Under the pieces are notes generated by a model. The model made no database searches, was not told where the DNA came from, and saw only the letters and a list, made by a program, of their open reading frames with translations. The translations under genes were made by a program, and so were the position numbers. Source: a virus (taxonomy: Duplodnaviria > Heunggongvirae > Uroviricota > Caudoviricetes). Taken from it: 64,000 bases of DNA. Location of the stretch: positions 1 through 64,000 of the IMG/VR virus record IMGVR_UViG_3300047409_000308. One strand, given 5' to 3'. Shown here piece by piece: positions 1-64,000 of this stretch. How positions within the stretch are numbered: the stretch's first letter is position 1; each line of letters begins with the position of its first letter.

Positions 1-80
1 TCGCGCGGTGCAAGCGGGGGTGCCGGGTACGTGGGGTCTGTAGGGCCAGGGATGGCCCGTAGCACGCGCTACAGCGTGCA

Positions 81-1016
81 TCAAGGCACGGTTGGCACCG
101 TGCTATCACCCGCTGCATCGGCCTCGCCGCTGCGTGTAGCAGCGTGCGCTGTGTCCTTAGCACTGATCGGTGCTGATTCTACTGATTGTTGTTCCCCCAT
201 TGCAGGTGGGTCAGTGCTTTGCCTGACAACTGGTTGATTCAATTGAGATTGTTGTTCTTTCTGTGCTGACTGCCTTACCTCGGCAGTCACCTCCACCTCA
301 TCAGCATCAATTGTAAGTCCTTGTCTTCTATCAGTTAATGTTGCAAGTGGTTGAGGTGGGTTCTCGAAGAACGCTCTCAACTTTGCGAGCAGTGTCGCCT
401 GGAGTTCGTGCGCTGGCACTGTGATGTTGGTTGTCTCTGTTCTCGTCACGAACATTCCAACCTCCGCAACCTTACCCAGTAGCTCTAGCGCACGCACTCG
501 CGTGCTATCGGTGAATGCTTCACGCGACTCGATTAACAGACGGTCGATGACATACTCACGAATGGCAGAAGCGTTCAGTCTCTGCTTATTGGTGAGAGTG
601 AGCGCCTGCTTATCCATCGCAGCGACGATAACAGGATGATTGCTCAGGTGATAGGCTGAGGTGTGCAAAGTGCGAGTTGCGCTCTTGTCGTTGGGGTAGG
701 CTGTCTTATACGCATGGATAAGGGTATCACCTGCAAGCATCTGATTCAGAAAGGTTGTTTGGTTTGGTGTAAGTTGATGTGAGTATCCCTTTGTGTATCG
801 TTCAGCTTCACTGGATGAGACTTTGATTGCTTTACGCAGTGATGACTCAAGTTTCTTGAGGTCAGACGCACTTGGTGCGGTAGTTCTATCCAGGATGTGA
901 GCACCTGGGTGTTGCCCAGTTTGTGCTTTGGTTTGAGTGCCGCGCAGGTAGTCTGATGAGAGTTCGCGCGCTGCTTCGCGTTGTTCTGAGCCAATGGATT
1001 CGTATGGAGATGGCAT
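81..1016 (-). CDS. Terminase small subunit (Terminase_2-like), 311 aa. The ORF extends to 1178, but the SD-supported start is the ATG at 1016.
   Basis: Motif 'LTPNQTTFLNQMLAGDTLIHAYKTAYP...ALELLGKVAEVGMFV' matches the Terminase_2 small-subunit family. AGGA Shine-Dalgarno 5 nt upstream of the 1016 ATG; none for 1178. Confidence 0.65.
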   Translation of the reverse strand: MPSPYESIGSEQREAARELSSDYLRGTQTKAQTGQHPGAHILDRTTAPSASDLKKLESSLRKAIKVSSSEAERYTKGYSHQLTPNQTTFLNQMLAGDTLIHAYKTAYPNDKSATRTLHTSAYHLSNHPVIVAAMDKQALTLTNKQRLNASAIREYVIDRLLIESREAFTDSTRVRALELLGKVAEVGMFVTRTETTNITVPAHELQATLLAKLRAFFENPPQPLATLTDRRQGLTIDADEVEVTAEVRQSAQKEQQSQLNQPVVRQSTDPPAMGEQQSVESAPISAKDTAHAATRSGEADAAGDSTVPTVP

Positions 1017-1186
1017 GGTGTTGGTCCTGGGATACGTAGGTATCGCAGGATACCTGAGGCATGGAGCGCTGGCGTAGCCAAGCGTAATGTTAGCCGAAGG
1101 ACTAACCCACCCGAAGTGGGGGCTGATTTTGACGTTAGCTGGTTGCAAACATATCTCAACCCGCTTCAGACCTTTCATCTGCCAGG

Positions 1187-1210
1187 CAGCCTAGCTTAGG
1201 TGCTAGGCTG
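1187..1210. repeat. Perfect 9-bp inverted repeat CAGCCTAGC-ttaggt-GCTAGGCTG (hairpin or protein-binding palindrome)
   Basis: Read directly from sequence. No U-tract on either strand, so not an intrinsic terminator. Confidence 0.4.
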
Positions 1211-1287
1211 CTCGTAGGGAACAACCTCCCCCACGCCTTCCAACGGAAAGATTATCGCGGTGCATCATTCTACTTTGAATAGATGCT

Positions 1288-1548
1288 GTCTCAGACTATC
1301 CGGCTCCTGAATCTAGCCTTGCTGCACGCTCTGAGACTAAACCGCCCACGTATTTGCCCCGTAGCAGTCGTTCCTTGGGCACATATCACGCACGTCAGTC
1401 AGTGGGGTTCACCTCTTTGATGGCCCGTGCGGATCACACAGGGTGTCTTCCCTGCACGCATCAGAACTATCCGCTCATATTCCCGGTCAAGGGGAGCATC
1501 TGATGCGTTCGCCTTCCATTTTCACTGCGGAATTGCTCGTCTGAGACT
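1288..1548. repeat. Three copies of GTCTCAGAC/TCTGAGACT in the noncoding region upstream of TerS: 1288-1297 inverted, 1330-1338 and 1540-1548 direct. Candidate cos/pac or regulatory repeats.
   Basis: Read directly. Copies 1 and 2 can form an 8-bp stem with a ~34-nt loop. Location matches the lambda cosB R-element arrangement next to the TerS gene. Confidence 0.3.
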
Positions 1549-1662
1549 GGAACCCGCACTCATACACACGTTTCCGGGGGGTATTTATCCGCCAGCACAG
1601 CAATCTCCCCGCAGCTACTTCCGGGGCAGTTGCCGAACTTTAACTGAGGCAAGCCGCTGTTG

Positions 1663-1950
1663 TCAACCACTGAGGAACCCGGCCTGGATAAACGGTATCG
1701 GGTCAACATCCTTCGGCATCCACCATTGCTTCTGCGCCGGATTCCACCGTGCGCCCATGGCTTTCGCCTCATCCTTGCGCTCATAGGGCACCGCGAGCCA
1801 CACAATCGCATCACTCCCATGCGCAGGCATCCCGCACATGAGGTGCGATAGCTTTGATTTCCCAGGCGCAGCCAGGGGAATAAAAACCCGCTGCCCTTTC
1901 CATTTCGCTTTTCCCTCCACCGAAAAACCCGATTTCCTGTATGCGCCCAT
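1663..1950 (-). CDS. Small DUF5710-domain protein (95 aa)
   Basis: C-terminal 'WLAVPYERKDEAKAMGARWNPAQKQWWMP' matches the DUF5710 motif seen at primase/ligase C-termini. Confidence 0.55.
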   Translation of the reverse strand: MGAYRKSGFSVEGKAKWKGQRVFIPLAAPGKSKLSHLMCGMPAHGSDAIVWLAVPYERKDEAKAMGARWNPAQKQWWMPKDVDPIPFIQAGFLSG

Positions 1951-2083
1951 AGCGGATTCTCCTATGAAAATCAGCGCAACCGCAAAACGCGGCTGAACTT
2001 CCGTTTTTCGGCACCCTACCCGACCTGCGAACCGTTCGCAACACCCTGAATGTGATGGACTAATAAAAAATGTTAGAAACTAG

Positions 2084-2113
2084 TTGACAATCACATTTTC
2101 TCCCATTTATACT
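2084..2113 (+). promoter_or_regulatory. Strong sigma70-like promoter: TTGACA, 17-18 nt spacer, TTATACT, with an A/T-rich UP-like element upstream
   Basis: TTGACA at 2084-2089 and TATACT at 2108-2113, preceded by 'taataaaaaatgttagaaac'. Points into the plus-strand operon. Confidence 0.5.
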
Positions 2114-2119
2114 GCGAAT

Positions 2120-2975
2120 CGTTGTAGAAACAAAACGGCACCGGGAGACAGCAGGGCGGCAGGCATCAAAGGTCGCCAGAACCTCAACCCCGGCAAGCGT
2201 GGAAGGGCAGATAGTAGTGCCAGGATGGAAGTCCGATTGCAAGTGTACGGCGAGTGCAGCGCCCGTAAGAGGCGAGCATGAGCAGGGTGCCTGAGGCGGC
2301 ATGCGTACTGACAAGCGGCTGAGAATCAGACATCTGGCATGAACGCTGTTCCGGGCAGTGCGGTTTGACTGTCTCATCCATCTACCGGGGATGTATGGCC
2401 CTGGATAGCGGAACACAGAAAGCAAGCGCCTGGGATAGCCCCACGTTGAGAAACGGTTGGGTCTGGTGTACACCCCCAAGTCTCTCTCGCCTTGCAGCCT
2501 GACCCAACGCACAGCAAATCCCGCCATTCGAGGGTATGCGAGAGTACGTCCTCTGCACTCGGCCTCACCTGGGACATCCCCTGCTGTGCTCCACACGATT
2601 CCCGCTTCCTGGCTACCCCTGTTAAAGGTTCCCTGCGGCCCAGGCGGAAGGCGTGCGGTAGTCCGATGAATCAATCGGCTCTGCCCCAATGCGCGAGACC
2701 TCAATTTCAGTTGAGGCCGCTACAGGGGCATTCCAGACGCTATTACAGGCTCACCAAGGCATGAACGATGCTCAGGGTAGGGTCCAAGGGTAGCTGCGCA
2801 GGATGTGGGTGATTGGCAACCGCCCAGGCCAAGGACAAGAGTCCCTTGTTACTCAGCCGGTAATTACATCATGCGTAGGTCGGCGCAAGGCAATGCGCCT
2901 TGAGTGCCTTGTTCGTACAGGGCATTCAAGGGGCATTTCGCCCATAACCAGTAGTCAACTTAGGAGCTACCCATC
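2120..2975 (+). other. ~850-nt GC-rich untranslated leader or candidate structured ncRNA between the promoter and the first gene
   Basis: No ORF with an RBS or plausible composition on either strand. Local hairpins such as caaggc-aatgc-gccttg. The first SD-preceded ATG is at 2976. Confidence 0.3.
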
Positions 2976-3215
2976 ATGACCAAGAAAGTCGCAACTCCCG
3001 CTGTCCCCGCTACCCCGGCTGCTGCCATACCGGGCCTCTCTACCGTCAGCCTCCCCTTCGACCGGGAAACCAAGAACACCTTCCGCTTCAGCGAGGTGTT
3101 GGCCGAGGGCGTGAAGTCCGTCCTCCCCGTAGGCACGATCTACGTCAACAAGAGCGCCTTCGGTGGCGAAGGGGTCGCCGCTCCCGCCTCGTTGACTGTC
3201 ACGCTTGCGTGGTAA
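2976..3215 (+). CDS. Hypothetical protein (79 aa), first gene of the early operon
   Basis: ATG preceded by AGGAGCTACC; Ala/Pro/Thr-rich N-terminus. Confidence 0.6.
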   Translation: MTKKVATPAVPATPAAAIPGLSTVSLPFDRETKNTFRFSEVLAEGVKSVLPVGTIYVNKSAFGGEGVAAPASLTVTLAW

Positions 3216-3352
3216 GAGCCTAGTCGATGACCCCTGCGCTATTACAGGCAGGGGATTCGACTGTGCTTTTCGGCACGGTGCAACATCGCCACAAGGTAAC
3301 AGAAAGTCCCGTAGGGACTGTATGGAGCCGAAGGCGACCACCAGGAGCTACC

Positions 3353-3619
3353 ATGCATATCAAATCCAACGGCCAGCGCACAAGTGCGCTCCAACCCCGC
3401 AGGTTCTTCATCTCCCATCGGCATGAGGATTTCCCCATCGCCTACCTCGGCGGTACGGGCAGGTTTTTCTACCGCCCCGCCATCCCCAACCCCCCGGTGG
3501 AAGTGACATACCGCAAGCGGGAAGTGGATATTTTCGGGCAATTTCAGGCGTCAGCACTGATCCCCCGCAGTGGGGACATCACCGTGTCCCGCCAGCATTT
3601 CGCTACGGTGGCAGCATGA
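3353..3619 (+). CDS. Hypothetical protein (88 aa). Alternative start at 3227.
   Basis: ATG directly follows the AGGAGCTACC motif; in frame with track ORF 3227..3619. Confidence 0.5.
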   Translation: MHIKSNGQRTSALQPRRFFISHRHEDFPIAYLGGTGRFFYRPAIPNPPVEVTYRKREVDIFGQFQASALIPRSGDITVSRQHFATVAA

Positions 3620-3834
3620 GCTTCGCCCCGGAGGTCATTGCCGATTCAAGCGGCAAATTCTGCGGCAACAGCCTGCGCTTCGCCACCCGCGAGGAAGTAG
3701 AGCAGAACGTGCGTGACCTGGAGTTCCGCTGGATGGCGGTGCGCGAGACCCGCGTTGTTGAGTCATCCGACCCGGTGAACTACACCTACCTGCCCGGCAC
3801 GGATGGCAGGCGCACCCTGGAGGCGGCGGCATGA
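3616..3834 (+). CDS. Hypothetical protein (72 aa)
   Basis: ATGA start/stop overlap with the upstream gene. Confidence 0.5.
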   Translation: MSFAPEVIADSSGKFCGNSLRFATREEVEQNVRDLEFRWMAVRETRVVESSDPVNYTYLPGTDGRRTLEAAA

Positions 3835-4067
3835 GCAATATCAGGCAACGCACTGATCCACCAGCAGTGGGGATCACACCTGAGCAAATAGCCCAAGGGG
3901 AGCGGCAATGCCGGGAATACGAAACAGCCCAGTTTGCAGCCCAGTTTGATTGGCTGGAATTCATCCTCGTCGTCTTTTTCTTCTGGGGGTTCGCCCTACA
4001 GGCATTGATCGCATCGATCTTCATTTGCGATTGCGATCGGCAGGATACCGATAGGAGGGATATATGA
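3831..4067 (+). CDS. Hypothetical small membrane protein (78 aa)
   Basis: ATGA overlap; hydrophobic segment 'FILVVFFFWGFALQALIASIFI'. Confidence 0.5.
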   Translation: MSNIRQRTDPPAVGITPEQIAQGERQCREYETAQFAAQFDWLEFILVVFFFWGFALQALIASIFICDCDRQDTDRRDI

Positions 4068-4486
4068 AATTCCGCAACGTTACCCGCGAACAACTCGAAC
4101 AAGCCCTCTATACCACCTCCATCATCCACTACCCGGACCCAAGCCCAGAGAACTATGGCGGCGGCGGTAATTTGATCTGGAAGCGTGCGCCAACCCGCAA
4201 AGGCAATGCGTTTATCGCCACTTTGCGCGTCAAGGACAGCCACAAGGCAGGTGCGCGTCTGTCGGCGCAAGGCAAGCATACCGTCGCCGCTTCCTGGCAT
4301 GCCCACCGGGATTTCTTCCGTACCCTCCTGACCGTCGCCCCGGAGTGCATCATTGACACTGGCTTGTACGGGGCACAACGCTATGCGGGGCTGGAAGATT
4401 TCGAGCAGAAACACCCGGCGACGTATTTCATCAATATCGGCAGCGAGGCATGCCATGTTCGCATCGGCGAACTGTCCGTACTGTAA
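4064..4486 (+). CDS. Hypothetical protein (140 aa)
   Basis: ATGA overlap with upstream gene; GGAG-like RBS ('gatagGAGGgatatATG'). Confidence 0.6.
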   Translation: MKFRNVTREQLEQALYTTSIIHYPDPSPENYGGGGNLIWKRAPTRKGNAFIATLRVKDSHKAGARLSAQGKHTVAASWHAHRDFFRTLLTVAPECIIDTGLYGAQRYAGLEDFEQKHPATYFINIGSEACHVRIGELSVL

Positions 4487-4581
4487 CAGGACGAAACCAC
4501 CCACAGCAGGAAGGCTGTCGCATAGGGTGGTCAGCGGGTATCCGCCCGCTCTGACGAGTCCAACCCAGGAGCTACCGCGCC

Positions 4582-4695
4582 ATGAGTGAAAAATCCGCTA
4601 ATCCCCGCCCGTTGTCGAAGGCGCAGATCGAGGCAACGATGCATCGTTTGAAGTATCGCTACGATGAACGAATCCGCAATAAAGATGAAAGATGA
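4582..4695 (+). CDS. Small hypothetical protein (37 aa)
   Basis: ATG preceded by the conserved AGGAGCTACC motif. Translates MSEKSANPRPLSKAQIEATMHRLKYRYDERIRNKDER. Confidence 0.35.
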   Translation: MSEKSANPRPLSKAQIEATMHRLKYRYDERIRNKDER

Positions 4696-4969
4696 TGCGG
4701 AAACGAAAGCCCTGTGCGCCTTGCGCAAGAAAGAGCTTGAGAAAATTCTCACTTCATGCACCCCGGACCAGCGCAGTGCAATCATCCGGGCAGTGGGCGC
4801 TGATGATATTCCTGGCATCCCGAAAGCCAGAGGGCACGCTGCCGGGGCACATGATTTGTTTCATCAGGCATTAGACGACCTGGAATACACCCTCGTCATG
4901 GCCGATAACCACACCTTCCAGCACGCCATTGACGCCTTCGAGCAGAAGGTCAGCAAGCTGTTGAAATAG
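4664..4969 (+). CDS. Hypothetical protein (101 aa). Alternative start at 4685.
   Basis: Six-frame ORF; overlaps the preceding small ORF in another frame. Confidence 0.5.
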   Translation: MNESAIKMKDDAETKALCALRKKELEKILTSCTPDQRSAIIRAVGADDIPGIPKARGHAAGAHDLFHQALDDLEYTLVMADNHTFQHAIDAFEQKVSKLLK

Positions 4970-5052
4970 GACGAAATGCCATCCGGGGCATCTGCTGGTC
5001 TTGCCAGCACCGATGAGTCCGTCATTCACCGGAACTTTAATCAGGAGCTACC

Positions 5053-5274
5053 GTGGATAACTCAGGTATTCAGCCTTGGAGCCAAGGCCCGTTGTACCCC
5101 GCAGTCATCGCCCGCATCGATACCGTCGGCGCGGATGGGAATACCGTGCGCAGCGAGTGGGAATTGACCTATGGGCAGCACGTCATTACCTACCGCAGCC
5201 GCGAGATGGCCGAAGGCATTGCCCGTCACTTCAAGCAGCTACATGAATATCACCGTCAGCAGATAGCAGCGTGA
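5053..5274 (+). CDS. Hypothetical protein (73 aa), GTG start
   Basis: GTG directly after the AGGAGCTACC motif. Confidence 0.5.
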   Translation: MDNSGIQPWSQGPLYPAVIARIDTVGADGNTVRSEWELTYGQHVITYRSREMAEGIARHFKQLHEYHRQQIAA

Positions 5275-5453
5275 GCAGAAAACCACTTGCTGGAAAAAAA
5301 GCATTCTACGCTATGGGACAAAGCGATAAAAGTAGAGCCGTAAAAAGGCGCTTTACCCCGCCGCCCGACCCCAATCGCACCCCGCCTTCGGAATGGCCGG
5401 TTTGGGCTAAGACCGCGTATGTTCGCGGCTGGCACGGACTGGGACTGAAATGA
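5271..5453 (+). CDS. Hypothetical protein (60 aa)
   Basis: Start/stop overlap with neighbours (translationally coupled chain). Confidence 0.4.
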   Translation: MSRKPLAGKKAFYAMGQSDKSRAVKRRFTPPPDPNRTPPSEWPVWAKTAYVRGWHGLGLK

Positions 5454-5632
5454 AAGAACAAACCGTCAATATCGACTGGACCGCTGCAAGGTTGAAGCGG
5501 TTCAACGCAGCCTATGCCGCTGCCTGCGTGGCCGGAGTCGATACCTTTCGCTTCGAGGGCAACGAGTTCGTGGTGAGCTATGCCAAGTACCTGATCGAGT
5601 ACTTACAGGGGAGGTTCAATGGAAAACGGTAA
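5450..5632 (+). CDS. Hypothetical protein (60 aa)
   Basis: ATGA overlap chain. Confidence 0.45.
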   Translation: MKEQTVNIDWTAARLKRFNAAYAAACVAGVDTFRFEGNEFVVSYAKYLIEYLQGRFNGKR

Positions 5633-6134
5633 AGGGATCAGCCGGGAGCAGGTGACAGAGGTGCATGCACGCTTGGTGGAGATGGCGCAAGGCATCGTGG
5701 AACTGCGCGAATGCGAGTCCATCCTGCTCGCATTGGAACCCATGGAAAAGAAGGATGGCAGCTTCGGCCTTGCCCCGGTGCAGTACGGCCTCTATCCGCT
5801 CTCCGATGTCAGCAAGATCGCGCTCCCCTTCTTCATGCAAGCCATGGCGAAGCGCTACGGCCTCGCCGTGTATCTGTGCGAGGCGTGGCAGGTAATCCGC
5901 TCGGAGAAGGAAGTGCAGACACAGGAATACAAGCCCCCATCGCAATGCGAGGACCGGGTGGAGGTGGTGGTGATGTTTTTTGTAGCTGACGGCTGGCGTG
6001 CCCAGGTGTCCCATCCCGTCACCACCGTCAACGGCAAGCGCACCCTACCGGATGCGGCAATCGTCTATGAGGACAAGGACACCCGCTTCATGGGCGCGAT
6101 GGTGGGCAGTACCCCGGAGAGAACGGTGCAGTAA
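5619..6134 (+). CDS. Hypothetical protein (171 aa)
   Basis: Long ORF, 14-nt overlap with upstream gene. Confidence 0.55.
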   Translation: MENGKGISREQVTEVHARLVEMAQGIVELRECESILLALEPMEKKDGSFGLAPVQYGLYPLSDVSKIALPFFMQAMAKRYGLAVYLCEAWQVIRSEKEVQTQEYKPPSQCEDRVEVVVMFFVADGWRAQVSHPVTTVNGKRTLPDAAIVYEDKDTRFMGAMVGSTPERTVQ

Positions 6135-6232
6135 AACGAAGCCGATTGCCCATGGGAAAGGACATGGGCAGCGGGCTGCGCTTTAGCGCATGACCGGTCG
6201 ATGGCGGAATCCATCGCTTTGCAGGAGGCAGC

Positions 6233-6565
6233 ATGAAGGCATTTCATAGTTTCACCCTGGAAACCCGCACCTTCGGGTTGAACGCACGGCCCAGTACGCA
6301 CGGCAACCTCTACGACAAGGTTGTAGCTGTCGGGACTTTTTTTCTTGATCCTCTGCCTGCCGTGGGCATGGACAACGCCCGCTTCACCATCAAATCCCCG
6401 TTGGGCGAAAGAAAGCGCGTGCAGTCCCTCGATGCGGCGCACAAGGCGATTGAGGCTTGGGCCATCGATGCGGCGGCAGGCTTGCCCTCGTTGCATGGCA
6501 CCGACTCGGCGCTGGTGGCGTGGAGGATTAAAAATTACTGCGGTGGGCACAATGCCGTGGCTTGA
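6233..6565 (+). CDS. Hypothetical protein (110 aa)
   Basis: AGGAGG RBS: 'gcAGGAGGcagcATG'. Confidence 0.55.
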   Translation: MKAFHSFTLETRTFGLNARPSTHGNLYDKVVAVGTFFLDPLPAVGMDNARFTIKSPLGERKRVQSLDAAHKAIEAWAIDAAAGLPSLHGTDSALVAWRIKNYCGGHNAVA

Positions 6566-6688
6566 GGTGCTCAACTGGATATTCTGCGGGCTCAACCTCG
6601 CTATCTATTTCGCCTTCGGCCACCTGGATAGCTTGATCGTTGGATGCCTCAACGGTTTCACCGCAATGAACATAAGGACTCCACCGCA

Positions 6689-7144
6689 ATGAGCAAGAAA
6701 CCTGTTCTCATGCTGATGCTGAACGATGGCGCGATCAAGAGCGTCATCACCGATACCCAGGACTGCGCCGAGTTCATCATGGTCAATATCTGCACCCAGG
6801 GTTCGCCGCAGACGAACTTACAGCCCCTTGCCATCACGTTCTCCGATGGCACGAAGCAGGAGGTGCTGGCAAATCTGACACGCCTGCATGTCAGGACCGC
6901 GCCTCCAGGAGATACGGTCATGGCGCAGTTCCACGCAGTCTGCCCGCCGGGAGAGTACGACATCGAGCGCACCGAACACGTAGAAGTCAGCGTGGACAAG
7001 GAGGGGACCATCTCGCCCAAGGACCATGACAGAGTGGCGCTGCGCACACGCAATGTCATTGCCGATTTTCAACGCACCCTGCAAAAGGACTACGGGCTGG
7101 ACTTGAACCCCGAAGACTTCCTGAAGTACCACCCGGAGGATTGA
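6689..7144 (+). CDS. Hypothetical protein (151 aa)
   Basis: AAGGA RBS before the ATG at 6689; in frame with track ORF 6644..7144. Confidence 0.5.
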   Translation: MSKKPVLMLMLNDGAIKSVITDTQDCAEFIMVNICTQGSPQTNLQPLAITFSDGTKQEVLANLTRLHVRTAPPGDTVMAQFHAVCPPGEYDIERTEHVEVSVDKEGTISPKDHDRVALRTRNVIADFQRTLQKDYGLDLNPEDFLKYHPED

Positions 7145-7518
7145 AGCGAATGAACCGCGAGGAAAAGATCATCGTTGCAGCCATTTCCGCCCTCTCCCGC
7201 ATCGACCCGAAAGTGCTGGCCCTGGGCATTGTGCGCGCCGCGCATGCCGGACTGGCGGATAAGGGCAAGCCCATGCCTGCAACGCGCAAGCGCGTTCCAG
7301 AACAGTACCGCCAAGTCCAGGCGGCGCTCGCCGCGCTCGGCATGATGCAAGACCTCATGGAGCACCTGGAGAAGTTCAATGCCGACCAGCGTGCCAGGAA
7401 GGAAAGCGAGAAAGAAGTGAAGGATTCGTCTTTCTCCGCAGAGGATCAGGCGCGGGCGGCTGAAATCCTGGCCGCGTTCATGGAACGTTCCGGGGTGCAT
7501 ATCAAGGGCGAATCGTAA
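7141..7518 (+). CDS. Hypothetical protein (125 aa)
   Basis: ATGA overlap with upstream gene. Confidence 0.55.
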   Translation: MKRMNREEKIIVAAISALSRIDPKVLALGIVRAAHAGLADKGKPMPATRKRVPEQYRQVQAALAALGMMQDLMEHLEKFNADQRARKESEKEVKDSSFSAEDQARAAEILAAFMERSGVHIKGES

Positions 7519-7688
7519 TGTTCACCCTGAATCAGATACTCAAGGCACATCCGGAATGGGGCGACTTGGATGTGGTTGTTTATCGCAGTGACGGTTCCTA
7601 TGACTATGTAGGAGCGTCCGGCGCTGTATATGAAGCGCCGGACGAGAACGAAGAAAACAGGCGTGTCCTTGTTTTTGCTGGCAACTAG
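7518..7688 (+). CDS. Small hypothetical protein (56 aa)
   Basis: TAATG overlap with upstream gene. Translates MFTLNQILKAHPEWGDLDVVVYRSDGSYDYVGASGAVYEAPDENEENRRVLVFAGN. Confidence 0.3.
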   Translation: MFTLNQILKAHPEWGDLDVVVYRSDGSYDYVGASGAVYEAPDENEENRRVLVFAGN

Positions 7689-7766
7689 ACCGAAACCACC
7701 CTCCGTGGTGGTCAGCGAGTATTCGCTCGCTCTGATGATGGTCAGCAACTCAGAATAGGAGAACCG

Positions 7767-8375
7767 ATGGAGGAAACACAGATCAACCGCGAGGAATGGC
7801 TCGGGTGCGTGATGGATGAACTGCGCCCGGTGTTCAAGAAAGTGTGTTTCCCGCTGCCGAAGAACATCCGCGTTACCTGCGGCTTTCCCTCCACCCATGC
7901 CCGCACTGCGCTGAAACGCGCCATCGGAGAGTCGTGGTCTAGCAACGCTTCCGGGGATGGCACGTATGAAGTGCTGGTGTCGCCGGTGGAGGGCGAATCG
8001 GTCGCTGCTGCCGCCATCCTGGCGCATGAATTGTCCCATGTTGCAGCAGGCCACAAGTACGGACACCGGGGACCGTTCGTGACGTGTATTCGTGCAGTGG
8101 GCCTCGTTGATAAACCTACCGCAACCCATGCTGGTCCAATGTTTAAACAGTTCATGGATGGCGTTGTATCGTTATACGGGTCGTACCCGCATGCTTCGTT
8201 GAACGTGGTTCCACTGCGCAAGGTGCAGGGGACAAGGTTGTTGCGCTGCCGCTGCCCCGACTGCGGCTATACCGTGCGGGTGACGATGAAGTGGCTCGAT
8301 ATTGCCGGTCCTCCGCTGTGCCCGAATTTCTCCGGGCACAACGGCAGGGTAGCTCCGGTCAGGATGACGGTATGA
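7767..8375 (+). CDS. Putative zincin-type metallopeptidase (HExxH) with C-terminal Cys4 zinc ribbon (202 aa). SprT/ArdC/DUF2201_N-like.
   Basis: Motif 'AILAHELSHVAAGH'; C-terminal 'CRCPDCG...CPNFSGH'; GGAGAA RBS. Confidence 0.55.
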   Translation: MEETQINREEWLGCVMDELRPVFKKVCFPLPKNIRVTCGFPSTHARTALKRAIGESWSSNASGDGTYEVLVSPVEGESVAAAAILAHELSHVAAGHKYGHRGPFVTCIRAVGLVDKPTATHAGPMFKQFMDGVVSLYGSYPHASLNVVPLRKVQGTRLLRCRCPDCGYTVRVTMKWLDIAGPPLCPNFSGHNGRVAPVRMTV

Positions 8376-8506
8376 ACATCATCAAAATCCTGCTCCTGAT
8401 CGATCTGGTGCTGCTGTATGCCGTGCTGTATCGCATGCGGTGGCTTGCGATATGGAAACCGTGTTTCGATAGCTTGAAAACCTACATGAGAGACAGGCAA
8501 CGGTGA
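8372..8506 (+). CDS. Small membrane protein (44 aa)
   Basis: ATGA overlap with the peptidase gene; one hydrophobic helix 'IIKILLLIDLVLLYAVLY'. Confidence 0.35.
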   Translation: MNIIKILLLIDLVLLYAVLYRMRWLAIWKPCFDSLKTYMRDRQR

Positions 8507-10161
8507 AAGCGACGCTTCAACAACTCATTAACGACTACAACCAGGGGACTACTGCAATGGCAATCAGTACGATCACGGATCGCGCCGCATTCTACGCTTC
8601 CCGCACCGGGGAGCATCTCACGCGACTGCTGTCCATCGTTAGCAAGACTAGCCTCGCCGAATTGAAACAACGCAAGCTCGGCAAGGATGAAATCATCGAT
8701 GCGCTGGATGGCTTTGGCGCGGACACCTTGCTCATGGCCGATAAGATTCTGGCCTCGGGCGGCGGGGGGCAGGAAGGACAAGGGGGACAGCCGGTAGAGG
8801 ATAACGTGGTGGCGGGCGTGGTGAAGGAAATCGGCGGCATCATCACGAAAACGGTGAACGCCCGTGTGGAGCCGGTGGAACTCGCGCTTATCTCGCTCAA
8901 GAACGAGAACATGAAGGTCGTCAAGACCACCAGCGATATCGCCACCGTGCTGAAAGACAACATCGATGCCCTGGCGAAGGACATCAAGGATTTGTCCGAT
9001 GCCTCGGTGGGGCGGGCGGAGTTGCCCGGCTTGATCGGCAAGCACGGCATTTCCGCTGCGGTGTTGAACGCTGCGGTGACGGAGGCGGTGAGTGCAAGGC
9101 TGACCCTCTACACGGCAGACACGGAACCTCTGACTGAGGATGAAATCAAGGCGGGGCAGATTCCCAAGGTTGCAAAGACAAAGGGTGAGGCGAAGCTCGC
9201 CATCCTCGCCAACCGCCCCCGCGTGGTGAAGGTGGTGGATGCGCAGTCCTTGTTCGGCATCGACTTGAAGGATGCCGGGGGCGCACCGCTCCAGGTGGAA
9301 TTGTGGAATGACCCGGACCATGAGCGCGTGAACCCGGATTACGTGTTCGACCCGGAGAACCTGCGCGTCGCCTTGCTGGCGCTGTCGAAAAAGCCTTGCC
9401 GTAACGTGTTTTGCTTCGGTGAAACCGGCACCGGCAAGACCGCTTTTGCGCGGCAGTTGTCGGCCTTGCTGAAGCGCAGGCTTTTCAGGATCAACTTCGA
9501 GAACGGGGCGGATTCCTACAACTTCATCGGCGGGGAGCGGGCAAAGGATGCAAGCACCGTCTATCAGTACGGTACGTTCTCCCTCGGCCTCATGCATCCG
9601 GGAGCGCTGATCCTGCTGGACGAACTGTGCTTTGGGAAGCCTGGGCATCTTGCAGCCCTTCACTCCACCCTGGAAGAAGAAGGCAAGCTCACCATCACCG
9701 AGACCGGAGAGCGGATTGAGCGTGAGGAAGGCGTATGCATCTTCGCTGCCGACAACACCAATGGCACCGGAGACCGCAGCGGGCGCTATGACGGCCTGTA
9801 CACGATGAACTCGGCCTTGCGGCGCAGGTTCTCGTTCTGGATTCGCTTCGAGTACATGAGCCCGGAAGCGGAGACTGACCTTGTGGCAAGGCACGCCAAG
9901 GTCAGGAAGAACGCGGCCAAGGCGGCAGTGGCGCTGATGAATGCGCTGCGGACTGCGGCAAGGGCCGGAAACCTGTCGGATTCTCCCTCGCTCCCACACG
10001 CCATTGCATTCTGCGAACTGGCGGCAGCAGGGAAATCGCCCAGGAAGGCGTATGAAGAAACCATCGTCCTTGCCACGTCTCCGGAGTACGCGGAGAAGTT
10101 GCAGGAAATCTACGTCGCTTCGTTCAACGAATCGTCCTTTGCCAAGGCGATTGCCGCATGA
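8503..10161 (+). CDS. CobS/MoxR-like AAA+ ATPase with a ~245-aa N-terminal extension (552 aa). GTG start at 8503; alternative ATG at 8557.
   Basis: Walker A 'FGETGTGKT', Walker B 'LILLDE'. CobS-type N-motif 'VNPDYVFDPENLRVALLAL'. Sensor/arginine region 'FAADNTNG...RRRFSF'. Confidence 0.8.
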   Translation: MKATLQQLINDYNQGTTAMAISTITDRAAFYASRTGEHLTRLLSIVSKTSLAELKQRKLGKDEIIDALDGFGADTLLMADKILASGGGGQEGQGGQPVEDNVVAGVVKEIGGIITKTVNARVEPVELALISLKNENMKVVKTTSDIATVLKDNIDALAKDIKDLSDASVGRAELPGLIGKHGISAAVLNAAVTEAVSARLTLYTADTEPLTEDEIKAGQIPKVAKTKGEAKLAILANRPRVVKVVDAQSLFGIDLKDAGGAPLQVELWNDPDHERVNPDYVFDPENLRVALLALSKKPCRNVFCFGETGTGKTAFARQLSALLKRRLFRINFENGADSYNFIGGERAKDASTVYQYGTFSLGLMHPGALILLDELCFGKPGHLAALHSTLEEEGKLTITETGERIEREEGVCIFAADNTNGTGDRSGRYDGLYTMNSALRRRFSFWIRFEYMSPEAETDLVARHAKVRKNAAKAAVALMNALRTAARAGNLSDSPSLPHAIAFCELAAAGKSPRKAYEETIVLATSPEYAEKLQEIYVASFNESSFAKAIAA

Positions 10162-10412
10162 GTGCAGGGGTAAAAGAGGGATTGCGCGGGACCGTGCATT
10201 GCGACAGTTGCGGGTGGGATTCGGAACCGGGGGAGGTGTTGAACGCCTGGTTCGACCGGCCCTGCCCGCACTGCGCAGCGCTCCTGATTAACAAAAGCGA
10301 CAAGGCGCTGATCGAGGGGCTCGATGCGGCCATCCGGATTGGGCTGGCCAAAAATTGCAAGCCGGGAGCCGAGGGAAGTATTCACATCGATACAAGGAAA
10401 AACCATGAGTGA
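10158..10412 (+). CDS. Small zinc-ribbon protein (84 aa)
   Basis: 'CDSCGW...CPHCAA'; ATGA overlap with the AAA+ gene. Confidence 0.5.
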   Translation: MSAGVKEGLRGTVHCDSCGWDSEPGEVLNAWFDRPCPHCAALLINKSDKALIEGLDAAIRIGLAKNCKPGAEGSIHIDTRKNHE

Positions 10413-10590
10413 TGTGCTCGGCGTGGAGCGCTGGCGCATGGTGAAAGATGTGCGCAAGTTGGACCGGATTGCCCGGCTAGTAGAGAAAATCGAGGCCGAA
10501 CCCCAGACAGTCATTGAACCTGCTGTCTCCGTGCAACTAGGACGACAGCAGGTAGCCGATGAACTGCGTGCCATTTTGGAAAAGGACTGA
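10405..10590 (+). CDS. Hypothetical protein (61 aa)
   Basis: ATG overlapping the upstream stop; in frame with track ORF 10324..10590. Confidence 0.4.
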   Translation: MSDVLGVERWRMVKDVRKLDRIARLVEKIEAEPQTVIEPAVSVQLGRQQVADELRAILEKD

Positions 10591-10592
10591 GC

Positions 10593-12728
10593 ATGGCAAA
10601 TAAACCAACCACCCCCCTGGGAGCAGTCAGGGGGTTCGAGATCATGAATAGCCTGGGCGATACCATGAGGACGGTGCTGGAGACAAATAAGCCCTTCACC
10701 GAGGACTTCGCCGCAGGTGGGCTGTCGGTAGCATTCAACGGCAATGAAGCGTTCTCGTCCTGGGCGAGGAATGCAGCAGGCGGGATTTCCGGCATCCTCA
10801 ATGCCCCGTCCCTGGCACCGGATGCCCACCTCTCGCGCCATCAAGCGGACCTGTACGTGGGCTATGGACTGCATGAGATGGGCCACATGTGCTATTCCGA
10901 CCACGGCCCGTTCCAGAAGATGAACGAGCGGCAGGGGACGATGGGCGTGGCATTGCTCAAAGCCCTGGAAGACCCGAGGGTGGAGCAGGCGGTGATGCAA
11001 TCGAAGATGGCGGGCAATTCCCGCGCCCTGTTCGAGAACTTGGCCTGCGCCATGTATTCCAACGCCATCACCCAGGGCTATGACGCAAATAGCATCAATT
11101 GGCTGCCTCTAACCCTGTCCTTGCTCGGGCGGGATCGCAGGGGCCAGCATTTCCCGGAGTCAAAGGACATCCGTGCGGCCATGAACCCGGAGAACCTGTC
11201 CCTGGTCGATGAAGCCCTTGCCATGATGGACAAAGCCCCGCTTACCTCTGATGGCACCCAGGACGCCAGAGCGGCAGCGCAGTACATCATCGACAAGCTG
11301 AACCTGCCGCCACAGCCGAACCCGCCACCGCAAGGCAAGGGAAAGGGACAGTCGCAAAAAGGGCCAGGAAAACCCCAGGAAGGCCAAAAAGACGGCACCC
11401 AGGGCGATAACGATGATGGGGAGTGCCAAGGGGAAGGGGACGCAGAAGAAGGCCAGGGAAGCTCTCCTGGGCAGGGTAATGAGGAAGGTGAAGGTCAGGA
11501 TGCTGGGGATGGGAAGGGAGAAAAAGGCAAGCCCGGTGACTATGCCGATGGGGGCGGGGGCAAGGGATATTCCAGGCATGGCTCTGGTGCTAAATGGACC
11601 AAGGTGGACTTGAGCAAAGCCACGCCTAAGCAGGTGGGGCCGGAGCAGGCCATCGATCAGGCTGCAAAGCATGCCAATGCGCAGGCGATACGCTCGGGGA
11701 GTCACTTCGACCCGTATGAATTTCCATCGGCCATTGGCAACGAGTATGACTTCCGCCATGGGAAATCTTATTCTTCCTACTTGCATCATGGTGCGAGCCA
11801 GGAGAAATATGAGCAATTGAAGCGCCGCCTGCCCTCCGACCTGGGTTCCATGCGCCATGCCTTGTGGCGGCTCCTGAACTCACGCGATGAAGCCTATGTG
11901 GACCGCTACCGCGAGGCGGGGCGCTGGGATAATCGCGCCATGCCGAGGATGCTGACCGGAGGCACCTCCCTCTACAAAATGACCACCGAAGTCATGGGCT
12001 TGAGGACAGCGGTATCGATCATCGTGGATGCTTCCGGGTCCATGAGCGGTAACTCAGCGGTCAATTCAGCCTCGGTGTGCATTGCCCTCGCAGAAACCAT
12101 GGAGCAACTCGCCGGGCATGGCGTGGTGTATCAGATCGCCTGCTTCGAGGACTTTGATGGCGGCACACGCGATGGTCAAAATGCCGCTAATGACTTCCTG
12201 CACAAGTTCTCCCTCCGCACAAACTGGCGTAATGCAGGAACGAGCAAAATCAACCACGCCCGCCGCACCCTTGTCCCGCAGGACAAAATGAACTGGACAA
12301 GAAGGCTGAATGAAACCCGCGCCACCTGGGCTGCGAACATTGCCATCTTCAAGGGTTTTAACGACCGGCTGGCGACCTGCCGCGAGGCCATTTCGACCAT
12401 GGCGAACTTCGTAGGCGGGGGCACGCCCGATGCGGCTGGCGTCGGACGCGCGATCTACCATGTGCTCAACCGTCCCGAGCCGAACAAGATCGTGATGGTG
12501 ATTACCGATGGCTGCGGGCAGGAGGATGAAGTCAGGAGCTTCTGCAAGTTCGGTGCCGAGGTAGGGGTGGATGTCATCGGCGTGGGCATTGGCGACACCT
12601 CGGTGCGCAAGGTCTATCCCATCAGCGTCACCGCGAGCAGCATCGAGGCCCTGGGCAAGGCTGCCTTCGGCAAGATGGTGCAGGTGGTGCTCAACAACCG
12701 GCGTAGGCAAGGCCGACAAGCTACCTAG
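10593..12728 (+). CDS. CobT-like protein with C-terminal von Willebrand A (VWA) domain and internal acidic/Gly-Gln-rich low-complexity region (711 aa)
   Basis: MIDAS motif 'IIVDASGSMSG'. Acidic G/E/Q-rich stretch ~aa 235-330. Immediately downstream of the CobS-like ATPase. Confidence 0.8.
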   Translation: MANKPTTPLGAVRGFEIMNSLGDTMRTVLETNKPFTEDFAAGGLSVAFNGNEAFSSWARNAAGGISGILNAPSLAPDAHLSRHQADLYVGYGLHEMGHMCYSDHGPFQKMNERQGTMGVALLKALEDPRVEQAVMQSKMAGNSRALFENLACAMYSNAITQGYDANSINWLPLTLSLLGRDRRGQHFPESKDIRAAMNPENLSLVDEALAMMDKAPLTSDGTQDARAAAQYIIDKLNLPPQPNPPPQGKGKGQSQKGPGKPQEGQKDGTQGDNDDGECQGEGDAEEGQGSSPGQGNEEGEGQDAGDGKGEKGKPGDYADGGGGKGYSRHGSGAKWTKVDLSKATPKQVGPEQAIDQAAKHANAQAIRSGSHFDPYEFPSAIGNEYDFRHGKSYSSYLHHGASQEKYEQLKRRLPSDLGSMRHALWRLLNSRDEAYVDRYREAGRWDNRAMPRMLTGGTSLYKMTTEVMGLRTAVSIIVDASGSMSGNSAVNSASVCIALAETMEQLAGHGVVYQIACFEDFDGGTRDGQNAANDFLHKFSLRTNWRNAGTSKINHARRTLVPQDKMNWTRRLNETRATWAANIAIFKGFNDRLATCREAISTMANFVGGGTPDAAGVGRAIYHVLNRPEPNKIVMVITDGCGQEDEVRSFCKFGAEVGVDVIGVGIGDTSVRKVYPISVTASSIEALGKAAFGKMVQVVLNNRRRQGRQAT

Positions 12729-12729
12729 C

Positions 12730-13077
12730 ATGCTGCGTATTGCGTTTAAACCCTACGACAAGGTGCGCTTCGGCGTGCCTTGGGCGGGGGTCGTGTATGC
12801 GTGGCGCTCGGTGCTGCCCCTCGACGGACTGCGCCCGCCGCATGGCCTGGATGTCCTGGGAAAGTGGCAAGGCAGCGCTCGGGATGGGGGGCATGTGCAT
12901 TTGCTTGCGCGCATGCCGCCCATTCAAATCGGGGAAGTTCTCCGCTGGGGCCAGCGCAACCGGGCAACGGGCAGGACGGTGAATGAAGGCTATGGCATCG
13001 TGCTCTCGCCCTCCACCTACAAGGTGGTTGACAGGCACATGGCATGGCAGTGGTTCGTGACGGTAAGGAGGGTGTAA
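12730..13077 (+). CDS. Hypothetical protein (115 aa)
   Basis: ATG one nt after the CobT-like stop; in frame with track ORF 12571..13077. Confidence 0.5.
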   Translation: MLRIAFKPYDKVRFGVPWAGVVYAWRSVLPLDGLRPPHGLDVLGKWQGSARDGGHVHLLARMPPIQIGEVLRWGQRNRATGRTVNEGYGIVLSPSTYKVVDRHMAWQWFVTVRRV

Positions 13078-13337
13078 TGATGGACATGATTATGGATGCA
13101 AAAACGTACATGGACGCACCGCCTGAGCTATTCAGCGACGTGGCGCATGAGTTCACGCGGGACAAGTCGCTACAGTTCGTGCGCCTGTACCACCGTACGA
13201 AGGATAACGGCTGCGATTGGCTGCCGGTGCTGTGCCGCGACCCGGTAATCGACCTTGAACAGGAGACGAAAAATGCCAACCAGGAAGGATGGAATTATAT
13301 CGCCACCCTTACAGACCACGGCTGCGGCCATGCGTAA
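13077..13337 (+). CDS. Hypothetical protein (86 aa)
   Basis: TAATG overlap; starts MMDMIMDAK. Confidence 0.45.
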   Translation: MMDMIMDAKTYMDAPPELFSDVAHEFTRDKSLQFVRLYHRTKDNGCDWLPVLCRDPVIDLEQETKNANQEGWNYIATLTDHGCGHA

Positions 13338-13533
13338 AACGCCTAAGAAAAAACCGCCAGCCAAAATGCAGATCAGCGCATCGATTGACCGTGAGGCGAT
13401 GCAATTGCTGCACCGTATGGCGGCAGATGACCGGCGCTCCATCTCGGGACAGTTGAATACGCTCATCTATGAGGCCGGGAGCATGCGGGGGATGGATGTG
13501 TCCTATGTTCCAGACCGGGTGGCGATTCCATGA
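13255..13533 (+). CDS. Putative ribbon-helix-helix (CopG/Arc-like) DNA-binding protein (92 aa). Alternative starts at 13273 or 13330.
   Basis: Segment 'KMQISASIDREAMQLLHRMAADDRRSISGQLNTLIY' has an RHH-like pattern. AGGAGA RBS before 13255. Confidence 0.4.
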   Translation: MNRRRKMPTRKDGIISPPLQTTAAAMRKTPKKKPPAKMQISASIDREAMQLLHRMAADDRRSISGQLNTLIYEAGSMRGMDVSYVPDRVAIP

Positions 13534-13724
13534 ACCGATTGCACAAACGCAGAATGAAACGCCTCTACGTCGCCCAGGCTCACCTGACCGTATGGATCGA
13601 ACTGCGCACCACCATCTCCACGCTGGAGAACTTGGTGCGGTTGCGCGACATCACCATTTTGCGCCAGGAGCAGCAGATCGCCGTGCTGCGGGCCGCATTG
13701 GAGCATCACTGTGAAGACTTTTAA
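13530..13724 (+). CDS. Hypothetical protein (64 aa)
   Basis: ATGA overlap with upstream gene. Confidence 0.4.
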   Translation: MNRLHKRRMKRLYVAQAHLTVWIELRTTISTLENLVRLRDITILRQEQQIAVLRAALEHHCEDF

Positions 13725-13743
13725 CCCAGGGAGGGTGTAACGC

Positions 13744-14019
13744 ATGACATTCCATGTGGGAGATCGCGTAAGGGCCATCCATGATGGCGAGGGCGAGGCT
13801 TTCGGCAGGGACTTTCAGGACAAGCGGGGCACGGTCACGGAAATCGAAGGCAACAACTATTGCCGCGTCCGCTTCGACAACATGAACCCGCCGCGAGACG
13901 GTACGGACTGGCGCTGCCGCAACAATGGCCTTGTGCTCATCCACGACAAGGACGAGGAAATGATGCGGGCATTGGAGCACAGCCTACGCAAGCTGTTTCA
14001 GCCCATGGAGGCACCGTGA
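13744..14019 (+). CDS. Small protein, paralog 1 of a 'GDRVR...EGTVTG' family (KOW/SH3-like motif), 91 aa
   Basis: AGGGAGGG RBS; N-terminus 'MTFHVGDRVRAI...RGTVTEIEG'. Confidence 0.55.
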   Translation: MTFHVGDRVRAIHDGEGEAFGRDFQDKRGTVTEIEGNNYCRVRFDNMNPPRDGTDWRCRNNGLVLIHDKDEEMMRALEHSLRKLFQPMEAP

Positions 14020-14021
14020 GC

Positions 14022-14285
14022 ATGTGGACGGTAGGCGACAGGGTGCGCTTTATTACACCGGGCTTGGAATGGACCGGGATGGAAGGAACGGTAACAGGAA
14101 TAATACGTTATGGGTAAAATGCGATAAACATATTTGTGCATATACCTGATCATCCCTGCCCCTATCATGAGAACAACAAGCCACGCGACTGGATTTTCAA
14201 TGACTACAATGTGGAATTGATTGCAACACCGCTCGAAGACGAGCTTACCGTCGCACTCACTCCGCTATTCATGGAGCGCGCATGA
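14022..14285 (+). pseudogene. Paralog 2 of the same family, interrupted by an in-frame TAA at 14115-14117. 31 aa, stop, then 55 aa continuing in the same frame.
   Basis: 'MWTVGDRVRFITPGLEWTGMEGTVTGIIRYG*NAINIF...TPLEDELTVALTPLFMERA*'. The C-terminal part aligns with paralog 3 'TPLGTSLEQELTTAMAPLF'. Confidence 0.5.
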
Positions 14286-14560
14286 AATTTACCATCGGAG
14301 ATAGGGTCAGGTTCAACAACACAGACTATCCGGAATGGGTTGACATGGAGGGGACTGTCACTGGCGCGTTCACCACTACAGCGAGCTTTGTAAAACTGGA
14401 CGGCAAGGTGAATCCAAACTGCATCGGTAATGGACACACAGGAGACTACGCTTTCCAGAACAGGAACCTCACCCCTCTCGGTACATCGTTGGAGCAGGAA
14501 CTCACCACTGCCATGGCCCCGCTGTTTCAGTATTCGGCAATCTCGGAAAAATCCTCATAG
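14282..14560 (+). CDS. Paralog 3 of the 'GDRVR...EGTVTG' family (92 aa)
   Basis: 'MKFTIGDRVRFNNTDYPEWVDMEGTVTGAF'; ATGA overlap with paralog 2. Confidence 0.55.
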   Translation: MKFTIGDRVRFNNTDYPEWVDMEGTVTGAFTTTASFVKLDGKVNPNCIGNGHTGDYAFQNRNLTPLGTSLEQELTTAMAPLFQYSAISEKSS

Positions 14561-16275
14561 GTTCCGGCCATGGGATTGAACCGGATCGAGGCGCTGCCCT
14601 GAGCGCCGATCCACCTGTACCTGCATTTCCACACATCGATATGCACCTGCTCGCCTGTGCCACGATGCACCGTGATGCCGCAATCGGCCTTGGCGAACCA
14701 CGCCGCGCTGCCGGAAATGGTTTCACCGTCAGGATGATTGGAGTTGCCGTACATTTTGGTCGGGTGCGCGACGAACCAGACATGTACGTCGTTCGCCTTG
14801 GCGAAGGCTTGCACCTTGGATAGCATCTCGCCAATCTCGTCCGTCTCCGTGCCCTTTCGCTCCAGGCGGATGTAGTTGTACGGATCGATGACAAGGCCGC
14901 GTATGCCCATCCGCTGCACTGCCGCCCTGGCCCGCATCAGGATCGCATCGATGGTGGGGGGTTCGGCGTCGTTGAAGTCGATGAAGGTGAAGTGTTTGTT
15001 GATCCAGGCCAAGGCCGTGCCGCGTTCTTCCTCGCTCATGCGCAGGTAATCGCCGCCTTCGCCATGCTCGAAGAAGGGTTTGCCGGTGGTGATTTCAAGG
15101 AGGCGCGCAATGTGGACAGCGGGCGTATTCTCGAACGAGCAGTAAGCTGTCTTGAACTGCACCGAGCGGGCGAGGTTGATAGTAAGCTGATCGATTACAT
15201 TCGACTTACCTGCACTCGGTTTGCCCGTAACCACGGTAAGCTGCCCCGGCTGCACCGAGTACAGATCGCGCAAGGCAGCGAACCCGGTGTCGATGCCCCT
15301 GCCGGTGCGCTTGTTGTACAACCCGATAATGTCCTCGGCATAGTGTTCGGCTGTGAATAGGCCGGAGATGGGATAGGGTTCGGCTTGGTCGATGACGAGC
15401 TTCAAGGCGGGTGCGCCGTGTTTAACGAGGACATCATTCGCATCCTTGCAGCCTGGAGGATAGGCGACGGTCCAGCATTTTTCCTTGCCGATGCGCCGGG
15501 CGAGTTCTTCCTGCAACGCCTGCCCCGGCTCGTCGTTGTCTACCGCCAGCACGATCTTCGACACTTTGTTCAAGAGCACCCTCGCTTCCCCCACGCAGGC
15601 AAAGCGCCTGTCCTCGATGGGCGATGCCTTGCCCATGGAAACGAGAAGGGGCGCACCGCTCGGGACCGACACCGCATTCTCCACCCCGGCCTCGGTGCAG
15701 GACAATGCATCGATTTCGCCTTCGGTGATAACGAGTACGTCCACCTTGGGGTTGACCCGCGCGAGACCGTAGAAGATATGGTTGCCCCCGGCATCCTGCA
15801 TGAATGCTTTGGCCGTAGTACGGTACTTGTTGCCTGTGACATGATTATGATCGTGGTAGGGAAAGGCGATGCACGATTCGATGGCGTTGGTGGCCTTGAA
15901 GTATTTGCTCGCGGTGTACAGCCCCGCCGCAGTGCAGGTTGCCTGGGAAAGTCCCCGCCCCTGGAGGTAGGCGAGTTCAGTTGCACCAAGTACGGTATTG
16001 ATTGTTGTTTCTGGCTTGGCAAAGGACAACGCTTGCGCCGCGTTCATGGATCGATACCTCCGGTATTTATCTGGGTTAAATGAGGAGCGCTGGCGCACAA
16101 CACCCTGTTCGGAGCAGTGCCAGCAGTAGTACAGCACGTCGCCGTTATCAGCACGGTCAACGGATAGGCATGGGTCACGCGGGGATTTCTTGCGCGACGA
16201 CGAACACCAGGGACACAGGATGCGGACATGCGATGCGCAGGCGACAGCAGCAACGATAAGCGCATCTTGAAGCAT
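14527..16275 (-). CDS. Bifunctional DNA primase/helicase, T7 gp4-like: Zn-binding N-terminus, TOPRIM, DnaB-like helicase (582 aa)
   Basis: N-terminal 'CPWC...CWHC'. TOPRIM 'VLVITEGEIDALS...VLAVDNDEPGQ'. Walker A 'VVTGKPSAGKS'. Helicase motifs 'VWFVAHPTK'. Confidence 0.85.
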   Translation of the reverse strand: MLQDALIVAAVACASHVRILCPWCSSSRKKSPRDPCLSVDRADNGDVLYYCWHCSEQGVVRQRSSFNPDKYRRYRSMNAAQALSFAKPETTINTVLGATELAYLQGRGLSQATCTAAGLYTASKYFKATNAIESCIAFPYHDHNHVTGNKYRTTAKAFMQDAGGNHIFYGLARVNPKVDVLVITEGEIDALSCTEAGVENAVSVPSGAPLLVSMGKASPIEDRRFACVGEARVLLNKVSKIVLAVDNDEPGQALQEELARRIGKEKCWTVAYPPGCKDANDVLVKHGAPALKLVIDQAEPYPISGLFTAEHYAEDIIGLYNKRTGRGIDTGFAALRDLYSVQPGQLTVVTGKPSAGKSNVIDQLTINLARSVQFKTAYCSFENTPAVHIARLLEITTGKPFFEHGEGGDYLRMSEEERGTALAWINKHFTFIDFNDAEPPTIDAILMRARAAVQRMGIRGLVIDPYNYIRLERKGTETDEIGEMLSKVQAFAKANDVHVWFVAHPTKMYGNSNHPDGETISGSAAWFAKADCGITVHRGTGEQVHIDVWKCRYRWIGAQGSASIRFNPMAGTYEDFSEIAEY

Positions 16276-16336
16276 GCGAACCCCAGGTGGACTACGTGGC
16301 TATGTGCGATAACGGACGTACCGCAGAACAACCACG

Positions 16337-16735
16337 TTATGCCTGTTCATCGTCTTTCGCAAGCACAAAAACCTGGACCTCGACCCTCGGATTTAAACGG
16401 TCTATGTGGTGGTACAGGTGCTTCTCTTTGATCTGCCGGTCGTTCTCGTAGATGCGATTTTGCATTGCATCAATCAATGCGTCATCGCACAAATCCGGGC
16501 GGCGTGAAGCGTAGTAGAAATCCATCCTCAGGCAGACATCCCCGGTGAGCAATGGGTGAAGCTGCCGCACCTGCAAGCGCACCGCATTAGCGTAACCCCT
16601 CGCCTTGGCCGACTTGATGACGGCAGGGCGATGGTTGATGGTGACAATCTGCCGCTGGTTCTTTGCGGACGCGGGTTCACCGAGCACGGTGAAACTGCAA
16701 ACGTGGATGCGTTTCATGTCGATATTATGCACCAA
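16337..16735 (-). CDS. RusA-like Holliday-junction resolvase (132 aa). Alternative start at 16718.
   Basis: 'RPDLCDDALIDAMQNRIYENDRQI' resembles the RusA catalytic Asp cluster (D..DN...D..QI). Size and context fit. Confidence 0.5.
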   Translation of the reverse strand: MVHNIDMKRIHVCSFTVLGEPASAKNQRQIVTINHRPAVIKSAKARGYANAVRLQVRQLHPLLTGDVCLRMDFYYASRRPDLCDDALIDAMQNRIYENDRQIKEKHLYHHIDRLNPRVEVQVFVLAKDDEQA

Positions 16736-16987
16736 TTGATTGAACTGTTGTTCAGTCTATGGTAGCTTAGAAAAATTCAGCGCATATTGTTGCTGCTGTG
16801 TTGCTGCTGTCTTGTACACAGTGGCACCCGGTAATAAGCTGGACAGCGGTTTCGCCCCTTCAAAGCGCGAGACAGGCCGAGGCAACCAGAGAACCAGGGG
16901 AGCGCGAATGGAAGGGTGACGCCTTCCCTCCGCTATGCTCAACCCGGACTGGTCGTTGCGCTGAATCCTTATTTGTGGAGGAGTTTG

Positions 16988-17218
16988 ATGGCAAACGCAA
17001 GCAATGAATGGTTGCAGAACGTGAAGGTGGGGGATGTGGTGACGCGCAATCTGGCGGGGGTGCCGATGAAGCTGAAGGTGACGGAGGTGACGCATGACCG
17101 CATCCTCTGCTCACCCTGGGAGTTCTCACGGCGCAATGGCGCTGAAATCGACGGGGACATGGGTTGGAACGAGAGCGTAACTGGTTCATTTTTGGAGGCT
17201 GAAGATGACAATGCGTAA
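16988..17218 (+). CDS. Hypothetical protein (76 aa)
   Basis: GGAGG RBS before the ATG at 16988; in frame with track ORF 16916..17218. Confidence 0.4.
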   Translation: MANASNEWLQNVKVGDVVTRNLAGVPMKLKVTEVTHDRILCSPWEFSRRNGAEIDGDMGWNESVTGSFLEAEDDNA

Positions 17219-17360
17219 AGGCCGCAAGGCACGTAAGGTTTTGGATGCACGCAGCACGGACTACAGCAGGATGATTTCGCCAGGCATGCCACATGAAGGC
17301 AAGGTAAGACAGCGTATCGAGAGTGGCGGGTACAAACGGCCAGGAAGTAACAAGAAATAA
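17205..17360 (+). CDS. Small basic hypothetical protein (51 aa)
   Basis: GGAGG RBS 6 nt upstream; MTMRKGRKARKVLD... Confidence 0.3.
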   Translation: MTMRKGRKARKVLDARSTDYSRMISPGMPHEGKVRQRIESGGYKRPGSNKK

Positions 17361-17569
17361 TGAAGACTAATGTTGCCTTACCAGAAATCACAGCCAGGAT
17401 CATGTTGATACTGCTCGACCTGTACCTCACCGAGGAAGAAGCAGATGCATGGCTGGATTCAAAAGCGCCTGCCTTTGGCGGGGCCACACCGCGCGAGATG
17501 ATAGCGACGGGACGGGGGAAGGAAGTGATGCGGCTACTCGATGCGACAGTAAGCGGAGCCTATTTATAG
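17360..17569 (+). CDS. Orphan Xre/MbcA/ParS (DUF2384)-like antitoxin toxin-binding domain protein (69 aa)
   Basis: 'EEEADAWLDSKAPAFGGATPREMIATGRGKEVMRLLDATVSGAY' matches the DUF2384 consensus (A..WL....paLgG.tP.e.l.t..G...V...L....yG.y). Confidence 0.5.
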   Translation: MKTNVALPEITARIMLILLDLYLTEEEADAWLDSKAPAFGGATPREMIATGRGKEVMRLLDATVSGAYL

Positions 17570-17578
17570 GGGGGCCAC

Positions 17579-17818
17579 ATGAACATTGTCAGGGTGCTGG
17601 AGATAGCCGTGCTCGCGGTGGGGATATTGCTATTCATCACGCAAATCACCATCCCGCTCTATCGGGGGCGACCCATATTTCCATGGTTCAGGCGCGAGGG
17701 CAAACTGCTGTCCGAAGTGGAGGACCTGCGGCAGCAGAAGGTGGAGCAGGAGTTGCAAGACATCATCAATAAGGCGAAGTCCGGATTGAAGCATCAACCT
17801 AAAAAGGGAAGCAAATGA
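17579..17818 (+). CDS. Small membrane protein (79 aa)
   Basis: N-terminal TM 'VLEIAVLAVGILLFITQITIPL'; overlaps the SPFH gene start. Confidence 0.45.
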   Translation: MNIVRVLEIAVLAVGILLFITQITIPLYRGRPIFPWFRREGKLLSEVEDLRQQKVEQELQDIINKAKSGLKHQPKKGSK

Positions 17819-19020
17819 TTTCATGGAGAGGCATCAGTATTCTCGGCACGGCGGCAGTGGTATTCGTAATCGGTATGTTCGTGCTGTTCAGTTGCGTCGA
17901 ATGGCTCGATGCGAAACATGTCATGGTGATTCAGTACCCGAACGGGGAGCTTGCCGCTTTCACTGAACCAGGACCTAAGCCGCAGTGGTTTGGCAATGTC
18001 ACCACCTATGAGCGCCGCGCACAGATCGCGTTCGGCGAGAAGACCGGCGGGTATCCTGCGCTGCGAGTAAGGTTTAATGACGGAGGGCATGCAGACATGA
18101 CCGGGGCGGTGTCGTGGGAGATACCGATCAAGCCGGAGCAACTGATTCGTTTGCAGAAGGACTTCGCTTCGCAGCAGGCCATCGAGCAGCAGTTGGTGGT
18201 GCGCGCCCTGAATAATGCGGTGTACTTCACCGGCCCCTTGATGTCCTCCACCGAGTCCACTGGCGAGCGGCGGGCGGAGTTGTTGAACTACATCGACGAT
18301 CAGGCGAGGAACGGCGTATTCCAGACGCAGACCCGCGCAGAGAAACAGAAAGACCCGATCACCGGGCAGGAAAAAACCGTCAACGTGGTGGAGATTGTGA
18401 AGGATGCGAAGGGTGTGGTGCAGCGTAACTCAGGTTCGGCCATTGGCGACTATGGCATTGCCCTGATGCCGCCATCGATCAACGAAATCAAGTACGACGA
18501 GGTGGTGGAGAAGCAGATCAAGGAGCGGCAGAACTCCATCACCCAGGTGCAGATTTCGCTAGCGAACGCAAAGCGTGCAGAACAGGACGCCCTCACCACC
18601 GCAAAGCAGGGCGAGGCCAACGCGGCCAAGGCCAAGTGGGAGCAGGAAACCATCAAGGCGAAGGAAGTGACGCTGGCGCAGCAAAAGCTGGAGGTGGCGC
18701 AACTCGGTGCCAAGGAAGCCGAGCAGATCAAGCAGCGTGAGATTCTGCTGGGGCAGGGCGAAGCGCAGCGGCGTCAGCTTGTCATGTCGGCAGATGGAGC
18801 ATTGGACAAGAAGCTCGAAGCGCTGGTGAAAATCAACGAGTTCTATGCCGCAGCCATCAAGGACTACAAGGGCAACTGGGTGCCCAATGTGCAGATGGGC
18901 GGCGACAAAGCCGGAGCGAATCAGGGACTGGCATTGATTGACCTGCTCACCGCCAAGACCGCACGCGACCTCGGCATGGATTTGTCCGTGACTGGAAAAA
19001 GCAACACAACGGGTAAATAA
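17815..19020 (+). CDS. SPFH/band-7 (HflC/prohibitin-like) domain membrane protein (401 aa)
   Basis: N-terminal TM, then an SPFH-like core ('MVIQYPNGELAAF...ALRVRFNDGG...') and a long Ala/Glu/Lys/Gln coiled-coil. Confidence 0.7.
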   Translation: MISWRGISILGTAAVVFVIGMFVLFSCVEWLDAKHVMVIQYPNGELAAFTEPGPKPQWFGNVTTYERRAQIAFGEKTGGYPALRVRFNDGGHADMTGAVSWEIPIKPEQLIRLQKDFASQQAIEQQLVVRALNNAVYFTGPLMSSTESTGERRAELLNYIDDQARNGVFQTQTRAEKQKDPITGQEKTVNVVEIVKDAKGVVQRNSGSAIGDYGIALMPPSINEIKYDEVVEKQIKERQNSITQVQISLANAKRAEQDALTTAKQGEANAAKAKWEQETIKAKEVTLAQQKLEVAQLGAKEAEQIKQREILLGQGEAQRRQLVMSADGALDKKLEALVKINEFYAAAIKDYKGNWVPNVQMGGDKAGANQGLALIDLLTAKTARDLGMDLSVTGKSNTTGK

Positions 19021-19023
19021 AAG

Positions 19024-19434
19024 ATGAAAACAGTTTTAATCCGCAATGGTGCGTGGCACTACTGGCTTGCCAGAGAAGGTGGATATAGACCGGAACACGA
19101 CGAACCTGACCTATGCACCTACATGGCCGCGATAGGCAAGACTATTGTGGCTGGCTTGTTCGTAGCTATGGTCATATCCATCGCCTGTGGTGGAACTATT
19201 TATCTCTTGGCTGATTTCATCGGCTGGTTCATCGCCGTACTGTACTGGGGGTGGGTGCCACTTGAGGCACCAGGCATGGTATTCGTAATGCTTGTCGGCT
19301 GTGGAATTGGTGCCCTTCTATTTAAGTGCCTATGTGAACTTCTGGGTATGGCAGTAGAGCACACACCTGACTTCGTACCCGCTGCCTATGAATCCTTCCG
19401 CGACAAGGTGTGTTTCAAGATCAGGATTGAATGA
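19024..19434 (+). CDS. Polytopic membrane protein (136 aa)
   Basis: Three to four hydrophobic segments. Confidence 0.5.
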   Translation: MKTVLIRNGAWHYWLAREGGYRPEHDEPDLCTYMAAIGKTIVAGLFVAMVISIACGGTIYLLADFIGWFIAVLYWGWVPLEAPGMVFVMLVGCGIGALLFKCLCELLGMAVEHTPDFVPAAYESFRDKVCFKIRIE

Positions 19435-19435
19435 C

Positions 19436-20356
19436 ATGAGCAAAATTGTCAACGCCAGCAACCTCCCGGCCAGCATCTACCGCCTGCTCGTCAACATTTT
19501 AAATCGTGACGACTACACCAAGGGTGCGGCGCACCTGTCCGTTACGCAGTTGATCGGCCCCCCGCGCATCCGGGTGCTGCGCCAGTTGCACGATGCCGAG
19601 GTGGAGATAGATGCAGCCTCGTCCTTGTGGCAGCTTATTGGGCGGGCGATGCATAAGGTGCTCGAAGGCGGGGCCGATGCCGGGCACCGGGCCGAGGAAC
19701 GCCTATTCGCCACTGTGGGTGGCGTGCGCATTTCCGGGGCCATGGACTTGCAGGAGGAAGGCGTGACGGTGCCATCGCTGCATGTGAACGATTGGAAGAT
19801 GACATCTGTGTTTGCATTGAAGGAGACAAAACCAGAGTGGGAACAGCAACTCAACATGTACGCCGAGCTATGCCGCCTGAACGGCAGAACTCCGACGCGG
19901 CTGACGGTGACTGCGATCCTGCGGGACTGGTCACACACAAAAATCCAGAACTATTCCGACTATCCGCAAGCACCAATACAGGTGGTGGATGTGCCGATGT
20001 GGACGCCGCAGGATGCAAACGACTACCTGCATAAGCGCATCGAACTGCATCTCGAAGCACAGCGGGCGGCGGACTTTGGGGAACCGCTGCCACTCTGTAC
20101 GAAGGAAGAACGATGGGAGCGGGAGGATAAGTTCGCGGTGATGAAGGTGGGCGGCAAGCGGGCGGTGAAGGTGTACGACACCGAGGCTGAAGCAATGGCC
20201 CATCCTGGGGTGCTGCAACGCGGCAGTCAATTACGCATTGAGAAACGTCCGGGTGAACCGATACGCTGCCTCTCGTACTGTAGCGTTTCACGCTGGTGTA
20301 CTTTCGGACAGCAGGCATTGGCTGCGTCAACTATTAAGGGAGTCAAAGATGAATGA
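19436..20356 (+). CDS. PD-(D/E)xK exonuclease (Cas4/RecB-like, C-terminal Cys cluster), partner of the ERF recombinase (306 aa)
   Basis: 'ISGAMDLQEEG...LHVNDWKMTS' gives D...D/E-x-K. C-terminal 'CLSYCSVSRWC'. Confidence 0.6.
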   Translation: MSKIVNASNLPASIYRLLVNILNRDDYTKGAAHLSVTQLIGPPRIRVLRQLHDAEVEIDAASSLWQLIGRAMHKVLEGGADAGHRAEERLFATVGGVRISGAMDLQEEGVTVPSLHVNDWKMTSVFALKETKPEWEQQLNMYAELCRLNGRTPTRLTVTAILRDWSHTKIQNYSDYPQAPIQVVDVPMWTPQDANDYLHKRIELHLEAQRAADFGEPLPLCTKEERWEREDKFAVMKVGGKRAVKVYDTEAEAMAHPGVLQRGSQLRIEKRPGEPIRCLSYCSVSRWCTFGQQALAASTIKGVKDE

Positions 20357-21107
20357 AATGGAAAGTGCTGCTGGTAAGCCGAAGACGCAGATTTACGCAA
20401 GCGGTTATCAAGCCCCAACACCCGTTATGAACCCAGGTCCGAACGTGCTCGGTGCCATGCACCGGGTGATGCAGGCAGTGGGCTATGCGCAGAAGCAAGG
20501 GGAGAACGAGTTTCACGGCTACAAGTACGTGACCGAGGCCGATGCCATTGCAGCCTTGCGTCCGGCCATGGTGACAGAGGGATTGATTTTGATTCCCTCC
20601 ACTGATCGCATCTGGATGGACGAGCAGGGCAACACCCATGTGCTCATCCGCTACACCCTGTTCCATGCGGGGAGCGGGGAGTCAGTGTCTTTTTTCGTGC
20701 CGGGGTCGGGGAACGACATGGCGAAGAACGGCAAGGTGGGGGACAAGGGGGTCTATAAGGCGCTCACTGGCGCATCGAAATACGCATTGCTGAAGACCTT
20801 CCTGATGGAGACAGGCGAGGACCCGGAGGTGGCGTCAGTCCATGACAAGGAAGCCGTGGGCACGCATACGCCGGAGGAAGAAGGGCACCTGAAAGCGGCG
20901 CTCGCCTTTGCCCAGGCGATGATTACCGATGCGGCCAAGGCGGGAAACGATGCGGTGCTGAACGACCTGTGGCGGCAGCAGCATGCCGGGATCGAGCATC
21001 TGCGCAGCAACTACCCGGAAGTGTTCGCCAAGGTGCGCAATGCCTTCACCAAGCGCAAGGAAGAACTGGCTCAATCACCCAAGACGGAAGGAGAACAACA
21101 TGCGTAA
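20349..21107 (+). CDS. ERF-family single-strand annealing protein (252 aa)
   Basis: 'FHGYKYVTEADAIAALRPAMVTEGLILIP' and '...ASKYALLKTFLMETGEDPE' are typical of the ERF family. Confidence 0.8.
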   Translation: MNEMESAAGKPKTQIYASGYQAPTPVMNPGPNVLGAMHRVMQAVGYAQKQGENEFHGYKYVTEADAIAALRPAMVTEGLILIPSTDRIWMDEQGNTHVLIRYTLFHAGSGESVSFFVPGSGNDMAKNGKVGDKGVYKALTGASKYALLKTFLMETGEDPEVASVHDKEAVGTHTPEEEGHLKAALAFAQAMITDAAKAGNDAVLNDLWRQQHAGIEHLRSNYPEVFAKVRNAFTKRKEELAQSPKTEGEQHA

Positions 21108-21423
21108 CGAGTACACCCCGCGCGAGGATAGCGGTGCGCTATTCATCAACACCAAGAAGGTTGCCGGTTCCAAGCAGCCGGACTACCAGGGGGACCTTGC
21201 CTTATCCGCTGATCTGGTAAAGCACCTGCAAGCGACGCTGACAGCAGGCAAGGTGCCGACACTGCGGCTGGCTGGATGGAAGCGCGTATCCAAGGGTGGT
21301 ACGGCATGGCTGTCGCTGCAACCAGCCAAGCCTTACGTCCCAGGACAGCAAGCCTACGCGCCGAAGGGCACAACAAAACCGCCAGTGGGATTTGACGAAG
21401 ACAAAGACGGTATACCTTTCTGA
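21100..21423 (+). CDS. Small protein with SSB-like acidic C-terminal tip 'DEDKDGIPF' (107 aa)
   Basis: GGAGAA RBS. C-terminal D-I-P-F motif identical in type to the bacterial SSB tail. Located after the SSAP, as phage SSBs usually are. Confidence 0.45.
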   Translation: MRNEYTPREDSGALFINTKKVAGSKQPDYQGDLALSADLVKHLQATLTAGKVPTLRLAGWKRVSKGGTAWLSLQPAKPYVPGQQAYAPKGTTKPPVGFDEDKDGIPF

Positions 21424-21424
21424 C

Positions 21425-22405
21425 ATGGACAACAACGGAGACAACATGGAAACCAACGCAGTACCGGAAACGCCTGCGACGCGGACGATGCAGTATGCGG
21501 TGGCCGAGGCGGCGAGGAAACATGAGGAACGGGAGAAACGGATTGCCGAGGTGGCGGACTACATCAAGGCGCACCCGGAGACGGTGAGGCCGAACATCAT
21601 TACGCACTTCGCCGAGCAATACCAGATATCCAGGAGCGGCGTCACCAACTACTATGAAGTCGCCCAAGCGCGACTCAATGGGACCGTCACGGCAAGGGCA
21701 CAGCGCGTCGTCGGCGGGCCAGCCAAGCCCATCGTGGTGAACGGGGTGCGCTACTACAGCAACTCGGCGGTGGCGCGGTTCCTACGCATCGAACCGGGCA
21801 CACTCTCTTACTGGAACCACACCGGCAAGGGCATCAAGTCCTCCACGGTGGTGTCGCCGAGGACCGGGAAAACCTACCAGATGTACACCCGCGCCGAGGT
21901 GGAAACCTGGAAGGCCGCACACACCGACTTGCTCGCCAAGGTGAAGCGGACCAAGGTGGAGGCGAAAAGTGGTACGGCATTGCAGCAGAAAAAATCGACC
22001 AAGCAGTCCGCAACGAACCTAAAACCACTGTTGGAGGCGGAGCAATCCGGGCTGATCGTCGGAGCCAGGGGGCTCGCTGCGTACTTCGGCGTTTCCCATC
22101 CGAAGATGAAGTATTACCTCGCAAACTTCGGCAAACCGGAGCATGTCCTCATTCACCGTTCCGGGACTCCAGCCTTTGGCTACACCTCGGAGGAGGCAGA
22201 TGCCTGGGCTGCGAGTCATTCCGCATTGGGCCTTATCGCTGTAAAGGTGGTGCGTAAGCCCGCTGCCAAAGCACAGGCTGGTTCCGCCTCGCCAGGGGAT
22301 GCCATCAGCCAGCGCACCCTGGAACTTACCCAGGCGAGGGACATGGCGCAGGCAGCCCTGGATGCCTGGAACGAGCGCCTTGCCAAGCTGTTCAGCGATG
22401 TCTAA
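21425..22405 (+). CDS. Hypothetical protein (326 aa)
   Basis: ATG one nt after the upstream stop; long ORF. Confidence 0.55.
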   Translation: MDNNGDNMETNAVPETPATRTMQYAVAEAARKHEEREKRIAEVADYIKAHPETVRPNIITHFAEQYQISRSGVTNYYEVAQARLNGTVTARAQRVVGGPAKPIVVNGVRYYSNSAVARFLRIEPGTLSYWNHTGKGIKSSTVVSPRTGKTYQMYTRAEVETWKAAHTDLLAKVKRTKVEAKSGTALQQKKSTKQSATNLKPLLEAEQSGLIVGARGLAAYFGVSHPKMKYYLANFGKPEHVLIHRSGTPAFGYTSEEADAWAASHSALGLIAVKVVRKPAAKAQAGSASPGDAISQRTLELTQARDMAQAALDAWNERLAKLFSDV

Positions 22406-22964
22406 ACCCTACAATGCCATGCCGTTCGAGGCGGTGAAGGTGTCGCTGCGCCAGAACCGGGAGGGGGTGATGGTGTCCTTTGTCGTCCATCCTGACGACA
22501 TCCAGCCGTTCCTGCTCACCGATCCGGTCGGGACCCGGTATCAGCTTGTGGCGGTGCGGTTGGGGGATGGTGTGGAAATAGCCCAGGAAGGTGCCGCAAA
22601 GGCCCTGGAACGCACGCCTGGGCGCACAACGGGGTCCGGTAGGGGTAAGGGTACTCCCGGCGAGAAGTCTCCTGGGAACCCCCTGGAAGTGGCACAGCAG
22701 AACGTCGTCGCCAGCGCTGGCATCCTGTGCCGTGACAAGCGGTTTCAGGATTGGGTGGGTTACAGACGCCTTGTAGCCAAGAGCGGGAGCACGCCAGTCA
22801 CGGTTTGGCCGCAGGCAAGCGAAGTCGAAGCGGTGGAATGGCTGCTGGAACAATGCGGGGTGAAGTCCAGGGTGGCGCTGAAGACAAACGAGGTGGCAAG
22901 GGCCAATTTCTTTGGGGTGAGGAAATCGTTCGACGCGTGGGCGGAGAGCACACCACCGTTCTAA
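22398..22964 (+). CDS. Hypothetical protein (188 aa)
   Basis: ATG overlapping the upstream stop; in frame with track ORF 22299..22964. Confidence 0.5.
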   Translation: MSKPYNAMPFEAVKVSLRQNREGVMVSFVVHPDDIQPFLLTDPVGTRYQLVAVRLGDGVEIAQEGAAKALERTPGRTTGSGRGKGTPGEKSPGNPLEVAQQNVVASAGILCRDKRFQDWVGYRRLVAKSGSTPVTVWPQASEVEAVEWLLEQCGVKSRVALKTNEVARANFFGVRKSFDAWAESTPPF

Positions 22965-22990
22965 TGTTTAAACAAGGAGATTGAACAAGG

Positions 22991-23491
22991 ATGAAAGAAA
23001 TGTCGTGGGATAACATTAATAAAAGCGGCTGGCCTGACGGACCCTGGAAGTTCGAGAAAGATAAAATCCAGTTCGAGGACGAGGCCACCGGGCTGCCCTG
23101 CCTGATCGTGCGCAACCCAGGCGGGGCTTTGTGTGGTTACGTCGGCATCACCGAAGGCCATCCCCTGTTCGGCAGGGATTACAACGAGCCGGACTTCCCC
23201 ACCCTGGATGTGCATGGTGGGCTGACCTTCAGCGATTTCTGCGCCGACTCCGAGGACGAAACCCGGCATATCTGCCACCTGCCTGAGCCTGGGGAACCGC
23301 ACCGAGTTTATTGGCTGGGTTTCGATTGTAACCATTGGGATGATTACATGCCCGCCTACGAGAAACTGAGCGCCATCCTCGATGGGGAGTACCGGAACGT
23401 AGCCTACGTGCAGGCTGAGTGCGCAAAATTAGCCGAAGGACTAATCCACCTGCAATGGGGACTGGCTCAACAAATCAAGGAGTTGGCATGA
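22991..23491 (+). CDS. Hypothetical protein (166 aa)
   Basis: AAGGAGA RBS: 'aAGGAGAttgaacaaggATG'. Confidence 0.55.
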   Translation: MKEMSWDNINKSGWPDGPWKFEKDKIQFEDEATGLPCLIVRNPGGALCGYVGITEGHPLFGRDYNEPDFPTLDVHGGLTFSDFCADSEDETRHICHLPEPGEPHRVYWLGFDCNHWDDYMPAYEKLSAILDGEYRNVAYVQAECAKLAEGLIHLQWGLAQQIKELA

Positions 23492-23697
23492 ACGCAGTGT
23501 TCGCAATACTGCTGTTTGCCGCAGTGACCTATGGCCTGCTGTGGGGGCAAATGTGGATTATCTATACCCTTTTCGCCATTGGCTTCGTCATCTGTCTGCT
23601 GACTGACCCAAACCTGGGGCTGATACTCGGCCTAGCCCTGATGGCGTGGTTCGGCTACACGATAGGCTTCGGCGAGGGTAAGCAGGATAAGCCATAA
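23488..23697 (+). CDS. Small membrane protein (69 aa)
   Basis: ATGA overlap; two hydrophobic helices. Confidence 0.45.
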   Translation: MNAVFAILLFAAVTYGLLWGQMWIIYTLFAIGFVICLLTDPNLGLILGLALMAWFGYTIGFGEGKQDKP

Positions 23698-23708
23698 GCG
23701 CCGCCATC

Positions 23709-23930
23709 ATGAAACCGAAACCTTTCTACATGGTGAGACTGGCTGGCGGAATTTGGGAGCCAAAGGTGAAGCACACCACCCTGGCTAAAGCCATGGAAGT
23801 TGCATTCAAGATGGCTAAGAAACACAACACACGCGCTACGGTAATCACTTCCGTATCGATGGTGGAAGTGGTGGACGGGAAGCCTGTCTGGACAGACAGA
23901 ATGCGCAGGGAATTGACAGGCAAGCAATAA
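23709..23930 (+). CDS. Hypothetical protein (73 aa)
   Basis: Short ORF; the last gene before the terminator-like hairpin. Confidence 0.45.
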   Translation: MKPKPFYMVRLAGGIWEPKVKHTTLAKAMEVAFKMAKKHNTRATVITSVSMVEVVDGKPVWTDRMRRELTGKQ

Positions 23931-23974
23931 CCCGGCATCATAAACGTGCAATGTGTTGGCATTGTACGCATGAC

Positions 23975-24062
23975 GAAGCCACATTCTCCTCATGCTTCTC
24001 ACCCGAAAGGGCCGGTGCCAACACACCGGGGAAGCATGAACAGACTGTGGCTTTTTCTTTTC
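23975..24062 (+). terminator. Long imperfect hairpin (about 20-bp stem with an internal ccc-gaaa-ggg stem-loop) followed by TTTTTCTTTT. Candidate intrinsic terminator.
   Basis: 'gaagccacattctcctcatgcttc...gaagcatgaacagactgtggcTTTTTCTTTT'. Confidence 0.45.
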
Positions 24063-24280
24063 CGGTTGCCGTCAGATCGCGTTAGCTAATGGCCGAGTCC
24101 GGGCGCAATCAGAACAGGGCCAGCATATCCGAGGGCTGTATATATCGGAGGGGGCACAAATCCAGGCTCTGTAAACCGGCACGCAACCTGGTCCCATTTT
24201 GAGGGCTAACGAGTACCCATCATCCCCCCGTGCGGAGGATCATGAGGGAAAGAGCCGGTCCTATTGTCTAACGGAACGTA

Positions 24281-24613
24281 ATGTCCATCTGTAAAGGCTG
24301 TGGGTTGGAGGTGCGCTGGCTTAAGATTGGGCGCAGTTGGCATTGTCGGAATGCCGACAACACTGACCATCGTGAGTTGTGTAAACAGATGCGCTTGTTC
24401 GAGGGAAAGGAGACTGGAGATTTATATCGTGTAAAACCAAAACCCAAGCCAAAGAATAAAAGAGAACAGAAAAACACACCGATAATCGATTACATCGAGG
24501 GCAAGGAAATCATTGGCGCGAACTTCAGGAGGGACGATGCCTGCAAGCATTGCGTTCCACCCTGGGAAGATTGCCCTGGATGCCCGCTTCAATTTAATCA
24601 GGAGAATAAATGA
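24281..24613 (+). CDS. Zinc-finger protein (110 aa)
   Basis: 'CKGCG...WHCRNADN' and 'CKHC...CPGCP' Cys pairs. Confidence 0.5.
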   Translation: MSICKGCGLEVRWLKIGRSWHCRNADNTDHRELCKQMRLFEGKETGDLYRVKPKPKPKNKREQKNTPIIDYIEGKEIIGANFRRDDACKHCVPPWEDCPGCPLQFNQENK

Positions 24614-24801
24614 TATGTCCTTGCGGTGGACCGATTAAATACAGCGAATCCGTCAACAAGAAGCTGGGCATTGTTGTTTATTCGCGGCGATGCCCTGCCT
24701 GCCATCGGGAGGAAAAGAGCGTGGATGAAGTGCAGTGGCTGGCACCGGCTGCATTCTGGGCGAAGCATAAACAGGAACACACAGGAGCACCCAAGACTTG
24801 A
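24610..24801 (+). CDS. Small zinc-ribbon protein (63 aa)
   Basis: 'CPCGG...CPACH'; ATGA overlap. Confidence 0.45.
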   Translation: MICPCGGPIKYSESVNKKLGIVVYSRRCPACHREEKSVDEVQWLAPAAFWAKHKQEHTGAPKT

Positions 24802-25049
24802 GCACTGAACCCACGCTTTCACAGCAATTGCGGCAGCAGGTAAGGGGCAACTTAAAAAGCCCTGCATTCATCCGGCAAATGGAAGCGCTGATGATGCAAG
24901 CTGCGTATTGTTTAGACGAGCTTGAAAAACAGCTTGCCGAAGCGAACCGCACTATCGATGATTGCTGCATCAAGGGTGCAGAACTTGAGCGCAGGCTGGC
25001 TGCCATCGATGCGCTGAACGAATTGAAAAAGGCAGTGATGAAATCATGA
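24798..25049 (+). CDS. Hypothetical coiled-coil protein (83 aa)
   Basis: TTGA overlap with upstream gene. Confidence 0.45.
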   Translation: MSTEPTLSQQLRQQVRGNLKSPAFIRQMEALMMQAAYCLDELEKQLAEANRTIDDCCIKGAELERRLAAIDALNELKKAVMKS

Positions 25050-25234
25050 CCCTCACCTTCCCCTGGTGGGCCTTTCCCCTCGCCTCGGTGCTCGGGGGCT
25101 TTGCGCTCATGATCTATTTTGCTTTGCATCCGCGCGGGGACTTCGATCTGGTGAGCCCGATGGTGGGTGCGGCCTGCTTCCTTGTCGGCCTCACCACCGC
25201 CATTGCCATGGTAGTAGGGAAACTCTGGCTGTGA
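25046..25234 (+). CDS. Small membrane protein (62 aa)
   Basis: Two hydrophobic helices. Confidence 0.45.
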   Translation: MTLTFPWWAFPLASVLGGFALMIYFALHPRGDFDLVSPMVGAACFLVGLTTAIAMVVGKLWL

Positions 25235-25458
25235 GTACGCTGCGTGAGGAGATCATTGCCAAACTGCGCGAGCCGAAATGGAACGCGGGGCAGGGCCGAA
25301 GGGAGCAGCGCATGGTGGCGCTCACGGCGGAGGAGGCTGAACGCATCATCTGCGACCTGAAGTATGCCGGATGGGCCTATGCTCAGTTAGAGCGTATCGA
25401 GGTGGAGAACGCGGGTGAACCTGTGTTGCTGCGCAGGAAGGGCGACAAGCAACCGTAA
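25231..25458 (+). CDS. Hypothetical protein (75 aa), GTG start
   Basis: GTGA overlap with upstream gene. Confidence 0.4.
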   Translation: MSTLREEIIAKLREPKWNAGQGRREQRMVALTAEEAERIICDLKYAGWAYAQLERIEVENAGEPVLLRRKGDKQP

Positions 25459-25473
25459 CAAATAAGGAGACAG

Positions 25474-26343
25474 ATGGAATTATTGACGGTGGCTGAATGC
25501 CTGCGGCTGTACTTGCAGGCGAGGGCTGGACTGATCGTTGACGAGGAACGGGCGCTGATTGCGGTGGAACGGCTTGAAGCGCGCATCGTGGTGGAAGCGG
25601 TAGGGGCGGGACTGTTCGATGCCACGGCCCGCTATGCGCGGCAGCGTGGGATGGAGGTGGCTTCCTCCACGGTGCGGCGGGAACTGGGGGTGCTGAAGGC
25701 AGCCCTGCAATGGGCGTGGAAGTCGGGGAGGATTGCCTTCGTGCCTGCGCTGCATGCGGCCAAGTCGATGCCGCCGAAGCTGCGGGTGCTGAACGATGCG
25801 GAGTTAAAGGCGCTAGTGTCTGCGGCAGAGAAGCAGCCAGTGTGGTTATACAACTTCGTCCTGCTGCTCCTCCTAACCGGACAGCGTAAGTCAGCGGTGC
25901 TGAATCTGCGGTATTTCCAGATCGACCTTAAAAACAGGGTGATTAACTTTCCAGACCCATACATGCCTTTGGCGGAGCGCCGCAAGGGCAGGGGAACGGT
26001 GCCGATGAACGATGAACTGTATGCCCTGCTCAAGCCAGCAATGGAGAACATTGGGTTCGAGCACCTGCATGACTATGTTATCCACAACAAGGGCCAGCGT
26101 GTCTTCCACGTCTATCGGGACTGGGAGAGGATGACCAAGGCTGCTGGTTTAAACGGTGTTACACCGCATGTGCTGCGACATACCGTGGCCACGAACCTCG
26201 TCCGGGATAACGCGAATATCTATCAGGTATCGAAACTCCTGGGACATGCCTCGGTGCAGACGACTGAACGTTGCTATGTCACGCATAATCCGGAGAACCT
26301 GCGGGGGATGATGAACCACGTCAGCGCGAGGGGCAAAGCATGA
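25474..26343 (+). CDS. int: Tyrosine recombinase / phage integrase family protein (289 aa)
   Basis: C-terminal catalytic motifs 'HVLRHTVATNL' and 'LLGHASVQTTERCY' (R-H-R-Y). AAGGAGA RBS. Confidence 0.85.
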   Translation: MELLTVAECLRLYLQARAGLIVDEERALIAVERLEARIVVEAVGAGLFDATARYARQRGMEVASSTVRRELGVLKAALQWAWKSGRIAFVPALHAAKSMPPKLRVLNDAELKALVSAAEKQPVWLYNFVLLLLLTGQRKSAVLNLRYFQIDLKNRVINFPDPYMPLAERRKGRGTVPMNDELYALLKPAMENIGFEHLHDYVIHNKGQRVFHVYRDWERMTKAAGLNGVTPHVLRHTVATNLVRDNANIYQVSKLLGHASVQTTERCYVTHNPENLRGMMNHVSARGKA

Positions 26344-26708
26344 TCGAGCATAGCCTGAATGCCACGGAGAAAAAGCTGAAGGATGTATTCACCAAGATCG
26401 AGAACCACAACCTGCAACTGCATGCCTGCCCGCTGTGCGGAAGCGAGGCTGAGTTGTGGGAGCGCTGCGAGGAAAGCACATTGACCGGGGAGATGGTGGC
26501 GCACAAGGCCGTCATGTGCGCGAACGGTGAGCCCATCGGCCCGCTCGATGTCTGCCCGCTGTACATGCCGCCAGAGCCGTTCTATCTGTCGCGCAGGGTT
26601 GAGGCTGCGTATTTTTGGAATGCCTTTGCTGTGGCTGCATCGAACTTGGCGAAGAAGAACCAGCGCTCAAGGATAACGAAACCAACACACGACAAGGAGG
26701 GCCTATGA
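26340..26708 (+). CDS. Lar-like restriction alleviation protein (122 aa)
   Basis: 'LHACPLCGSEAEL' followed by a second Cys pair and 'VEAAYFWNAF', matching the Lar pattern (KPCPFCG..EL...C..CG...A..AWN.R). Confidence 0.45.
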   Translation: MIEHSLNATEKKLKDVFTKIENHNLQLHACPLCGSEAELWERCEESTLTGEMVAHKAVMCANGEPIGPLDVCPLYMPPEPFYLSRRVEAAYFWNAFAVAASNLAKKNQRSRITKPTHDKEGL

Positions 26709-27064
26709 CCGTATCCGTACCGATAAAAGACGAAGACCAAGCCTTTATTGATGCAACTGGTATCCAGGAATTTCCAGGCTGGCTAGGCTGCTATACCACG
26801 CGCAATGCGCCCGGAGCGCTGCCTGCCGGAACCCGCGTGACGAAAGCGCTGGACGAGCCCGGCGACACCCATCATATCGGCGATGAGGGCACGGTGCTCG
26901 GCAGCATCGCCATGCCAGAGGGCGAAGTGTTCGTAACGCCGTTCGGGCCGGTGAAGATATTCCTGTTCGTGGAATGGGATTCTGACCCCAAGGTGGCGGT
27001 AGGGATTATCGACGTTAAGATCAGGAGGACAAGCAATGGCGCTGACGCCGACACAGCAAGCTAG
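26705..27064 (+). CDS. Hypothetical protein (119 aa), distantly similar to the 'GxRV...EGTV' small family
   Basis: AGGAGG RBS; 'GTRVTKALDEPGDTHHIGDEGTVLG'. Confidence 0.5.
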   Translation: MTVSVPIKDEDQAFIDATGIQEFPGWLGCYTTRNAPGALPAGTRVTKALDEPGDTHHIGDEGTVLGSIAMPEGEVFVTPFGPVKIFLFVEWDSDPKVAVGIIDVKIRRTSNGADADTAS

Positions 27065-27293
27065 AGTGGATAAGTACATCGAAGCCACTCCGGTACTATC
27101 GAAGGGTATTGTAAGCCGGGCGCTTGCTGGGTCGAGCAGCCCCAGGCAGGCAATCAAGGCCAAATGCCTGACCTGCACGAACTTCGACCGGGAGGAGATA
27201 GCCGAATGCCGGGTGGTGATCTGTCCGTTGCATCCCTACAGGCCGTTCCAAACCCAGGCAGAAGCGGAGGATGAGCATGACGAAGGAGGATGA
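27036..27293 (+). CDS. Hypothetical Cys-containing protein (85 aa)
   Basis: 'CLTCTNF...CRVVICP'. Confidence 0.45.
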   Translation: MALTPTQQARVDKYIEATPVLSKGIVSRALAGSSSPRQAIKAKCLTCTNFDREEIAECRVVICPLHPYRPFQTQAEAEDEHDEGG

Positions 27294-27516
27294 ATTGAGG
27301 TGCGACCCAAAGCGTGAATCAACACCGGAAACCACATCAACCGGCATTTACGTCAGGGCGATGAAGGATGGCAAGTGGGAGAGCGTGGACATCTACGAGC
27401 TTGACCTTCCCTCCCTGATGCTGTGGCTGCGCAGCCGTGGCGGGGATAACCCCTGGGCAGAGAACACCGTTGCCATTCTGCTCGGGCATGAACCGCCGGA
27501 TGAAACTGCAACGTGA
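27271..27516 (+). CDS. Hypothetical protein (81 aa)
   Basis: GGAGGA RBS: 'gaaGGAGGAtgaattgaggtg'. Confidence 0.4.
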   Translation: MSMTKEDELRCDPKRESTPETTSTGIYVRAMKDGKWESVDIYELDLPSLMLWLRSRGGDNPWAENTVAILLGHEPPDETAT

Positions 27517-27701
27517 GCGACTACGGTTGGTTTGCCATCAAGAATATCGCCATCGTCGCTGCGGCTGCATTTGCCTGCTGGTTCATTCAATCTGCATGGC
27601 CGCTGCTCGCTCTTGGCTTCATGACATCGTGGACCGGAGGTGAATGCAAATGCAACGAGGACAAAAATAAATTGAACGACAACACGGAGGCAACAACATG
27701 A
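27513..27701 (+). CDS. Small membrane protein (62 aa)
   Basis: Hydrophobic N-terminal half. Confidence 0.45.
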   Translation: MSDYGWFAIKNIAIVAAAAFACWFIQSAWPLLALGFMTSWTGGECKCNEDKNKLNDNTEATT

Positions 27702-27883
27702 ATAAGCTGATACGCTGGACTGACCTGCACAAGTACAAGTATGGCTACCGCGACAGCCACAATACCGATGTCCTCGAAACCATCCGGCGCGAGCAGAGGC
27801 GGCTGAAGGCGGAAGCGGAAAAGGCTGAAGCGGAGCAGGCAGAAACGCAGAAGAAGGTGACGCAAATTAAGGGTAAGGCTTAA
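27698..27883 (+). CDS. Hypothetical protein (61 aa), basic/coiled C-terminus
   Basis: ATGA overlap; GGAGG RBS. Confidence 0.45.
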   Translation: MNKLIRWTDLHKYKYGYRDSHNTDVLETIRREQRRLKAEAEKAEAEQAETQKKVTQIKGKA

Positions 27884-27885
27884 CC

Positions 27886-28095
27886 ATGGCTATCGGTCCT
27901 GGCAGCTATGACCCGGCGCTGACGCAAGCCCTGAAAGAAAGCAAAGCCCACATCGGTATTCTGATCGTCGGGGACGGCGAGCACGGCCCAGGCTTTTCAG
28001 TGCAGGCTGATCTCGGGGCACTGCTAATGTTGCCGAAGGTACTGCGCTCGGTGGCCGACCAGATCGAAGCAGACATGAAGGATGGCAAACTCTAG
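27886..28095 (+). CDS. Hypothetical protein (69 aa), last plus-strand gene. Its 3' end converges on the endolysin.
   Basis: ORF with an ATG 3 nt after the upstream stop. Confidence 0.4.
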   Translation: MAIGPGSYDPALTQALKESKAHIGILIVGDGEHGPGFSVQADLGALLMLPKVLRSVADQIEADMKDGKL

Positions 28096-28523
28096 GTGAT
28101 AAACAGCTTTGCCTCCGCCTCGCGCCGGGTGATAAGCCCAGGCATCGCCACCCCGGATGCCTTGTTCCAACGCCGGATTTGGGCTGGCACCGCATTGAAA
28201 TTTCCTGCGTTTAACAACTGCAACAAGGTCGAGCCTTTGAAGTTCTCGCAGCCGAGGTTGTAAATCCAACTGACCAGTGCCCCACGCTGGTTCTCGCTGA
28301 GATCAACATCAACCCATGCGTCCAGACAGCGCTCGGCGTCGCCAATGTCCTCAAAGAGCCACTGTTCGGCTTCGTCTTTGGTGCAGGTATCGCCAGGGCT
28401 GACCCCATGCGCTCTGCCATAACCAATGCTCCAAGGAGCGCCGCGTGTACCCGGATCGGCATAGGCGAAAATACGCAATCCTTCTGCTGATCTGATGAGA
28501 TCAACAGCCGCTTTGCAGATCAC
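28092..28523 (-). CDS. Endolysin: T4-lysozyme-like glycoside hydrolase, GH24 (143 aa)
   Basis: 'LIRSAEGLRIFAYADPGTRGAPWSIGYGRAHGV...KDEAEQWLFEDIGDAERCL...LSENQRGALVSWIYNLG' carries the catalytic E-D-T pattern. Confidence 0.8.
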   Translation of the reverse strand: MICKAAVDLIRSAEGLRIFAYADPGTRGAPWSIGYGRAHGVSPGDTCTKDEAEQWLFEDIGDAERCLDAWVDVDLSENQRGALVSWIYNLGCENFKGSTLLQLLNAGNFNAVPAQIRRWNKASGVAMPGLITRREAEAKLFIT

Positions 28524-28732
28524 GCCTGTGCCGCCTCCGCTTTTCTGCGATTGGCAATAGCAATCACAAGCTCGGCTCTTGCCACATCATCTGCGAGGGC
28601 GAGCCCGTCCAGTTCGGACGGCAATATATCGCGTCCAGCAGCTTTCGCATTTGCAAGCAACGTGGTAATCGTCGCAGCCTGATTTATCAATGCAATCAAA
28701 AGTTCTACAGCCAATTCTGCACCTGAACCCAT
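28520..28732 (-). CDS. Hypothetical protein (70 aa) upstream of the endolysin
   Basis: Amphipathic and Ala-rich. Not clearly a TM holin. Confidence 0.35.
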   Translation of the reverse strand: MGSGAELAVELLIALINQAATITTLLANAKAAGRDILPSELDGLALADDVARAELVIAIANRRKAEAAQA

Positions 28733-28738
28733 AATAAT

Positions 28739-29266
28739 TTATGTTCCTTTTTTCGTCCTGCGATCTCGCGCATATTTAGCGCCACACTCACGATGCATTG
28801 CTACATTCTTTTTCGGATATACATACATCCGATTAGGATCATCAAATGTCTTGCAAAATGCGCAATACATAAAATTGGCATTGCCGCTTGCGTCAAGCGC
28901 ACGTTGCCTATAGTGCAAAATCCTGTGATACCAATGATTCGGACAGACCACTAAATTGCTATGAGAATTGTCAGACGGATTTCCATTCAAGTGATGCACT
29001 TCTGCTTTTGGTGGCAATGTTTTTCCGAGAATTCTCTCTACCACCAACACATGCTCGCGCTTGTGTTCACCATTTGAATTATGACTGATATACCCATTAG
29101 CATCTATAGAGCCAGTTCCGTCCAGCCTTTTAGGTCTTGCGGATAGAGGATCACCATTGCGCTTTTGAACTTTATAGTGGGTGTCACAAAGTCCATTGCC
29201 ATGATGTTTTCTATTGCAGCCTTCAATACTGCACAACCGCTGTTGCTTTACAATTCGATTAGTCAT
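28739..29266 (-). CDS. HNH endonuclease (175 aa)
   Basis: N-terminal 'CSIEGC...HHGNGLCDTHY' Zn motif. HNH core 'EVHHLNGNPSDNSHSNLVVC'. Confidence 0.7.
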   Translation of the reverse strand: MTNRIVKQQRLCSIEGCNRKHHGNGLCDTHYKVQKRNGDPLSARPKRLDGTGSIDANGYISHNSNGEHKREHVLVVERILGKTLPPKAEVHHLNGNPSDNSHSNLVVCPNHWYHRILHYRQRALDASGNANFMYCAFCKTFDDPNRMYVYPKKNVAMHRECGAKYARDRRTKKGT

Positions 29267-29339
29267 GACGCAGCCCTTTCTGCCGATTGATTAGAGCCAG
29301 TGCAGCGTCATCAGCGCTGTTCTGGCTCGCGTATTCTAA

Positions 29340-29732
29340 CTACTGCGACGAGCGTGTAGCAAGGTACTGTTGAAGGGCAACTAGCACCGTGTTCGTCGCG
29401 GCGAGTTTGGCTTCAGCACTGGTAAGGTCAGTTGCGGCAAGCGTGCGTGCTACATTAAGACCGTCGCGCGCAACGTCTGTGACCTGTAAGACATTGGTCC
29501 CGTCGTCAGCCGTTAGCTTTCCCGCATCGAGCAGCGTCGTCGCGGTAGAGCGTAAGGTGGACACAAGTACGTAGCCCGCAGCGATACGCTCATTCAGCGT
29601 CTGAGGCAGGAGCACGGAGCCCATGCCGTTCGTTCCCTGCGCACACCCCGCGAACTGCGGTATGCCAACGGTAAGCGTGGCAGCCACGCACACCGCCGCC
29701 AGAATGCCCCACACCTGACGTATGGGTGTCAT
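29340..29732 (-). CDS. Putative lipoprotein or spanin-like lysis accessory protein (130 aa)
   Basis: Signal-like N-terminus with lipobox-like 'QFAGC', then an Ala/Thr/Leu-rich helical region. Confidence 0.35.
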   Translation of the reverse strand: MTPIRQVWGILAAVCVAATLTVGIPQFAGCAQGTNGMGSVLLPQTLNERIAAGYVLVSTLRSTATTLLDAGKLTADDGTNVLQVTDVARDGLNVARTLAATDLTSAEAKLAATNTVLVALQQYLATRSSQ

Positions 29733-30058
29733 GCTGCCTTCTTTGCCTTCTTTGCACCAGCCGACTGTGCGGCAAGCTCGGCTTCCAGGGCTTGCGTTTT
29801 CTGCGCTTGGCCGATCTGAAACGGCATCCAGGTGCAGTAGTGCCCGCCGGTTGGAACCGGATTGTCATCCTGAATCAGGAGCACGCTCGTTGCCGAGAAC
29901 GGTATTCCATTCGCATCGAACCCGCCGACATTGATGCAGGTATCGCTCCACACCCGCGCCACCATGGCAGGCAGCGGTATCCCTTTCCCCGCTGCGACTC
30001 CGGTGAACCCCGCCCCAGGATGAAACAAAACAACCCTGCCGACTGTTGGAACGATCAT
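29729..30058 (-). CDS. Hypothetical protein (109 aa)
   Basis: ORF with start/stop overlap with neighbours. Confidence 0.4.
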   Translation of the reverse strand: MIVPTVGRVVLFHPGAGFTGVAAGKGIPLPAMVARVWSDTCINVGGFDANGIPFSATSVLLIQDDNPVPTGGHYCTWMPFQIGQAQKTQALEAELAAQSAGAKKAKKAA

Positions 30059-30105
30059 TTGAGTCTCCTTCCCTTCATGTTGCTGGCCTTCCGGACCAGC
30101 ACGGT

Positions 30106-30207
30106 TCAGTGCTGCGTGACAAGGTTAAGCAAGGCAAGAAACAGTATCAACACCAGAATCGCAATGGCAATGTCGGACCAGGATATAAAACCACGCTGTC
30201 TTAACAT
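30106..30207 (-). CDS. Tiny single-TM peptide (33 aa)
   Basis: MLRQRGFISWSDIAIAILVLILFLALLNLVTQH; speculative. Confidence 0.2.
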   Translation of the reverse strand: MLRQRGFISWSDIAIAILVLILFLALLNLVTQH

Positions 30208-30292
30208 CGAAGCCAGCGGCACATCAGGAGCACTGCGCCTGACGCGAGCGAATAGGCGGCGACACAGATTGCTATTTTTTCAACAATGGACA

Positions 30293-30646
30293 TCAAGTGT
30301 GCCCGGCAAGTGGAATCGTTTCCGGCAGTTCCGGCGCGATGACTGCAATGAGCTTTGGTACTTCGGACGGCGGAACCAATGGAGTCGGCCCGGTCACGCG
30401 ATCGGCCACAATGATCCCAGCGTTGAGCGCGATGGCCTCACGCTGCCGCGTTGCTTGCTCAGTCTGGTACACATTCCACTGGCTCAAACACACCGACAGC
30501 AGCACCAGGAAGCCGCCGAATCCCTCCGCTATGGCCGCAGTAGTCGCGTCGGTCAGGTGGTGCCCAAGTGCCGCGCTAATCGCGCCACAGCCCAGGATAA
30601 CGGCCCTGCCAGCGGATTCAAGACGTGCTTGAAGTAAAGGGTCCAT
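30293..30646 (-). CDS. Membrane protein, holin candidate (117 aa)
   Basis: Two to three hydrophobic segments ('AVILGCGAISAALG', 'GFGGFLVLLSVCLSQW'). Confidence 0.4.
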   Translation of the reverse strand: MDPLLQARLESAGRAVILGCGAISAALGHHLTDATTAAIAEGFGGFLVLLSVCLSQWNVYQTEQATRQREAIALNAGIIVADRVTGPTPLVPPSEVPKLIAVIAPELPETIPLAGHT

Positions 30647-31089
30647 TGGTGTCCTGTGTCAGGTGTCCCGTATCAGATTCGAACTGATGATCTCCACCGT
30701 GAAAAGGTGGCGTGCAAGGCCAACTACACCAACGGGACCGGGCCGGACGCATAGCTGTTGTCGCCCCACAGAGAAGAAGCCCTGGGCCTTACGGCTCCAG
30801 GCACCTGTGCATCCGGTTTTGTTTTCATTGCCACCCCTCCGCAAGCCAAAAATGCCAATGGCAATTGCACTTGGCAATCAGCATCAGGAGCAGCGTTGTC
30901 TCAGCCGCAAGGCACAACCCCACGACGCCATCCCATGCACGCCAGAACCCGCGTTGCTTCCTCATAGCGCCTTCGCCAGCTTCTTCACCTTGCGCGCTTT
31001 CTTCACTGGCGGTGGCAGTCCGAGCGCCTTGATTCGTTCTCTAACTTTCTTGGAGGACAGGTTGTACATAACGTGGTCGTGCAACTGCA

Positions 31090-31401
31090 TTACCTCGCTC
31101 TCCTCGCCGCTGCCAATTCGTCCTTGAGTTCCTTTACCGTGTCAATCAAAAAACGGTGCTCTGCGGAAAAGCCAGCGATAGCCACCTTAAGCTCGTTGGC
31201 GCTATCCCGACCCTTCTCCATTTGTTCCTTCAACATGACCACCTGTTTGGACTGCGCATCCTGGGACGTTTTGATTTCAGCGATGGCATCGATCTTCCCG
31301 AACACCCCGGTCACACCCGCCACCACAAAGCCCAATATCGTTGTCGTCATCGCCATCACGGCGGTGCGTACAATCTCCCCACGCATTCCAGGCATGTCCA
31401 T
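31090..31401 (-). CDS. TM plus coiled-coil protein, i-spanin/Rz-like or holin-associated (103 aa)
   Basis: N-terminal TM 'AVMAMTTTILGFVVAGVTGVF' followed by a charged coiled-coil. Confidence 0.4.
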   Translation of the reverse strand: MDMPGMRGEIVRTAVMAMTTTILGFVVAGVTGVFGKIDAIAEIKTSQDAQSKQVVMLKEQMEKGRDSANELKVAIAGFSAEHRFLIDTVKELKDELAAARRAR

Positions 31402-31402
31402 G

Positions 31403-31522
31403 TCATTGCTGGTAGTGCAGGCGCAGGAACCAGACGAGCGCAGTGAATATCAGCGTGACAGCGAGGGCGAACAAATCGCGGCTGGAAATATACAGGAAGC
31501 CCTTGGGCGGAGTATTTGGCAT
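31403..31522 (-). CDS. Small single-TM peptide (39 aa)
   Basis: MPNTPPKGFLYISSRDLFALAVTLIFTALVWFLRLHYQQ; stop adjacent to the next gene's start. Confidence 0.3.
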   Translation of the reverse strand: MPNTPPKGFLYISSRDLFALAVTLIFTALVWFLRLHYQQ

Positions 31523-31566
31523 GGGCGCGCATTATCGTCTATTGCGGTCCCGTTGTCTGTACGGTG

Positions 31567-31791
31567 TCAGTTCGAGGTAAATGTTTCGATTGCCTTCAGG
31601 CGGGCGGTAATCTCGGCCAGCTTGGCCGGTGGTGCTGATAGGGTGAGTAGCTCACGCAGGTGGGCAAGGATGCATGTCTGCCCCTGCGCGAGCCTGCGCT
31701 GCGCCTGCTCGATCATGACCAGACGGTGTTGCAGGTCATGATCCTGGCTGGAAGAACCTTCAAAACTGTGAATGATTCTTACTTCTTCCAT
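31567..31791 (-). CDS. Hypothetical protein (74 aa; the ORF extends to 31875 with a TTG start)
   Basis: Six-frame ORF; start uncertain. Confidence 0.3.
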   Translation of the reverse strand: MEEVRIIHSFEGSSSQDHDLQHRLVMIEQAQRRLAQGQTCILAHLRELLTLSAPPAKLAEITARLKAIETFTSN

Positions 31792-31880
31792 GATTTCATC
31801 ATGGATTATACTGAGCGGGACGCGAGCGGTGTATTCAGCACCGCCAGCGCCCCTACCACACCGTTTGAGGAGCAACCGGC

Positions 31881-32483
31881 ATGGATACCAGCAAGCCTAG
31901 CAGACCTGTCAAAAATCAGCACGGAATTGTTTCCCGCATTGAGCGCAACTGCCTTACGTGCGGAGCGCTGATATTCGTTAAGCCAAGCGTTATTGCAAAA
32001 GGTGGCGGAAAGTATTGTAGGCATGCATGCTGGGCAAAAAGCATCAGCACTCATGGCGAGACAAAAAGCCGTGTCAGATCGCCTGAATATATGGCTTGGG
32101 TAGCTATCAAAATGAGATGCCTGAACCCCGCCGATAAACATTATCCCAACTATGGCGGTAGGGGTATTACCCTTTGCGCTGAATGGAACGAGAGCTACGA
32201 AGTTTTTCTTGAGCATATTGGCAGACGACCATCGGCTAAACATAGCATCGACCGCATCGATAACGAAGGTAACTACGCTCCAGGGAATGTTAGGTGGTCT
32301 ACGATACGGGAGCAAAATCAAAACCGGCGCTCGAACAAGCTCATTACTTTTAATGGTGAAACCCATTGCATCAGCGAATGGGCCAGAATCTTGGGGCTTC
32401 ATCCAGATACCATCGCACACAGATTGAGGCGCGGATGGGACATTGCCAGCGTTCTCACACCGCAAATTTGCAAAACACGATGA
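31881..32483 (+). CDS. HNH endonuclease (HNH_3/AP2-type), opposite strand to the surrounding late genes (200 aa)
   Basis: 'SIDRIDNEGNYAPGNVRWSTIREQNQNRR' motif. Confidence 0.7.
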   Translation: MDTSKPSRPVKNQHGIVSRIERNCLTCGALIFVKPSVIAKGGGKYCRHACWAKSISTHGETKSRVRSPEYMAWVAIKMRCLNPADKHYPNYGGRGITLCAEWNESYEVFLEHIGRRPSAKHSIDRIDNEGNYAPGNVRWSTIREQNQNRRSNKLITFNGETHCISEWARILGLHPDTIAHRLRRGWDIASVLTPQICKTR

Positions 32484-32484
32484 G

Positions 32485-35400
32485 TTATTTCTGCGCATGC
32501 GCAGAAACGTACAGTCTATTCGAGTTTTGAATCACATAGTCCATTTGTGCATCAAGCCGCTTGCTGATTGTTCTTTTAAACTCCTCCGGCACGGCGGAGT
32601 CGGCGAGTATCTTCCGTTTCTGCCCGCGCAATGCGGCAAGCTGCGCGTCTGCCTTGGCAAAAACTCCGGCAATCTGCAAATCCTTCTGGTGCGTAGTCAG
32701 AACTTCTTTTACGCGCTCGGCGTCATGGGTCGCAATTGCTTCTTTCATTTCGTTTCTGATCGTCAGTACCTCAGCCGCGTGGGTATAGAAGCTCTCTGTT
32801 TCAGCCCGCTTATCCAAACCGCCGACAACTTTTCTTAGGAATGGAATGCCTGACACCTCAACATCCGCTCCATCCCCAGTGATTGCCATGTAGGCACCAC
32901 GGGCAGTTCGTTGTGCAAACTTCCCTGCTGAACCTGTAATGAAATCCATCAAATAGGAGAGTGTCTCCGGCGAGATATCAACCGCTCCAGGTATGGCTGT
33001 CGTGCCTCCGCTGATTTTGTTTATCCATTCACTCAGCTTCACATATGGCAACGCTGTATTCGACCAATATAATTGGCTGTTTGGTTTCTGCCCCGGAGAG
33101 AATGGATTTTGTTCAGGCACTATCGTCTGACCGGCGAAATTTTTGTTGGTGGACAAGTCAACAAGTGGATCGAAAAGCGTCGGCGACACGAAATTGAGCC
33201 AGTTCTGGGTGCCCCCAAGGGGGTTGGCTGCATCCAGCGCGGTCATGATGGTGGAATTCACCGCTTTGCCGACAGGCGTCTTCCCGGCAACCATCGAGGA
33301 CAAATTGCGGCCCGCGTTGTAGAACGCATTGAACCCGTAAGGCATTGGAATGGCGATGTACTTCGTTGAGCCTGGCATCATGAGGATCATATTGTGCTCA
33401 CCCGCCCACGCTTTCGTGCGCATGATCTTGTCGTAGGCGTTCTCCCCATCCTTGTCATCGGGGGACATGGCCCGGTTCAGCATGTCGATGAGGAAGGCCG
33501 TGCCGACAATGCCATAGGCGATCTTCCTCACCCGAGGGGACTTGAGCGCTCCCACCATCACCATGGTGCCCTGGAGTGATGCGTTGTAGAACAGGTACAG
33601 GCTGTTCATCAGCGTCTTGTATTGTCCGCCCCTGGAGAAGTTGACGGTGATGTTCCGGGCCAAGGTCCCCGCTTGCTCCTTCGTCGCCCCTGCATCGATG
33701 GCCGCTTTGTAGGCAGCAAGCCGGGTGGCATTCTCGAACACCGTATTGACCTGCTCCAGGTATTCCCCGACTGCACGCACCGTATCCATCACCTTGCCGG
33801 TGACACCTCTCCCATCCTGCATGGCCTGCACCCGTTTCTGGATCACCTCTATCTTTTTCCCGATGTCCCGCAGCCCGAGAAAGGCGGTCTTCCCGCCATG
33901 TCGGCTCATGTCATCGAACGCCATTGCCCATTCGTTCGTCGCTGCTGCCGGGTCGTTTTTCAGCGCGAGATACACCCCCTTGATGGCTGACGGGATGTTT
34001 CCCGCGATTCTTCCAGCCACCCCCTTGTAGTCCGTGCCTTGCAGCACGATCTCCGCCATTGCTATGTCTTTGGGAAGGTTGGACAGGAAGAACTCCGGGT
34101 TCCAGGCGGTGTTGACGCGGGCAAGGATAGTGTTTAACCGGCCCATGACTTTGATGATGGTGCCAGCGGTTTCATTGTTTGCCGGATTCACCCCCTTGAT
34201 CGCCGCAGCAAGGCGGTGGTCATGGATGAGGAACTGCGCTTCCCGGATTTTGCCTGGATTCTGCTGGTCGGCTTCCTTGACGACGAGCGTGTTCGGGTCG
34301 TTGTAGGCCGGGTGCTGTTTAACCCTGATGGCTCCATCCTCATCCACTACCCATTCCTTCTGCGTTGGCACGAACTTCTGCTCCTCAACCGTGCCCTTCA
34401 TGATGGGTTCAGCCGAACGCACCAGTCCGGCAAAGGCCCGCCCCACGTTTGCCGACTCCGCGCGCTCGATGGCTTTCTCGTTTTGCATGATGGCCTGAGC
34501 AATGACATGCTCCGGGTCTTTCTTGCGTCCGGTCATCTGCGGGTCTTCCCGCCCGCGCACATCGCCCATCAGCCCGGTCTTCCTCCACTGCGGGATCGGC
34601 GACTCGTCCACGTCCTCCTCGGACTTCCGTAACGGGGCATAGTGTTTAAACCCGAGGGCTGGGTCGTACACCTCGGTCAAGGCGTTGTCCTGCCGCACCT
34701 CATTCGTATTCCGGATGATGTTATCGAACAGGTCGCCAATCTTCTGCATCTGCGCTGCGCCATATTGGGCCTCGATCTTCGCCTGCAACACCGGGGCAGC
34801 AGCGTCGGTATAGCTCGGGCCGGAGCCGTTGATGACGCCGAACTTGGCCTTGAGATAGGCATTGCGCTCGGGCGCATGGCGGGCGGCGAGCCAGGCATCG
34901 GCCTCGTTGATGGGGACTTTGCTGCGCTTCAACTCATCGATCAGCGGGGTGTAGAGCGTCCTCTCCGCCCGGTCGATGCGGTCGCCGATGACGTTGTTCA
35001 GGGCATCGGCCTTGACGTAGGAATTGAAGGCATCGGGCACCGAGCCGTTACGCGCCTTGATGAAGTCGTTTAACCGTTGCAGCGACAGGTTGCGGTCCTG
35101 GAACTTGATACGCAGGTCATCCCGGTGGCCCATCGGCGTGGTGAAGTCATGCACCGCATCAGCGAGCACCGGGAAGCGCCTGCCGAGGCGCTCGGCCAGC
35201 CCTTCATCCCGCACCATCCGCACCCCGTCGCCAGTCAGGGAGAACTTCTGGTTCTTCGGGTCGAACTCCTCGTTCCACACGCTCTTGATGTTCCTGCCAT
35301 CGAACACCGCCACATTCGTCACGGCGTCCTCGGTGATGGTCATGCCGTCATAGCCCGCAGCGCGGATGACGCTATGCACCGGATGCTGCTCCATGGCGGG

Positions 35401-38400
35401 CCAGTTGTGCGTGGCTTCGCCAAAGTTGTTGACGATGTAGGCTTCCACCCTCCGTATCATTCCCTGCGTGGGGCGGATGCTGCTTTGCAGGATGTCGATG
35501 TAATCCTGCGTCTCCGGCAGGTCCGACATGGAGGTGAGCAAGCTCAACAACCTTTGCTCGTACAGCTTGTCCTTGGTTTCTCTGAGAATGCGCGCCGCGC
35601 CTTCCGGAGTTTTGAGTTCGTGATATTTCGGATTTACATAACTCAGGGTCCGGAGTTCGACCATGTGCAACTGCTCTGCATTTTTAAACGCTGCATTGCG
35701 AACGAGGGAGATTAAACGCCGCATGTCGTCGCGTTCTTCCGATAGCAGGTAGCGCCCACGGGCGAACGCCGGAATGACCACGCCCATGTGCGTGTCCTCC
35801 GGGTCAACCAGGCCATACTGCGCATCATATCCAGCGTAGCCGCTCGCAAAGGACGGGCTCGTAGAAAGAAATGTCATTGGGTAGAATCCACGCATGCCTG
35901 GCTCGAATGACTCGAACAGGGTGTGCCTCGGCTCCGTGTCGGTATGCACCGGGTAGCCGGTGCCATGGTACAGAACCAGCGGCAGGTTGTTCCGATCACG
36001 AAGATTGGAGCGGCTGTCGTAGAAATTGGCGAACTTCGGGTTCAGCGTCAACCCGCGCACATAGACATCAGAGATGGAGTATTTCCGCCTGTCCGCATCC
36101 ATCTGCACCTGCTGCTCTGGCGTGATGACGGAGGCTATCGACGGGGCCTGACTGACCGGCCCGCGCAGGATTGATGCAGCCCGCTCGTCCTTCAGGATCG
36201 ACTGCACCCCGAAATGAAGGTTCTTCGGCAATTCATCGGGCTTCGTCCAGGCGTAGCCCTGCGTCTCCCAATCCATGCTCGGGGTGAATTCATGGTCCAC
36301 CTCGGCAATGAAATTGTGATACGAAAACGCACCCTTCTTGAAGGTGTAGAGCGGGGTCAGGTCAAACACACCACTGTATCCAGCTTCTTCCATCACCTCC
36401 CGGCGCACCGCATCCTGCGGGGTTTCATTGCGGTCGATGGCCCCGCCCCAGGTGCCCCAGGTTCCTGGCTGCTCCACATCCTTCGAGCGATGCGCCAGCA
36501 TCACCCGGCCCGTATCCCGCGCCCGGAAGATGACCCCGGCCCCGGCATTGCCCCAGAAGCCCGTCTCGGCCAGCGCCCTGGCGTGCGCTTCTTCGTCGGC
36601 CATGGAGTAGCTCGAACCAGGGTGGGTGGAGAACGTGCTTTCTGGCGGACTTTCAGGAGGAACTGAAACAATCCATCGTGAATTGATGCTACCGCCTCGC
36701 GGATACTCGATTAGCTCCGCTTTGTTTAATTCATGCATTACCTTATGCGGAATTTCGGTGCCATCATCGAAAATAGATTTTGCGGAATTGCCGAACATGA
36801 GCGTCGGGAGATCGCCACCTTGCATGCGTTTAAGCACCTTCTTTGCGGCAGGAGATAATTCCTTGTCAGATAGCGAGAACCTGCCAGATGACGGGGATGG
36901 TCCTACTCCCGCATCAGCCGCAGATGGTCTTCCAGGCTCTCCGCCTGCGGGGCGGTCTTCACGGCCTTCTCCAACAAGGCGACGTACTCCGGGGAGGTCA
37001 CTCTCATTCCCTCCTGCTTCGCTGGCCTCAGCAAGCCTTCCAGATACCCCTGCGCTCCCGGTGGATTCTGGCCCACCAGCCAAGCGGATTCCACGATTCG
37101 TGAGATTTCCATTTCTGGTCCTTGTAAAATAATCCGTTACGGCCTTGTAGTCGCGCAGCAGTTCACGCAGGGTGACGACGATCTTCTGCGAGTCCCCTGA
37201 TACCGCCAGCACCACCCCCATGCGTTGCAGTTCTGGAATGAACCCAGTCTCGCTGTGGTTGTGTTCCGTGTGATGGACAAGCTCATGGATCATGGTGCTC
37301 AGTACCCTGACGCTCGCCTGATGAATCGAGGCCGGGTCTGTGCCGAATCCATCGCGCACGATGGTCGGGTTGAGCATCATTGCCTTGAACGGGATGGACG
37401 TGTTGACCCCGTAATACTCCGTGTCCACGCTAACTCCGACCGGAACCTGGCTTGCATCCGCATATTGCGGCCCGCCCTCGCGCACCACCGCATCGCGCAC
37501 GCGCTTGAACACATTGCCCATGCCGCGCAGATACCCGTACAGTTGCGCCGTCCCCACCTCCTTCGCCGCTTCTTCGAGGTAAGGCTTGCCATCGAGCAAC
37601 ACGTTATCGTGGACGATGAGCATCTGTGGGTCGAGCAGGTTTTGATCCACCCGGAACTGTGTTGGATCACGCTGCATGGCCTTGAGATTTTCCTTGGTCA
37701 TCTCAGGCATGATGCGGTTATTCACATACAGTCTGCCGTCCCTGACTTCCACCTTGTCGTTCTTGTCGATTTTAAGCGTCGTGCTCTGCTTCGCTGGCGG
37801 GACATTGAGGTTGACGCGCGTCATGCGCGTTCCATCTGGCGACCATTGCGCCAGCGTGCCGAAGGATGATGTGGAGGCTTCATCCTGTTTGTTGGCGTAG
37901 AGCACGTTGATATATTTTGTCAGCGTCTCGAAGTCCGACTTCGCCGCCTGCGAATATCCCTTGCGGTTCAGTGAAATCGGATAGTTTGGCGCATCGGCTT
38001 TGACATCCGGTTCGATGTTGAAGAAGAATTTATATGGAACCGACCCGGAAAATATATCCAGCGGGTCTTTGCTGATCTTCTCATCGAACTGAAATAACCC
38101 ATTTGATAGCACCGACACGTTGTTATAGCCTGGGTACTGTGTCTCGGCCACCAGCACGCGCACTTTGCCCCACGGAAACTTCGCCACTGTCATCACGGTA
38201 TATTCATCTGCTGGGAAATTCTTTCCGATGGGCACCGTATCGCCGTTCACTCTGACATTGACGGGCTCGAACAGCGGGCTTTCCTTGAGGAAGCGATGCG
38301 CATCATAGGAATCTGGAAACTGGATGGGCTTATCTGTCCCGTCCTCATCGTCGTGGTACGTCTCCGGCACCTTGACTGTAACCACCGTACCTGATGGTGC

Positions 38401-41400
38401 GGACGTTTTACGCATTAGGATATCCGGTGCCTTGGATGGGTCAGTGAATGCGCTCATGAGTTGCGCACCGGAAGTATTCAGGGTGCTCTCTAGGCCGTTA
38501 CGCACCGTGCGCAGTTGCAGCGATTCGTTGCCGAACAGGAACAGCATCTTTGCAATGCCAAGCCCGCCGGATGCCCGTTCCGTTTCCTTCTGCGTTCCGG
38601 CGAGCGTGAGGAATGCCTTGTTGATCGTCTCCGGCGTCATGCCCGTGCCATTGTCGGTCAGCGTAATGGTTCGGTGCGTATCGTCCAGGTCGATGTCAAT
38701 GTTTGCCTCGCCCTTGTGGCCTTGCGCCAAGGCTCCCTTCAACGCATCGAAGGAGTTCTGGAACATCTCCTTGATTGTGACCGGGCCGATGTCCTTCATG
38801 TTGCCGTACAACTGCGGGCCAAGGAGTTTCGCCATGCGCGCCATGTCCACGCCTGGCGTAGCACGCACGCTACCGGGCTCATCGGCAAGCGAGAACTTGC
38901 TGCTCTTGTCCTGGGCAATCAGATCGCGTGCGGCCTGTGCTGCATCATCATAGGAATCATGCATCGACTCCTGCCCCTTGTAGAGCAGGTGATGTTTGGT
39001 ACCGATGACATTGCCCTGCGCGTCACGGTATTCATGGCGCGTCAGGATGGCGGGGAATAGCGGCCCGCGCGACCACGCTTGTACGCTTGAGTGCGGCGTT
39101 ACATCCTTGCCGCCTGTCCGGTCGGAAAGGGAGAGCTTCGTTCCTGGCGCTACTTGGGCTTGGCTGGCGGCATCGATTTCGAGCTTGGCAGCGTTCCGCC
39201 GAGCATCATGTAGCCGAGCGAGTAAATCCGGTCCCCCGGCTGCGCGACTCTCTCTTTCGAGAGCACTTCCTCCGGGGTCGGGATTGGCCCCGGTGGTGCC
39301 CCAGTTGTGAACGAAGTACCGGGTTTCAGCGCCAAAGGTACTGGTTTGCGCAATGTCATGGTGCAATGCCTTTGCAAGGATTCTCATCTGGATGTGGAAG
39401 TCCGCATCCGTCATCATGAATGGTACGCCGTCAGCACGGAAGTTCAATACGGCAATCTCATTCGGCGCAACCTTGGTGTAGGACATTTCAGGATGCGCCT
39501 GCTGCAACAGGGCGTACACGATCTGTTCCTGTTGTAACGTCAGGTCTTGTTTAAACTCGAAGCTGCGCCCTGCGGCATAGCGCGGATCGTTCTGGTTGAA
39601 CGCGATGTCCGGCCTGATCCACGGCACTGCTGCCTGCCGAAACACGTACTGCCATGCACGCACGTACTGGTTCACCTTTATCTGCGGCGTATTGCCGGGG
39701 AAGCGCACCAGCGCATTGGGATTGACGTTACCCTCGAACGCACCCGTCGATAGCGTGATGCTCGGGGCCGGAATGCGCAGGCCCGTGGCGATGATGTCCG
39801 TGCCCGCCCTGGGCTGGATGAGGTTGATGCCGCTCCGGGTGAAGGCTTCCCTCGCTGGCGTGGGCAGGCTCAAGATAGCAGGGCCTACCGCTATTTCCTT
39901 CGCCGGTACTGTCTCCAGCGCCCCTGTGCGGTTGCCGTATTCGTCAGCAAGCGATTGCCTTGTCTGCGGTGCTGCCTCGCCTGTCTGCCTGCGCATCTCA
40001 CCAGTGGTTCCAATTCCCGCCTCGCCTTGGCCCATGCGTTCGAATATATCGTCGGCGGAATGGAAGCCTTGGCCTGTCAATCCATTGCGCAGCGCCTCGA
40101 AGAAATTGCGTATCTTGTGATAGATGCCTGGGAAGAACCCGGACACATGCAGATCGCCCATGGCGTGCGCTGCGAACATGTCGGCCACAGCTTCTTCGTG
40201 CAGGCTTTCCTGCGTCAGGTTCTGTCCGGCATAGCGCGTGCGGATCGAATCCTTGTGCTTGCCAATGGGCCGGTCGAGCCAGCCTTCGCGGTCGATCTTC
40301 GCTTTCAGCAACTCCCAGTTCTTATCCGAGATCAAGCCATGCTCTCGCAGGGCATGGACGATCTCATGGTGCAGGGCGCGCATCGGCTCGCGCATGGGCG
40401 AATCCAAGGCCACCGCAATCATGTTGGCGAAATCGCGCCATTCCCCTTCAGCCCGCCTGCCGACTCCAGCGGGGATGAGGGTTTCAAGCGACAGCGCTAC
40501 CTGCTTCGCATCCAGTCCTGCCTGTGTCATCACGCCCTGGAGCATGCCTCGCATGTTGTAGATTTGCTGTGCCGCGAGAGCAGCCTTGGGCACTACATTC
40601 GGCTGAACCTTGACCGGGGTGCGTATCCTCGCTGCAACCTCTGCGGGTGAACCACCTTGCGGAACGATGACCGACGCCACCCCGCCAGCCGGGGCTGCAC
40701 CACCCTGCCTGCGAGTTGCTTCGTCCGCAGCCATTTGCGCCACCCGTTGCTGGGCAATGGATGGGCCAGGAATCCGGCCAAGGGATTGTTCCTCCGGTGT
40801 CCGTGTGTCTTCTCCAGCTTGCCGCATGGCAGACAGGGCTTCGTCGGACGAGCGCTCAACCCCAGCCGCACGCGCTGCTTCTTCGGTGGGGAAGGTGGCA
40901 ATGGGTTGGGCTTGCCTGACTCCGTTCGTGGACCCGTACAGGGAATGCCCCTGGGTCGTTCCCTGGGCCGTTGCGGTGGTCGTTGGGACAATCTGATGTC
41001 CAGGTATCAACTCGGGTGCGTTCGCGCCTACAGCGGCCCCTACGGGCCTTCCATGAGCCTCTGCGGGCATTCCTGTGGCAGCTTCAGGTGCGGCCAGCTT
41101 GGTCAGGTCGGTGAGGACGGGGAATTTTTGCATCTCCTGTAATATCTTCAGCACAGCAAAGCGCTGCGGGTGGGACATGGTAGTAATGTCTTCCCAGCCC
41201 GTGATCTGCTTCATCAAACTCCGGAACCCTTCGTTCTTCCCGCCGTTGGTGACGATGTTTGCATCGTCATGCGCGGCCTTGGTGATCTGATCCTCAGATA
41301 CCTTGGCCTTCAGCTTGAATCCGTGCCGGATGGCAAGCAGGCGGTCGATGTGGTTTGCTCGGTCTGCTCCGGACGTGGTGCCGTTTTCAGAGAGCGCCGC

Positions 41401-42657
41401 TGTCACCTCGCTGATGGTCATGCGTTCCGGAACAGGCTGTCCCGTCTTCTCCGCTATCCGCTGAACGAGCGGTGCGCCAAGTTCCTCTGTTGAGAATGTC
41501 TCTGCTTGCGGGATGACTGGCGCAGCCGGTGCTGCCTCTAGCGTTGGCGCAGCCTCACCTTTGTGTTCCAGGCGTAATTGTTCTGGATCGACGCCTGTAG
41601 CGCCTACATTCTGCGCCGTGCGGGCTTCTTCCCTGCGTTTTTGTGCTTCCAACAAGGCATACAGACCTTCCTGGCTCGGCATATCACCGGGTTGCAGCAG
41701 GTCCCTCGCCAAGGGCGGCTTCGCCGGGCCTTCCAGTCCAGCCATGCGCGCAAGACCGCCTATTCCGGCCCCACCCACCCCACCGGCCAACCCGGCCTGG
41801 AGGATGTTCTCCATGCGCTTCGAGGTAAAGAAGTCGGTGTCGGTCAGATTTGCCGCTGCCGCTTCCTGCATCACCTGCTGCGCAGCTTCGGTGAACGTCT
41901 CGGCCATCGTGCCGGAAATTGCTGGATGTTCCGCGACAATCGCTGAAAGTTTCGATGCAAGCGTACTTGCGCCAGCCGCTTCGACTTCCTTCGCCGTACC
42001 CCCGCCCAAGGCCCTGCCTATTGCCCGGACCAGCGGCTTAGTCCCATAGGTGGACAATGCCTTTGACATTTGCCCGAGGGTGAAGGTATCGAGCATGCTG
42101 ATTGGGACGGCCACCACCTTGGCCCACAGCTTCGCCTGATCGTCCGGGATGTTCTCCTGCCGGAACTGAAGATAAGTATCGCCAAGGTTGAGCGGATAGG
42201 CCCCGGCAAAGCCCCCGGCCAGCCCGCCAACTACCCCACCGGGCGGTCCAGCCAGGGCAGTACCGGCAGCGGTGCCTGCGGCCATGCCACCGAGGATCAA
42301 GGGGGTCGAGGTGATTGCACTGCCAAGCCCCTGGCCCAATGTTTCGCCAACCACCTGGCGTGGTTTTTCAAGCAGTGCGAATGGACCCGCCGTGGGGATG
42401 TCTGCCGGTGGACCGTTGATGTCTTCCTGGGACAGAGTGCCTATCCCGGCAGCAGCACCAGCCGCCTTCAGATTCGGGATGAATCCCTGGAATGGCTGTT
42501 TAAATGCAGAGCCAAGGGACTCAAAGAAACCGTAGCGATGCGGTTCTATGCCGTGCGCAGGAAGAATCTCTTTTTCGATAACACTGTTGATTTCATCACT
42601 GGACATGTCCTCCGGGAAGCGGACATTGCCAACGCCTTCAATTGCAACAAGAGCCAT
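32485..42657 (-). CDS. Giant multi-domain 'polyvalent' virion protein (3390 aa). Hydrophobic Gly/Ala-rich N-terminus, HExxH #1, GHKL ATPase, HExxH #2, NUDIX box and a weak ART-like segment.
   Basis: Verified on DNA. HEIVH at 40354-40368. GHKL G1 box DNGTGM at 38638-38655, N-box 'EMFQNSFDA', G2 'GGLGIA'. HELVHH at 37261-37278. Nudix box 'GGAIDRNETPQDAVRREVMEEAGY' ending 36376-36402. 'LYHGTGYP' at 35950-35973. Confidence 0.85.
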   Translation of the reverse strand: MALVAIEGVGNVRFPEDMSSDEINSVIEKEILPAHGIEPHRYGFFESLGSAFKQPFQGFIPNLKAAGAAAGIGTLSQEDINGPPADIPTAGPFALLEKPRQVVGETLGQGLGSAITSTPLILGGMAAGTAAGTALAGPPGGVVGGLAGGFAGAYPLNLGDTYLQFRQENIPDDQAKLWAKVVAVPISMLDTFTLGQMSKALSTYGTKPLVRAIGRALGGGTAKEVEAAGASTLASKLSAIVAEHPAISGTMAETFTEAAQQVMQEAAAANLTDTDFFTSKRMENILQAGLAGGVGGAGIGGLARMAGLEGPAKPPLARDLLQPGDMPSQEGLYALLEAQKRREEARTAQNVGATGVDPEQLRLEHKGEAAPTLEAAPAAPVIPQAETFSTEELGAPLVQRIAEKTGQPVPERMTISEVTAALSENGTTSGADRANHIDRLLAIRHGFKLKAKVSEDQITKAAHDDANIVTNGGKNEGFRSLMKQITGWEDITTMSHPQRFAVLKILQEMQKFPVLTDLTKLAAPEAATGMPAEAHGRPVGAAVGANAPELIPGHQIVPTTTATAQGTTQGHSLYGSTNGVRQAQPIATFPTEEAARAAGVERSSDEALSAMRQAGEDTRTPEEQSLGRIPGPSIAQQRVAQMAADEATRRQGGAAPAGGVASVIVPQGGSPAEVAARIRTPVKVQPNVVPKAALAAQQIYNMRGMLQGVMTQAGLDAKQVALSLETLIPAGVGRRAEGEWRDFANMIAVALDSPMREPMRALHHEIVHALREHGLISDKNWELLKAKIDREGWLDRPIGKHKDSIRTRYAGQNLTQESLHEEAVADMFAAHAMGDLHVSGFFPGIYHKIRNFFEALRNGLTGQGFHSADDIFERMGQGEAGIGTTGEMRRQTGEAAPQTRQSLADEYGNRTGALETVPAKEIAVGPAILSLPTPAREAFTRSGINLIQPRAGTDIIATGLRIPAPSITLSTGAFEGNVNPNALVRFPGNTPQIKVNQYVRAWQYVFRQAAVPWIRPDIAFNQNDPRYAAGRSFEFKQDLTLQQEQIVYALLQQAHPEMSYTKVAPNEIAVLNFRADGVPFMMTDADFHIQMRILAKALHHDIAQTSTFGAETRYFVHNWGTTGANPDPGGSALERESRAAGGPDLLARLHDARRNAAKLEIDAASQAQVAPGTKLSLSDRTGGKDVTPHSSVQAWSRGPLFPAILTRHEYRDAQGNVIGTKHHLLYKGQESMHDSYDDAAQAARDLIAQDKSSKFSLADEPGSVRATPGVDMARMAKLLGPQLYGNMKDIGPVTIKEMFQNSFDALKGALAQGHKGEANIDIDLDDTHRTITLTDNGTGMTPETINKAFLTLAGTQKETERASGGLGIAKMLFLFGNESLQLRTVRNGLESTLNTSGAQLMSAFTDPSKAPDILMRKTSAPSGTVVTVKVPETYHDDEDGTDKPIQFPDSYDAHRFLKESPLFEPVNVRVNGDTVPIGKNFPADEYTVMTVAKFPWGKVRVLVAETQYPGYNNVSVLSNGLFQFDEKISKDPLDIFSGSVPYKFFFNIEPDVKADAPNYPISLNRKGYSQAAKSDFETLTKYINVLYANKQDEASTSSFGTLAQWSPDGTRMTRVNLNVPPAKQSTTLKIDKNDKVEVRDGRLYVNNRIMPEMTKENLKAMQRDPTQFRVDQNLLDPQMLIVHDNVLLDGKPYLEEAAKEVGTAQLYGYLRGMGNVFKRVRDAVVREGGPQYADASQVPVGVSVDTEYYGVNTSIPFKAMMLNPTIVRDGFGTDPASIHQASVRVLSTMIHELVHHTEHNHSETGFIPELQRMGVVLAVSGDSQKIVVTLRELLRDYKAVTDYFTRTRNGNLTNRGIRLAGGPESTGSAGVSGRLAEASEAGGNESDLPGVRRLVGEGREDRPAGGEPGRPSAADAGVGPSPSSGRFSLSDKELSPAAKKVLKRMQGGDLPTLMFGNSAKSIFDDGTEIPHKVMHELNKAELIEYPRGGSINSRWIVSVPPESPPESTFSTHPGSSYSMADEEAHARALAETGFWGNAGAGVIFRARDTGRVMLAHRSKDVEQPGTWGTWGGAIDRNETPQDAVRREVMEEAGYSGVFDLTPLYTFKKGAFSYHNFIAEVDHEFTPSMDWETQGYAWTKPDELPKNLHFGVQSILKDERAASILRGPVSQAPSIASVITPEQQVQMDADRRKYSISDVYVRGLTLNPKFANFYDSRSNLRDRNNLPLVLYHGTGYPVHTDTEPRHTLFESFEPGMRGFYPMTFLSTSPSFASGYAGYDAQYGLVDPEDTHMGVVIPAFARGRYLLSEERDDMRRLISLVRNAAFKNAEQLHMVELRTLSYVNPKYHELKTPEGAARILRETKDKLYEQRLLSLLTSMSDLPETQDYIDILQSSIRPTQGMIRRVEAYIVNNFGEATHNWPAMEQHPVHSVIRAAGYDGMTITEDAVTNVAVFDGRNIKSVWNEEFDPKNQKFSLTGDGVRMVRDEGLAERLGRRFPVLADAVHDFTTPMGHRDDLRIKFQDRNLSLQRLNDFIKARNGSVPDAFNSYVKADALNNVIGDRIDRAERTLYTPLIDELKRSKVPINEADAWLAARHAPERNAYLKAKFGVINGSGPSYTDAAAPVLQAKIEAQYGAAQMQKIGDLFDNIIRNTNEVRQDNALTEVYDPALGFKHYAPLRKSEEDVDESPIPQWRKTGLMGDVRGREDPQMTGRKKDPEHVIAQAIMQNEKAIERAESANVGRAFAGLVRSAEPIMKGTVEEQKFVPTQKEWVVDEDGAIRVKQHPAYNDPNTLVVKEADQQNPGKIREAQFLIHDHRLAAAIKGVNPANNETAGTIIKVMGRLNTILARVNTAWNPEFFLSNLPKDIAMAEIVLQGTDYKGVAGRIAGNIPSAIKGVYLALKNDPAAATNEWAMAFDDMSRHGGKTAFLGLRDIGKKIEVIQKRVQAMQDGRGVTGKVMDTVRAVGEYLEQVNTVFENATRLAAYKAAIDAGATKEQAGTLARNITVNFSRGGQYKTLMNSLYLFYNASLQGTMVMVGALKSPRVRKIAYGIVGTAFLIDMLNRAMSPDDKDGENAYDKIMRTKAWAGEHNMILMMPGSTKYIAIPMPYGFNAFYNAGRNLSSMVAGKTPVGKAVNSTIMTALDAANPLGGTQNWLNFVSPTLFDPLVDLSTNKNFAGQTIVPEQNPFSPGQKPNSQLYWSNTALPYVKLSEWINKISGGTTAIPGAVDISPETLSYLMDFITGSAGKFAQRTARGAYMAITGDGADVEVSGIPFLRKVVGGLDKRAETESFYTHAAEVLTIRNEMKEAIATHDAERVKEVLTTHQKDLQIAGVFAKADAQLAALRGQKRKILADSAVPEEFKRTISKRLDAQMDYVIQNSNRLYVSAHAQK

Positions 42658-42660
42658 GGC

Positions 42661-44448
42661 CTATGGTTTTCCGGGTTGATAACCACCTGCCCTTGTGTAT
42701 GTGTATGCGCCAATCGGAGCCGGAGTCGTATCCTCCTTTGGCATGCTTCCAAGCCCTTTCCTTATCATTTCCTCAAGTTTCATCTGCGTGATGGCGCTGT
42801 TCCTTGCCTCCCGGTAGATATATGCCTCACGTTCCTCATCGGACAGGGAGCCAAGTTTCTGCCCAAGCGGGGTTGCCGCAGAGTCGGGTCTGGTAAGGAT
42901 ATTCATGAGCGTCTTGCGCCCCTCTGCAACATGAACGCCGATTGCCCCGTATAGCTTATTCTTCTCCTCCTGCCCGAGCTTCAGCTTCATCAACTGATAG
43001 TCGGAATCGAGACGGGCCTGCGTATCATTCGCGCTTGTCGCGGCATGAATGTTCGCTGCTGCAATCGTGGCAGCGTTTCTTTCCCTTCCCTCGGCAAGAC
43101 CGAACTGGCCGGAGATGGCGTGTCCTATTCCTTGTGCCCACATCTGCTTCTGGTCGCTGGTCAGTTTGGCGAACTGATCCTGGAGATGTCGCTGCTGCGT
43201 CATCGCCCTATCGACATTGCCGACAGCTTCTGCCCGCTGCGCCTGCTCATAGGTGGCTGCAAGCGTGGTCAGCTTCATCTTGGTATCGTCATCCGCCTTC
43301 TGCGTTTCGAGGTACTGCCTCATCCCCGCTCCAGCCCCAGCCCCGATGTTCGTCATGGCATACGGGCTGGTGCCAGCCATGGTGGCGAATCCAGCCTGCA
43401 TCAGTGCCTGTCCAAGCCTGCTTCCGCGTTGGTCAGCAAGCTCCCCTTGCATCTTCTTCAGTTCGGCCATGGATGTTTCATAGGGCTGCCCTGAAGGCAT
43501 CAAGGCATCGGTTTCTCGTTTGATGTCAGCCAGTGGCCGGTTGGCCTGCACCCCAGCCTTCGCCAGGTCTGCGGTTCCGGGCGCGTTCTTCATCGCCTCA
43601 GTCACTTGATTCATGATGGCCTGAATATCAGGCGTGTTCGCTGTGCTCTCAGGCATCTTCAATCCCACCCCGCCAGTGCGGACAATCGGACGTTTATACG
43701 TGTCATCCGGGTTCGGTGGCGGCGGCACAACCACATTCGCCCCGCCAGCGCCAAGACTGGTTGGCCCGCTGATTCTTTCTTCGGGTTCTCCGGTGTACAA
43801 CGACGGTGTTACTGCTGCTGGAGATGTTGTTGGACGCAACGGATCAAACGATGGATCAAGACTTTGTTGCCATGTTGGATTGACGGTTGGTTCACGGGAC
43901 CTGTCGTACATCGCGCTAGGGATATTCGACAAGTCATACCCTTGCCTACCGAACAGGGTATTTCCAAGCCATGCCGGATAACTATCTGGTTCAGGTACGG
44001 TTTCACCATTAGCAAGCGACACGATTCCACCACCAGCATAGCCTTGCGGCTTCATCGGTTGCTGCATCGGCTGCGGCGGTTGCTGTTGCGCCATGGGCTG
44101 CTGCGCTCCTTGGGTAAGCGGTTGAAGCATCTGCTGTCCGGGCTGGAGCATTTGCTGGCCTGGTTGCGGCTGCGGTGCCTGCTGGAATAGTTGTGGCTGA
44201 GGTGCAAGGGTGCCTGGGGGCAAAGCCCCGATACCAGAAAATTCCCTCTGCAAATCTTCCATGACGGTGGAGGTGGGTGGATTGCCGCCTTGCTGCAACC
44301 GGGCCGCATCCATCAACTGTTTCTTGCCTATCAGGGCTGGAGCCGCCACCGCTGCTGGCATCGTCGGAAACTGCCCGGCAATGGCTTGCTCCAACTGCGG
44401 GATGCTCATCCCCTGGGCTTGCTGCCAGAGAGCGTTTATATCAGGCAT
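42661..44448 (-). CDS. Virion-associated protein with Gln/Pro-rich region and a 'GYAGGGIVSLANG' motif (595 aa)
   Basis: Immediately upstream of the giant gene. Shares a 12-aa motif with the ORF at 45914..46903. Confidence 0.55.
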   Translation of the reverse strand: MPDINALWQQAQGMSIPQLEQAIAGQFPTMPAAVAAPALIGKKQLMDAARLQQGGNPPTSTVMEDLQREFSGIGALPPGTLAPQPQLFQQAPQPQPGQQMLQPGQQMLQPLTQGAQQPMAQQQPPQPMQQPMKPQGYAGGGIVSLANGETVPEPDSYPAWLGNTLFGRQGYDLSNIPSAMYDRSREPTVNPTWQQSLDPSFDPLRPTTSPAAVTPSLYTGEPEERISGPTSLGAGGANVVVPPPPNPDDTYKRPIVRTGGVGLKMPESTANTPDIQAIMNQVTEAMKNAPGTADLAKAGVQANRPLADIKRETDALMPSGQPYETSMAELKKMQGELADQRGSRLGQALMQAGFATMAGTSPYAMTNIGAGAGAGMRQYLETQKADDDTKMKLTTLAATYEQAQRAEAVGNVDRAMTQQRHLQDQFAKLTSDQKQMWAQGIGHAISGQFGLAEGRERNAATIAAANIHAATSANDTQARLDSDYQLMKLKLGQEEKNKLYGAIGVHVAEGRKTLMNILTRPDSAATPLGQKLGSLSDEEREAYIYREARNSAITQMKLEEMIRKGLGSMPKEDTTPAPIGAYTYTRAGGYQPGKP

Positions 44449-44449
44449 G

Positions 44450-45490
44450 TCATTGTCCTATCTTGTTGGCGAGCGAACCCAACCCTGCCCCAGCCATGCC
44501 TATCCCCGCAAGCTGGCCATATACCGAAGGTGGGGCCTGGAATGTCTGTGCGTCTGTGGTGGGGCTGACTGGCAACCCGCGCAGGATGCCGGAGAGGAAT
44601 CCAAGCTGTTGCTGCGGATAGGCTTGAGCATTCTGGAACTGGTTGTAAGCGGCATTCAACTGGTTCTGCTGCTGCGTCTGCTCCAATGCCCCAAGGGTTT
44701 GCAGATTGTTGATGCCCTGCTGCCCCATATTGGCCTGCTGCCCGCCGATGTTGGCAAGGTTTTGCCCCTGCAATCCAGCGAGGCCATAGCCGGACAATCC
44801 CAACTGCTGCGCTCCTTGTGCAAGCTGTCCCTGCTGTCCCATCGCCTGCAAGGCCGTGTTGAATCCCTGCTGTCCACCCTGCATCTGGATGTTGTTGAGG
44901 AGCGTATTCTGGTTGAACTGATCCTGCGAACCGCGCAGTTGGTCCCTGTACCCGCCCAAGGCCCCGTGGGACGCCGCCTGGGCGCTTGCCGCGTTTTGCT
45001 GCTGCCCGAATTGCACATTCGCTTGCTGCTTCGCAATGTCCGTCACCCCCTGCTGGTAAGGGTTCATCCATTGCTGCACATTCTCCGGAGAATAGATTGA
45101 GGCAAGGCCGGACGCGCTCTGTCCCAAGCCGAGTGCTCCCTGTCCAGCCTGTTGCGTTAGCCCGGCACCAGCACCCAAATTGCCTATGCCCTGCCCGGTC
45201 TGCTGTGCCTGAAGCCCAGACGCATTCGCCCCAGTATTGATGGCTTGCTGCTGCAACGGGGAAGTATTTGCAACAAGCTGGCCTGGATAGGCTGGGTACG
45301 CTCCCTGCGATACATCCTGCGCCCGGTTGAGCATCGACAAGTAATACGGCATCGCCTCAGGGGCAACATTGCTCTGCGTCACCGTCTGACTGGTTGCCGC
45401 AGGTGGAGCACTCCCCCCACCCTTGCCATTCACCGGAATTGGTGGAAGCCCCAATGCCAGGAGTCGTACCTGTTCAGGCCGCAGCAGCAT
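44450..45490 (-). CDS. Gln/Gly-rich low-complexity virion protein (346 aa)
   Basis: Extensive QQ/GQ repeats; frame maintained over 1 kb. Confidence 0.5.
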   Translation of the reverse strand: MLLRPEQVRLLALGLPPIPVNGKGGGSAPPAATSQTVTQSNVAPEAMPYYLSMLNRAQDVSQGAYPAYPGQLVANTSPLQQQAINTGANASGLQAQQTGQGIGNLGAGAGLTQQAGQGALGLGQSASGLASIYSPENVQQWMNPYQQGVTDIAKQQANVQFGQQQNAASAQAASHGALGGYRDQLRGSQDQFNQNTLLNNIQMQGGQQGFNTALQAMGQQGQLAQGAQQLGLSGYGLAGLQGQNLANIGGQQANMGQQGINNLQTLGALEQTQQQNQLNAAYNQFQNAQAYPQQQLGFLSGILRGLPVSPTTDAQTFQAPPSVYGQLAGIGMAGAGLGSLANKIGQ

Positions 45491-45917
45491 ATTTCACCTC
45501 TATTTTTCCAATCCAGCGCTCGGCTTCTTCAACGAGCAACCCGTACACCCAGCCATCGGAACCGTTCCGATACACCCGCCGGAGCAACCCTTCGCGTTTA
45601 AACCCAATGCCTTCGCAGAGCCGTATCGACGGAAGGTTCGTGCGTTCGATGATGCAGGTCACACGGCCAGCACCCACATCGCGGAACGGATAGGACAGCA
45701 ATGCCTTGATCGTCCTGCGACTGGCCCAGCGCGGGCTGTCGGCAGCGATAGCCATCTGCATGTTGTTTCCGTCGTAATCATAATAAAGACAAGCAGCAAT
45801 GATGCTTTTGCCGTTCCCAATAGCAATCCCTACATTAGGTCCAGCCGATCTCATCACCGGAACCCGTTGCAAAACCCACGGCCCACAATCCAGTCCATAC
45901 AAAATATCGAGGCTCAC
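45474..45917 (-). CDS. GNAT-family N-acetyltransferase (RimL/RimJ-like) embedded in the structural module (147 aa)
   Basis: 'VGIAIGNGKSIIAACLYYDYDGNNMQMAIAADS' and C-terminal 'NLPSIRLCEGIGFKREGLLRRVYRNGSDGWVYGLLVEE' match the typical GNAT motifs. Confidence 0.6.
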   Translation of the reverse strand: MSLDILYGLDCGPWVLQRVPVMRSAGPNVGIAIGNGKSIIAACLYYDYDGNNMQMAIAADSPRWASRRTIKALLSYPFRDVGAGRVTCIIERTNLPSIRLCEGIGFKREGLLRRVYRNGSDGWVYGLLVEEAERWIGKIEVKYAAAA

Positions 45918-46903
45918 GCTGGCAATACCTCGTCAGGATTGATATCCTGCGGCTGCTTCGGCAAACCTGCTGTCCTGTTTATACGCTGGACCATATCGTG
46001 TAATCGCTGGCTACCGGCTTTGGTTGAACCGTTACCAAGAGCAGCCACGGTACGCGCTGGTATAACGTGTTCACCTTGGCTAAGAGCAGCAGGTTGCGCA
46101 CCGTCAATAAGCGCAGAAATCCCATCACTGGTTCCTGTTCCAGGCCCATCCACCAATCCGCCACCACCACTAAAGGCAGCAGTAAGTAAGGGATCATTTG
46201 GCGATCTGATTCCGAGCTTTAATAGGGGGCTGTCCGGATTGCGTAGGTCGCGCTGCGCTGCTACCAGGGTTGGATAAGAACTGCGTATAAACGCAGTGGC
46301 CGAACGTCGCCGGGCGATCTCCTGAGCCATACCTGGAAGCGGAGCCAACCCGCCGCCAGCGAGAGAAACGATGCCGCCGCCAGCATAGCCCAGTCCCTGT
46401 AGATGCGGAGCGGAGTAGGCGTTGTACATCGCCATCGGGTCCATCAGCGTCTGACTCATCGGCCCCGGCTTAATCTGCGCAAGGCGTGACTGTAAGGCTG
46501 CATCCTGCTGCTCCTGACGCTTAGCCATTAATTGCGCCTGGGTTCTTCCGGCAAAGGTGCTGGCAAGACCAAATGCAGAAGCACCCAGCATGCCTGAGAT
46601 ATATGGGTGTTTGTCGATAAACTGACCGACAGGTTTGAATTTGTCTGCAAACTGTCCCGCCTGATCCCAAAAACCAGGTTGTGCCAAAGACGATAAACCT
46701 GCTCTCGTTGCTTCATAAGCCGGATAGGCAGAACCTGCACCGGCTGCATTGGCGGCAGCGTCAAGACCAGCATCAGCCCCTAGCGCTGAACTACCGGCAC
46801 CAAAAGCCGTTCCGGCAGTTCCAGCAAGAGATGCAGCCTCCGCAGCCGCAGCATCGGCAGCCATTACCTCGGCTAAGGTTCCTCCATAAATAAGACCTGG
46901 CAT
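45914..46903 (-). CDS. Virion-associated protein with a 'GYAGGGIVSLAGG' motif (329 aa)
   Basis: Ala/Gly-rich N-terminus; shared motif with 42661..44448. Confidence 0.5.
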   Translation of the reverse strand: MPGLIYGGTLAEVMAADAAAAEAASLAGTAGTAFGAGSSALGADAGLDAAANAAGAGSAYPAYEATRAGLSSLAQPGFWDQAGQFADKFKPVGQFIDKHPYISGMLGASAFGLASTFAGRTQAQLMAKRQEQQDAALQSRLAQIKPGPMSQTLMDPMAMYNAYSAPHLQGLGYAGGGIVSLAGGGLAPLPGMAQEIARRRSATAFIRSSYPTLVAAQRDLRNPDSPLLKLGIRSPNDPLLTAAFSGGGGLVDGPGTGTSDGISALIDGAQPAALSQGEHVIPARTVAALGNGSTKAGSQRLHDMVQRINRTAGLPKQPQDINPDEVLPA

Positions 46904-46906
46904 GAC

Positions 46907-47221
46907 TTACGCCCTCTCAATCAAGGTTTCATCGATCTTCTCCGGGTCCGTCACCTCGGAGGCATGGACACAGAACCATACAATGTCATCCAGCGCCTTG
47001 ATGATGTGACGCTGCCCGCGCACGATGATGATGATGGACCCAGGCTGGTATTCAGTCTTCTTGCCATCGACCTCGACTTCCGCCCGGCCCTTGCACAGAA
47101 AGGAAAAATGGTCATAGGTGTGAGCATGGGAGAGGATGTAACGGCCAGCAGGAACCCGTATCTCCTTGGCGTAGATGCCGGTGGCAAAGTGATGCTGTGT
47201 ATCGCCCTGTGTCATTGTCAT
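46907..47221 (-). CDS. Cupin-domain protein (104 aa)
   Basis: 'YILSHAHTYDHFSFLCKGRAEVEVDG...PGSIIIIVRGQRHIIKA' shows the cupin_2-like two-motif pattern with His residues. Confidence 0.5.
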   Translation of the reverse strand: MTMTQGDTQHHFATGIYAKEIRVPAGRYILSHAHTYDHFSFLCKGRAEVEVDGKKTEYQPGSIIIIVRGQRHIIKALDDIVWFCVHASEVTDPEKIDETLIERA

Positions 47222-47250
47222 GAACTACTCTACCACGTTAAGTTTAAACG

Positions 47251-47487
47251 CTAAATTGCCGTACCCAGGTCGGTCGTCGTCAACGTCCCGGTCGTGGATA
47301 CCGTAATCTCCCAGAAGTGGGGCGGCGTGGCGGCGTCACGGAGGATGAGTTTCTTGCTTGGGTCGATGACGATGTTCCGGCGCTGCATGTTCTCCACCCC
47401 CACCGCCCACAGTTCGAGCTTCCTGAATATCCTCTGGAAAGAACTCGCATCGTATTCATCCGGCGCAAGGTCAATTCGCAGTGGCAT
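47251..47487 (-). CDS. Hypothetical protein (78 aa)
   Basis: Internal ATG adjacent to the upstream gene's stop. Confidence 0.4.
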   Translation of the reverse strand: MPLRIDLAPDEYDASSFQRIFRKLELWAVGVENMQRRNIVIDPSKKLILRDAATPPHFWEITVSTTGTLTTTDLGTAI

Positions 47488-49388
47488 TACCGTCTCCCAT
47501 CCTCGCGTGCTTGTACACGGGTAACGCCCAACTGCCAGTTCACACCGATGCCTGTGGATTCGATCCTGAAATTCGCCTGCCGTCCGCGCAGGCGCACCCA
47601 TAGCTGGTCGGTATAACGCTCTGGATCGACCTGCGACGCCGAGGCCACGGTGGAAACAACGGGTGTACTGTAGGCCGAACCCGGCGCACGGCGCGTCTTC
47701 AAGGTCAGCGTCACCGTGGGGTCCACCACCGTCGAACCCTCGAACGACACATCAGGCAGGATGCGGTTGACGAACATCAGCTTGTCGCCATTGCCAATGT
47801 TCAGGTCAGCCGTTTCAATGAAAGACACAATGGGGGATATAGGCTCGGTGGAACCATCGTCCACCCCCCAGTCCTGCCAGTACAGGTAGCCATTTTGGTC
47901 CGTCGCCTGCGGGTTCGAGCGCAGGTGGCTGTCGATCCAGGCGGAACGGGCGAGCGTGCCGTAGGTCCACACGTCCTCCTTGAAGTTGTACGCCACCATC
48001 CGGTCGATCAGCGTGGAGTTGGCCGAGCAATAGAACCAGATGATCTCGCTAAAAGCATTGTTGTTTGCCGCATATACCTGATAGAACTGCGTCGGGTTGA
48101 TGTCCATGAACACATGCCGCCACAGGTCGCAGCGCAGGGTGTCCACCCGCCCGTTATAGAAATAGAACTTATCCCGCCCCATCCAGTAGGCAATCTCATC
48201 GCCCACCGCCACTGCGTTCGGCCCGGCAAACGAAATGTTGCGCGACAGGAAGGTGAACCCGAACGTATCTGGAGGCCCCAGGAATTGCATCGAATACACC
48301 GATGAATCCGTCCACACCAGCACCTCGGCCTTCATCTTGCGCGAAGTCAGGATCGTGCTTCCGGTGGACAGCCGGTATCCACCGGCGGTATTGGTGATCG
48401 TGGGCGTCCAATCAGCCAGGCTTTCCTGCGTGGCCCAGCGGATGAATAACGGGTCCTGGATCGCAGTGCCAAGCTCATTCGTCCCAAAAGCAACGAGGTG
48501 CCTGTCCTCGGTGAACAGGATCGACGATGCCACCGTGGGCACATCGCTTGCCCCGGCAATCGTGGTCAGGTTGATCGCCCGCGTTCCCACACCGCTGGAA
48601 GCGTCCCAGTAAAAGATCGGCCCGTTCAGCAGGTTGAATACCAAATCCTCGCCGAAATTGTCCTGGCTCCATAACCGAAGCTGCTGCGTAATTCCAATGC
48701 CCATGGTGGAACCCGGTACGGTAATCGATGACCCCCATGTCCCGCGCCCCCAGGTGCCCGTGCCCCAACCCACTCCGGCTGTGGCAAATAACAATCCCAC
48801 GTTCACCTGATACGCCGCCACCACCGCGATTCCACCGCCCGACGAGGTGGCATTCGGCGTGGCTCCGACAACGATGGAATACGAGTTCGCATCGATAACC
48901 GTGATCTCGAATTCCTGGTTTAAATCCCCTGCGGTGAGGCCGTTGAACCCGGTCGCTCCGGAGAAGGTGACGAAATCCCCATTCGCTGCGCCATGCCCGA
49001 CATGGATGACAATCACCGTTGTCGAACCGGAAGTCGTCGAAAACGGATCGGCTCCAATCGTCATGGGGGGAAGGCGCAGCGGGGTTATGTCATTCAGCGT
49101 CCCGCCTTCTTCGAGGTAATACTTCACATTGGTCCCGATGGCGAGCAGGTTCAAACCCGCCAGCGTCAGCCAGCCGAACAACGCCCTGGCTACACCGAGG
49201 AACTGCACCGAGTTGCACCGCACCCAACCACCTATCTTCTGCGGCTGTCCGGACTTGAAGCGCACCATGTCACAGGCATAGAAATGACCGGATTCAGTGA
49301 ATCTGCTTCCCTCCTGGTTCACGCCTGGCTTCAAAGCAAGTGGAATGAGTGGCATGGTCAGATCAATACTCAATCCATTTCGCGCCAC
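47487..49388 (-). CDS. Tail fibre / tail-associated protein (633 aa). GTG start at 49388; alternative ATG at 49355.
   Basis: Thr/Ser/Gly-rich beta-strand composition; 'GTGTWGRGTWG' repeats. Confidence 0.55.
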   Translation of the reverse strand: MARNGLSIDLTMPLIPLALKPGVNQEGSRFTESGHFYACDMVRFKSGQPQKIGGWVRCNSVQFLGVARALFGWLTLAGLNLLAIGTNVKYYLEEGGTLNDITPLRLPPMTIGADPFSTTSGSTTVIVIHVGHGAANGDFVTFSGATGFNGLTAGDLNQEFEITVIDANSYSIVVGATPNATSSGGGIAVVAAYQVNVGLLFATAGVGWGTGTWGRGTWGSSITVPGSTMGIGITQQLRLWSQDNFGEDLVFNLLNGPIFYWDASSGVGTRAINLTTIAGASDVPTVASSILFTEDRHLVAFGTNELGTAIQDPLFIRWATQESLADWTPTITNTAGGYRLSTGSTILTSRKMKAEVLVWTDSSVYSMQFLGPPDTFGFTFLSRNISFAGPNAVAVGDEIAYWMGRDKFYFYNGRVDTLRCDLWRHVFMDINPTQFYQVYAANNNAFSEIIWFYCSANSTLIDRMVAYNFKEDVWTYGTLARSAWIDSHLRSNPQATDQNGYLYWQDWGVDDGSTEPISPIVSFIETADLNIGNGDKLMFVNRILPDVSFEGSTVVDPTVTLTLKTRRAPGSAYSTPVVSTVASASQVDPERYTDQLWVRLRGRQANFRIESTGIGVNWQLGVTRVQAREDGRR

Positions 49389-51711
49389 TGTAGATCAACT
49401 TGAACACAGCGTTGGCCGCAAGCAACTTATTCGCTCCACTCGTGGTCTGGATATTGGCATTGTTCGTCAGCGTCGTGTTGGCATTGGTCGTCAGCAGGTA
49501 GATGACCTGACCGGCACGCGGATTGAGAAAGTTAGTGATTGCGGTCACGCCGCTGTTCGTGACCGTGAAGCAGTTTCCGTACTTCACATCAGGCGTTGCG
49601 GATAGATCAGGGAATAGCTGAAATGGCGAGAGCGCAAGCGGCCCGTACAACTGCGCGACCTTGTCAGTCAGCGGTCGCGGTTCCTCCTTTGTCAAGTCCA
49701 CACCAATGAAGCACGTAGGTTCCGAAAACCACACATCGCCGGTCTTGTTCAGCCCGTCCGTGTCGGAGCGCAGCATGATCTCTATCGTTGTGGTTCCTGC
49801 TGGAATCAACGCCATCGCAGTCAGCAATTCCCAATTGCCGCTGCCGCTGTGGACGCAGTTGCCGAAGGTATTGATCTTCAAATTGCCCAATCCCGCCACG
49901 GCGCTCTTGCACCACACGGAGGCAACAAGTGTGCGCTTTTCCAGGTTCGCAGCCGAGACCTGGTTTGGCGAACGATTTGCGCCGGTAGGAGATGCGATAG
50001 AAAACGCCAGATTCGAGCGTGATGCTGCGAGCGTACATTTGACCGAGAACGCAGCGCCACGCACGGTCGCGGCATCTTGTGACCAAGCCCCGCTATTCAC
50101 ATGCCAATTCGTCGGGCATGAGTTGGCAGCGTCCCAGGACTGGAAGTGAGAGTTAGCTATAAGATTCTGGCGCGACTTGTTCGACTGCGGGAACTGCAAG
50201 TTGAACCCGACCGGGCCGAATTCTACGTTGTTCCCCCATCCCTCGTCCAAGATCATTGAATTGATGTTTGCAAAGTTCTTCGTGAGGTGTACACCAGTGA
50301 TCGAGCAGGAGAACGAATTGGCGTCGAACCAGTACAGCTTTGCCGGTGATCCAGTCTCGTAGTAAGGCTCATGCACATTGATGTTTATGCCGCCAATCTT
50401 GTATGCTGCGGTGCCCACGGCAATTGTCTCGATCGGATCGCAGTCGCCTTTATAGAGCGTATTGGCGGTGCCGTTGAGCACATAGGGGATATCGAACCTG
50501 CCATTGACGGTGATGTTGCGTCCGCTGTTCGCGTTGGACGACGGGAAGCCGCCATCGTTAAAGTACCCGACCAACGCGTTGACGCCAGCGGCGGTCGTGT
50601 TCCGTATGTAAATGTTGTCAATCTTGGCGTAGTAGCAACCGCCTGCGACAACTCCGGTCGGGGAAGGATAGATCGTTGCGAGGGAACCCGTTCCAACACG
50701 GAACGAAACCTGATCGAAGTTTTCAACATATATAGACTCGACCACGGGATGCGTTCCAAGTACGCATACCCCGCTTTGGTTCGCGGCATAGCTTTTAAGC
50801 AAGAACCGCCTGAACTCTTGCCCGCGCCATGTGTTCAGCGTCATCGCATAGCCAACGCCGTAATAGCTGAATTCGACGCCTCCAAACTCCGGATGCGCAG
50901 TATCCCCAACACATTCGGCCTCGATGCCAACGTTGAAGAAATCAAGCCTGGTTGAATATTTGTACCGCCCTGCTGGGACTCGCAGCGTTCTACCTGGGTT
51001 GGCCGCGATTGCAGCCTGCCACCCAGCCGTTACATCGCGTGTTGCGGTGCGAGCTTGGATGTCCGCAATATCGGCAGCGCTCATGTACTGAAACACACTG
51101 ACCCACTGGCGCGCATTCGATTGCAACTCGGTCTGCACCGCCCCGACTCCGGCTTGCAGGAAGCTGACGAGGGCAGAGCCGTTTGGACCGGATATATCTC
51201 CACCCGTTCCGCCGTTAGCTGCTGGTAAAAGCCCCCCGGTTCCACCGTTGGCTACCGGCAAAACACCTGACACAGAAGTTGCAAGGTTGACAGCGGGAAA
51301 AACACCAATATCGACGGCATTGACGACATTGGTTCCATCGCAAAACAAAATCATGATGCCGCCATTCGGCACGGCTACTCCGGTTCCAGCCGCCGTCTTC
51401 AGCGTAAGCGCAAATCCGCCGGTCGTGGCATTGCGAATGACATATAGTTTCGATGAAGTTGGACAAATGACATTGCGCGGCGCGGTCAGCACCCCGCTCA
51501 CATCAAGGATCATCTGCCGCGCTTCGTCAGCAGCACCGTTAGCCACTGTCAGCACATAATTGGCCGCATCCGGATGGATGACAGCAGCCCGGCCAGCGAT
51601 GGCTTGTTCGAGTAAGACCCAGTTGGAGGTAGCGATATTTCCCCAGGTAAAATTCTGCTCGCCAGGAACCATCTCCACGGTACGGGTAAGCGGCGAATAG
51701 CTGCTCGGCAT
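49363..51711 (-). CDS. Tail fibre or tailspike with parallel beta-helix-like region (782 aa)
   Basis: GGGAG RBS before the ATG at 51711; 'ANGGTGGLLPAANGGTGGDISG' repeat; Asn/Gly/Thr-rich. Confidence 0.6.
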   Translation of the reverse strand: MPSSYSPLTRTVEMVPGEQNFTWGNIATSNWVLLEQAIAGRAAVIHPDAANYVLTVANGAADEARQMILDVSGVLTAPRNVICPTSSKLYVIRNATTGGFALTLKTAAGTGVAVPNGGIMILFCDGTNVVNAVDIGVFPAVNLATSVSGVLPVANGGTGGLLPAANGGTGGDISGPNGSALVSFLQAGVGAVQTELQSNARQWVSVFQYMSAADIADIQARTATRDVTAGWQAAIAANPGRTLRVPAGRYKYSTRLDFFNVGIEAECVGDTAHPEFGGVEFSYYGVGYAMTLNTWRGQEFRRFLLKSYAANQSGVCVLGTHPVVESIYVENFDQVSFRVGTGSLATIYPSPTGVVAGGCYYAKIDNIYIRNTTAAGVNALVGYFNDGGFPSSNANSGRNITVNGRFDIPYVLNGTANTLYKGDCDPIETIAVGTAAYKIGGININVHEPYYETGSPAKLYWFDANSFSCSITGVHLTKNFANINSMILDEGWGNNVEFGPVGFNLQFPQSNKSRQNLIANSHFQSWDAANSCPTNWHVNSGAWSQDAATVRGAAFSVKCTLAASRSNLAFSIASPTGANRSPNQVSAANLEKRTLVASVWCKSAVAGLGNLKINTFGNCVHSGSGNWELLTAMALIPAGTTTIEIMLRSDTDGLNKTGDVWFSEPTCFIGVDLTKEEPRPLTDKVAQLYGPLALSPFQLFPDLSATPDVKYGNCFTVTNSGVTAITNFLNPRAGQVIYLLTTNANTTLTNNANIQTTSGANKLLAANAVFKLIYSGAKWIEY

Positions 51712-51712
51712 A

Positions 51713-52141
51713 TCAACTCCCGGTAATTCTAACAATAGCCGTCAGCGCACCTGCTGGCGGGAACGTCACAAGGAAGGAAGTCTGCGCCGTCTTGTCCAAC
51801 CCGAAGTCGAGCACCGACACCGCACGGTTTGCCTTGGACGAATTGTAGATAAGGCCGTAGCGAATGCCTGAGCCAGTCAGACTGAAAGTAACATCCTCGA
51901 AATCGCAATAGGCTGTGACGCCTGATGTAGCGGGGGCAATATTTGTCAGCGCCAGTCCGCCAGCGGTGTAGCCCGGCAGAGTGATCTCACCCGTCGTTGA
52001 GTAGGCTGTCGTGGAGGAATTTAGCGTGGCGGAGGAGGTGAACAACGCGAGCTTGAGTACATCACCACCAACGTCGATGACATGTAGTCCCAGGAATAAT
52101 TCCCGCAAAAAGCTGACAGGGGTGCATTGCGTCGATGCCAT
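51713..52141 (-). CDS. Hypothetical tail protein (142 aa)
   Basis: Stop 1 nt from the next gene's start. Confidence 0.45.
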   Translation of the reverse strand: MASTQCTPVSFLRELFLGLHVIDVGGDVLKLALFTSSATLNSSTTAYSTTGEITLPGYTAGGLALTNIAPATSGVTAYCDFEDVTFSLTGSGIRYGLIYNSSKANRAVSVLDFGLDKTAQTSFLVTFPPAGALTAIVRITGS

Positions 52142-52142
52142 T

Positions 52143-52775
52143 TCACTTCACCACGTTCTTGACCTGAGCCGTAAAGTAAGAATCCTGCCGGTCCATGCCG
52201 TCTCCCACTTTTTTAAGCAATGATAGATTCTGCTTGAACAAGCTGTCATACAAATCAACGGTTTCCTTCTCCAGCTTCAAAAAACTGGCCGCATACACCA
52301 GCGAACCGTACAGGAGCACGGAATCCCAATGATCGCCCAGCCATGACGTGCCTGCCGTGACAATGGATACCGGCAACCGGAAGTAATGCACCTCGGTTGG
52401 GTACACCGCATCCGGCGTCGGGCCGAGAATGAACTGGGTGTCGTCATAGATGGCATAGTATTTCGGCTGCCCCACCGTCACCGCATCCGGGTAGGCTTCC
52501 TGCATCCACTCCACGTCCTTGAAAAAAAGCCAGCGAGTCACGCCCCCATTCAGGATACCCAGTGAACCAGGGGCCAGGAAGCCCGTGGGAACGGCCAGGA
52601 AGCGATTGGCAGCCACGGTCGATGGGGTAGCCACACCTTGCGTAGCGGGCAGTTGTACGCTCGTATAGATAGTCTGCTCGGCCTGCTGGATGAAGGACGG
52701 AATGTTGGCGACGAACGCAGGCTCATCGCTTTCGGTCGTGGAAATAATCGCAGCAGTGAGTTCCGGAAGGGTCAT
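52143..52775 (-). CDS. Hypothetical structural protein (210 aa)
   Basis: ATG at 52775 overlaps the upstream stop; in frame with track ORF 52143..52841. Confidence 0.5.
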   Translation of the reverse strand: MTLPELTAAIISTTESDEPAFVANIPSFIQQAEQTIYTSVQLPATQGVATPSTVAANRFLAVPTGFLAPGSLGILNGGVTRWLFFKDVEWMQEAYPDAVTVGQPKYYAIYDDTQFILGPTPDAVYPTEVHYFRLPVSIVTAGTSWLGDHWDSVLLYGSLVYAASFLKLEKETVDLYDSLFKQNLSLLKKVGDGMDRQDSYFTAQVKNVVK

Positions 52776-53083
52776 CACATCACCACGATTTTGACTGTGC
52801 CAACCGCAGCCACGGCAAGATTGCCAAGCACCGGGTCCCAACCGAACAAACCACGCTCAGTCAGCAAGTCCGGACGCGCATGCTCCAGCGCCTGCGGGTC
52901 GAAGATCGGATACTTACCGACGAGGTACTGAGGATGGTCTGCATTCCAACAATCTGCACACACCCGCAGCCCGGTATCCTTCAGGTTGACGATGAGCCGC
53001 CGCAATTCCTTGTATGGGACCGTCTGGGCGCACACATCGCAATTTCCGAGACTCTCCCGCCCGGAGGCGTAAGGGATGCTCAT
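52775..53083 (-). CDS. Hypothetical Cys-containing protein (102 aa)
   Basis: 'CDVC...CADCWNADHP'. Confidence 0.4.
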   Translation of the reverse strand: MSIPYASGRESLGNCDVCAQTVPYKELRRLIVNLKDTGLRVCADCWNADHPQYLVGKYPIFDPQALEHARPDLLTERGLFGWDPVLGNLAVAAVGTVKIVVM

Positions 53084-53817
53084 AGCGGAATATTCCTCGG
53101 CACCCAGCGCGTCGGCGCACGCTCGCGGTCCTCCCCTGCGGCAAGGTTATAGGCGTCATCCGCATTCTGCTTCAGCCACGGCACCCGCTGCTCCAGCCCT
53201 GGCTTCCTGATGACGATCTGGTAAGCAAGCCCTGCCACCAAGGCGGGGATGAAGCGCACCGGCATGTCGAGCGTGTTATCGGGGGAGCCCGCATCCTGCA
53301 CCCGGCGCATGTAGTAGTAGTAGAGGGAATAGCTGTCCCGGTCTGGAACCGGCCATAGCGTCACCGTGGGTGCGATTAAACGGTTCACCAGAAACTGCAC
53401 CGGACGGCCCTGCGTCAACTTATTCGGCAGTGTCGAATACACCGGAAAGGAGATGCGCTGTATGGCAAGATCGGACTGCGTTGCCGGATCGCCCGGATTC
53501 TGGCGGATGGCAGCATCCATGATGTCCACGATGTCCAGCGGCAAGGCGTAAGTGGCAACCCCTGGGAGCAAGGCGAGCGTAGTGGAGGTGATGGTCCAGA
53601 GATTCACTCCCAAATTTCCCCATTGCTGGAGCAGCGAGTTCAGCGCAAACCGTGCCATCCGGTAGTCATATCCGGTGCGTAGCTCCGCCCCAGCCATGCT
53701 GGATGCATCTTCCAAAATATCACTGATTTCAGGGTTAAACGCCACCGTGCCTGAAGTCGGACTTGACGCACCCACTTGAACCAAGGCGATCGGCGTACCT
53801 GTCCCTATACCGCTCAT
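53080..53817 (-). CDS. Hypothetical structural protein (245 aa)
   Basis: Long ORF in the late-operon chain. Confidence 0.5.
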   Translation of the reverse strand: MSGIGTGTPIALVQVGASSPTSGTVAFNPEISDILEDASSMAGAELRTGYDYRMARFALNSLLQQWGNLGVNLWTITSTTLALLPGVATYALPLDIVDIMDAAIRQNPGDPATQSDLAIQRISFPVYSTLPNKLTQGRPVQFLVNRLIAPTVTLWPVPDRDSYSLYYYYMRRVQDAGSPDNTLDMPVRFIPALVAGLAYQIVIRKPGLEQRVPWLKQNADDAYNLAAGEDRERAPTRWVPRNIPL

Positions 53818-54755
53818 GACACTTGTTCCGCAGTTGGATTTGTGAAGTTAAAACCGGACTTCTGGCACCAGACATACACTTGCCCGGCATCAAGGAAAAA
53901 TCGCGCTACACCAGATTGGTTCGTCCGACCGGAAGCAACAACATTCATTCCGGCAATATCCGTGGACACCCAAATGTCCGCATCGGCAAGCGGCAGTCCC
54001 GTAGCGGAATTGTTCAAGGTATAAGTCCAGAAAATAGCACCTGCTCCAGCCACTGCCACAGTGCCAAACTTTTGCCCGGCAGTACCAGGAGCATAAGCGC
54101 CAGGAACAATCGTACTCCATGGATCACCCGCTGCACTCGCCCCGAACAATCCTGCCCCTGCCGAACCTGCAACCACATGTCCTGCAAGCGCCTCATCCCA
54201 CACAGCGTCGGCAACAATTGTTGCGCTTGGTGGCGTTGGTGCAGGTGGTATCGTTCCCAAAGCTGTCGCCAGTTCAGCATTGGTCGGCAGATCGTCCACG
54301 CTCGCCTGTGTTGCTGCGGTTTTAGCTGCGTCATAAGCCCCAGTCAGTGTCATCGCGCTACCTATCGCGGCAGGACTGGCAGGAAGGGTGTCGGTCTTCG
54401 CCTTGATCGCCACGTTGTCGCCTGTGCCGCCTGCTTTGACGATTGCAAAGCTGTCGCCGGTCTGCGTAACGTCAGTACTCGGGTCAGTGTTTGTCGCCAG
54501 CACGTTGATGGCAACCGGAATTGCCCCAGTCGCCGTGAAAAAGAATCCGAGATCATTGCCGTTCGTGTCGGCTTGAGCAAGCGCGCACTTGTAGAATCCT
54601 AACCCCGTATCCTCGGTGATAGCTCCACCGCCTGCGGCAAAGGTCCCGTCGATGCACCTTCGGTATGCGAACGTCGCACCAGTCAGCGCAGCGCCAGTGC
54701 TCGCGCTGATACCTGCAAAGTGTAAAACCTGGCCTGAGACATTTTTTCGCAGCAT
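53814..54755 (-). CDS. Ala/Gly/Thr-rich fibre-like protein (313 aa)
   Basis: Composition and context. Confidence 0.5.
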   Translation of the reverse strand: MLRKNVSGQVLHFAGISASTGAALTGATFAYRRCIDGTFAAGGGAITEDTGLGFYKCALAQADTNGNDLGFFFTATGAIPVAINVLATNTDPSTDVTQTGDSFAIVKAGGTGDNVAIKAKTDTLPASPAAIGSAMTLTGAYDAAKTAATQASVDDLPTNAELATALGTIPPAPTPPSATIVADAVWDEALAGHVVAGSAGAGLFGASAAGDPWSTIVPGAYAPGTAGQKFGTVAVAGAGAIFWTYTLNNSATGLPLADADIWVSTDIAGMNVVASGRTNQSGVARFFLDAGQVYVWCQKSGFNFTNPTAEQVS

Positions 54756-55664
54756 TTAAGAAGACGCTCCGCCGATTGTTGTTGTGGACCGCGCTGCCCA
54801 GGATGGTTTGAACGCAGCCGCTACGGTGTAGGTAATAACGATAATGCCCTGTGCGCCTGCTGCACCACGCCTTCCTCCTCCGCCGCCTCCGTACAATCCG
54901 CCAACACCACCCGCTGTTCCAGCGAGAAACTCACCTCCACCTCCGCCGCCTGAACCATGAGTAGAGTCAAATTCAGTGCCCGATCCACCTGGAGCGCCTG
55001 CGTTGTTGGTAGTTGTGAACCCTCCACCACCACCCCCGCCATTCATTCCAGCCTGCGCGGGAGCGCTTGCAGTTGCACCAGCCCCTGCCCCTGTACCTCC
55101 TTGATTCGCTCCTCCAGCACCACCAGAAGTCGCCTGTGCAACCTGTCCCGCGCTGCCGCCGCCATTTCCTCCACCACCACCCGATGCTACGCCAGAGGAA
55201 GCGCCAGCCCCTCCATTCGCGCCATTACTTAGAGGACCACCAGCCCCGCCGCCGCCACCAGACGTTACGTTAACACCACCACCATTGCCACCTGCAAATT
55301 TACTATCCCCACAACCGCTCGCAGATAAACCGCCATCACCGGCAGTCGTACCGGCCTTCGCGCCGCACGATATTGCAGTGCCGTTGGCTATGGCATTTGC
55401 AACGCTGGATGCGTTAAACCATGTATCTCCTGCGGCTGCGCCAACCTTCAGCGCGCAACCATTCGATGCTGTAATTGCATTAGATTTAGAATAAGCTCCG
55501 CCGCCACCACCGCGCCCTGCACCAGTGGAACCGGCACCACCGCCGCCAATGCATTCAACCTGAATCGCCCCGCCGTCCCAATTGACAGGCGCAGTCCATG
55601 TTGTTGCTGACGTACTGGTAATGAATTGAACAGCGGTTGTCACGCTAGCACTACCCACTTCCAC
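54756..55664 (-). CDS. Glycine-rich (poly-Gly run) fibre or collar-like protein (302 aa)
   Basis: Runs such as GGGGGGG and GGGGAG typical of phage glycine-rich tail proteins. Confidence 0.5.
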   Translation of the reverse strand: MEVGSASVTTAVQFITSTSATTWTAPVNWDGGAIQVECIGGGGAGSTGAGRGGGGGAYSKSNAITASNGCALKVGAAAGDTWFNASSVANAIANGTAISCGAKAGTTAGDGGLSASGCGDSKFAGGNGGGVNVTSGGGGGAGGPLSNGANGGAGASSGVASGGGGGNGGGSAGQVAQATSGGAGGANQGGTGAGAGATASAPAQAGMNGGGGGGGFTTTNNAGAPGGSGTEFDSTHGSGGGGGGEFLAGTAGGVGGLYGGGGGGRRGAAGAQGIIVITYTVAAAFKPSWAARSTTTIGGASS

Positions 55665-55760
55665 GGCCCGTTAACCGAGGACACATCCACTACGCCGTCG
55701 GTGACAACGCCTGAGCCTCGGATGAACTCGACTACGTGCTGTTTCATCGCGCAGCCAACC

Positions 55761-55976
55761 TCATTTCATTGCTCGTCCGCCACCGCGCGTTGCGCAGCCC
55801 ATGCCTCGGCCAACCGAACCACCCTTGGCGTACCCGGCAGTCTTGGCCTGCTTGCGGTCATAGGCTTCCTCGGCCTTGGACCCCTCTTTCATGCCTTTTG
55901 GCTCCACGTCCTTGCCCGACTTCTCGAACGCAACGAAGCCACCCTTTTTGTACTTCCCGGATTTTTTATCTGCCAT
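55761..55976 (-). CDS. Small basic Gly/Lys-rich protein (71 aa)
   Basis: AAGGAG RBS before the ATG at 55976; 'AGYAKGGSVGRG'. Confidence 0.45.
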   Translation of the reverse strand: MADKKSGKYKKGGFVAFEKSGKDVEPKGMKEGSKAEEAYDRKQAKTAGYAKGGSVGRGMGCATRGGGRAMK

Positions 55977-56077
55977 GCTGTACTCCTTTCCAACAGATTG
56001 CGGGATGCCAATGTTGCTCTTGCCAGCAGCGGCTATTCGCATCGCCAGCGCCTGACGAGCGCTCGTCGATGGCACTT

Positions 56078-56308
56078 TTATCTGACTCCGATAAATCTGG
56101 TGCCACGAATCGCAGCACCGCCGCCTCTCGACTTGCCACCGCCATACCCGGCTTTGCTGTCTCCAGGAGCAGGTCCCGTCTTGATGGGTGCCTGCCCGAC
56201 AGTCGAGCCACCGGAGATGGTCCCGCTTGTCTTTAGCCCGGCTTTCTGCAACCGACCTACGCCGCTGCCCGCACCTGCCGTCATCGATGATGCTTTGCCC
56301 TGTGCCAT
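56078..56308 (-). CDS. Small basic Gly-rich protein (76 aa), paralog-like of the previous gene
   Basis: AAGGGG RBS; 'AGYGGGKSRGGG'. Confidence 0.45.
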   Translation of the reverse strand: MAQGKASSMTAGAGSGVGRLQKAGLKTSGTISGGSTVGQAPIKTGPAPGDSKAGYGGGKSRGGGAAIRGTRFIGVR

Positions 56309-56387
56309 GATACTTACCCCTTGATCTATACCGCCTGGTTTAAACTTCCTGTCTATAACACTACGCCTGTTCACAAACATCGTTACA

Positions 56388-57662
56388 TCATCCTGCCGAC
56401 AAGGCTTGCATTTGGGCGGCGCTCTGTTGACTTAGGTAGATATACACAGGCGCGATCGTGCCGCCCCACTGATTCGTTCCACCACTATGTCCAATTTCAA
56501 TCACTGCGCCTGAGCCCATACTGCCATCAAAGAGCACGTTTGTGCCCGGAGCCACTCCGTCCCCGGTTGCAGCCAATCCGGCAGCGCCCCATGACGTTAC
56601 GCGCTTTCGCACGCCAGTTGACATTGCGCTCAGACCGACTTTTATGACCTGATTCGTCCCGTCGTTCACATCGATTTCAGTATCCACGCCAGTGCTGCGC
56701 AGATACATAATTCGGCCCGTCGAAGAGGCTGCAATAGCGTAGCAGTTACCGGCAGTTGCGTTTGATGTGTAGTTTGTCGTCAATCCCGCAAAGGCCGTTC
56801 CTTGCGTAAAATCGATGTTTCCGGCGCTTGCTAAACTCAGCACGTCCGCAGCCCTTGCAGCGCCAGCGCTTGCCATCGGACTCGTAGCGAAGATATTCGC
56901 CGCGAGCGCCTCGAACTGATTGAAGTCCGCTTCGATTGCGTCGCCTGACGATCCAAAGATGATGCCATAGACGGCATTGAGGACGGACGCATTGAGTTGG
57001 ACGCGCGTGTAGGTCACAGCATTGAGTTGCGCAGTCACATCCAGTGTTGTCGCGCCTTGCTGGATTACGACGGTGCCACTGCCAGTTACGCGTCGCAGGA
57101 AGACGCTGTAGGTGCGCGAGGAAGCCGCCGCAACCAGCGTTTGCAGGATCGTGCCCCCTGGCGCGGTGGCGGTGAGCGTGCTCGCCGTATTTGCCACGCC
57201 AGTAATGCCGGTTGCCGTTTTTGCTGCGGTTACACCAACCTTGACCCAGCTTGCATCCGTCATGTCTCTGATACTGGCGCTTGGAGTGACCAACTGAATT
57301 CCAGCACTTTCCGGAAAATAACCTCCATACGGTCCCACTGCCGTATCCCGGCCAAGATAACAACTGCGCGGGACCCCGGTTGAGATTGATGCCCACAGTC
57401 CGCTTGCGAGCTTGGTCAGAGCAGGCCCGACTCGGGTAAAGGTGGCGGGGCCAACTCCCTGCAATAGCGCTAGATTGACGCTGCCATTGCCTAAATCATT
57501 CAACGGAAGAATAAACGAAGTCGCACCCACGCCACTGCCGCCAGCAGTACCGCCAATGCCGCCGCCAGGTTTGCTGATGCCGCCAGGCGCACTGATGCCA
57601 GGCAGGGACGCAAGTCCCCCCGCAGCCGATATTCCCAGAGCGCTGCCAACCCCGCCGATCAT
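56388..57662 (-). CDS. Tail fibre-like protein (424 aa)
   Basis: Gly/Ala/Thr/Ser-rich composition. Confidence 0.5.
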   Translation of the reverse strand: MIGGVGSALGISAAGGLASLPGISAPGGISKPGGGIGGTAGGSGVGATSFILPLNDLGNGSVNLALLQGVGPATFTRVGPALTKLASGLWASISTGVPRSCYLGRDTAVGPYGGYFPESAGIQLVTPSASIRDMTDASWVKVGVTAAKTATGITGVANTASTLTATAPGGTILQTLVAAASSRTYSVFLRRVTGSGTVVIQQGATTLDVTAQLNAVTYTRVQLNASVLNAVYGIIFGSSGDAIEADFNQFEALAANIFATSPMASAGAARAADVLSLASAGNIDFTQGTAFAGLTTNYTSNATAGNCYAIAASSTGRIMYLRSTGVDTEIDVNDGTNQVIKVGLSAMSTGVRKRVTSWGAAGLAATGDGVAPGTNVLFDGSMGSGAVIEIGHSGGTNQWGGTIAPVYIYLSQQSAAQMQALSAG

Positions 57663-58201
57663 TACATATTTGCCCCTGCGTTGATGACGGTCAGGTCGGC
57701 ATAGCCTGCGGTGAAGGCCGATACATTCAAGCGCGTTGCAAAAGGCGGGGCAAAGTAATTGCCGTCCGCCGAAGCCGTCTGGTTAAAGAGGATCGAGTGC
57801 GAGAAGATGCGCGCCATCTCCACCATCACCCCAGGCGCGGAGAACGCCGCCCCGGAATTGGCTACGGTGTAGGTGACGCTGTTCTGGTTCGGGACCGACG
57901 CAACCGCAAAATCCCCGTCAAGCGGCGCACCCGCCCCCTGGACATGAATCCAGTCCCCAACGGACAATCCGTGGTTGGTGATAGGCACCGTTGCCACCGT
58001 GGTAGATCGGGTGATCGGCGACAAGGGGGCAACCGGCGTAAGGATGTTGTCGAACGTGTGCTGCACCGTGTAGGTCAGGTTGGCGTTCGAGGAGAGCTTC
58101 ACCCCGAACCCGACGACGAAGCCTGGCACGAGCCACGTGAGCGGTATCCAGTTGGAGAATCCTGCGGCTGTGACCCTGACCGTTGCCGGACGCATTGCCA
58201 T
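57662..58201 (-). CDS. Hypothetical structural protein (179 aa)
   Basis: ATG/stop overlap chain in the late operon. Confidence 0.45.
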   Translation of the reverse strand: MAMRPATVRVTAAGFSNWIPLTWLVPGFVVGFGVKLSSNANLTYTVQHTFDNILTPVAPLSPITRSTTVATVPITNHGLSVGDWIHVQGAGAPLDGDFAVASVPNQNSVTYTVANSGAAFSAPGVMVEMARIFSHSILFNQTASADGNYFAPPFATRLNVSAFTAGYADLTVINAGANM

Positions 58202-58281
58202 GATGCTGCTCCTTCAAAAAACAACGCCGGAAGAAAAAGCTCCCTCCGGCGTGAAGCGCTCGTTCGCGCGAGGCCGTTATC

Positions 58282-59226
58282 TCAGGCATCAGCGGCTGGA
58301 AGTAAATACCCACTTTTATCGGCAGTTCCTGAGTAGTAGTTTTGACTAAACACAAAGCCAGAACTTGCCGTGACCAGGACTTCGGTGGTGGCATCCGCAG
58401 CGAAGATGTGGTTGTTGGCAATGATCCCTGAATTCGTGCTGCCGTTCGTTGTAATCAGGATGCCAGCCGTGGCCGTTGACACATCGACAAAGTTGAACAC
58501 ATTGCGCTGTACGCGCAGGTTCGTCACCAGTTTGCCCGCCGCAATCGGCATCAGCTTCGCCGCATCGTCCACGCTCGCCTGACTGAAGTATCCATCCAGC
58601 ACAGAGACACGGTTGTTCGTCCCGTCCATGCGGATGATGGTGGAGGTCGCCGTCGCAGTCAGCCCATACCAGTTGGTGCCAGCGAGAGTCAGCCCATCAG
58701 CATCATTCGACGTAGCACTGGTATCGACCAGACACACGAAATTCAGGATCGCGCTCGTATCCCGGAAATCGCATTGGTTCAAGGTGAAGTTCTTCGCCGT
58801 GGTCAGGGTAAAAGCAGCCGCTACATCCGCTCCGCCAGTCCCCGCAACAAAGAGACAGTTGGTGAACGCCACGTTAGCCGCACTCACCGCAATCGTTGCA
58901 GTCGGCGCAGTCCAGGTAAAGGTGGGACGCGCGGACCCCACCCCCAATCCGACCAGTTGTACCGCCTTGGACAGCGCCCCGAAGGAAGTGGCGGTCGAGA
59001 TCGTCTCCGCATGGCCCGGAGCAATGAGCAACGTATCCCCGGCTGTTGCCGCTGCCACAGCCGTAGCCACCGTAGTATAAGCCGTCGCAGGCGAGGTTCC
59101 GTCCGCCGCACCCGATGACGCGGAGTTGACAAACAACACATTGCCCGCCGTCAGAAAACCGCCCCCTGGACCGATAATGGGCACCCCGAACGAGGAAACA
59201 CCGAAGGGGAAATTGGTGACTGCCAT
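58282..59226 (-). CDS. Right-handed parallel beta-helix (pectate-lyase fold) protein; tailspike or depolymerase candidate (314 aa)
   Basis: 'AYTTVATAVAAATAGDTLLIAPGHAE' and periodic Asn/Thr/Val beta-helix rungs. Confidence 0.55.
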   Translation of the reverse strand: MAVTNFPFGVSSFGVPIIGPGGGFLTAGNVLFVNSASSGAADGTSPATAYTTVATAVAAATAGDTLLIAPGHAETISTATSFGALSKAVQLVGLGVGSARPTFTWTAPTATIAVSAANVAFTNCLFVAGTGGADVAAAFTLTTAKNFTLNQCDFRDTSAILNFVCLVDTSATSNDADGLTLAGTNWYGLTATATSTIIRMDGTNNRVSVLDGYFSQASVDDAAKLMPIAAGKLVTNLRVQRNVFNFVDVSTATAGILITTNGSTNSGIIANNHIFAADATTEVLVTASSGFVFSQNYYSGTADKSGYLLPAADA

Positions 59227-59249
59227 GGTGATGCTCCTTCGTTTAACGG

Positions 59250-59834
59250 TTAAACCTCAAACCGATTGCCCTTGCTGGAGTTATCGACATGAGGAATGAT
59301 TCTTAAATTCCAGGGCGTGTGCAGTCCACATACCACATCAGACCGAATTGGAATAATGTGGTCAACTGTATATAACTCTCCAGTCGTTTTTGTCATCTGC
59401 ATTGCCATCCGGTACATGTTTTTAATCTGTTCACGATCTTCCCTCGACAACCACTTCGGCATAGCAGTCCTGACGCGCCTGCTATACATCTTCGCATTAA
59501 CTGCGTCTTGCTCAGGGTGTGTCTTTTTCCAAGTCCTTTTATATTGGCGTCTTAACTCAATATCAGTCAGATTTGCCTTTGCAATCACCAACTCCTTGTT
59601 GGCTGCATAGTACCTTTGTTTCGATGCCAATCCCGCCGCTGACTTATTGTAGGCGCTGAAGTATTCCGCCCGGCCCGCAGCACTTTGCTGCCACTCCACC
59701 TTGATGCACTCAACACACGCACCCTTGGTTTTACGCAGAGCTATGTGTCCATGCTTGCATGGCAGCCCGGTAAAGTAGTGCGTCGCTCCAATCCGTTTCG
59801 CTTCAGCCCTCGTCGTCGGTACTTCGTCTTTCAT
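59250..59834 (-). CDS. HNH homing endonuclease inserted between the capsid and tail genes (194 aa)
   Basis: N-terminal 'YFTGLPCKHGHIALRKTKGACVEC'. HNH core 'VDHIIPIRSDVVCGLHTPWNLRIIPHVDNSSKGNR'. Confidence 0.7.
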   Translation of the reverse strand: MKDEVPTTRAEAKRIGATHYFTGLPCKHGHIALRKTKGACVECIKVEWQQSAAGRAEYFSAYNKSAAGLASKQRYYAANKELVIAKANLTDIELRRQYKRTWKKTHPEQDAVNAKMYSRRVRTAMPKWLSREDREQIKNMYRMAMQMTKTTGELYTVDHIIPIRSDVVCGLHTPWNLRIIPHVDNSSKGNRFEV

Positions 59835-59897
59835 TTTCAGGCTCCTTGTTATTTGATACAGGTAAGGAACCTGATGATACAGATTTACCGCATTTTG

Positions 59898-60809
59898 TCA
59901 ACTCACACCTGGCGAACCCCAGACTCCTAGCGGGTCGGACACGCCGAATGAATAGCGGGCCCTCGCCTTGTAACGAACATTCCCAGTCTCGAAGTCCCCA
60001 AGCATTTCTGTCTTCAGCGGAACCCTATCGAAATACTTAAGGCCATTTGGGATGTCGGTTTTTATGAACCACCCGTTAGCGTCGGTCAAATAATGGTTGA
60101 TCGTCCACCCATCCGGGATGGAGTTGAGCGACTTCAGCGCATTGATGTCGTTGTTGGCGGTATTCACGCGCAGTTCGGACTTCAAGAGGCGCTGCACGAT
60201 GAACATGTACTCTTTGGGGATGATGAGCTTCTTTGCCTGGCAGGCGATCAGGAGGCCCCGTTCGTCGAGCCAGCCCGCGATCTGGATGATCGCTGCTTCA
60301 AGGCTGGTTTCATTCAGATCGGCTCCGGTGGTTGGCCGGTTGGAATTCACTCCGCCTGAGGTCAATGGGTGCGCAGTGTTGAACAGGGTTACGCCGTCGC
60401 CATAGGTGAAGGCAGCAGTGAAGCCGTTGTTGAGGATGTTGGCTGCAATCACCTGCTTGGTATAGGCCATGCCACGGGCGAGGGCCTTGGTGTAGCGGGC
60501 CGAGAGGCTGTCGTACAGGTTGTCCTCCATGGCCTCCTCGGTGATGGCGAAACCCATGGCGATGGTCTGGTGGGTGTAGCGGGCGGACCAGGCTTCCTGC
60601 GCGTTGTCGTAGGCGATGGCAGCCCCTTCCTGCTTGACTGGAGCGGCACCGAAGCCTGAGAGCTTCAGTTCTTCCTCGAACGAGCGCTCGGAGGTTTCCT
60701 GTTCGTAGATTTCCTTGTCTTCTTCCTCGTACTTCTTGTACTCCAGCCCAAAGAGGGCGTTCAAGCCGGGGAGGAGTTCCTTGAGTAGCTGTGCGCGACT
60801 GATTGCCAT
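59898..60809 (-). CDS. Major capsid protein, lambda gpE-like (Phage_cap_E family), 303 aa
   Basis: N-terminus 'MAISRAQLLKELLPGL' resembles lambda E 'MSMYTTAQLLA'. GGGAGAG RBS. Sits after the decoration-like gene, as in lambda. Confidence 0.65.
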   Translation of the reverse strand: MAISRAQLLKELLPGLNALFGLEYKKYEEEDKEIYEQETSERSFEEELKLSGFGAAPVKQEGAAIAYDNAQEAWSARYTHQTIAMGFAITEEAMEDNLYDSLSARYTKALARGMAYTKQVIAANILNNGFTAAFTYGDGVTLFNTAHPLTSGGVNSNRPTTGADLNETSLEAAIIQIAGWLDERGLLIACQAKKLIIPKEYMFIVQRLLKSELRVNTANNDINALKSLNSIPDGWTINHYLTDANGWFIKTDIPNGLKYFDRVPLKTEMLGDFETGNVRYKARARYSFGVSDPLGVWGSPGVS

Positions 60810-60825
60810 GATTGTCTCTCCCGAG

Positions 60826-61431
60826 TTAGACGCCAGCGGCGATTTGATAGGAGTGGATACCGAAGTTCCACGATACGACAAGCTCCGTGAACGCATCGCC
60901 CACCGTGCTGCCCTGGCCTGGGTTGTTGACGAAATCGATCAAACGCCACGGGAATCCAGCGGTGGTTGCTGTGGTTGCCGCAGCCGCCATCAAGCTCTTG
61001 CCGGTCACGGTCGAGCCGGTCAGGCCGGTAAATCCGGACGTGGCGGAGACATTGACGTTCTCGCCGAGGGCAGTCTGGGGCACGGTGCCATCGGCCTGAA
61101 TCTGGAACAATGCAAACGGATCGTCGATCACATGTCCCAAGGCGTCAGCAGCCACGGTGCTCGCGGGCCAGAAATTGCTGTTGATGAAATAGCGCGTCGA
61201 GCTTGCCTGGGTGAATTGGCAGCCCATGAACACCCCGACCACCCTGGGGCTGGTGCCTACGTCCATCGCCACCAGAGTGCCGGTGGTGGCATCGATGACC
61301 ACCGCCTCACCGTTGAAGATGTTGCTCGAATAAGCCGATGCGATCTTGATCGCCCGCGTCGAACCGGCAAATGGCGTGCCGCCGATCTTGTTGATGGGGC
61401 GCAGGCCGTAAGGCTGGAGGCTGAAAGCCAT
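60826..61431 (-). CDS. Head decoration-like protein, lambda gpD position (201 aa)
   Basis: GAGGAG RBS; beta-rich Thr/Ala/Gly composition; immediately upstream of the major capsid gene. Confidence 0.4.
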   Translation of the reverse strand: MAFSLQPYGLRPINKIGGTPFAGSTRAIKIASAYSSNIFNGEAVVIDATTGTLVAMDVGTSPRVVGVFMGCQFTQASSTRYFINSNFWPASTVAADALGHVIDDPFALFQIQADGTVPQTALGENVNVSATSGFTGLTGSTVTGKSLMAAAATTATTAGFPWRLIDFVNNPGQGSTVGDAFTELVVSWNFGIHSYQIAAGV

Positions 61432-61452
61432 GGTTTAAACTCCTCGAAGTAG

Positions 61453-61926
61453 TCAAAGATTAGGTTCTTCGCTGCGCGAACCGAAGGTCACGGTGCGCTT
61501 CCTGTCGTTGATGAGCGGCATGCGCGGGTCTTCGCCACGCATGTAGTTGGTGGACGTTGCACGCTCCTGCATCGCCGTGCGTTTGTCGTAATACGCCTTG
61601 ATTTTCTCTGCCTGCACGGTGGGGATGCTGCATAGGAGAAGCCCGCCGATTTCCACGTTGCCCGCCTGCGTCCAGCGGGAGTTTGGATCGGTAATGATGT
61701 GCAGTTCTGGATGGTCTTCCAGGCGCTCCGGGACCCAGCCCTCGCGGTAGCGCTTGGACATGTTCGTGGGATCGGGCTCTCCGAGCGTGGAAGCCCGGAT
61801 GTAGCGGAAGGTCTTGCCTTCCTGCGGAGTAGGATCAGGCAGGGTCGATGGCGGGAGCCAGGACTCAGGATCGGGCCGGGATTCTAGCTCTCTGCTGCGT
61901 GGGTGTTTTGGTATTCCGCGTGGCAT
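61453..61926 (-). CDS. Hypothetical head-module protein (157 aa)
   Basis: ORF in the late-operon chain. Confidence 0.4.
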   Translation of the reverse strand: MPRGIPKHPRSRELESRPDPESWLPPSTLPDPTPQEGKTFRYIRASTLGEPDPTNMSKRYREGWVPERLEDHPELHIITDPNSRWTQAGNVEIGGLLLCSIPTVQAEKIKAYYDKRTAMQERATSTNYMRGEDPRMPLINDRKRTVTFGSRSEEPNL

Positions 61927-61950
61927 TGCTTACCTCGACAAAGTGGTGGC

Positions 61951-63024
61951 TCATGCAGATTTGTCCCTTAACTGGACTACCTGCTGTGCATAGAGTTCAA
62001 GCGGAACGCCAAGCCTTTTCGCTACGGCTACCTGCGTCTGCGTGAGCGTCACTTTCTTCGAGGGGCCGGAGCGGGTGACTCCGGCGACAACGGAACGTGC
62101 GGTGGAGCGAGTCTCAGACTCGGGCGCAGACCTCTCGACGGGGTTGCCAAACTGCTCCGGGAAGTGCTTGCGCATTTCGGCATCGAGGCGGGCGTAGTAT
62201 TTATCGCTCCTCGCATCCATGCCTTCCTTCACAAATTTCGAGTGAAGGCCATAAGCCGTGGCGGTCATGACTTCATCTTTGCCGAACCAGTCGTTCTTTG
62301 CCGCCCACGCTACCGCTTGTGGGTCGGGTTGGTTCGGACGCGGGGTGGGTTGTACCGATTCCCCAGCCCGTTCAACGCCTTGTACTCCCCTTTCCCCTTT
62401 TTGTAAAGATTCTCTTTGTAAAGGTTTAAACGCATCAGCCTCGCGCTTCTCGGCGGCGGCATTGTTCATTTCGACGAGGGCGTCCGCAATCTTGGCCCCG
62501 TCCCCGCTGCTGTAGGCTTCTTCGTACTTTCGCTTCGCCTCATTCAATGCAAGTTCGGTGCGCTTTTTCACCTGCTCCAAAAGGTACGATTCACCCTTGG
62601 ACAAGTAGGCTTTGGTCTGCGTCAATTCTCCGGAGAGGCTCTGCGCATAGCGGATCGCTTCCTCATTTTCCCGTGTCGCCGCCTCGCGGGCGCTTTTCTC
62701 GTCCTGGTACTTCATGTACAACTGGCGCATGCGCTGCTGCGAGCGCTTGCCGTAATCCCGGATTTCCTCCTCCAGCGCATCCTTCGATGCCGGGATGTCA
62801 GACAGTTCCTCCTCTGCCTGCTTCAGCTTCTTGCGGCGTACCTCGTTTAACTTGCGCTCCTCCTCGGGCAGGTCATCGATGACCTCGATCTCAATCTCTG
62901 GCGCAGCTTCCTTTACTGGTTTTTTTAAGACCACTCCCTCCTCGGCTTCGACCTCGGCTCCAGGGGTATCCTGATCGAAGTTGAGGTTATCCTCGTCTTT
63001 GCCATTCGCTTTATTCGTTGCCAT
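61951..63024 (-). CDS. Scaffolding-like protein: Glu/Lys-rich coiled-coil (357 aa)
   Basis: Acidic/Lys-rich helical N-terminal two thirds; position upstream of D/E-like genes. Confidence 0.45.
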   Translation of the reverse strand: MATNKANGKDEDNLNFDQDTPGAEVEAEEGVVLKKPVKEAAPEIEIEVIDDLPEEERKLNEVRRKKLKQAEEELSDIPASKDALEEEIRDYGKRSQQRMRQLYMKYQDEKSAREAATRENEEAIRYAQSLSGELTQTKAYLSKGESYLLEQVKKRTELALNEAKRKYEEAYSSGDGAKIADALVEMNNAAAEKREADAFKPLQRESLQKGERGVQGVERAGESVQPTPRPNQPDPQAVAWAAKNDWFGKDEVMTATAYGLHSKFVKEGMDARSDKYYARLDAEMRKHFPEQFGNPVERSAPESETRSTARSVVAGVTRSGPSKKVTLTQTQVAVAKRLGVPLELYAQQVVQLRDKSA

Positions 63025-63036
63025 GATTTGCCCTCG

Positions 63037-63528
63037 TTAACCTGCCTTGGTGATGCCGCGCGGGTCAGGCGTCACCCCTTCCACCACGTCCTCGTTGATG
63101 AATCGATACTCCTGCCCGAGGTACATGAACCTCGTCCCTGCATAGGAGCGCATCAGGATGAAGTCCCCCTCCTTGCACCAAGGCAATGAGTAGCGGGTTT
63201 TGTCGGTGTAGCAATCCTTGCCAAGGGCAATGACAAAACCCACGATGGTGGCCTGCTGTTCGCGCTCCAGGGTTTCCGCCGCCTTGACAATACCGCCACG
63301 GGTCGCCTCCTTTAAACGCGGAATGGCGATCAGGATTTTCCACCCGGCAGGCTGCGGCAGGTTCTCGGCTGCTTCCCAGGCAAGCTCTGCGATGGGGTGC
63401 TCCACGTCGATTTCATTGAAGGTATTACGCGGTTCGTAATATTGCTCCTCCACCTGTGTCTTAAACTTCTTCACCCCATGCTCCGATTGGATTCCACCAA
63501 AGGAAGTCACTTCCGCTGTCTCACTCAT
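63037..63528 (-). CDS. GroES-like (cpn10 fold) co-chaperonin homolog with an N-terminal extension (163 aa)
   Basis: Aligns with GroES: 'KILIAIPRLKEATRGGIVKAAE' against '[22 protein letters not shown]', 'ATIVGFVIALG' against 'GEVLAVGNG', and 'KEGDFILMRSYAGTRFMYLGQEYRFINEDVVEGV' against '[36 protein letters not shown]'. Confidence 0.55.
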   Translation of the reverse strand: MSETAEVTSFGGIQSEHGVKKFKTQVEEQYYEPRNTFNEIDVEHPIAELAWEAAENLPQPAGWKILIAIPRLKEATRGGIVKAAETLEREQQATIVGFVIALGKDCYTDKTRYSLPWCKEGDFILMRSYAGTRFMYLGQEYRFINEDVVEGVTPDPRGITKAG

Positions 63529-63724
63529 CTCCACCCCCTTGTGCTTTGATTGCCGCATCCACCATGTCGAGCAGCATGCGCTCGGCATAGGCCAAACCTT
63601 CGATTACGCCGTTCATGCGCCGGTAGGCGGCAAAATCCTGGCAGGCCCCGGTCGCCATGCTGTCGGTTACATCGTTCATGCGGTCGCGCAGGTGCTTACG
63701 CAGAAGTTCAGCGTTGATTTCCAT
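63521..63724 (-). CDS. Hypothetical protein (67 aa)
   Basis: Internal ATG of track ORF 63521..63907. Confidence 0.35.
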   Translation of the reverse strand: MEINAELLRKHLRDRMNDVTDSMATGACQDFAAYRRMNGVIEGLAYAERMLLDMVDAAIKAQGGGDE

Positions 63725-63947
63725 CTTCAACCTGTTCGTGTTTCTTGAACTGTGTTTCAGGATCGTGCATGCCTGTAAGAACTTGATCCAGACGAAAACC
63801 TTGAAAAGGACCATTACGATGAATACGCTTGGGCACGATAATAATGTCGCAATCCCAAACCTCATATTCTTTCTGGCTTGGCTTGAGGTTTTCTCCGGCT
63901 GGAGCAAAACCGGAGAATCCTCCCATGAGTTTCGTCATGCCTTCCAC
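63708..63947 (-). CDS. Hypothetical protein (79 aa)
   Basis: Six-frame ORF at the window end. Confidence 0.35.
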   Translation of the reverse strand: MEGMTKLMGGFSGFAPAGENLKPSQKEYEVWDCDIIIVPKRIHRNGPFQGFRLDQVLTGMHDPETQFKKHEQVEDGNQR

Positions 63948-64000
63948 CTGTTGACCACCTCCGGCAGTTAATGCGAGCCTGGCCCGAACAGTAATCGCCC

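Follow-up and report, generated by a model that had tools for sequence, protein, structure and literature searches.

A conserved protease, AAA+ ATPase and CobT-like adaptor cassette in the early region of an uncultured tailed phage

The genes cobS and cobT are reportedly among the most cited 'auxiliary metabolic genes' of phages. Many tailed viruses are reported to encode CobS/CobT-like pairs, for which no function has been demonstrated (PMC8651126, PMC11288001), as an earlier note on the DNA described here had also said, and our literature search turned up no experimentally determined role for either phage CobS/CobT or phage SprT-like proteases. MoxR-vWA ternary systems sometimes carry peptidase effectors (Kaur et al. 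2020, PMC7159879), and phage Bas54 requires a MoxR ATPase gene to defeat DS-28, which is predicted to be a defence system (preprint 10.1101/2025.11.20.689424). A derivation of the name 'cobaviruses' from cobT was considered and is wrong; the name comes from their B12-dependent reductase.

We analysed a window of 64,000 nucleotides from an uncultured phage (IMG/VR record IMGVR_UViG_3300047409_000308), which contains a locus of six ORFs, all on the plus strand (Table 1). The ORFs are real and their junctions agree with the translational coupling described previously, with ATGA and GTGA overlaps, one 8-nt overlap and one 2-nt gap; the 44-aa ORF has ATGA and GTGA overlaps with its two neighbours. 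In a megablast search of cultured phages, the region had no match. The earlier note had entitled the locus a five-gene module while giving six ORFs, and only three of the six are conserved. Homologues of the 44-aa, 84-aa (Zn-ribbon) and 61-aa ORFs were sought in related loci and detected in none, which removes these ORFs from the module. Even the nearest relatives have these slots vacant or filled by other, unrelated small ORFs. L006 has nothing in the 44-aa slot, where L007 has a soluble ORF of 60 aa and L008/L009 a two-TM ORF of 63 aa, both unrelated to the 44-aa ORF. The 84-aa slot holds an unrelated Cys-rich ORF of 63 aa in L006 and a Lys/Glu-rich ORF of 80 aa in L007/L008, and it is vacant in L009 and in L004-type loci. 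The conserved unit is three genes, encoding the protease, the ATPase and the CobT-like adaptor, and not five or six.

The same window encodes a 3390-aa polyvalent protein with Pfam matches to NUDIX, HATPase_c and, weakly, ART-PolyVal (ADP-ribosyltransferase). This ORF was first taken for a virion RNA polymerase of N4 type, a reading given up when the Pfam matches pointed to a polyvalent protein, and tblastn with its N-terminal third returned no match. The capsid encoded in the window resembles those of phages infecting marine and freshwater bacteria and cyanobacteria.

Table 1. Positions of the six ORFs of the locus and of motifs and segments within the three conserved gene products (numbering of the window)
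Feature	Position	Strand	Remarks
SprT/Wss1-like protease ORF	7767..8375	+	202 aa; predicted minimal zincin metalloprotease; first conserved cassette gene
Protease HELSH	8025-8039	+	residues 87-91
Protease GHRG	8061-8072	+	includes the third His
Protease C-terminal Zn-ribbon-like tail, CPDC	8253-8264	+	
Protease C-terminal Zn-ribbon-like tail, Cys185	8319-8321	+	
44-aa ORF	8372..8506	+	hydrophobic; variable filler between protease and ATPase
MoxR/CobS-like AAA+ ATPase	8503..10161	+	552 aa, GTG start; second conserved gene
ATPase N-terminal extension	8503-9237	+	Gly/Gln linker at 8758-8787
ATPase Walker A, GETGTGKT	9418-9441	+	G306-T313
ATPase Walker B, LLDE	9613-9624	+	D373/E374
ATPase sensor-1, ADNTN	9748-9762	+	N418
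ATPase Arg finger within RRRF	9820-9831	+	R442
84-aa ORF	10158..10412	+	two CxxC pairs (10200-10211, 10263-10274); plausible Zn ribbon; lineage-specific filler
61-aa ORF	10405..10590	+	88 aa if the start is 10324; similar to nothing; lineage-specific filler
CobT-like VWA adaptor	10593..12728	+	711 aa; third conserved gene
Adaptor gluzincin-like N-domain	10593 to ~11306	+	HEMGH at 10872-10886 (residues 94-98), LEDPRVE at 10965-10985 (residues 125-131)
Adaptor linker, disordered, G/E/Q/K-rich	~11307-11597	+	residues 239-335, ~97 aa
Adaptor 'shaft'-like segment, GRWDNR...	11919-11936	+	GRxDxR
Adaptor VWA MIDAS, DASGS	12027-12041	+	residues 479-483
Adaptor MIDAS, GGTPD	12417-12431	+	T611
Adaptor MIDAS, ITDG	12501-12512	+	D639

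The first conserved gene had been described as an HExxH peptidase, and its product does carry HELSH, together with one CxxC and a third invariant Cys. Residues H87, E88, H91 and H100, corresponding to HExxH and a third His ligand, are invariant in 57 sequences, and HExxH is intact at 53/53 loci examined. The Pfam SprT-like family (PF10263) did not match the window protease; it matched 3/8 relatives weakly (best E 0.003), and among the 120 homologues listed, 2 had a precomputed PF10263 match. The best fold matches of the protease include Wss1 and Spartan.

The product of the second conserved gene matches Pfam AAA_5 (E = 1.2e-9; 38.7 bits, cut-off 22) and, weakly, CbbQ_C, and its PHROG match is phrog_249, 'porphyrin biosynthesis' (1.8e-39). 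Searches of the PDB aligned it to the midasin AAA region (2.8e-27), CobS (5.8e-18, query residues 246-512) and NorQ (3.6e-13), and CobS is its closest homologue among solved stand-alone ATPases. The AAA_5 score and the alignment of solved CobS thus bear out its description as a CobS-like AAA+ ATPase. They also bear out the N-terminal extension of ~245 aa, since the solved CobS alignment begins only at residue 246. The Walker A, Walker B, sensor-1 and Arg-finger residues listed in Table 1 are unchanged across 12 diverse homologues. The N-terminal extension has no Pfam match, and a Pfam search of the corresponding ATPase regions in ten lineages recovered no family. A SAP/HeH-like reading of the extension, for which hhalign gave a probability of only 38% against motif sequences, is offered as a lead only.

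The third conserved gene encodes the adaptor, which matches Pfam CobT_C at E = 1.5e-7 (31.8 bits, cut-off 21) and barely reaches the cut-off for Pfam CobT (26.2 against 26.1 bits). Its MIDAS is complete (DxSxS...T...D) and conserved among homologues, and both the VWA MIDAS and the long G/E/Q-rich insert attributed to it were recovered. An acidic linker of this kind is ordinary in CobT and no oddity (preprint 10.64898/2026.07.21.739949). In most relatives the adaptor gene consists of two ORFs. The assignment of the ATPase and the VWA protein to the phage CobS/CobT-like pairs, within the MoxR AAA+/VWA class, is supported.

The adaptor N-domain also carries a zincin motif that had been overlooked, with HEMGH followed by LEDPRVE. 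Among the best-matching cluster representatives, 144/147 have HExxH; the family comprises at least 10,315 clusters at 50% identity (E<=1e-30). In the window adaptor the site (HExxH...ExxRxE) appears to be competent. HExxH is degenerate in the adaptors of L007-L009 and Pseudomonas phage hairong and in a Kistimonas copy, and adaptor catalysis would therefore be dispensable in those lineages. MAFFT placed S81-M-A-L-R85 of Brucella CobT, the sole genuine CobT examined, whose solved N-domain has an M48-like fold and no HExxH metal site, opposite the adaptor HEMGH. Comparison of the adaptor N-domain profile with the single Brucella CobT_N sequence by hhalign was not significant, so this correspondence rests on the MAFFT alignment and on spacing. 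The N-domain had no match in the PDB by sequence and profile search, and Foldseek with its structural model likewise found none in a PDB library extending to 8 April 2026, which CobT entries may postdate. In the prediction, the order of its secondary-structure elements is that of the published CobT_N (preprint 10.64898/2026.07.21.739949). The SprT-like protease and the CobT-like N-domain, compared by hhalign, gave a probability of 10% and are thus not demonstrably paralogues.

The resemblance to CobS and CobT raises the explanation already published for viral cobST (PMC8651126), in which a viral CobS-CobT would join host CobN and raise the supply of cobalamin, which a B12-dependent ribonucleotide reductase, for instance, could use; in that case the protease would be an unrelated neighbour. 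The Pfam CobT and CobT_C and the PHROG 'porphyrin biosynthesis' matches are in keeping with this explanation, as are the position of solved CobS as the nearest stand-alone ATPase homologue, the CobT-like domain layout and shaft-like motif of the adaptor, and a capsid like those of aquatic phages. Hosts of some such phages may make B12. However, the ATPase scored 65.6 bits against the NCBIfam CobS equivalog TIGR01650, over residues 273-487 only (cut-off 558.55), and the adaptor 12.4 bits against the CobT equivalog TIGR01651 (cut-off 759.05), so that both scores lie 8- to 60-fold under the cut-offs. A scan of the window's large ORFs found no cob genes and no NrdJ (class II ribonucleotide reductase), no ORF has the size of NrdJ, and the polyvalent protein is the only ORF of CobN size. 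The host might itself supply a CobN. A search of genome contigs for a close prophage copy that would point to the host yielded only distant pairs, at 27-32% identity. Related pairs occur in 219/5426 complete E. coli genomes, always on plasmids (phage-plasmids), and also in CPR bacteria. To our knowledge, E. coli has no CobN, and the hosts of E. coli phage-plasmids as well as CPR bacteria lack the aerobic cobalamin pathway. Further arguments against a cobalamin role are that the adaptor retains a protease motif missing from Brucella CobT and that the tight linkage of the protease would be left unexplained. The earlier note had held that a standard cobaltochelatase in a cobalamin context would overturn its reading of the locus; no such context was found, and the equivalog cut-offs were missed. 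We consider the cobalamin explanation unlikely. The cassette is most likely an ATP-driven motor-adaptor remodeller or protease, and not a cobaltochelatase.

A scan of viral contigs with a single ATPase sequence recovered only 2 loci, and alignments were needed as queries. In a large uncultured phage clade, the protease gene lies directly upstream of 60/62 distinct ATPase genes, and three further exceptions were found in the clade besides this count. An AAA-seeded set, which partly overlaps the set of 62 ATPases, has the protease in 63/69 loci, at distances of ~16-470 nt; most protease-ATPase gaps are below 100 nt. Whether the peptidase always accompanies the pair had been left as a question, and unlinked peptidase and Zn-ribbon genes elsewhere had been named as evidence against the module. 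The peptidase proved tightly linked inside this one clade and unlinked outside it. CobST-like pairs without the protease are found in many phages and plasmids and also in close relatives (L104, L116 and L118). The protease is found without a CobST-like pair in R5C-like phages, and for 18 distinct IMG/VR peptidases the downstream DNA is free of an ATPase gene over at least 2.5 kb. At least 144 of the 164 cultured-phage records with the protease belong to genera without a CobS-like match, a genus-level count that includes actinophages.

The loci that have both protease and pair all share a downstream primase-helicase and therefore represent one lineage. Protease adjacency has essentially one evolutionary origin, and common descent could explain it. 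It is accordingly a serious possibility, though one to which we give less than even weight, that the protease gene and the CobST-like genes belong to the replication module but work independently, side by side through inherited gene order, with the protease acting alone, for example as a SprT/Spartan-type enzyme on DNA-protein crosslinks. The wide occurrence of each without the other and the single lineage that has both are what independence would predict. Nevertheless, the adjacency has outlasted divergence to 39% identity in the ATPase and ~21% in the adaptor, the split of the adaptor gene, and the full turnover of flanking and intervening small ORFs, and the gaps have usually stayed short.

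Pairs stand beside replication genes in at least six sampled contexts, a count that is not corrected for kinship among the contexts. The primase-helicase lies downstream of the cassette in the window clade, a Cobavirinae phage has the pair near DNA polymerase and primase/helicase genes, and DnaE is encoded near the pair in Cyrano, L100, L103 and hairong. The order in S-PM2 is gp46, the pair, then gp45-gp44. The lone protease family sits among polymerase, clamp-loader-like and UvrD genes. Auxiliary genes of nucleotide metabolism also cluster in replication modules, and the neighbourhood argument is therefore compatible with a cofactor role as well.

The locus had also been said to recall MoxR-VWA conflict systems, a resemblance that found no support. 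PADLOC recognised no defence system, its output being limited to weak P-loop matches of the ATPase, with none of the other proteins matched; the ATPase scored 16 bits against bpMoxR (cut-off 27); and no VMAP, beta-propeller or FtsH-like third component was found in the cassette neighbourhood. A related explanation is counter-defence or host takeover, in which the motor and proteases would inactivate a host protein, of immune or housekeeping function, once the VWA adaptor had captured it. The early-operon position of the cassette would suit such a role, and so would the presence of a polyvalent protein in the same window, as polyvalent proteins are known from conflicts between phages and their hosts. 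The Bas54 MoxR ATPase gene offers a precedent (preprint 10.1101/2025.11.20.689424), but the Bas54 ATPase is absent among the homologues listed. The cassette resembles no known defence or anti-defence family, and its strong conservation over very different hosts and its fixed replication-module position fit a core replication task better, which makes a counter-defence role decidedly unlikely.

We tentatively propose, at somewhat under an even chance, that the three-gene early cassette is a motor-adaptor-protease system that remodels, and probably cleaves, a protein target at replicating or incoming DNA. The proposal draws on computed gene order, conservation, motifs, folds and gene neighbourhoods, and from these we infer complex formation, protease activity, a protein target and a link to replication. 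By homology with CobS-CobT, NorQ-NorD and CbbQ-CbbO, the ATPase would form a hexameric motor. The adaptor would dock on it through its N-domain, with the 'shaft' segment entering the pore, and its VWA/MIDAS domain would capture the target, which ATP hydrolysis would remodel through the flexible acidic linker. The target would be a protein, remodelled and probably cleaved, rather than a corrinoid to be metallated, because the adaptor has what looks like a competent zincin site and a second zinc protease is encoded directly upstream. Phage replication modules are a recurrent setting for the pair and for the protease family alike, and replicating or incoming DNA would therefore be the most likely arena. 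The cassette may thus serve early in infection in removing or processing a DNA-bound or replisome-associated protein of host or phage.

A broader and more speculative reading, which we regard as rather improbable, is that viral and plasmid 'cobST' genes in general are not B12 genes and encode an ancient ATP-driven, MIDAS-targeted metalloprotease or remodeller at the replication forks of mobile elements. Cellular CobT would then be a derived, dead offshoot, and the window clade would have recruited a SprT-like protease to give a prokaryotic-virus counterpart of p97-SPRTN. Possible tasks at the fork are the clearing of DNA-bound roadblocks or crosslinks and the takeover or processing of replisome components. 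More generally, an alternative to a B12 role is testable because HExxH, missing from the one genuine CobT examined, is present in nearly all sampled viral CobT-like proteins, the pairs are set in replication modules, and some of their hosts are without CobN. If such an alternative is true, B12-related virome annotations would need revision and phages would be credited with an AAA+-coupled protease among their replication tools. The most complete version from which to start is the protease-ATPase-adaptor cassette in the window clade.

Compared with known systems, the cassette shares a MoxR and vWA core with the MoxR-vWA ternary conflict systems. It differs from them in lacking a third component of the VMAP, beta-propeller or FtsH kind, and in being phage-encoded, whereas the ternary systems belong to multicellular bacteria. 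With p97/Cdc48 and SPRTN/Wss1 it shares an AAA+ motor paired with a zinc protease of putative SprT/Wss1 fold in a setting probably linked to replication; p97/Cdc48 belongs to another AAA+ clade, and the likeness in pairing is one of analogy. In NorQ-NorD, CbbQ-CbbO, RavA-ViaA and midasin, as is proposed for the cassette, a motor hexamer works with an adaptor that has a MIDAS and acts on a client protein to remodel it, and NorQ, CbbQ and midasin are sequence matches of the phage ATPase. Their clients are metalloenzymes, Rubisco and pre-ribosomes, whereas the phage cassette has two protease domains and no client candidate; we know of no zincin domain in their adaptors.

The viral 'cobST' genes of T4-like cyanophages, SSU5-like phage-plasmids, CRP-810-type phages, Cobavirinae and haloarchaeal tailed viruses constitute the same two-gene pair, located in replication and repair modules. 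Their CobT-like HExxH is intact where checked (the S-PM2 'peptidase' S-PM2p122, Cyrano, and loci L001 and L002, the copies of Roseobacter phage CRP-810 and Cobavirinae). They differ from the window pair in sharing 20-32% identity, in an order that is often CobT then CobS, in having a SprT-like protease next door in none of them, and in ATPase N-terminal extensions that are unlike and in some cases Zn-finger-like. In the CobS-CobT motor and adaptor of aerobic cobaltochelatase, which act with CobN, a MoxR/chelatase-class ATPase gene adjoins an adaptor gene, as in the phage. CobT has the same succession: the N-domain (helix, three strands, helices) is followed by an acidic disordered linker of ~90 aa, then by the shaft-like segment and a VWA domain that bears a MIDAS. 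The phage ATPase differs in its 245-aa N-terminal extension, and the phage pair is set beside a SprT-like protease gene and has no CobN/cobalamin context. Where the Brucella CobT N-domain has S-M-A-L-R, the phage adaptor has HExxH...E.

The block at 7767-12728 holds six ORFs on the plus strand, each lying where the earlier note had placed it. Junctions overlap by ATGA at 8372, GTGA at 8503, ATGA at 10158 and 8 nt at 10405; the remaining one is a 2-nt gap (10590/10593), and the gene after the stop at 12728 begins 2 nt downstream. A simple consensus scan detected no credible plus-strand terminator or sigma-70-like promoter within the block. The three long ORFs, encoding a SprT/Wss1-like protease, a MoxR/CobS-like ATPase and a CobT-like VWA protein (the adaptor), have many homologues and are therefore genes rather than chance ORFs. 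Long reverse-strand ORFs overlying the block are unsupported and are expected at 59% G+C.

Positions of the features discussed (window coordinates unless a residue range or another record is named)
Feature	Position	Strand
SprT/Wss1-like protease, 202 aa	7767-8375	+
44-aa ORF	8372-8506	+
MoxR/CobS-like ATPase, 552 aa	8503-10161	+
ATPase core	residues 246-512	
84-aa Zn-ribbon-like ORF	10158-10412	+
61-aa ORF	10405-10590	+
CobT-like VWA protein, 711 aa	10593-12728	+
HEMGH of CobT-like protein	residues 94-98	
LEDPRVE of CobT-like protein	residues 125-131	
Linker of CobT-like protein	residues 239-335	
Shaft-like GRWDNR motif	residues 443-448	
MIDAS elements DASGS, GGTPD, ITDG	residues 479-483, 609-613, 637-640	
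Three tandem ORFs with GDRVRF...EGTVTG	13744-14019, about 14000-14120, 14282-14560	+
Tyrosine-integrase-like gene (phrog_1) and major capsid protein, given together	25474-26343 (+), 59898-60896 (-)	
Polyvalent protein, 3390 aa	32485-42657	-
N-terminal ATPase motif, locus L004	7461-7640	
ATPases with Zn-finger-like start, loci L090, L091, L094	4683-5918, 7614-8801, 7644-8885	
Distant CobT-like VWA protein + AAA_5 ATPase, Parcubacteria contig L102	13347-14774	
S-PM2p122, Synechococcus phage S-PM2 (L173)	2354-4576	
Plasmid pair, NZ_AP027904.1	17072-20511	

Within the large uncultured phage group that contains the window (the clade), the conserved unit is three genes. Seven full-length ATPase homologues were identified at 48-73% identity; in all six loci read (the contigs of four of these homologues and two IMG/VR contigs) the protease, ATPase and CobT-like genes were accompanied by an opposite-strand primase-helicase. 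A protease-seeded search gave 80 viral loci: at about 48% identity or more, ATPase and CobT-like genes lay immediately downstream in nearly all, and at 42-47% neither was present in most (flanks up to 7 kb). An ATPase-seeded search added 69 loci, with the protease directly upstream in 63; three end at a contig edge, and three (L104, L116 and L118) have the ATPase and a CobT-like match without the protease, the CobT-like ORFs of L104 and L116 being complete with HExxH present. After deduplication, the protease stood upstream of 60 of 62 distinct clade ATPases, and the ATPase downstream of 77 of 104 distinct peptidases, being clearly absent for 18. The Zn-ribbon and other small ORFs, which the earlier note had counted as module parts, are not conserved: the 44-, 84- and 61-aa ORFs have no homologues in the sampled loci, and in the closest relatives their slots are empty or hold unrelated small ORFs.

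The 202-aa protein matches PHROG 6361 (9e-37) and is 37-42% identical to phage genes named 'SprT-like protease' or 'transcription elongation protein SprT' (~164 cultured phage records). Residues H87, E88, H91, H100, C163, C166 and C185 are invariant in 57 homologues, and Pfam SprT-like gives a weak match in some relatives only. On these grounds we class it as a putative minimal zincin of SprT/Wss1-like type whose tail resembles a Zn ribbon, any sub-family assignment being provisional.

The 552-aa product belongs to the AAA_5 (MoxR-class) ATPases; its Walker A and B motifs, sensor 1 and Arg finger do not vary among 12 diverse homologues. Its core aligns to solved CobS and better still to the midasin AAA module (5.8e-18 vs 2.8e-27), and NorQ and CbbQ likewise align. 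The N-terminal extension of ~245 aa reported previously is real; all relatives have extensions of 190-330 aa, poorly conserved in sequence and matching no Pfam family. In L004 and ~55 related loci the N-terminus carries a conserved motif of ~55 aa (LSLIPLxxLNAxL..G....DKxxAI..V..LI..G.ITLDQVK), in register with SAP/HeH DNA-binding motifs (hhalign probability 38%, E 3e-4), a hint at possible tethering of the motor to DNA. CobS-like ATPases of other lineages open with a short Cys/His-rich, Zn-finger-like segment (for example KIKCEICGAETHIIVTHLKSDH; ROS_MUCR match weak, E 0.0011), whereas the window has a separate Zn-ribbon ORF downstream of the ATPase.

The 711-aa protein matches Pfam CobT_C and barely reaches the Pfam CobT cut-off. 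It shares the layout of cobaltochelatase CobT (preprint 10.64898/2026.07.21.739949), in which an N-domain is followed by a disordered linker of ~90 aa, a 'shaft' that reaches into the CobS pore, and a MIDAS-bearing VWA domain. The acidic insert that had been singled out is thus present, but as a CobT family feature and not an oddity. Overlooked at that stage were the HEMGH and subsequent LEDPRVE of the N-domain. Most clade members carry this gene as two ORFs 0-12 nt apart, the N ORF encoding zincin and linker, the C ORF the VWA part; HExxH is kept in 42 of 45 complete members, being lost in L007-L009 only. It also occurs in Roseobacter phage CRP-810, a Cobavirinae phage, E. coli phage Cyrano, S-PM2, five bacterial or plasmid copies and four metagenomic homologues. 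In 26 diverse homologues H94 and E95 never vary, and H98, E126 and D127 are close to invariant. When 1.84 billion cluster representatives were searched with a profile, 10,315 clusters matched at E<=1e-30; among the 147 best-matching, newly retrieved representatives, which are those closest to the profile and not a random family sample, HExxH lay within the first 260 residues in 144 and DxSGS was present in 142. S-PM2p122, a CobT-like protein with HEVGH, IEDARIE and DWSGS, is annotated 'peptidase' and adjoins cobS between gp46 and gp45; this label, a mis-annotation according to the literature, reflects a real intact motif. Solved Brucella CobT, retrieved from the PDB, has S-M-A-L-R at the HExxH position and retains the downstream glutamates (MAFFT alignment). 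Pseudomonas denitrificans CobT is not known to carry HExxH either. The evidence for the apparent loss of the site in cellular CobT is a single solved sequence, compared in a single alignment.

Linkage of the peptidase to the ATPase/CobT-like pair, as the earlier note proposed, holds inside the clade and breaks down outside it. Dinoroseobacter phage R5C and contigs resembling it have the protease family but no CobS/CobT-like gene; there it lies among genes for DNA polymerase A, a clamp-loader-like ATPase, dCMP deaminase and UvrD helicase, and at least 144 of 164 protease-bearing cultured-phage records belong to genera without any CobS-like match. Conversely, the pair lacks the protease in CRP-810, the Cobavirinae phage, an SSU5-like E. 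coli phage, S-PM2 (T4-like cyanophage), Pseudomonas phage hairong, two metagenomic elements and eight of nine bacterial genome or plasmid loci, the ninth having no CobT-like match. Every locus with protease and pair also has the primase-helicase, and the adjacency thus traces back to what is essentially a single origin. Protease and pair have stayed together while identity fell to 39% for the ATPase and ~21% for the adaptor, while the adaptor gene was split and while all surrounding genes turned over, a persistence suggestive of a functional link without proving it. That the protease is merely a neighbour of the pair, judged independently of the other readings, is a real minority possibility.

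At least six sampled contexts, which may not be mutually independent, place the pair within a module for replication or repair. It stands beside the primase-helicase and an exonuclease in the window; beside DNA polymerase and primase/helicase in the Cobavirinae phage; between DnaB/DnaG and DnaE on a 104-kb contig; next to DnaE in a TrfA/ParA element, Cyrano and (with DNA ligase) hairong; between gp47, gp46 and gp45, gp44/62 in S-PM2; and next to endonuclease V in CRP-810. SprT-like proteases without the pair show the same preference. Phage cobST pairs are already known, and PGAP already labels such genes 'CobT-related'. In an incomplete literature library, where absence is no proof of novelty, we found nothing on the clade's conserved protease-ATPase-adaptor cassette, on the near-universal intact zincin motif of the sampled mobile-element CobT-like proteins as against one genuine CobT, or on the pair's recurrent replication-module setting.

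The pair might instead serve B12 synthesis via host CobN, following the published idea that viral CobST hijacks this subunit (PMC8651126). By NCBI's equivalog models the pair is not a cobaltochelatase: the ATPase scores 65.6 bits against a CobS cut-off of 558.55, and the CobT-like protein 12.4 against 759.05. No window ORF other than the 3390-aa polyvalent protein could be CobN or class II ribonucleotide reductase, and no cob genes were found among the ORFs scanned. E. coli is not known to make the corrin ring or to have CobN. Yet 219 of 5426 complete genomes of this species contain a related pair, which in every case sits on a plasmid (~110 kb among those listed) and never on the chromosome; PGAP names its members 'cobaltochelatase CobT-related protein' and 'AAA family ATPase', and these pairs are 95-100% identical to Cyrano. 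A homologue also occurs on a Parcubacteria contig, where a distant CobT-like VWA protein and an AAA_5 ATPase adjoin a diversity-generating retroelement (bAvd and reverse transcriptase) and an integrase. The scores, the missing CobN and cob genes and these two occurrences weigh against CobN hijacking, at least as a general explanation; for this phage we regard service to B12 synthesis as unlikely.

Elsewhere in the window, the polyvalent protein matches Pfam LPD38 (2.5e-34), NUDIX (1.2e-15), HATPase_c and, weakly, ADP-ribosyltransferase ART-PolyVal; its N-terminal third has no tblastn match in cultured phages. The three small tandem ORFs just upstream of the primase-helicase are local paralogues, given their shared motif. 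The major capsid protein is 70% identical to that of Planktothrix phage Pag-Yong1 and Synechococcus phage MinM2 and 60% to that of Pelagibacter phage HTVC023P; these three phages have nothing that corresponds to the early region. A protease copy identical to that of the window is recorded on a JGI contig of 74,418 bp, presumably its source.

Since the adaptor has retained a protease site and the cassette encodes another zincin besides, its client would be a protein, remodelled and probably cleaved, with DNA replication as the most likely setting; we give this reading not quite an even chance. A role in counter-defence, which overlaps with this reading, has a precedent in a phage that depends on its MoxR ATPase gene to withstand a predicted defence system, and we consider it distinctly improbable. 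The solved CobSTN, NorQD and CbbQO systems share a general scheme in which a hexameric motor is bound by one or two adaptors, docked via the N-domain and a pore-inserted shaft, and the MIDAS face holds the client (preprint 10.64898/2026.07.21.739949; PMC7159879). The cassette ATPase and adaptor would adopt the same type of architecture, with the adaptor's MIDAS face presumably holding the client as in those systems.

Follow-up and report, generated by a model that had tools for sequence, protein, structure and literature searches.

The closest described relative of the phage protein reported here is MbcA (Rv1990c), the antitoxin of the M. tuberculosis MbcTA module (PDB 6FKG). MbcA has 113 aa and is encoded on the chromosome in an operon with its toxin MbcT. 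Its main contacts are made by the C-terminus, which lies in an arginine-lined cleft of MbcT (PMC6436930), and in this way the tail blocks the NAD+ cleft of the toxin. Removal of the last 10 residues of MbcA abolishes neutralization, and removal of the last 2 weakens binding (PMC6436930). The same DUF2384 domain (Pfam PF09722, Xre_MbcA_ParS_C) and the same four-helix fold are found in ParS, P. putida Xre and V. parahaemolyticus VPA0769 (PDB 6D0H, 6GW6/9R35 and 8GUG). In full-length antitoxins of the latter type, an N-terminal HTH provides autoregulation of the operon (PMC12204516). In the solved DUF2384 complexes the partner is always a RES/ParT (COG5654) toxin and never an ART-PolyVal domain.

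RES proteins also act outside of toxin-antitoxin (TA) modules. Bacteria are protected from phages by stand-alone RES proteins (aRES), which act through NAD+ phosphorolysis, and the phage answer to aRES is the small active-site binder aRad1 (bioRxiv 10.64898/2026.01.28.702374). The aRad1 family, which is unrelated to the protein described here, is the only direct phage inhibitor of RES-domain NAD+ phosphorylases reported so far. The concept of counter-defense by an orphan antitoxin is likewise already known, an antitoxin-like case having been documented against DarTG1 (PMC11825919). Within the searchable literature, we found no report linking DUF2384/PF09722 to phage counter-defense. Here, we describe a truncated, toxin-less and phage-borne form of this known antitoxin domain, encoded in a 64,000-nt stretch of a Caudoviricetes genome (IMG/VR record IMGVR_UViG_3300047409_000308), the whole of which is referred to as the window.

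A toxin-binding domain without its N-terminal half

The gene (Table 1) encodes the 69-aa protein MKTNVALPEITARIMLILLDLYLTEEEADAWLDSKAPAFGGATPREMIATGRGKEVMRLLDATVSGAYL and was called identically in two independent assemblies, a JGI contig of 74,418 bp and a Logan contig of 74,321 bp. According to the original prediction, its product matches the toxin-binding C-terminal domain of the MbcA, ParS and Xre antitoxins, and the profile searches bear this out. PF09722 is matched significantly and above its curated gathering cut-off (E = 6.5e-8, 32.9 bits; cut-off 24.5). In a family alignment of 60 sequences, W31 is invariant, and G41, P44 and G51 are conserved in at least 90%. When a profile of 60 relatives was compared with the PDB sequences, it matched MbcA (6FKG_C, 1.3e-9), P. 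putida Xre (6GW6_B, 7.8e-7), ParS (6D0H_B, 3.2e-5) and VPA0769 (8GUG_B, 0.012). The domain match is far beyond chance and is independently backed by this family profile and by the predicted fold described below.

Full-length antitoxins of NCBIfam (NF049845 / TIGR02293, COG5642) were matched in their C-terminal halves only and far below the cut-offs, with 27.1 bits at positions 55-111 of 112 (cut-off 90) and 20.2 bits at positions 75-125 of 133 (cut-off 57). The 69-aa protein therefore represents the toxin-binding domain alone, without the HTH or N-terminal half: it lacks the extra N-terminal half of MbcA, and it corresponds only to the C-terminal half of the full-length Xre-type antitoxins with their N-terminal HTH. 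We rejected the possibility that a frameshift had split the gene off from a full-length Xre antitoxin, as the upstream ORF has no HTH match and relatives of 57-82 aa are common. PHROGs returned nothing meaningful for the protein, and PADLOC gave no match.

An AlphaFold2 model of the protein, with the family alignment as input, reached a mean pLDDT of 83.9 and comprises four helices (residues 6-21, 25-33, 44-49 and 53-65). RES/ParT antitoxins were the only credible fold matches of this model in a Foldseek search against the PDB and made up all of the nine best (probability 0.85-1.00, query-normalized TM 0.58-0.78). MbcA scored highest (0.78), followed by VPA0769 (0.73), Xre (0.72) and ParS (0.58-0.63). 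MbcA is thus the best match of the 69-aa protein by profile as well as by fold, with its residues 49-115 aligning through the C-terminus and all 69 residues of the phage protein covered.

The two proteins also end in the same register. The 69-aa protein stops 38 residues past the invariant Trp, as does MbcA, and the alignment reaches the last residue of both, placing the tail G-A-Y-L-COOH alongside ...AEGVFV-COOH. The hydrophobic/aromatic tail with which MbcA closes its toxin thus has a counterpart in register in the phage protein. Among the relatives, an exact W+38 end was scored in 31 of 56 short and 13 of 62 long sequences, most of the remaining ones having been measured by the script from a second, C-proximal Trp. 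Some relatives carry non-aromatic tails (…SGAPA, …SGVAS), and the plug is therefore not universal in the family.

Table 1. Positions in the window of the DUF2384 gene, its parts, its neighbors and the polyvalent protein gene.
Feature	Position	Strand	Remarks
Divergent intergenic region, presumed promoter region	16736..16987		separates RusA and primase-helicase genes (-) from the + strand block
76-aa ORF, first of the rightward block holding the DUF2384 gene	16988..17218	+	gene call; no family match
51-aa highly basic ORF	17205..17360	+	stop overlaps DUF2384 start (TAATG)
Stand-alone DUF2384 / Xre_MbcA_ParS_C gene, 69 aa	17360..17569	+	including stop codon; from ORF list, ATG start
Pfam toxin-binding domain match, aa 24-63	17429..17548	+	PF09722 profile positions 8-48 of 51; has Trp31 and P-x-F-G-G-x-T-P loop
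C-terminal pentapeptide S-G-A-Y-L-COOH, predicted active-site plug	17552..17566	+	aligns end to end with MbcA C-terminus
79-aa single-pass membrane protein, 401-aa SPFH/Band-7 protein, 136-aa membrane protein	17579..19434	+	downstream accessory genes
3390-aa polyvalent protein	32485..42657	-	
Probable ART-PolyVal domain, aa ~2221-2464 of polyvalent protein	35266..35997	-	PF18760 match below cut-off

Genome context of the gene

The phage genome is a circle of 74,291 bp. The Logan contig has a 30-nt overlap between its two ends, which adjoin each other in the window, and the JGI contig exceeds the circle by 127 nt. Identification as a phage rests on the genes for terminase, portal, capsid, SU10-type adaptors and lysozyme. 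Gene calls and precomputed Pfam annotations further include a depolymerase-like tail protein, HNH, primase-helicase, RusA, PDDEXK, ERF, a tyrosine recombinase, Dam, an AAA_5/CobT-vWA pair and the polyvalent protein. Given the integrase, the phage may be temperate. Its capsid protein shares 60-71% identity with the capsids of MinM2 and Pag-Yong1 (Synechococcus/Planktothrix phages), of phage DSL-LC04 and of HTVC023P-type pelagiphages, and 69-88% identity (best segment) with those of phage contigs binned into unrelated, taxonomically inconsistent aquatic MAGs.

The lack of a RES, ParT or MbcT toxin gene next to the DUF2384 gene, as originally claimed, was confirmed by Pfam, PHROG and PADLOC scans of the neighbors, and the orphan status now extends to the entire genome. 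No RES (PF08808) or ParT/MbcT-type gene was found among the gene calls and precomputed Pfam annotations of the 74,291 bp, nor in direct Pfam scans of the neighbors and of nine unannotated proteins of 140-319 aa. The locus thus lacks the adjacent, co-oriented PF08808 gene that defines RES-Xre, MbcTA and ParST modules. In contrast to MbcA, which is paired with its toxin, the 69-aa protein belongs to the class of phage orphan antitoxins, that is, antitoxin homologs without a toxin in the phage.

With regard to a toxin partner elsewhere in the phage, the picture is mixed, since RES is missing but the polyvalent protein contains a near-threshold ART-PolyVal domain. PF18760 scored 24.6 bits with the whole polyvalent protein and 30.4 bits with the sub-sequence, where profile positions 1-137 of 140 were aligned (cut-off 31.2). 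LYHGT, FLSTS and ITED motifs are visible in this segment, which adjoins a NUDIX domain. It is the sole ART-fold candidate in the genome and is not a RES domain. An assignment of the 3390-aa ORF as an N4-type virion RNA polymerase was rejected, its domains being LPD38, NUDIX, HATPase and the probable ART-PolyVal.

The rightward block of small accessory genes that holds the DUF2384 gene is flanked by the primase/RusA genes on one side and by the PDDEXK-ERF recombination genes on the other. In Pag-Yong1, the replication module is otherwise syntenic and the corresponding slot is filled by different small genes, which marks it as a variable slot. A sigma-70 promoter scan around the 69-aa gene, including the divergent intergenic region, found no consensus. 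Translational coupling of the DUF2384 gene with the overlapping 51-aa ORF is possible; this ORF had no Pfam, PHROG or PADLOC match. Further downstream, the SPFH protein matches Band_7 (24.2 bits, cut-off 23.6) and phrog_11908 (5.8e-42). Its homologs were found in crAss-like, Vibrio and other phages, where tblastn of the 69-aa protein gave no match, and a module of the SPFH and membrane genes with DUF2384 was rejected because this co-occurrence was not seen elsewhere. Across 104 other fetched loci, most of them containing DUF2384, the five genes flanking the 69-aa gene had zero homologs. The DUF2384 gene therefore has no conserved partner.

Relatives in phages and RES-linked control loci

Relatives were gathered by exhaustive phmmer and then by profile search. 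The phmmer search, covering 1.84 billion representatives, returned 42 matches at E <= 1e-3, mostly of 59-82 aa, and many of them share the ending G-A/V-Y-L with the 69-aa protein. A word-indexed protein search with the single 69-aa sequence returned only the sequence itself, and a single-protein related-locus search in IMG/VR found no relative. In GenBank phages, the nearest cultured relatives included, neither megablast of positions 14000-22000 nor tblastn of the 69-aa protein gave a match. With the relative P0025 as tblastn query, the mycobacteriophages Ibhubesi and Nitzel were found; no other query tried, including the relatives P0027 and P0060, matched any GenBank phage. One further relative, P0002, is 531 aa long and carries seven tandem copies of the domain.

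Relatives of 57-82 aa that lack an HTH and have no RES partner turn up repeatedly, both in unrelated phages and in other mobile elements. This survey, in which about ten orphan contexts were inspected, is non-quantitative. In the 55.6-kb siphovirus Ibhubesi, gp52 matches PF09722 with 26.6 bits and lies in the early right arm. No RES gene neighbors it, the 192-aa gene downstream has no Pfam match, and the annotation of the first 50 kb of its record lists neither ART nor RES. Nitzel carries a homologous region of 61 aa, likewise without a RES neighbor. A RES neighbor is likewise lacking at the following loci. In a Mu-like contig (L015) the short relative adjoins HNH, GemA and Mor; in a podophage (L014) it lies between the portal gene and Bbp19; in an actinophage-like contig (L013) it overlaps an 80-aa Acb2/Tad1-hairpin gene (PF24729, 5.8e-11); at a prophage end (L021) it is found beside an integrase and an AlpA-like gene; and in plasmid-like high-GC contigs (L005-L012) relatives occur amid other TA genes. 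For these plasmid-like orphans, inter-element competition or simple decay are also possible explanations. The neighbors of orphan relatives thus differ from locus to locus (Acb2-like, HNH, portal/Bbp19, AlpA). In the BFVD, the same fold was found in several proteins of 57-95 aa from uncultured Caudovirales (query-normalized TM 0.63-0.77).

Loci with a RES gene served as positive controls. Metagenome contigs were scanned with a back-translated motif, yielding 58 candidate family loci with a bias to W-L-x4-P-x-F-G-G-x-T-P members; the false positives of the scan were L020, L022-L024, L054, L058, L069, L076, L080, L106 and L108. In 18 loci, the ORF cluster directly downstream is RES, as four of the five ORFs tested match PF08808 with E-values of 1e-11 to 8e-18, showing that RES is readily detected where it is present. 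A second downstream cluster (c6, about 182 aa) had no Pfam match. Directly upstream of RES genes, we also found short DUF2384 proteins in which no HTH was seen, of at most 77 aa in L079 (where RES is partial) and of at most 85 and 96 aa in L088 and L097. These control loci show that a protein made up of DUF2384 alone can serve as the entire antitoxin for a RES toxin. PDB entry 6D0H, in which, to judge from the PDB entry names, a 72-residue ParS fragment is bound to ParT, likewise suggests that a domain-sized piece suffices for toxin binding. Shortness alone does not mark an orphan; what counts for the 69-aa protein is that its entire phage genome lacks RES.

Possible roles of the orphan domain

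We posit that the 69-aa gene encodes an orphan antitoxin domain that neutralizes NAD+-depleting RES-domain toxins, whether these come from the host or from competing elements, and we put the probability of this reading at roughly one half. The protein would probably be made during infection from the rightward accessory block. Its targets could be toxins of Xre-RES, MbcTA or ParST-type TA systems or RES-based defense proteins such as aRES, that is, RES-domain NAD+ phosphorylases or ADP-ribosyltransferases brought in by the host or by rival mobile elements. In this model, the toxin would be bound by the four-helix body, with the free C-terminal tail reaching into the arginine-lined NAD+ pocket like the tail of MbcA. 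Abortive infection through NAD+ depletion would then be blocked once the labile antitoxin of the host runs out. The evidence bearing on this anti-defense role, which the original prediction had called plausible, is circumstantial: relatives without RES and HTH are found in unrelated phages, one of them overlaps an Acb2/Tad1-hairpin gene, the register of the plug is conserved, and RES proteins are anti-phage defenses that phage binders inhibit.

Two other readings would place the partner of the 69-aa protein within the phage itself. In one of them, it would be an immunity factor that keeps the ART-PolyVal domain of the polyvalent protein inactive inside the producing cell until packaging and injection. 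The match to ART-PolyVal, although just below threshold, spans the full length of the profile and includes the LYHGT, FLSTS and E-containing motifs, and MbcT, a RES toxin and of the known DUF2384 partner type, is similar in structure to ADP-ribosylating toxins, diphtheria toxin among them (PMC6436930). We nevertheless regard such a role as improbable, because the solved DUF2384 complexes were all formed with RES/ParT toxins, because orphan relatives occur in phages without an annotated ART or polyvalent protein, such as Ibhubesi, and because the two genes, which belong to different modules and lie on opposite strands, are separated by about 15 kb. We regard it as similarly improbable that the protein is the antitoxin of an adjacent non-RES toxin, be it the 51-aa basic ORF, the 79-aa membrane protein or the SPFH protein; the two would then make up a novel TA or addiction pair carried by the phage. 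The TAATG overlap is typical of coupled two-gene modules, the neighbors have no assigned function, and this phage, which has an integrase, may be temperate. However, starts and stops overlap frequently among the gene calls of this genome, SPFH homologs occur in phages in which the 69-aa protein has no match, and the five neighbors are without homologs at the other loci, where the genes next to orphan relatives all differ. The lack of a conserved neighbor makes it unlikely that the overlapping 51-aa ORF and the DUF2384 gene form a cryptic TA pair.

The domain may also have been repurposed, for instance as a small helical adaptor for another host or phage protein, or it may be the decaying remnant of a captured TA module; we consider this a less likely alternative. 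The protein is tiny, and its weak second Pfam match, to Rv2175c_C (E = 0.0098), shows that similar helical bundles exist outside of TA systems. Some relatives have non-aromatic tails, and the tandem copies in P0002 hint at other uses of the module. Against decay or a change of role, the ORF is intact, the model is confidently folded, and the protein retains both the invariant Trp and the GG loop and ends in exactly the conserved register. The recurrence of similar-sized proteins in many unrelated phages further points to selection rather than decay.

As an orphan antitoxin against RES toxins, the 69-aa protein would have two functional counterparts among known phage proteins. It is predicted to achieve the same outcome as aRad1, a phage protein of ~70 aa for which blockage of the RES NAD+ pocket has been proposed or shown. 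No BLASTP alignment with aRad1 was obtained, and hhalign against aRad1a (preprint Table S4) gave a probability of 0.1%. With similarity undetectable at the level of both sequence and profile, aRad1 has a different origin. The mode of inhibition would differ as well: aRad1 relies on a flexible internal loop together with a Trp, and the DUF2384 family would rely on the C-terminal tail, like the cellular antitoxins. The DarG-like phage proteins share the concept of a host-antitoxin homolog that neutralizes a TA-type defense in the absence of a toxin. They are, however, enzymes that reverse a modification, whereas the 69-aa protein would be a stoichiometric active-site blocker.

Beyond this single phage, we tentatively propose that stand-alone DUF2384 mini-proteins could be captured antitoxin domains that make up a widespread family in phages, to which Ibhubesi gp52 and its Nitzel homolog would belong. 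Its members would stoichiometrically inhibit RES-based NAD+-depleting immunity, including both TA modules and aRES, and would constitute a second anti-RES family that is independent of aRad1 and reuses the C-terminal plug of the cell. Should the hypothesis fail, the 69-aa protein would merely be a small accessory domain. The hypothesis is specific and timely, and its logic will not surprise specialists. The members in the cultured mycobacteriophages Ibhubesi and Nitzel make it directly testable in a genus where MbcTA is medically relevant. If true, it would provide an easily recognizable, Pfam-based marker of anti-defense loci as well as a tool to switch off MbcT-like toxins, and phages would have a simple evolutionary route to counter-defense, in which no more of a host antitoxin is captured than its toxin-binding half.

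Genome form and accessory genes of the phage

The genome of the phage is circular or circularly permuted and comprises 74,291 bp, since the ends of the Logan contig, one of two independent assemblies, overlap, and the JGI contig, the other, exceeds the circle by 127 nt. The Logan assembly breaks 53 nt past the DUF2384 stop codon, with a terminal overlap of 30 nt.

The polyvalent protein (Table) is probably an injected multi-enzyme protein. It contains LPD38 (aa 3084-3273, 2.5e-34), NUDIX (aa 2039-2149, 1.2e-15) and HATPase_c (aa 1295-1432) domains, and an ART-PolyVal match near threshold (aa ~2221-2464). Because NUDIX adjoins the ART domain, manipulation of NAD/ADP-ribose metabolism is the suggested, predicted function. 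Homologues of the SPFH/Band-7 protein are found in crAss-like Bacteroides phages, in phages of Vibrio, Aeromonas and Sinorhizobium, and in one 462-kb uncultured phage. A small membrane protein is encoded on each side of it. As for the AAA_5 ATPase and VWA proteins (Table), the phage Pag-Yong1 carries a comparable pair of ATPase and VWA protein in the same module.

Coordinates of features in the window and in fetched loci (L-numbers, own coordinates)
Feature	Position	Strand	Remarks
Polyvalent protein, 3390 aa	window 32485..42657	-	domain matches, see text
SPFH/Band-7 protein, membrane-anchored, 401 aa	window 17815..19020	+	phrog_11908, 5.8e-42
AAA_5 (MoxR-like) ATPase, then 711-aa CobT/vWA-like protein	window 8482..12728	+	
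Separate VWA protein of the phage, 211 aa	L004 13041..13676		beyond window
Logan contig ends	window 17593..17622		
'WLQKPHPVFGGSTP' group, examples	L048 213..1503; L078 2223..3411		freshwater
61-aa stand-alone DUF2384 gene and 80-aa Acb2/Tad1-hairpin gene	L013 7766..8186		overlapping; actinophage-like metagenome contig
Mycobacterium phage Ibhubesi gp52, 61 aa	L018 4001..4186		'hypothetical protein'

DUF2384 proteins in metagenomes

The 'WLQKPHPVFGGSTP' group, found among loci L046-L110, consists of freshwater DUF2384 proteins of 104-200 aa, counted from the longest possible start. In some of its contigs the next gene downstream encodes a protein of ~182 aa (cluster c6) that had no Pfam match, whereas in others a Phd/YefM-like antitoxin and a PIN-like gene take this place, which suggests that cassettes are swapped downstream of the same antitoxin. 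The metagenomic protein P0002 (531 aa) consists of seven DUF2384-like repeats in tandem, each with the motif W-L-x-x-P-x-x-x-G-x-x-P, and could act as a multivalent toxin binder or scaffold.

Stand-alone DUF2384 genes in other phages

On the actinophage-like contig, which also encodes WhiB, RNA ligase and TROVE/Ro, the product of the 80-aa gene matches the Acb2/Tad1-hairpin (PF24729, 5.8e-11), and we posit that the overlapping gene pair may represent a small anti-defence island. Among cultured, cluster-F-type mycobacteriophages, Ibhubesi encodes gp52, whose match to PF09722 reaches 26.6 bits and so exceeds the cut-off; none of the genes next to it is a RES gene. Nitzel has a homologous 61-aa region. 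Ibhubesi gp52 is an experimentally tractable member of the family.

Follow-up and report, generated by a model that had tools for sequence, protein, structure and literature searches.

A probable phage-type polyvalent protein that joins a GHKL ATPase-zincin module to NUDIX and ADP-ribosyltransferase domains in an uncultivated podovirus-type phage

In a 64,000-nucleotide stretch of viral DNA (IMG/VR record IMGVR_UViG_3300047409_000308, positions 1 to 64,000; hereafter the window), the gene that closes the virion operon of the minus strand encodes a 3,390-aa protein in which several unrelated enzyme and effector domains share one open reading frame, namely NUDIX, a GHKL ATPase, an ADP-ribosyltransferase (ART), two zincin-like domains and LPD38. 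We consider it probable that this is a phage-type polyvalent protein, made late, packed in a podovirus capsid and expelled into the host together with the DNA. Phage-type polyvalent proteins, with predicted delivery alongside DNA, were described by Iyer et al. (2017; PMC5512222), who list LPD38 as phage-only, and the window protein shares with them the giant multidomain build, the late or virion context, LPD38, ART-PolyVal and interspersed zincin(s). The evidence bears out the initial annotation's reading as a polyvalent ejection protein, a class that is not new; homologous giants occur in Stx, Bcep22-like and MinM2 phages. The annotation's further claim of an undescribed architecture applies, in the narrow sense that no description was found, to the GHKL-zincin module and the combination of this module with NUDIX, but not to the class itself, which is well described. 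New are the GHKL-zincin module, the NUDIX fusion and a boundary motif that recurs seven times. Since the main text of Iyer et al. (2017; PMC5512222) makes no mention of a GHKL/Hsp90/MORC-type ATPase and has NUDIX only as a neighbor of the InPase domain, the repertoire given there is extended by the NUDIX fusion and by the module of GHKL and Wss1-like zincin.

Domain architecture of the giant protein

The gene is a single frame of 3,390 codons, and the same protein is obtained when genes are called independently on the 74,321-bp source contig, in agreement with the single 10.2-kb ORF with several catalytic signatures first proposed. Translational coupling links it to the preceding gene, whose TAG is separated from the ATG by 3 nt. 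Nearly all motifs lie where they had first been placed (regex on protein and DNA coordinates). Its parts are as follows.

32485..42657, minus strand: whole gene, 3,390 aa, final gene of the virion operon
41665..42351, minus strand: N-terminal Gly/Ala-rich, moderately hydrophobic region, aa 103-331 (phrog_6958)
39958..40539, minus strand: first HExxH domain, aa ~707-900, with HEIVH at aa 764-768 and a downstream EEAVAD helix
37993..38892, minus strand: GHKL (Bergerat) ATPase with transducer-like domain, aa ~1256-1555, gyrase/Hsp90/MutL/MORC type
37093..37620, minus strand: second HExxH domain, aa ~1680-1855, HELVHHTEHNH (HExxHx5H) plus E1809
36211..36543, minus strand: NUDIX hydrolase domain, aa 2039-2149, complete Nudix box at aa 2072-2094
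35266..35997, minus strand: ART-PolyVal ADP-ribosyltransferase, aa 2221-2464 (PF18760 positions 1-137 of 140)
32503..35211, minus strand: conserved C-terminal module, aa 2483-3385, with LPD38 at aa 3084-3273 (32839-33408)

At the level of the whole gene, megablast against phages and plasmids gives no match, and aa 1-100, 332-706, 901-1255 and 1928-2017 match no family in Pfam, PHROGs or NCBIfam; about 1,000 residues, in the last three of these stretches, thus have no assignment. The motifs are not chance matches, given that NUDIX and GHKL exceed their curated Pfam cut-offs and that the ART-PolyVal profile is covered almost in full.

The ATPase was correctly recognized as a complete GHKL/Bergerat domain, with the N-box EMFQNSFDA at aa 1297-1305, the G1 box DNGTGM at exactly 38638-38655 and the G2 box GGLGIA at aa 1364-1369; HATPase_c scores above the curated cut-off (Pfam), and the residues E1297/N1301/D1304, D1335-G1339 and G1364-G1367 do not vary among 18 homologues. 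The GHKL fold is followed by a transducer domain, the second domain that characterizes the gyrase/Hsp90/MutL/MORC branch, and in a fold search the predicted folds of the module match MORC, ParE, Hsp90 and Wss1. By its sequence and predicted fold the domain is thus a GHL-superfamily ATPase of the gyrase/Hsp90/MutL/MORC type, for which ATP binding and hydrolysis are predicted. Its identity to characterized GHL ATPases (MORC, Hsp90/HtpG/TRAP1, MutL, ParE/GyrB, TopoVI-B) is 11-17%, and unlike these it lies inside a virion polyprotein, lacks Toprim, CW or endonuclease partner domains, and in all cases has a Wss1-like zincin after it.

Both HExxH zinc-peptidase motifs reported earlier are present, but they belong to different types of zincin; structure prediction covered the two regions that contain them. 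The downstream motif, HELVHH (aa 1791-1796), lies at 37270-37287, 9 nt from its first placement at 37261-37278; with a third ligand on a zincin fold, its domain is a minimal zincin of the Wss1/SprT/YbeY type with predicted protease activity, differing from Wss1/SprT (WLM) and YbeY in having no Pfam match and other flanking domains. The upstream motif, HEIVH, is found at 40354-40368, exactly as first placed. Its domain has no Pfam match and only spurious PDB matches to designed helical proteins. On weaker evidence than for the other domains, it is probably a zincin resembling lethal factor and MtfA, of the peptidase type known from polyvalent proteins; a homologue search with aa 690-1250 returned nothing, and neither zincin matches the Pfam polyvalent-protein peptidase model.

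The GHKL domain and the second zincin are constantly linked as one module of ~650 aa (aa 1256-1920). Catalytic residues are invariant across homologues that are 30-60% identical. A homologue search with the GHKL module returned only 5 matches, and an exhaustive search of cluster representatives was used instead. More than 1,700 protein clusters and 193 IMG/VR contigs carry the module. Each of the 80 contigs examined has it within a giant ORF and never free-standing, and across 150 cluster representatives and these 80 loci the ORFs measure 1,200-6,400 aa. Searches of 50,697 GenBank phage records and 72,556 plasmids (PLSDB) gave no match: the module is widespread among metagenomic phages but missing from all deposited phage genomes that were searched.

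The NUDIX domain reaches 58-62 bits with the Pfam profile PF00293 (cut-off 21.1; E 8.5e-17 to 1e-15), matches phrog_1198 MutT/NUDIX (E 1e-22) as well as Nudix structures in the PDB, and encloses the canonical NUDIX box that had been read from the DNA (GX5EX7REVMEEAGY, 36376-36444). What had been called a weak ART-like stretch does carry the ART His, in YHGTG at aa 2230-2234 (YHGTG and LSTSPS, 35851-35970), but appears to be a full-length ART-PolyVal domain whose N- and C-terminal halves are parted by an insert of ~100 aa. Of the two polyvalent signature domains in Pfam, ART-PolyVal scores just below its curated cut-off (E 8e-7, 30.4 bits, 0.8 below 31.2) and LPD38 scores well above (E 2.5e-34, 119-125 bits, cut-off 27).

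The N-terminal region (aa 103-331) matches phrog_6958, "virion structural protein" (E 4e-10), and recurs at the N-terminus of seven other giant proteins (P0015, P0020, P0030, P0111, P0129 and P0144 among them). As first described, it is Gly/Ala-rich and moderately hydrophobic (Kyte-Doolittle maximum 1.32), but the implied zipper offers no obvious membrane anchor: a Kyte-Doolittle scan finds no convincing classical transmembrane helix, after which both the N-terminal "glycine zipper" and the C-terminal module were dropped as evident anchors. A role as a membrane conduit is therefore not directly indicated.

C-terminal module and phage context

The C-terminal module has homologues in 341 phage records, including 933W, phi24B, JC1, BcepIL02 and Vibrio and Ralstonia phages, and also matches phrog_14770, phrog_616 and phrog_10691. 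In such giant proteins the LPD38 module is always strictly C-terminal, and where an LPD38-like module is present it ends a median of 8.5 aa before the end of the ORF (42 proteins). The module appears to be the virion-packaging and ejection part, and it is homology within this module only, at 23-29% identity, that points to packaging and ejection of the giant protein. JC1 gp69 was detected in purified virions by mass spectrometry (PMC9144972). Also by mass spectrometry, phi24B gp47 is abundant in virions, while it is invisible in the cryo-EM reconstruction, and its authors put it forward as an ejection protein with a conduit or peptidoglycan role (bioRxiv 10.64898/2026.04.10.717836). In coliphage PTXU04, plaque formation needs a 2,198-aa putative polyvalent protein.

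The relatives share this module and differ in what precedes it. phi24B gp47 and 933W L0134 align with the window protein over their C-terminal ~870 aa (28-29% identity, E ~1e-97, 95% coverage) and are likewise the last gene of the virion module, but in gp47 LPD38 is preceded by LPD5, LPD1 and a MuF-C peptidase, GHKL, NUDIX and ART domains are all lacking, and the remainder of these phages is unrelated to the window phage. Bcep22 gp75 and JC1 gp69, the "DarB-like antirestriction protein" of Lessievirus, align over the C-terminal ~900 aa, C-terminus to C-terminus (E 3e-38 for gp69), whereas the remainder of the 4,515-aa gp69 has no significant BLASTP similarity to the window protein. Its "DarB-like" label is not transferable through the common C-terminal module; an identity with P1 DarB was considered for the window protein and rejected, as the methyltransferase and helicase domains were not found (Pfam, PHROG, NCBIfam). 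The closest cultured relatives are Synechococcus phage MinM2 and Planktothrix phage Pag-Yong1, which have a 70% identical capsid protein, tail and virion genes that are homologous and in the same order, and, at the corresponding place, a giant gene. The MinM2 giant protein (2,803 aa) is homologous only in its C-terminal ~420 aa and has an annotated RelA/SpoT domain in place of GHKL-zincin, NUDIX and ART, which points to cargo exchange within one phage lineage. T4 Alt and N4 virion RNA polymerase are similar in outline, as capsid-carried enzymes that act on the host right after injection, and the latter (~3,500 aa) also contains a zincin; no sequence relationship of either to the window protein was found, and no RNA polymerase module.

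Judged from its sequence relationships, the phage is an uncultivated podovirus of the HTVC023P/MinM2 type, which explains why no tail tube, sheath or tape-measure genes were recognized, an absence rightly noted at the outset. Capsid, tail fiber, virion and "DNA ejection" protein genes lie upstream of the giant gene on the same strand, and, like its counterparts in JC1, 933W and MinM2, the giant gene ends the virion operon. The neighboring genes considered here are the following.

42661..44448, minus strand: 595-aa Gln/Pro-rich protein, no family match, candidate internal or ejection protein
44450..45490, minus strand: 346-aa Gln/Gly-rich protein (phrog_4287 "DNA ejection protein", E 9.4e-12)
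45474..45917, minus strand: GNAT acetyltransferase (weak Pfam match to Acetyltransf_3; JC1 gp63)
45914..46903, minus strand: 329-aa protein, C-terminus homologous to the MinM2 "calcium-binding protein"
47487..49388, minus strand: 633-aa virion/tail protein (phrog_3287, E 1e-61)

Synteny with MinM2, Pag-Yong1, DSL-LC04 and pelagiphages is anchored (tblastn) by the 633-aa protein, whose counterparts in related phages bear the annotation "constituent" or "stabilization" protein, and the N-terminus of the 346-aa protein is homologous to MinM2 MM2_23. The two upstream proteins said to share a motif are those of 595 and 329 aa, both with GYAGGGIVSLA. The upstream cupin (Cupin_2, E 7e-11) is confirmed; the GNAT is weak in Pfam (E 1.3e-4) but homologous (BLASTP E 1.5e-13) to the N-acetyltransferase JC1 gp63, encoded at the equivalent place a few genes upstream of the JC1 giant gene. 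Other neighboring virion genes compared with JC1 are not detectably homologous, three upstream neighbors having no significant BLASTP similarity to the JC1 proteins encoded at comparable places. The JC1 synteny is therefore positional except for the GNAT and the C-terminus of the giant gene, and homology of neighboring genes is found with MinM2. Taken with LPD38, ART-PolyVal and the virion-detected homologues, the operon position and the podovirus type uphold the original preference for an injected polyvalent protein over a tape measure.

Boundary motif and proposed mode of action

The motif [FYLQ]-S-[LIM]-[AST]-[DG] occurs seven times in the giant protein (0.17 expected), and none of 2,000 shuffles reached seven copies, a statistic that is post hoc as the motif was defined after viewing the sequence. 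Every copy lies at a domain border or beside a low-confidence linker.

39943..39957, minus strand: motif 1, QSLAD, aa 901-905, end of the first zincin
39121..39135, minus strand: motif 2, LSLSD, aa 1175-1179
38881..38895, minus strand: motif 3, FSLAD, aa 1255-1259, directly ahead of the GHKL module, at the low-pLDDT start of the model
36865..36879, minus strand: motif 4, FSLSD, aa 1927-1931, past the disordered linker C-terminal to the second zincin
36595..36609, minus strand: motif 5, YSMAD, aa 2017-2021, ahead of NUDIX
36067..36081, minus strand: motif 6, YSISD, aa 2193-2197, NUDIX/ART junction
35230..35244, minus strand: motif 7, FSLTG, aa 2472-2476, junction of ART and the C-terminal module

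The strict form is restricted to the window protein, and a looser F/Y-S form is found in a few close relatives and in P0004, which has its own FSR[AS] version four times. Since it is not conserved in most relatives, the motif is a lineage-specific feature and not a signature of the family.

In the mechanism that we propose, the C-terminal module would form an invariant packaging and ejection (conduit) part, to which the two or three upstream Gln/Pro-rich proteins and the Gly/Ala-rich N-terminus perhaps contribute, while the middle of the protein would be exchangeable cargo that works in the newly infected cell. The ART may ADP-ribosylate a host target, as T4 Alt does, and the adjacent NUDIX may hydrolyze nucleoside-diphosphate-X compounds, either RNA 5' caps or nucleotide immune signals, the latter derived from NAD/ADP-ribose or of another kind. 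The GHL-type ATPase would act as an ATP-driven dimerizing clamp or chaperone coupled to the Wss1-like protease, and the zincins may in addition cut the polyprotein into working units, with the seven boundary motifs as candidate cut sites.

A more specific joint reading, which we put forward tentatively and regard as rather unlikely in its entirety, is that the GHKL-transducer and Wss1-like zincin constitute an undescribed virion-delivered, ATP-driven machine. For example, a MORC/MutL-like clamp on the entering DNA might direct a DNA-dependent protease against DNA-bound host proteins, such as restriction or other defense nucleases, and so resemble ArdC in function, while NUDIX and ART might destroy or hijack NAD/ADP-ribose-based immune signaling and the seven-fold motif would be a polyprotein cut site. 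Wss1 and SprT relatives are DNA-dependent proteases.

Alternative explanations and meaning

It is unlikely, in our estimation, that the protein is packaged but its GHKL-zincin module serves the virion, as an Hsp90-like chaperone or processing protease for the 370-kDa polypeptide in the capsid or after threading through the tail. In sequence the ATPase matches Hsp90-family chaperones most closely, and the module is never free-standing in the 80 loci; moreover, autoprocessing is discussed by Iyer et al. (PMC5512222) as a main role of polyvalent-protein peptidases, and a conduit or peptidoglycan-clearing role has been proposed for phi24B gp47 (bioRxiv 10.64898/2026.04.10.717836). However, periplasm and mature capsid are without ATP, and minimal zincins are not known to hydrolyze peptidoglycan. 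Structurally the ATPase is as close to the DNA-acting MORC, ParE, MutL and TopoVI-B, and the DNA dependence of Wss1/SprT proteases likewise argues against a virion-directed function.

Very unlikely is an unpackaged protein, either a cytoplasmic, late-expressed polyprotein for host takeover or anti-defense or a toxin freed at lysis. For the enzymes to work, plain expression would serve just as well, but effectors made late come too late to protect incoming DNA, the gene is placed between virion genes and the operon end, and mass spectrometry has found homologues of its C-terminal module in virions.

Less likely again, and already largely refuted, is a chiefly structural role, for instance as tape measure or as internal scaffold or core, with catalytic motifs that are chance matches or decayed relics. 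The C-terminal module and the long Ala/Gly-rich stretches, neither with an enzymatic signature, would fit such a role, as would the weak matches of the neighboring 329-aa protein to tape-measure PHROGs (E ~1e-4); against it stand the podovirus type without tube or sheath genes, the lack of a match to any tape-measure family in Pfam or PHROGs on the giant protein itself, the curated cut-offs passed by NUDIX and GHKL, the invariance of the catalytic residues and the predicted MORC, ParE, Hsp90 and Wss1 folds. The idea that adjacent genes were fused by assembly or sequencing error is barely credible, for although the contig is a single metagenomic (Logan) assembly from one sample, its 10,170 nt are stop-free with all domain matches in one frame, the module recurs within giant ORFs in 80 of 80 related viral contigs and in the cluster representatives, and the syntenic giant genes of JC1, 933W and MinM2 belong to finished genomes, so that the frameshift or fusion feared initially is not indicated.

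Polyvalent virion proteins are thought to be the first strike of a phage on its host, and almost none of their domains have been assayed. The GHL ATPase with its Wss1-like protease represents a large domain family that is common in environmental podovirus-sized contigs and missed by cultured phage collections, which makes it a candidate for a new anti-defense or self-processing activity. The comparison of MinM2, JC1 and the Stx phages yields a working model in which an LPD38 delivery module stays constant at the C-terminus and the enzyme cargo can be swapped, and the boundary motif is a directly testable prediction of the positions at which the polyprotein may be cut. The delivery and cargo model could guide the engineering of phages that inject chosen enzymes.

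A single late gene at the end of the virion operon

The 3,390-aa giant protein is the product of a single late gene, with intact catalytic motifs and folds and a strictly C-terminal module homologous to proteins detected in virions. Its ORF (32485-42657, minus strand) is one uninterrupted frame of 3,390 codons, and when genes were called independently on the source contig (74,321 bp; Logan assembly of SRR35509274), an identical protein resulted. Only 3 nt separate the upstream gene's stop codon from the ATG, and since the next gene downstream lies on the opposite strand, the giant gene is the last of its operon. Upstream on the same strand are capsid, tail-fibre and virion genes, as well as a match to a PHROG 'DNA ejection protein' family. 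Other genes of the window are:

8503-10161, plus: 552-aa protein, C-terminal half matching AAA ATPase family phrog_249 (PHROGs label 'porphyrin biosynthesis'; E 2e-39)
14527-16275, minus: primase-helicase, near the 552-aa AAA ATPase-type protein
19388-20356, plus: exonuclease, near the same protein
25474-26343, plus: tyrosine recombinase/integrase, 289 aa (phrog_1, E 2e-47)
42661-44448, minus: 595-aa protein
45474-45917, minus: small GNAT acetyltransferase, among the virion genes
45914-46903, minus: 329-aa protein
46907-47221, minus: cupin, 104 aa (Cupin_2, E 7e-11), within the virion operon
49363-51735, minus: tail fibre, 790 aa, ending in a phage depolymerase beta-sandwich domain at the C-terminus (PF25692, E 1.4e-7)

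The recombinase may mean that the phage is temperate, or may serve to resolve dimers; the 552-aa protein is possibly a CobS/MoxR-like ATPase, and the depolymerase domain is a hint that the receptor may be a capsule or polysaccharide. The 595-aa and 329-aa proteins have a near-identical Gly-rich GYAGGGIVSLA(N/G)G in common (BLASTP E 4e-6) and consist otherwise of unrelated Gln/Pro/Ala-rich sequence; neither protein matched any family. The GNAT has a homologue in phage JC1, gp63 (33% identity, E 1.5e-13), whose gene likewise precedes the JC1 giant gene by a few genes, and this suggests an association of GNAT and giant protein conserved across unrelated podoviruses. Among cultured phages, the capsid protein is closest to those of Synechococcus phage MinM2 and Planktothrix phage Pag-Yong1 (70% identity), followed by those of DSL-LC04, the pelagiphages HTVC023P and HTVC027P, and the Roseobacter phages CRP-901 and CRP-902; these phages are all of ~50-65 kb, and podoviral morphology is ascribed to the HTVC023P type.

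Enzyme domains and the GHKL-zincin module

All motifs named in the initial annotation are present in the giant protein, at the coordinates assigned there except for HELVHH, which occupies 37270-37287 rather than 37261-37278. A Pfam scan of the whole protein and of overlapping ~450-aa segments gave the following domains:

aa 1295-1432: HATPase_c and HATPase_c_3 (30.3 and 28.4 bits, each above its own cut-off)
aa 2039-2149: NUDIX (61.9 bits, cut-off 21.1)
aa 2221-2464: ART-PolyVal (profile positions 1-137 of 140; 30.4 bits, just below the cut-off of 31.2), in two halves with a ~100-residue insert between them
aa 3084-3273: LPD38 (E 2.5e-34)

Neither HExxH motif has a Pfam match, and both were therefore examined through homologues and structure. 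Residues 1-100, 332-706, 901-1255, and 1928-2017 (~1,000 in all) match no family in Pfam, PHROGs, or NCBIfam. Exhaustive HMMER searching with residues 690-1889 as the query recovered 1,712 cluster representatives at E < 1e-3 (304 at E < 1e-30), and almost all of the 150 best align with residues ~1255-1920; on sequence grounds, the GHKL domain through the second HExxH is one conserved unit. An 18-sequence alignment of this module shows no variation in the N-box, G1, and G2 residues or in H-E-x-x-H-x5-H, and a downstream Glu is nearly invariant. The module profile matched Hsp90-family, MutL, and TopoVI-B chains in the PDB, and the AlphaFold model has a mean pLDDT of 77.9. Given the homologue alignment, the profile matches, and the model, the second HExxH belongs to the minimal zincins of Wss1/SprT type.

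The module was not found by tblastn among 50,697 GenBank phage records or 72,556 plasmids; representative genomes of 185,579 species yielded nine loci, all in metagenome-assembled genomes and none in isolate genomes. It is encoded by 193 viral contigs of IMG/VR, and in each of the 80 examined it lies within an ORF of 1,200-5,600 aa, never free-standing. Pfam detected HATPase_c in 13 of 15 module-bearing giants, LPD38 in seven, ART-PolyVal in five, LPD39 and InPase in three each, RadC in two, and DNA methylase, LPD22, ddrB-ParB, and SLT in one each, and the GHKL-zincin module thus belongs to the regular repertoire of polyvalent proteins. NUDIX occurs in none of the 15. In the closest relative (62% identity in the module), ART comes first, followed by the first zincin and then the GHKL-zincin, an order that differs from that of the window protein, so that domains are evidently shuffled among relatives. 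The main text of the paper defining the polyvalent-protein class mentions NUDIX in passing, lists LPD38 with phage-type members only, and makes no mention of GHKL, Hsp90, MORC-type ATPases, Wss1, or SprT (Iyer et al., 2017; PMC5512222). For the NUDIX domain, the closest viral relative (52% identity) is at 3001-3440 of IMGVR_UViG_3300050156_000143, a jumbo-phage-sized contig of 277,516 bp, in a stretch whose listed ORFs are all short (102 aa counted from its ATG); this setting is consistent with recruitment of NUDIX into the polyprotein.

The C-terminal module and virion proteins of other phages

Residues ~2500-3385 align with the C-terminal ends of three PHROGs families of 2,800-3,900-aa proteins, and wherever the module is present in an iterated search, a median of 8.5 residues separates its end from that of the ORF. 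With the last 908 aa, tblastn matched 341 phage records, including the Stx-converting phages 933W (L0134) and phi24B (28-29% identity, E ~1e-97, 95% coverage) and Vibrio, Ralstonia, Bacillus, and Bcep22-like Burkholderia phages. Proteomics showed the phi24B homologue gp47 (2,811 aa; a peptidase and LPD5, LPD1, and LPD38) to be abundant in virions, but it is missing from the cryo-EM map; its authors propose an encapsidated ejection protein (bioRxiv 10.64898/2026.04.10.717836). JC1 gp69, detected in purified virions by mass spectrometry (PMC9144972), aligns C-terminus to C-terminus with the window protein (E 3e-38) and nowhere else. MinM2 has the same gene order and homologous tail and virion genes, but its giant gene in the equivalent position (2,803 aa, annotated 'RelA/SpoT') has only the last ~420 residues in common with the window protein. 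The MinM2 and JC1 comparisons support a model in which the C-terminal delivery module stays constant and the enzyme cargo can be exchanged. In coliphage PTXU04, plating is strongly reduced when a putative polyvalent protein of 2,198 aa is knocked down (PMC11879866).

Boundary motif and proposed function

The motif [FYLQ]-S-[LIM]-[AST]-[DG] occurs seven times (aa 901, 1175, 1255, 1927, 2017, 2193, and 2472), each time at a domain boundary or beside low-confidence ends of the AlphaFold model. Residue shuffles gave 0.17 expected copies and none of 2,000 reached seven, for a pattern set only after the sequence had been inspected. The family as a whole does not conserve the motif; in some close relatives F/Y-S variants stand directly ahead of the GHKL module, and JC1 gp69 has RFSVS directly ahead of its C-terminal module. 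We hypothesize that the copies may be lineage-specific processing or linker sites. As a parallel observation, the relative P0004 (4,008 aa) carries FSR[AS] four times (aa 1584, 2288, 2396, and 2556; MQFSRSQ, KRFSRAF, PRFSRSQ, and INFSRAQ).

The initial observation is confirmed, and its reading as an injected polyvalent protein is supported. The protein would be packaged and then ejected, with the C-terminal module, perhaps together with the Gly/Ala-rich N-terminus, which matches a PHROG 'virion structural protein' family, serving packaging and conduit formation; no classical transmembrane helix was found, and membrane insertion is without direct support. The zincins may free the units of the polyprotein, ART and NUDIX could act in host NAD/ADP-ribose or nucleotide chemistry, and the GHL ATPase with the Wss1-like protease may form either a DNA-associated protease machine directed against the host or a device for self-processing and refolding. 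Since the class is known, with recent experiments behind it, the protein is not categorically new; what distinguishes it is the widespread and apparently undescribed GHKL-zincin module, the rare NUDIX fusion, and the striking boundary motif.
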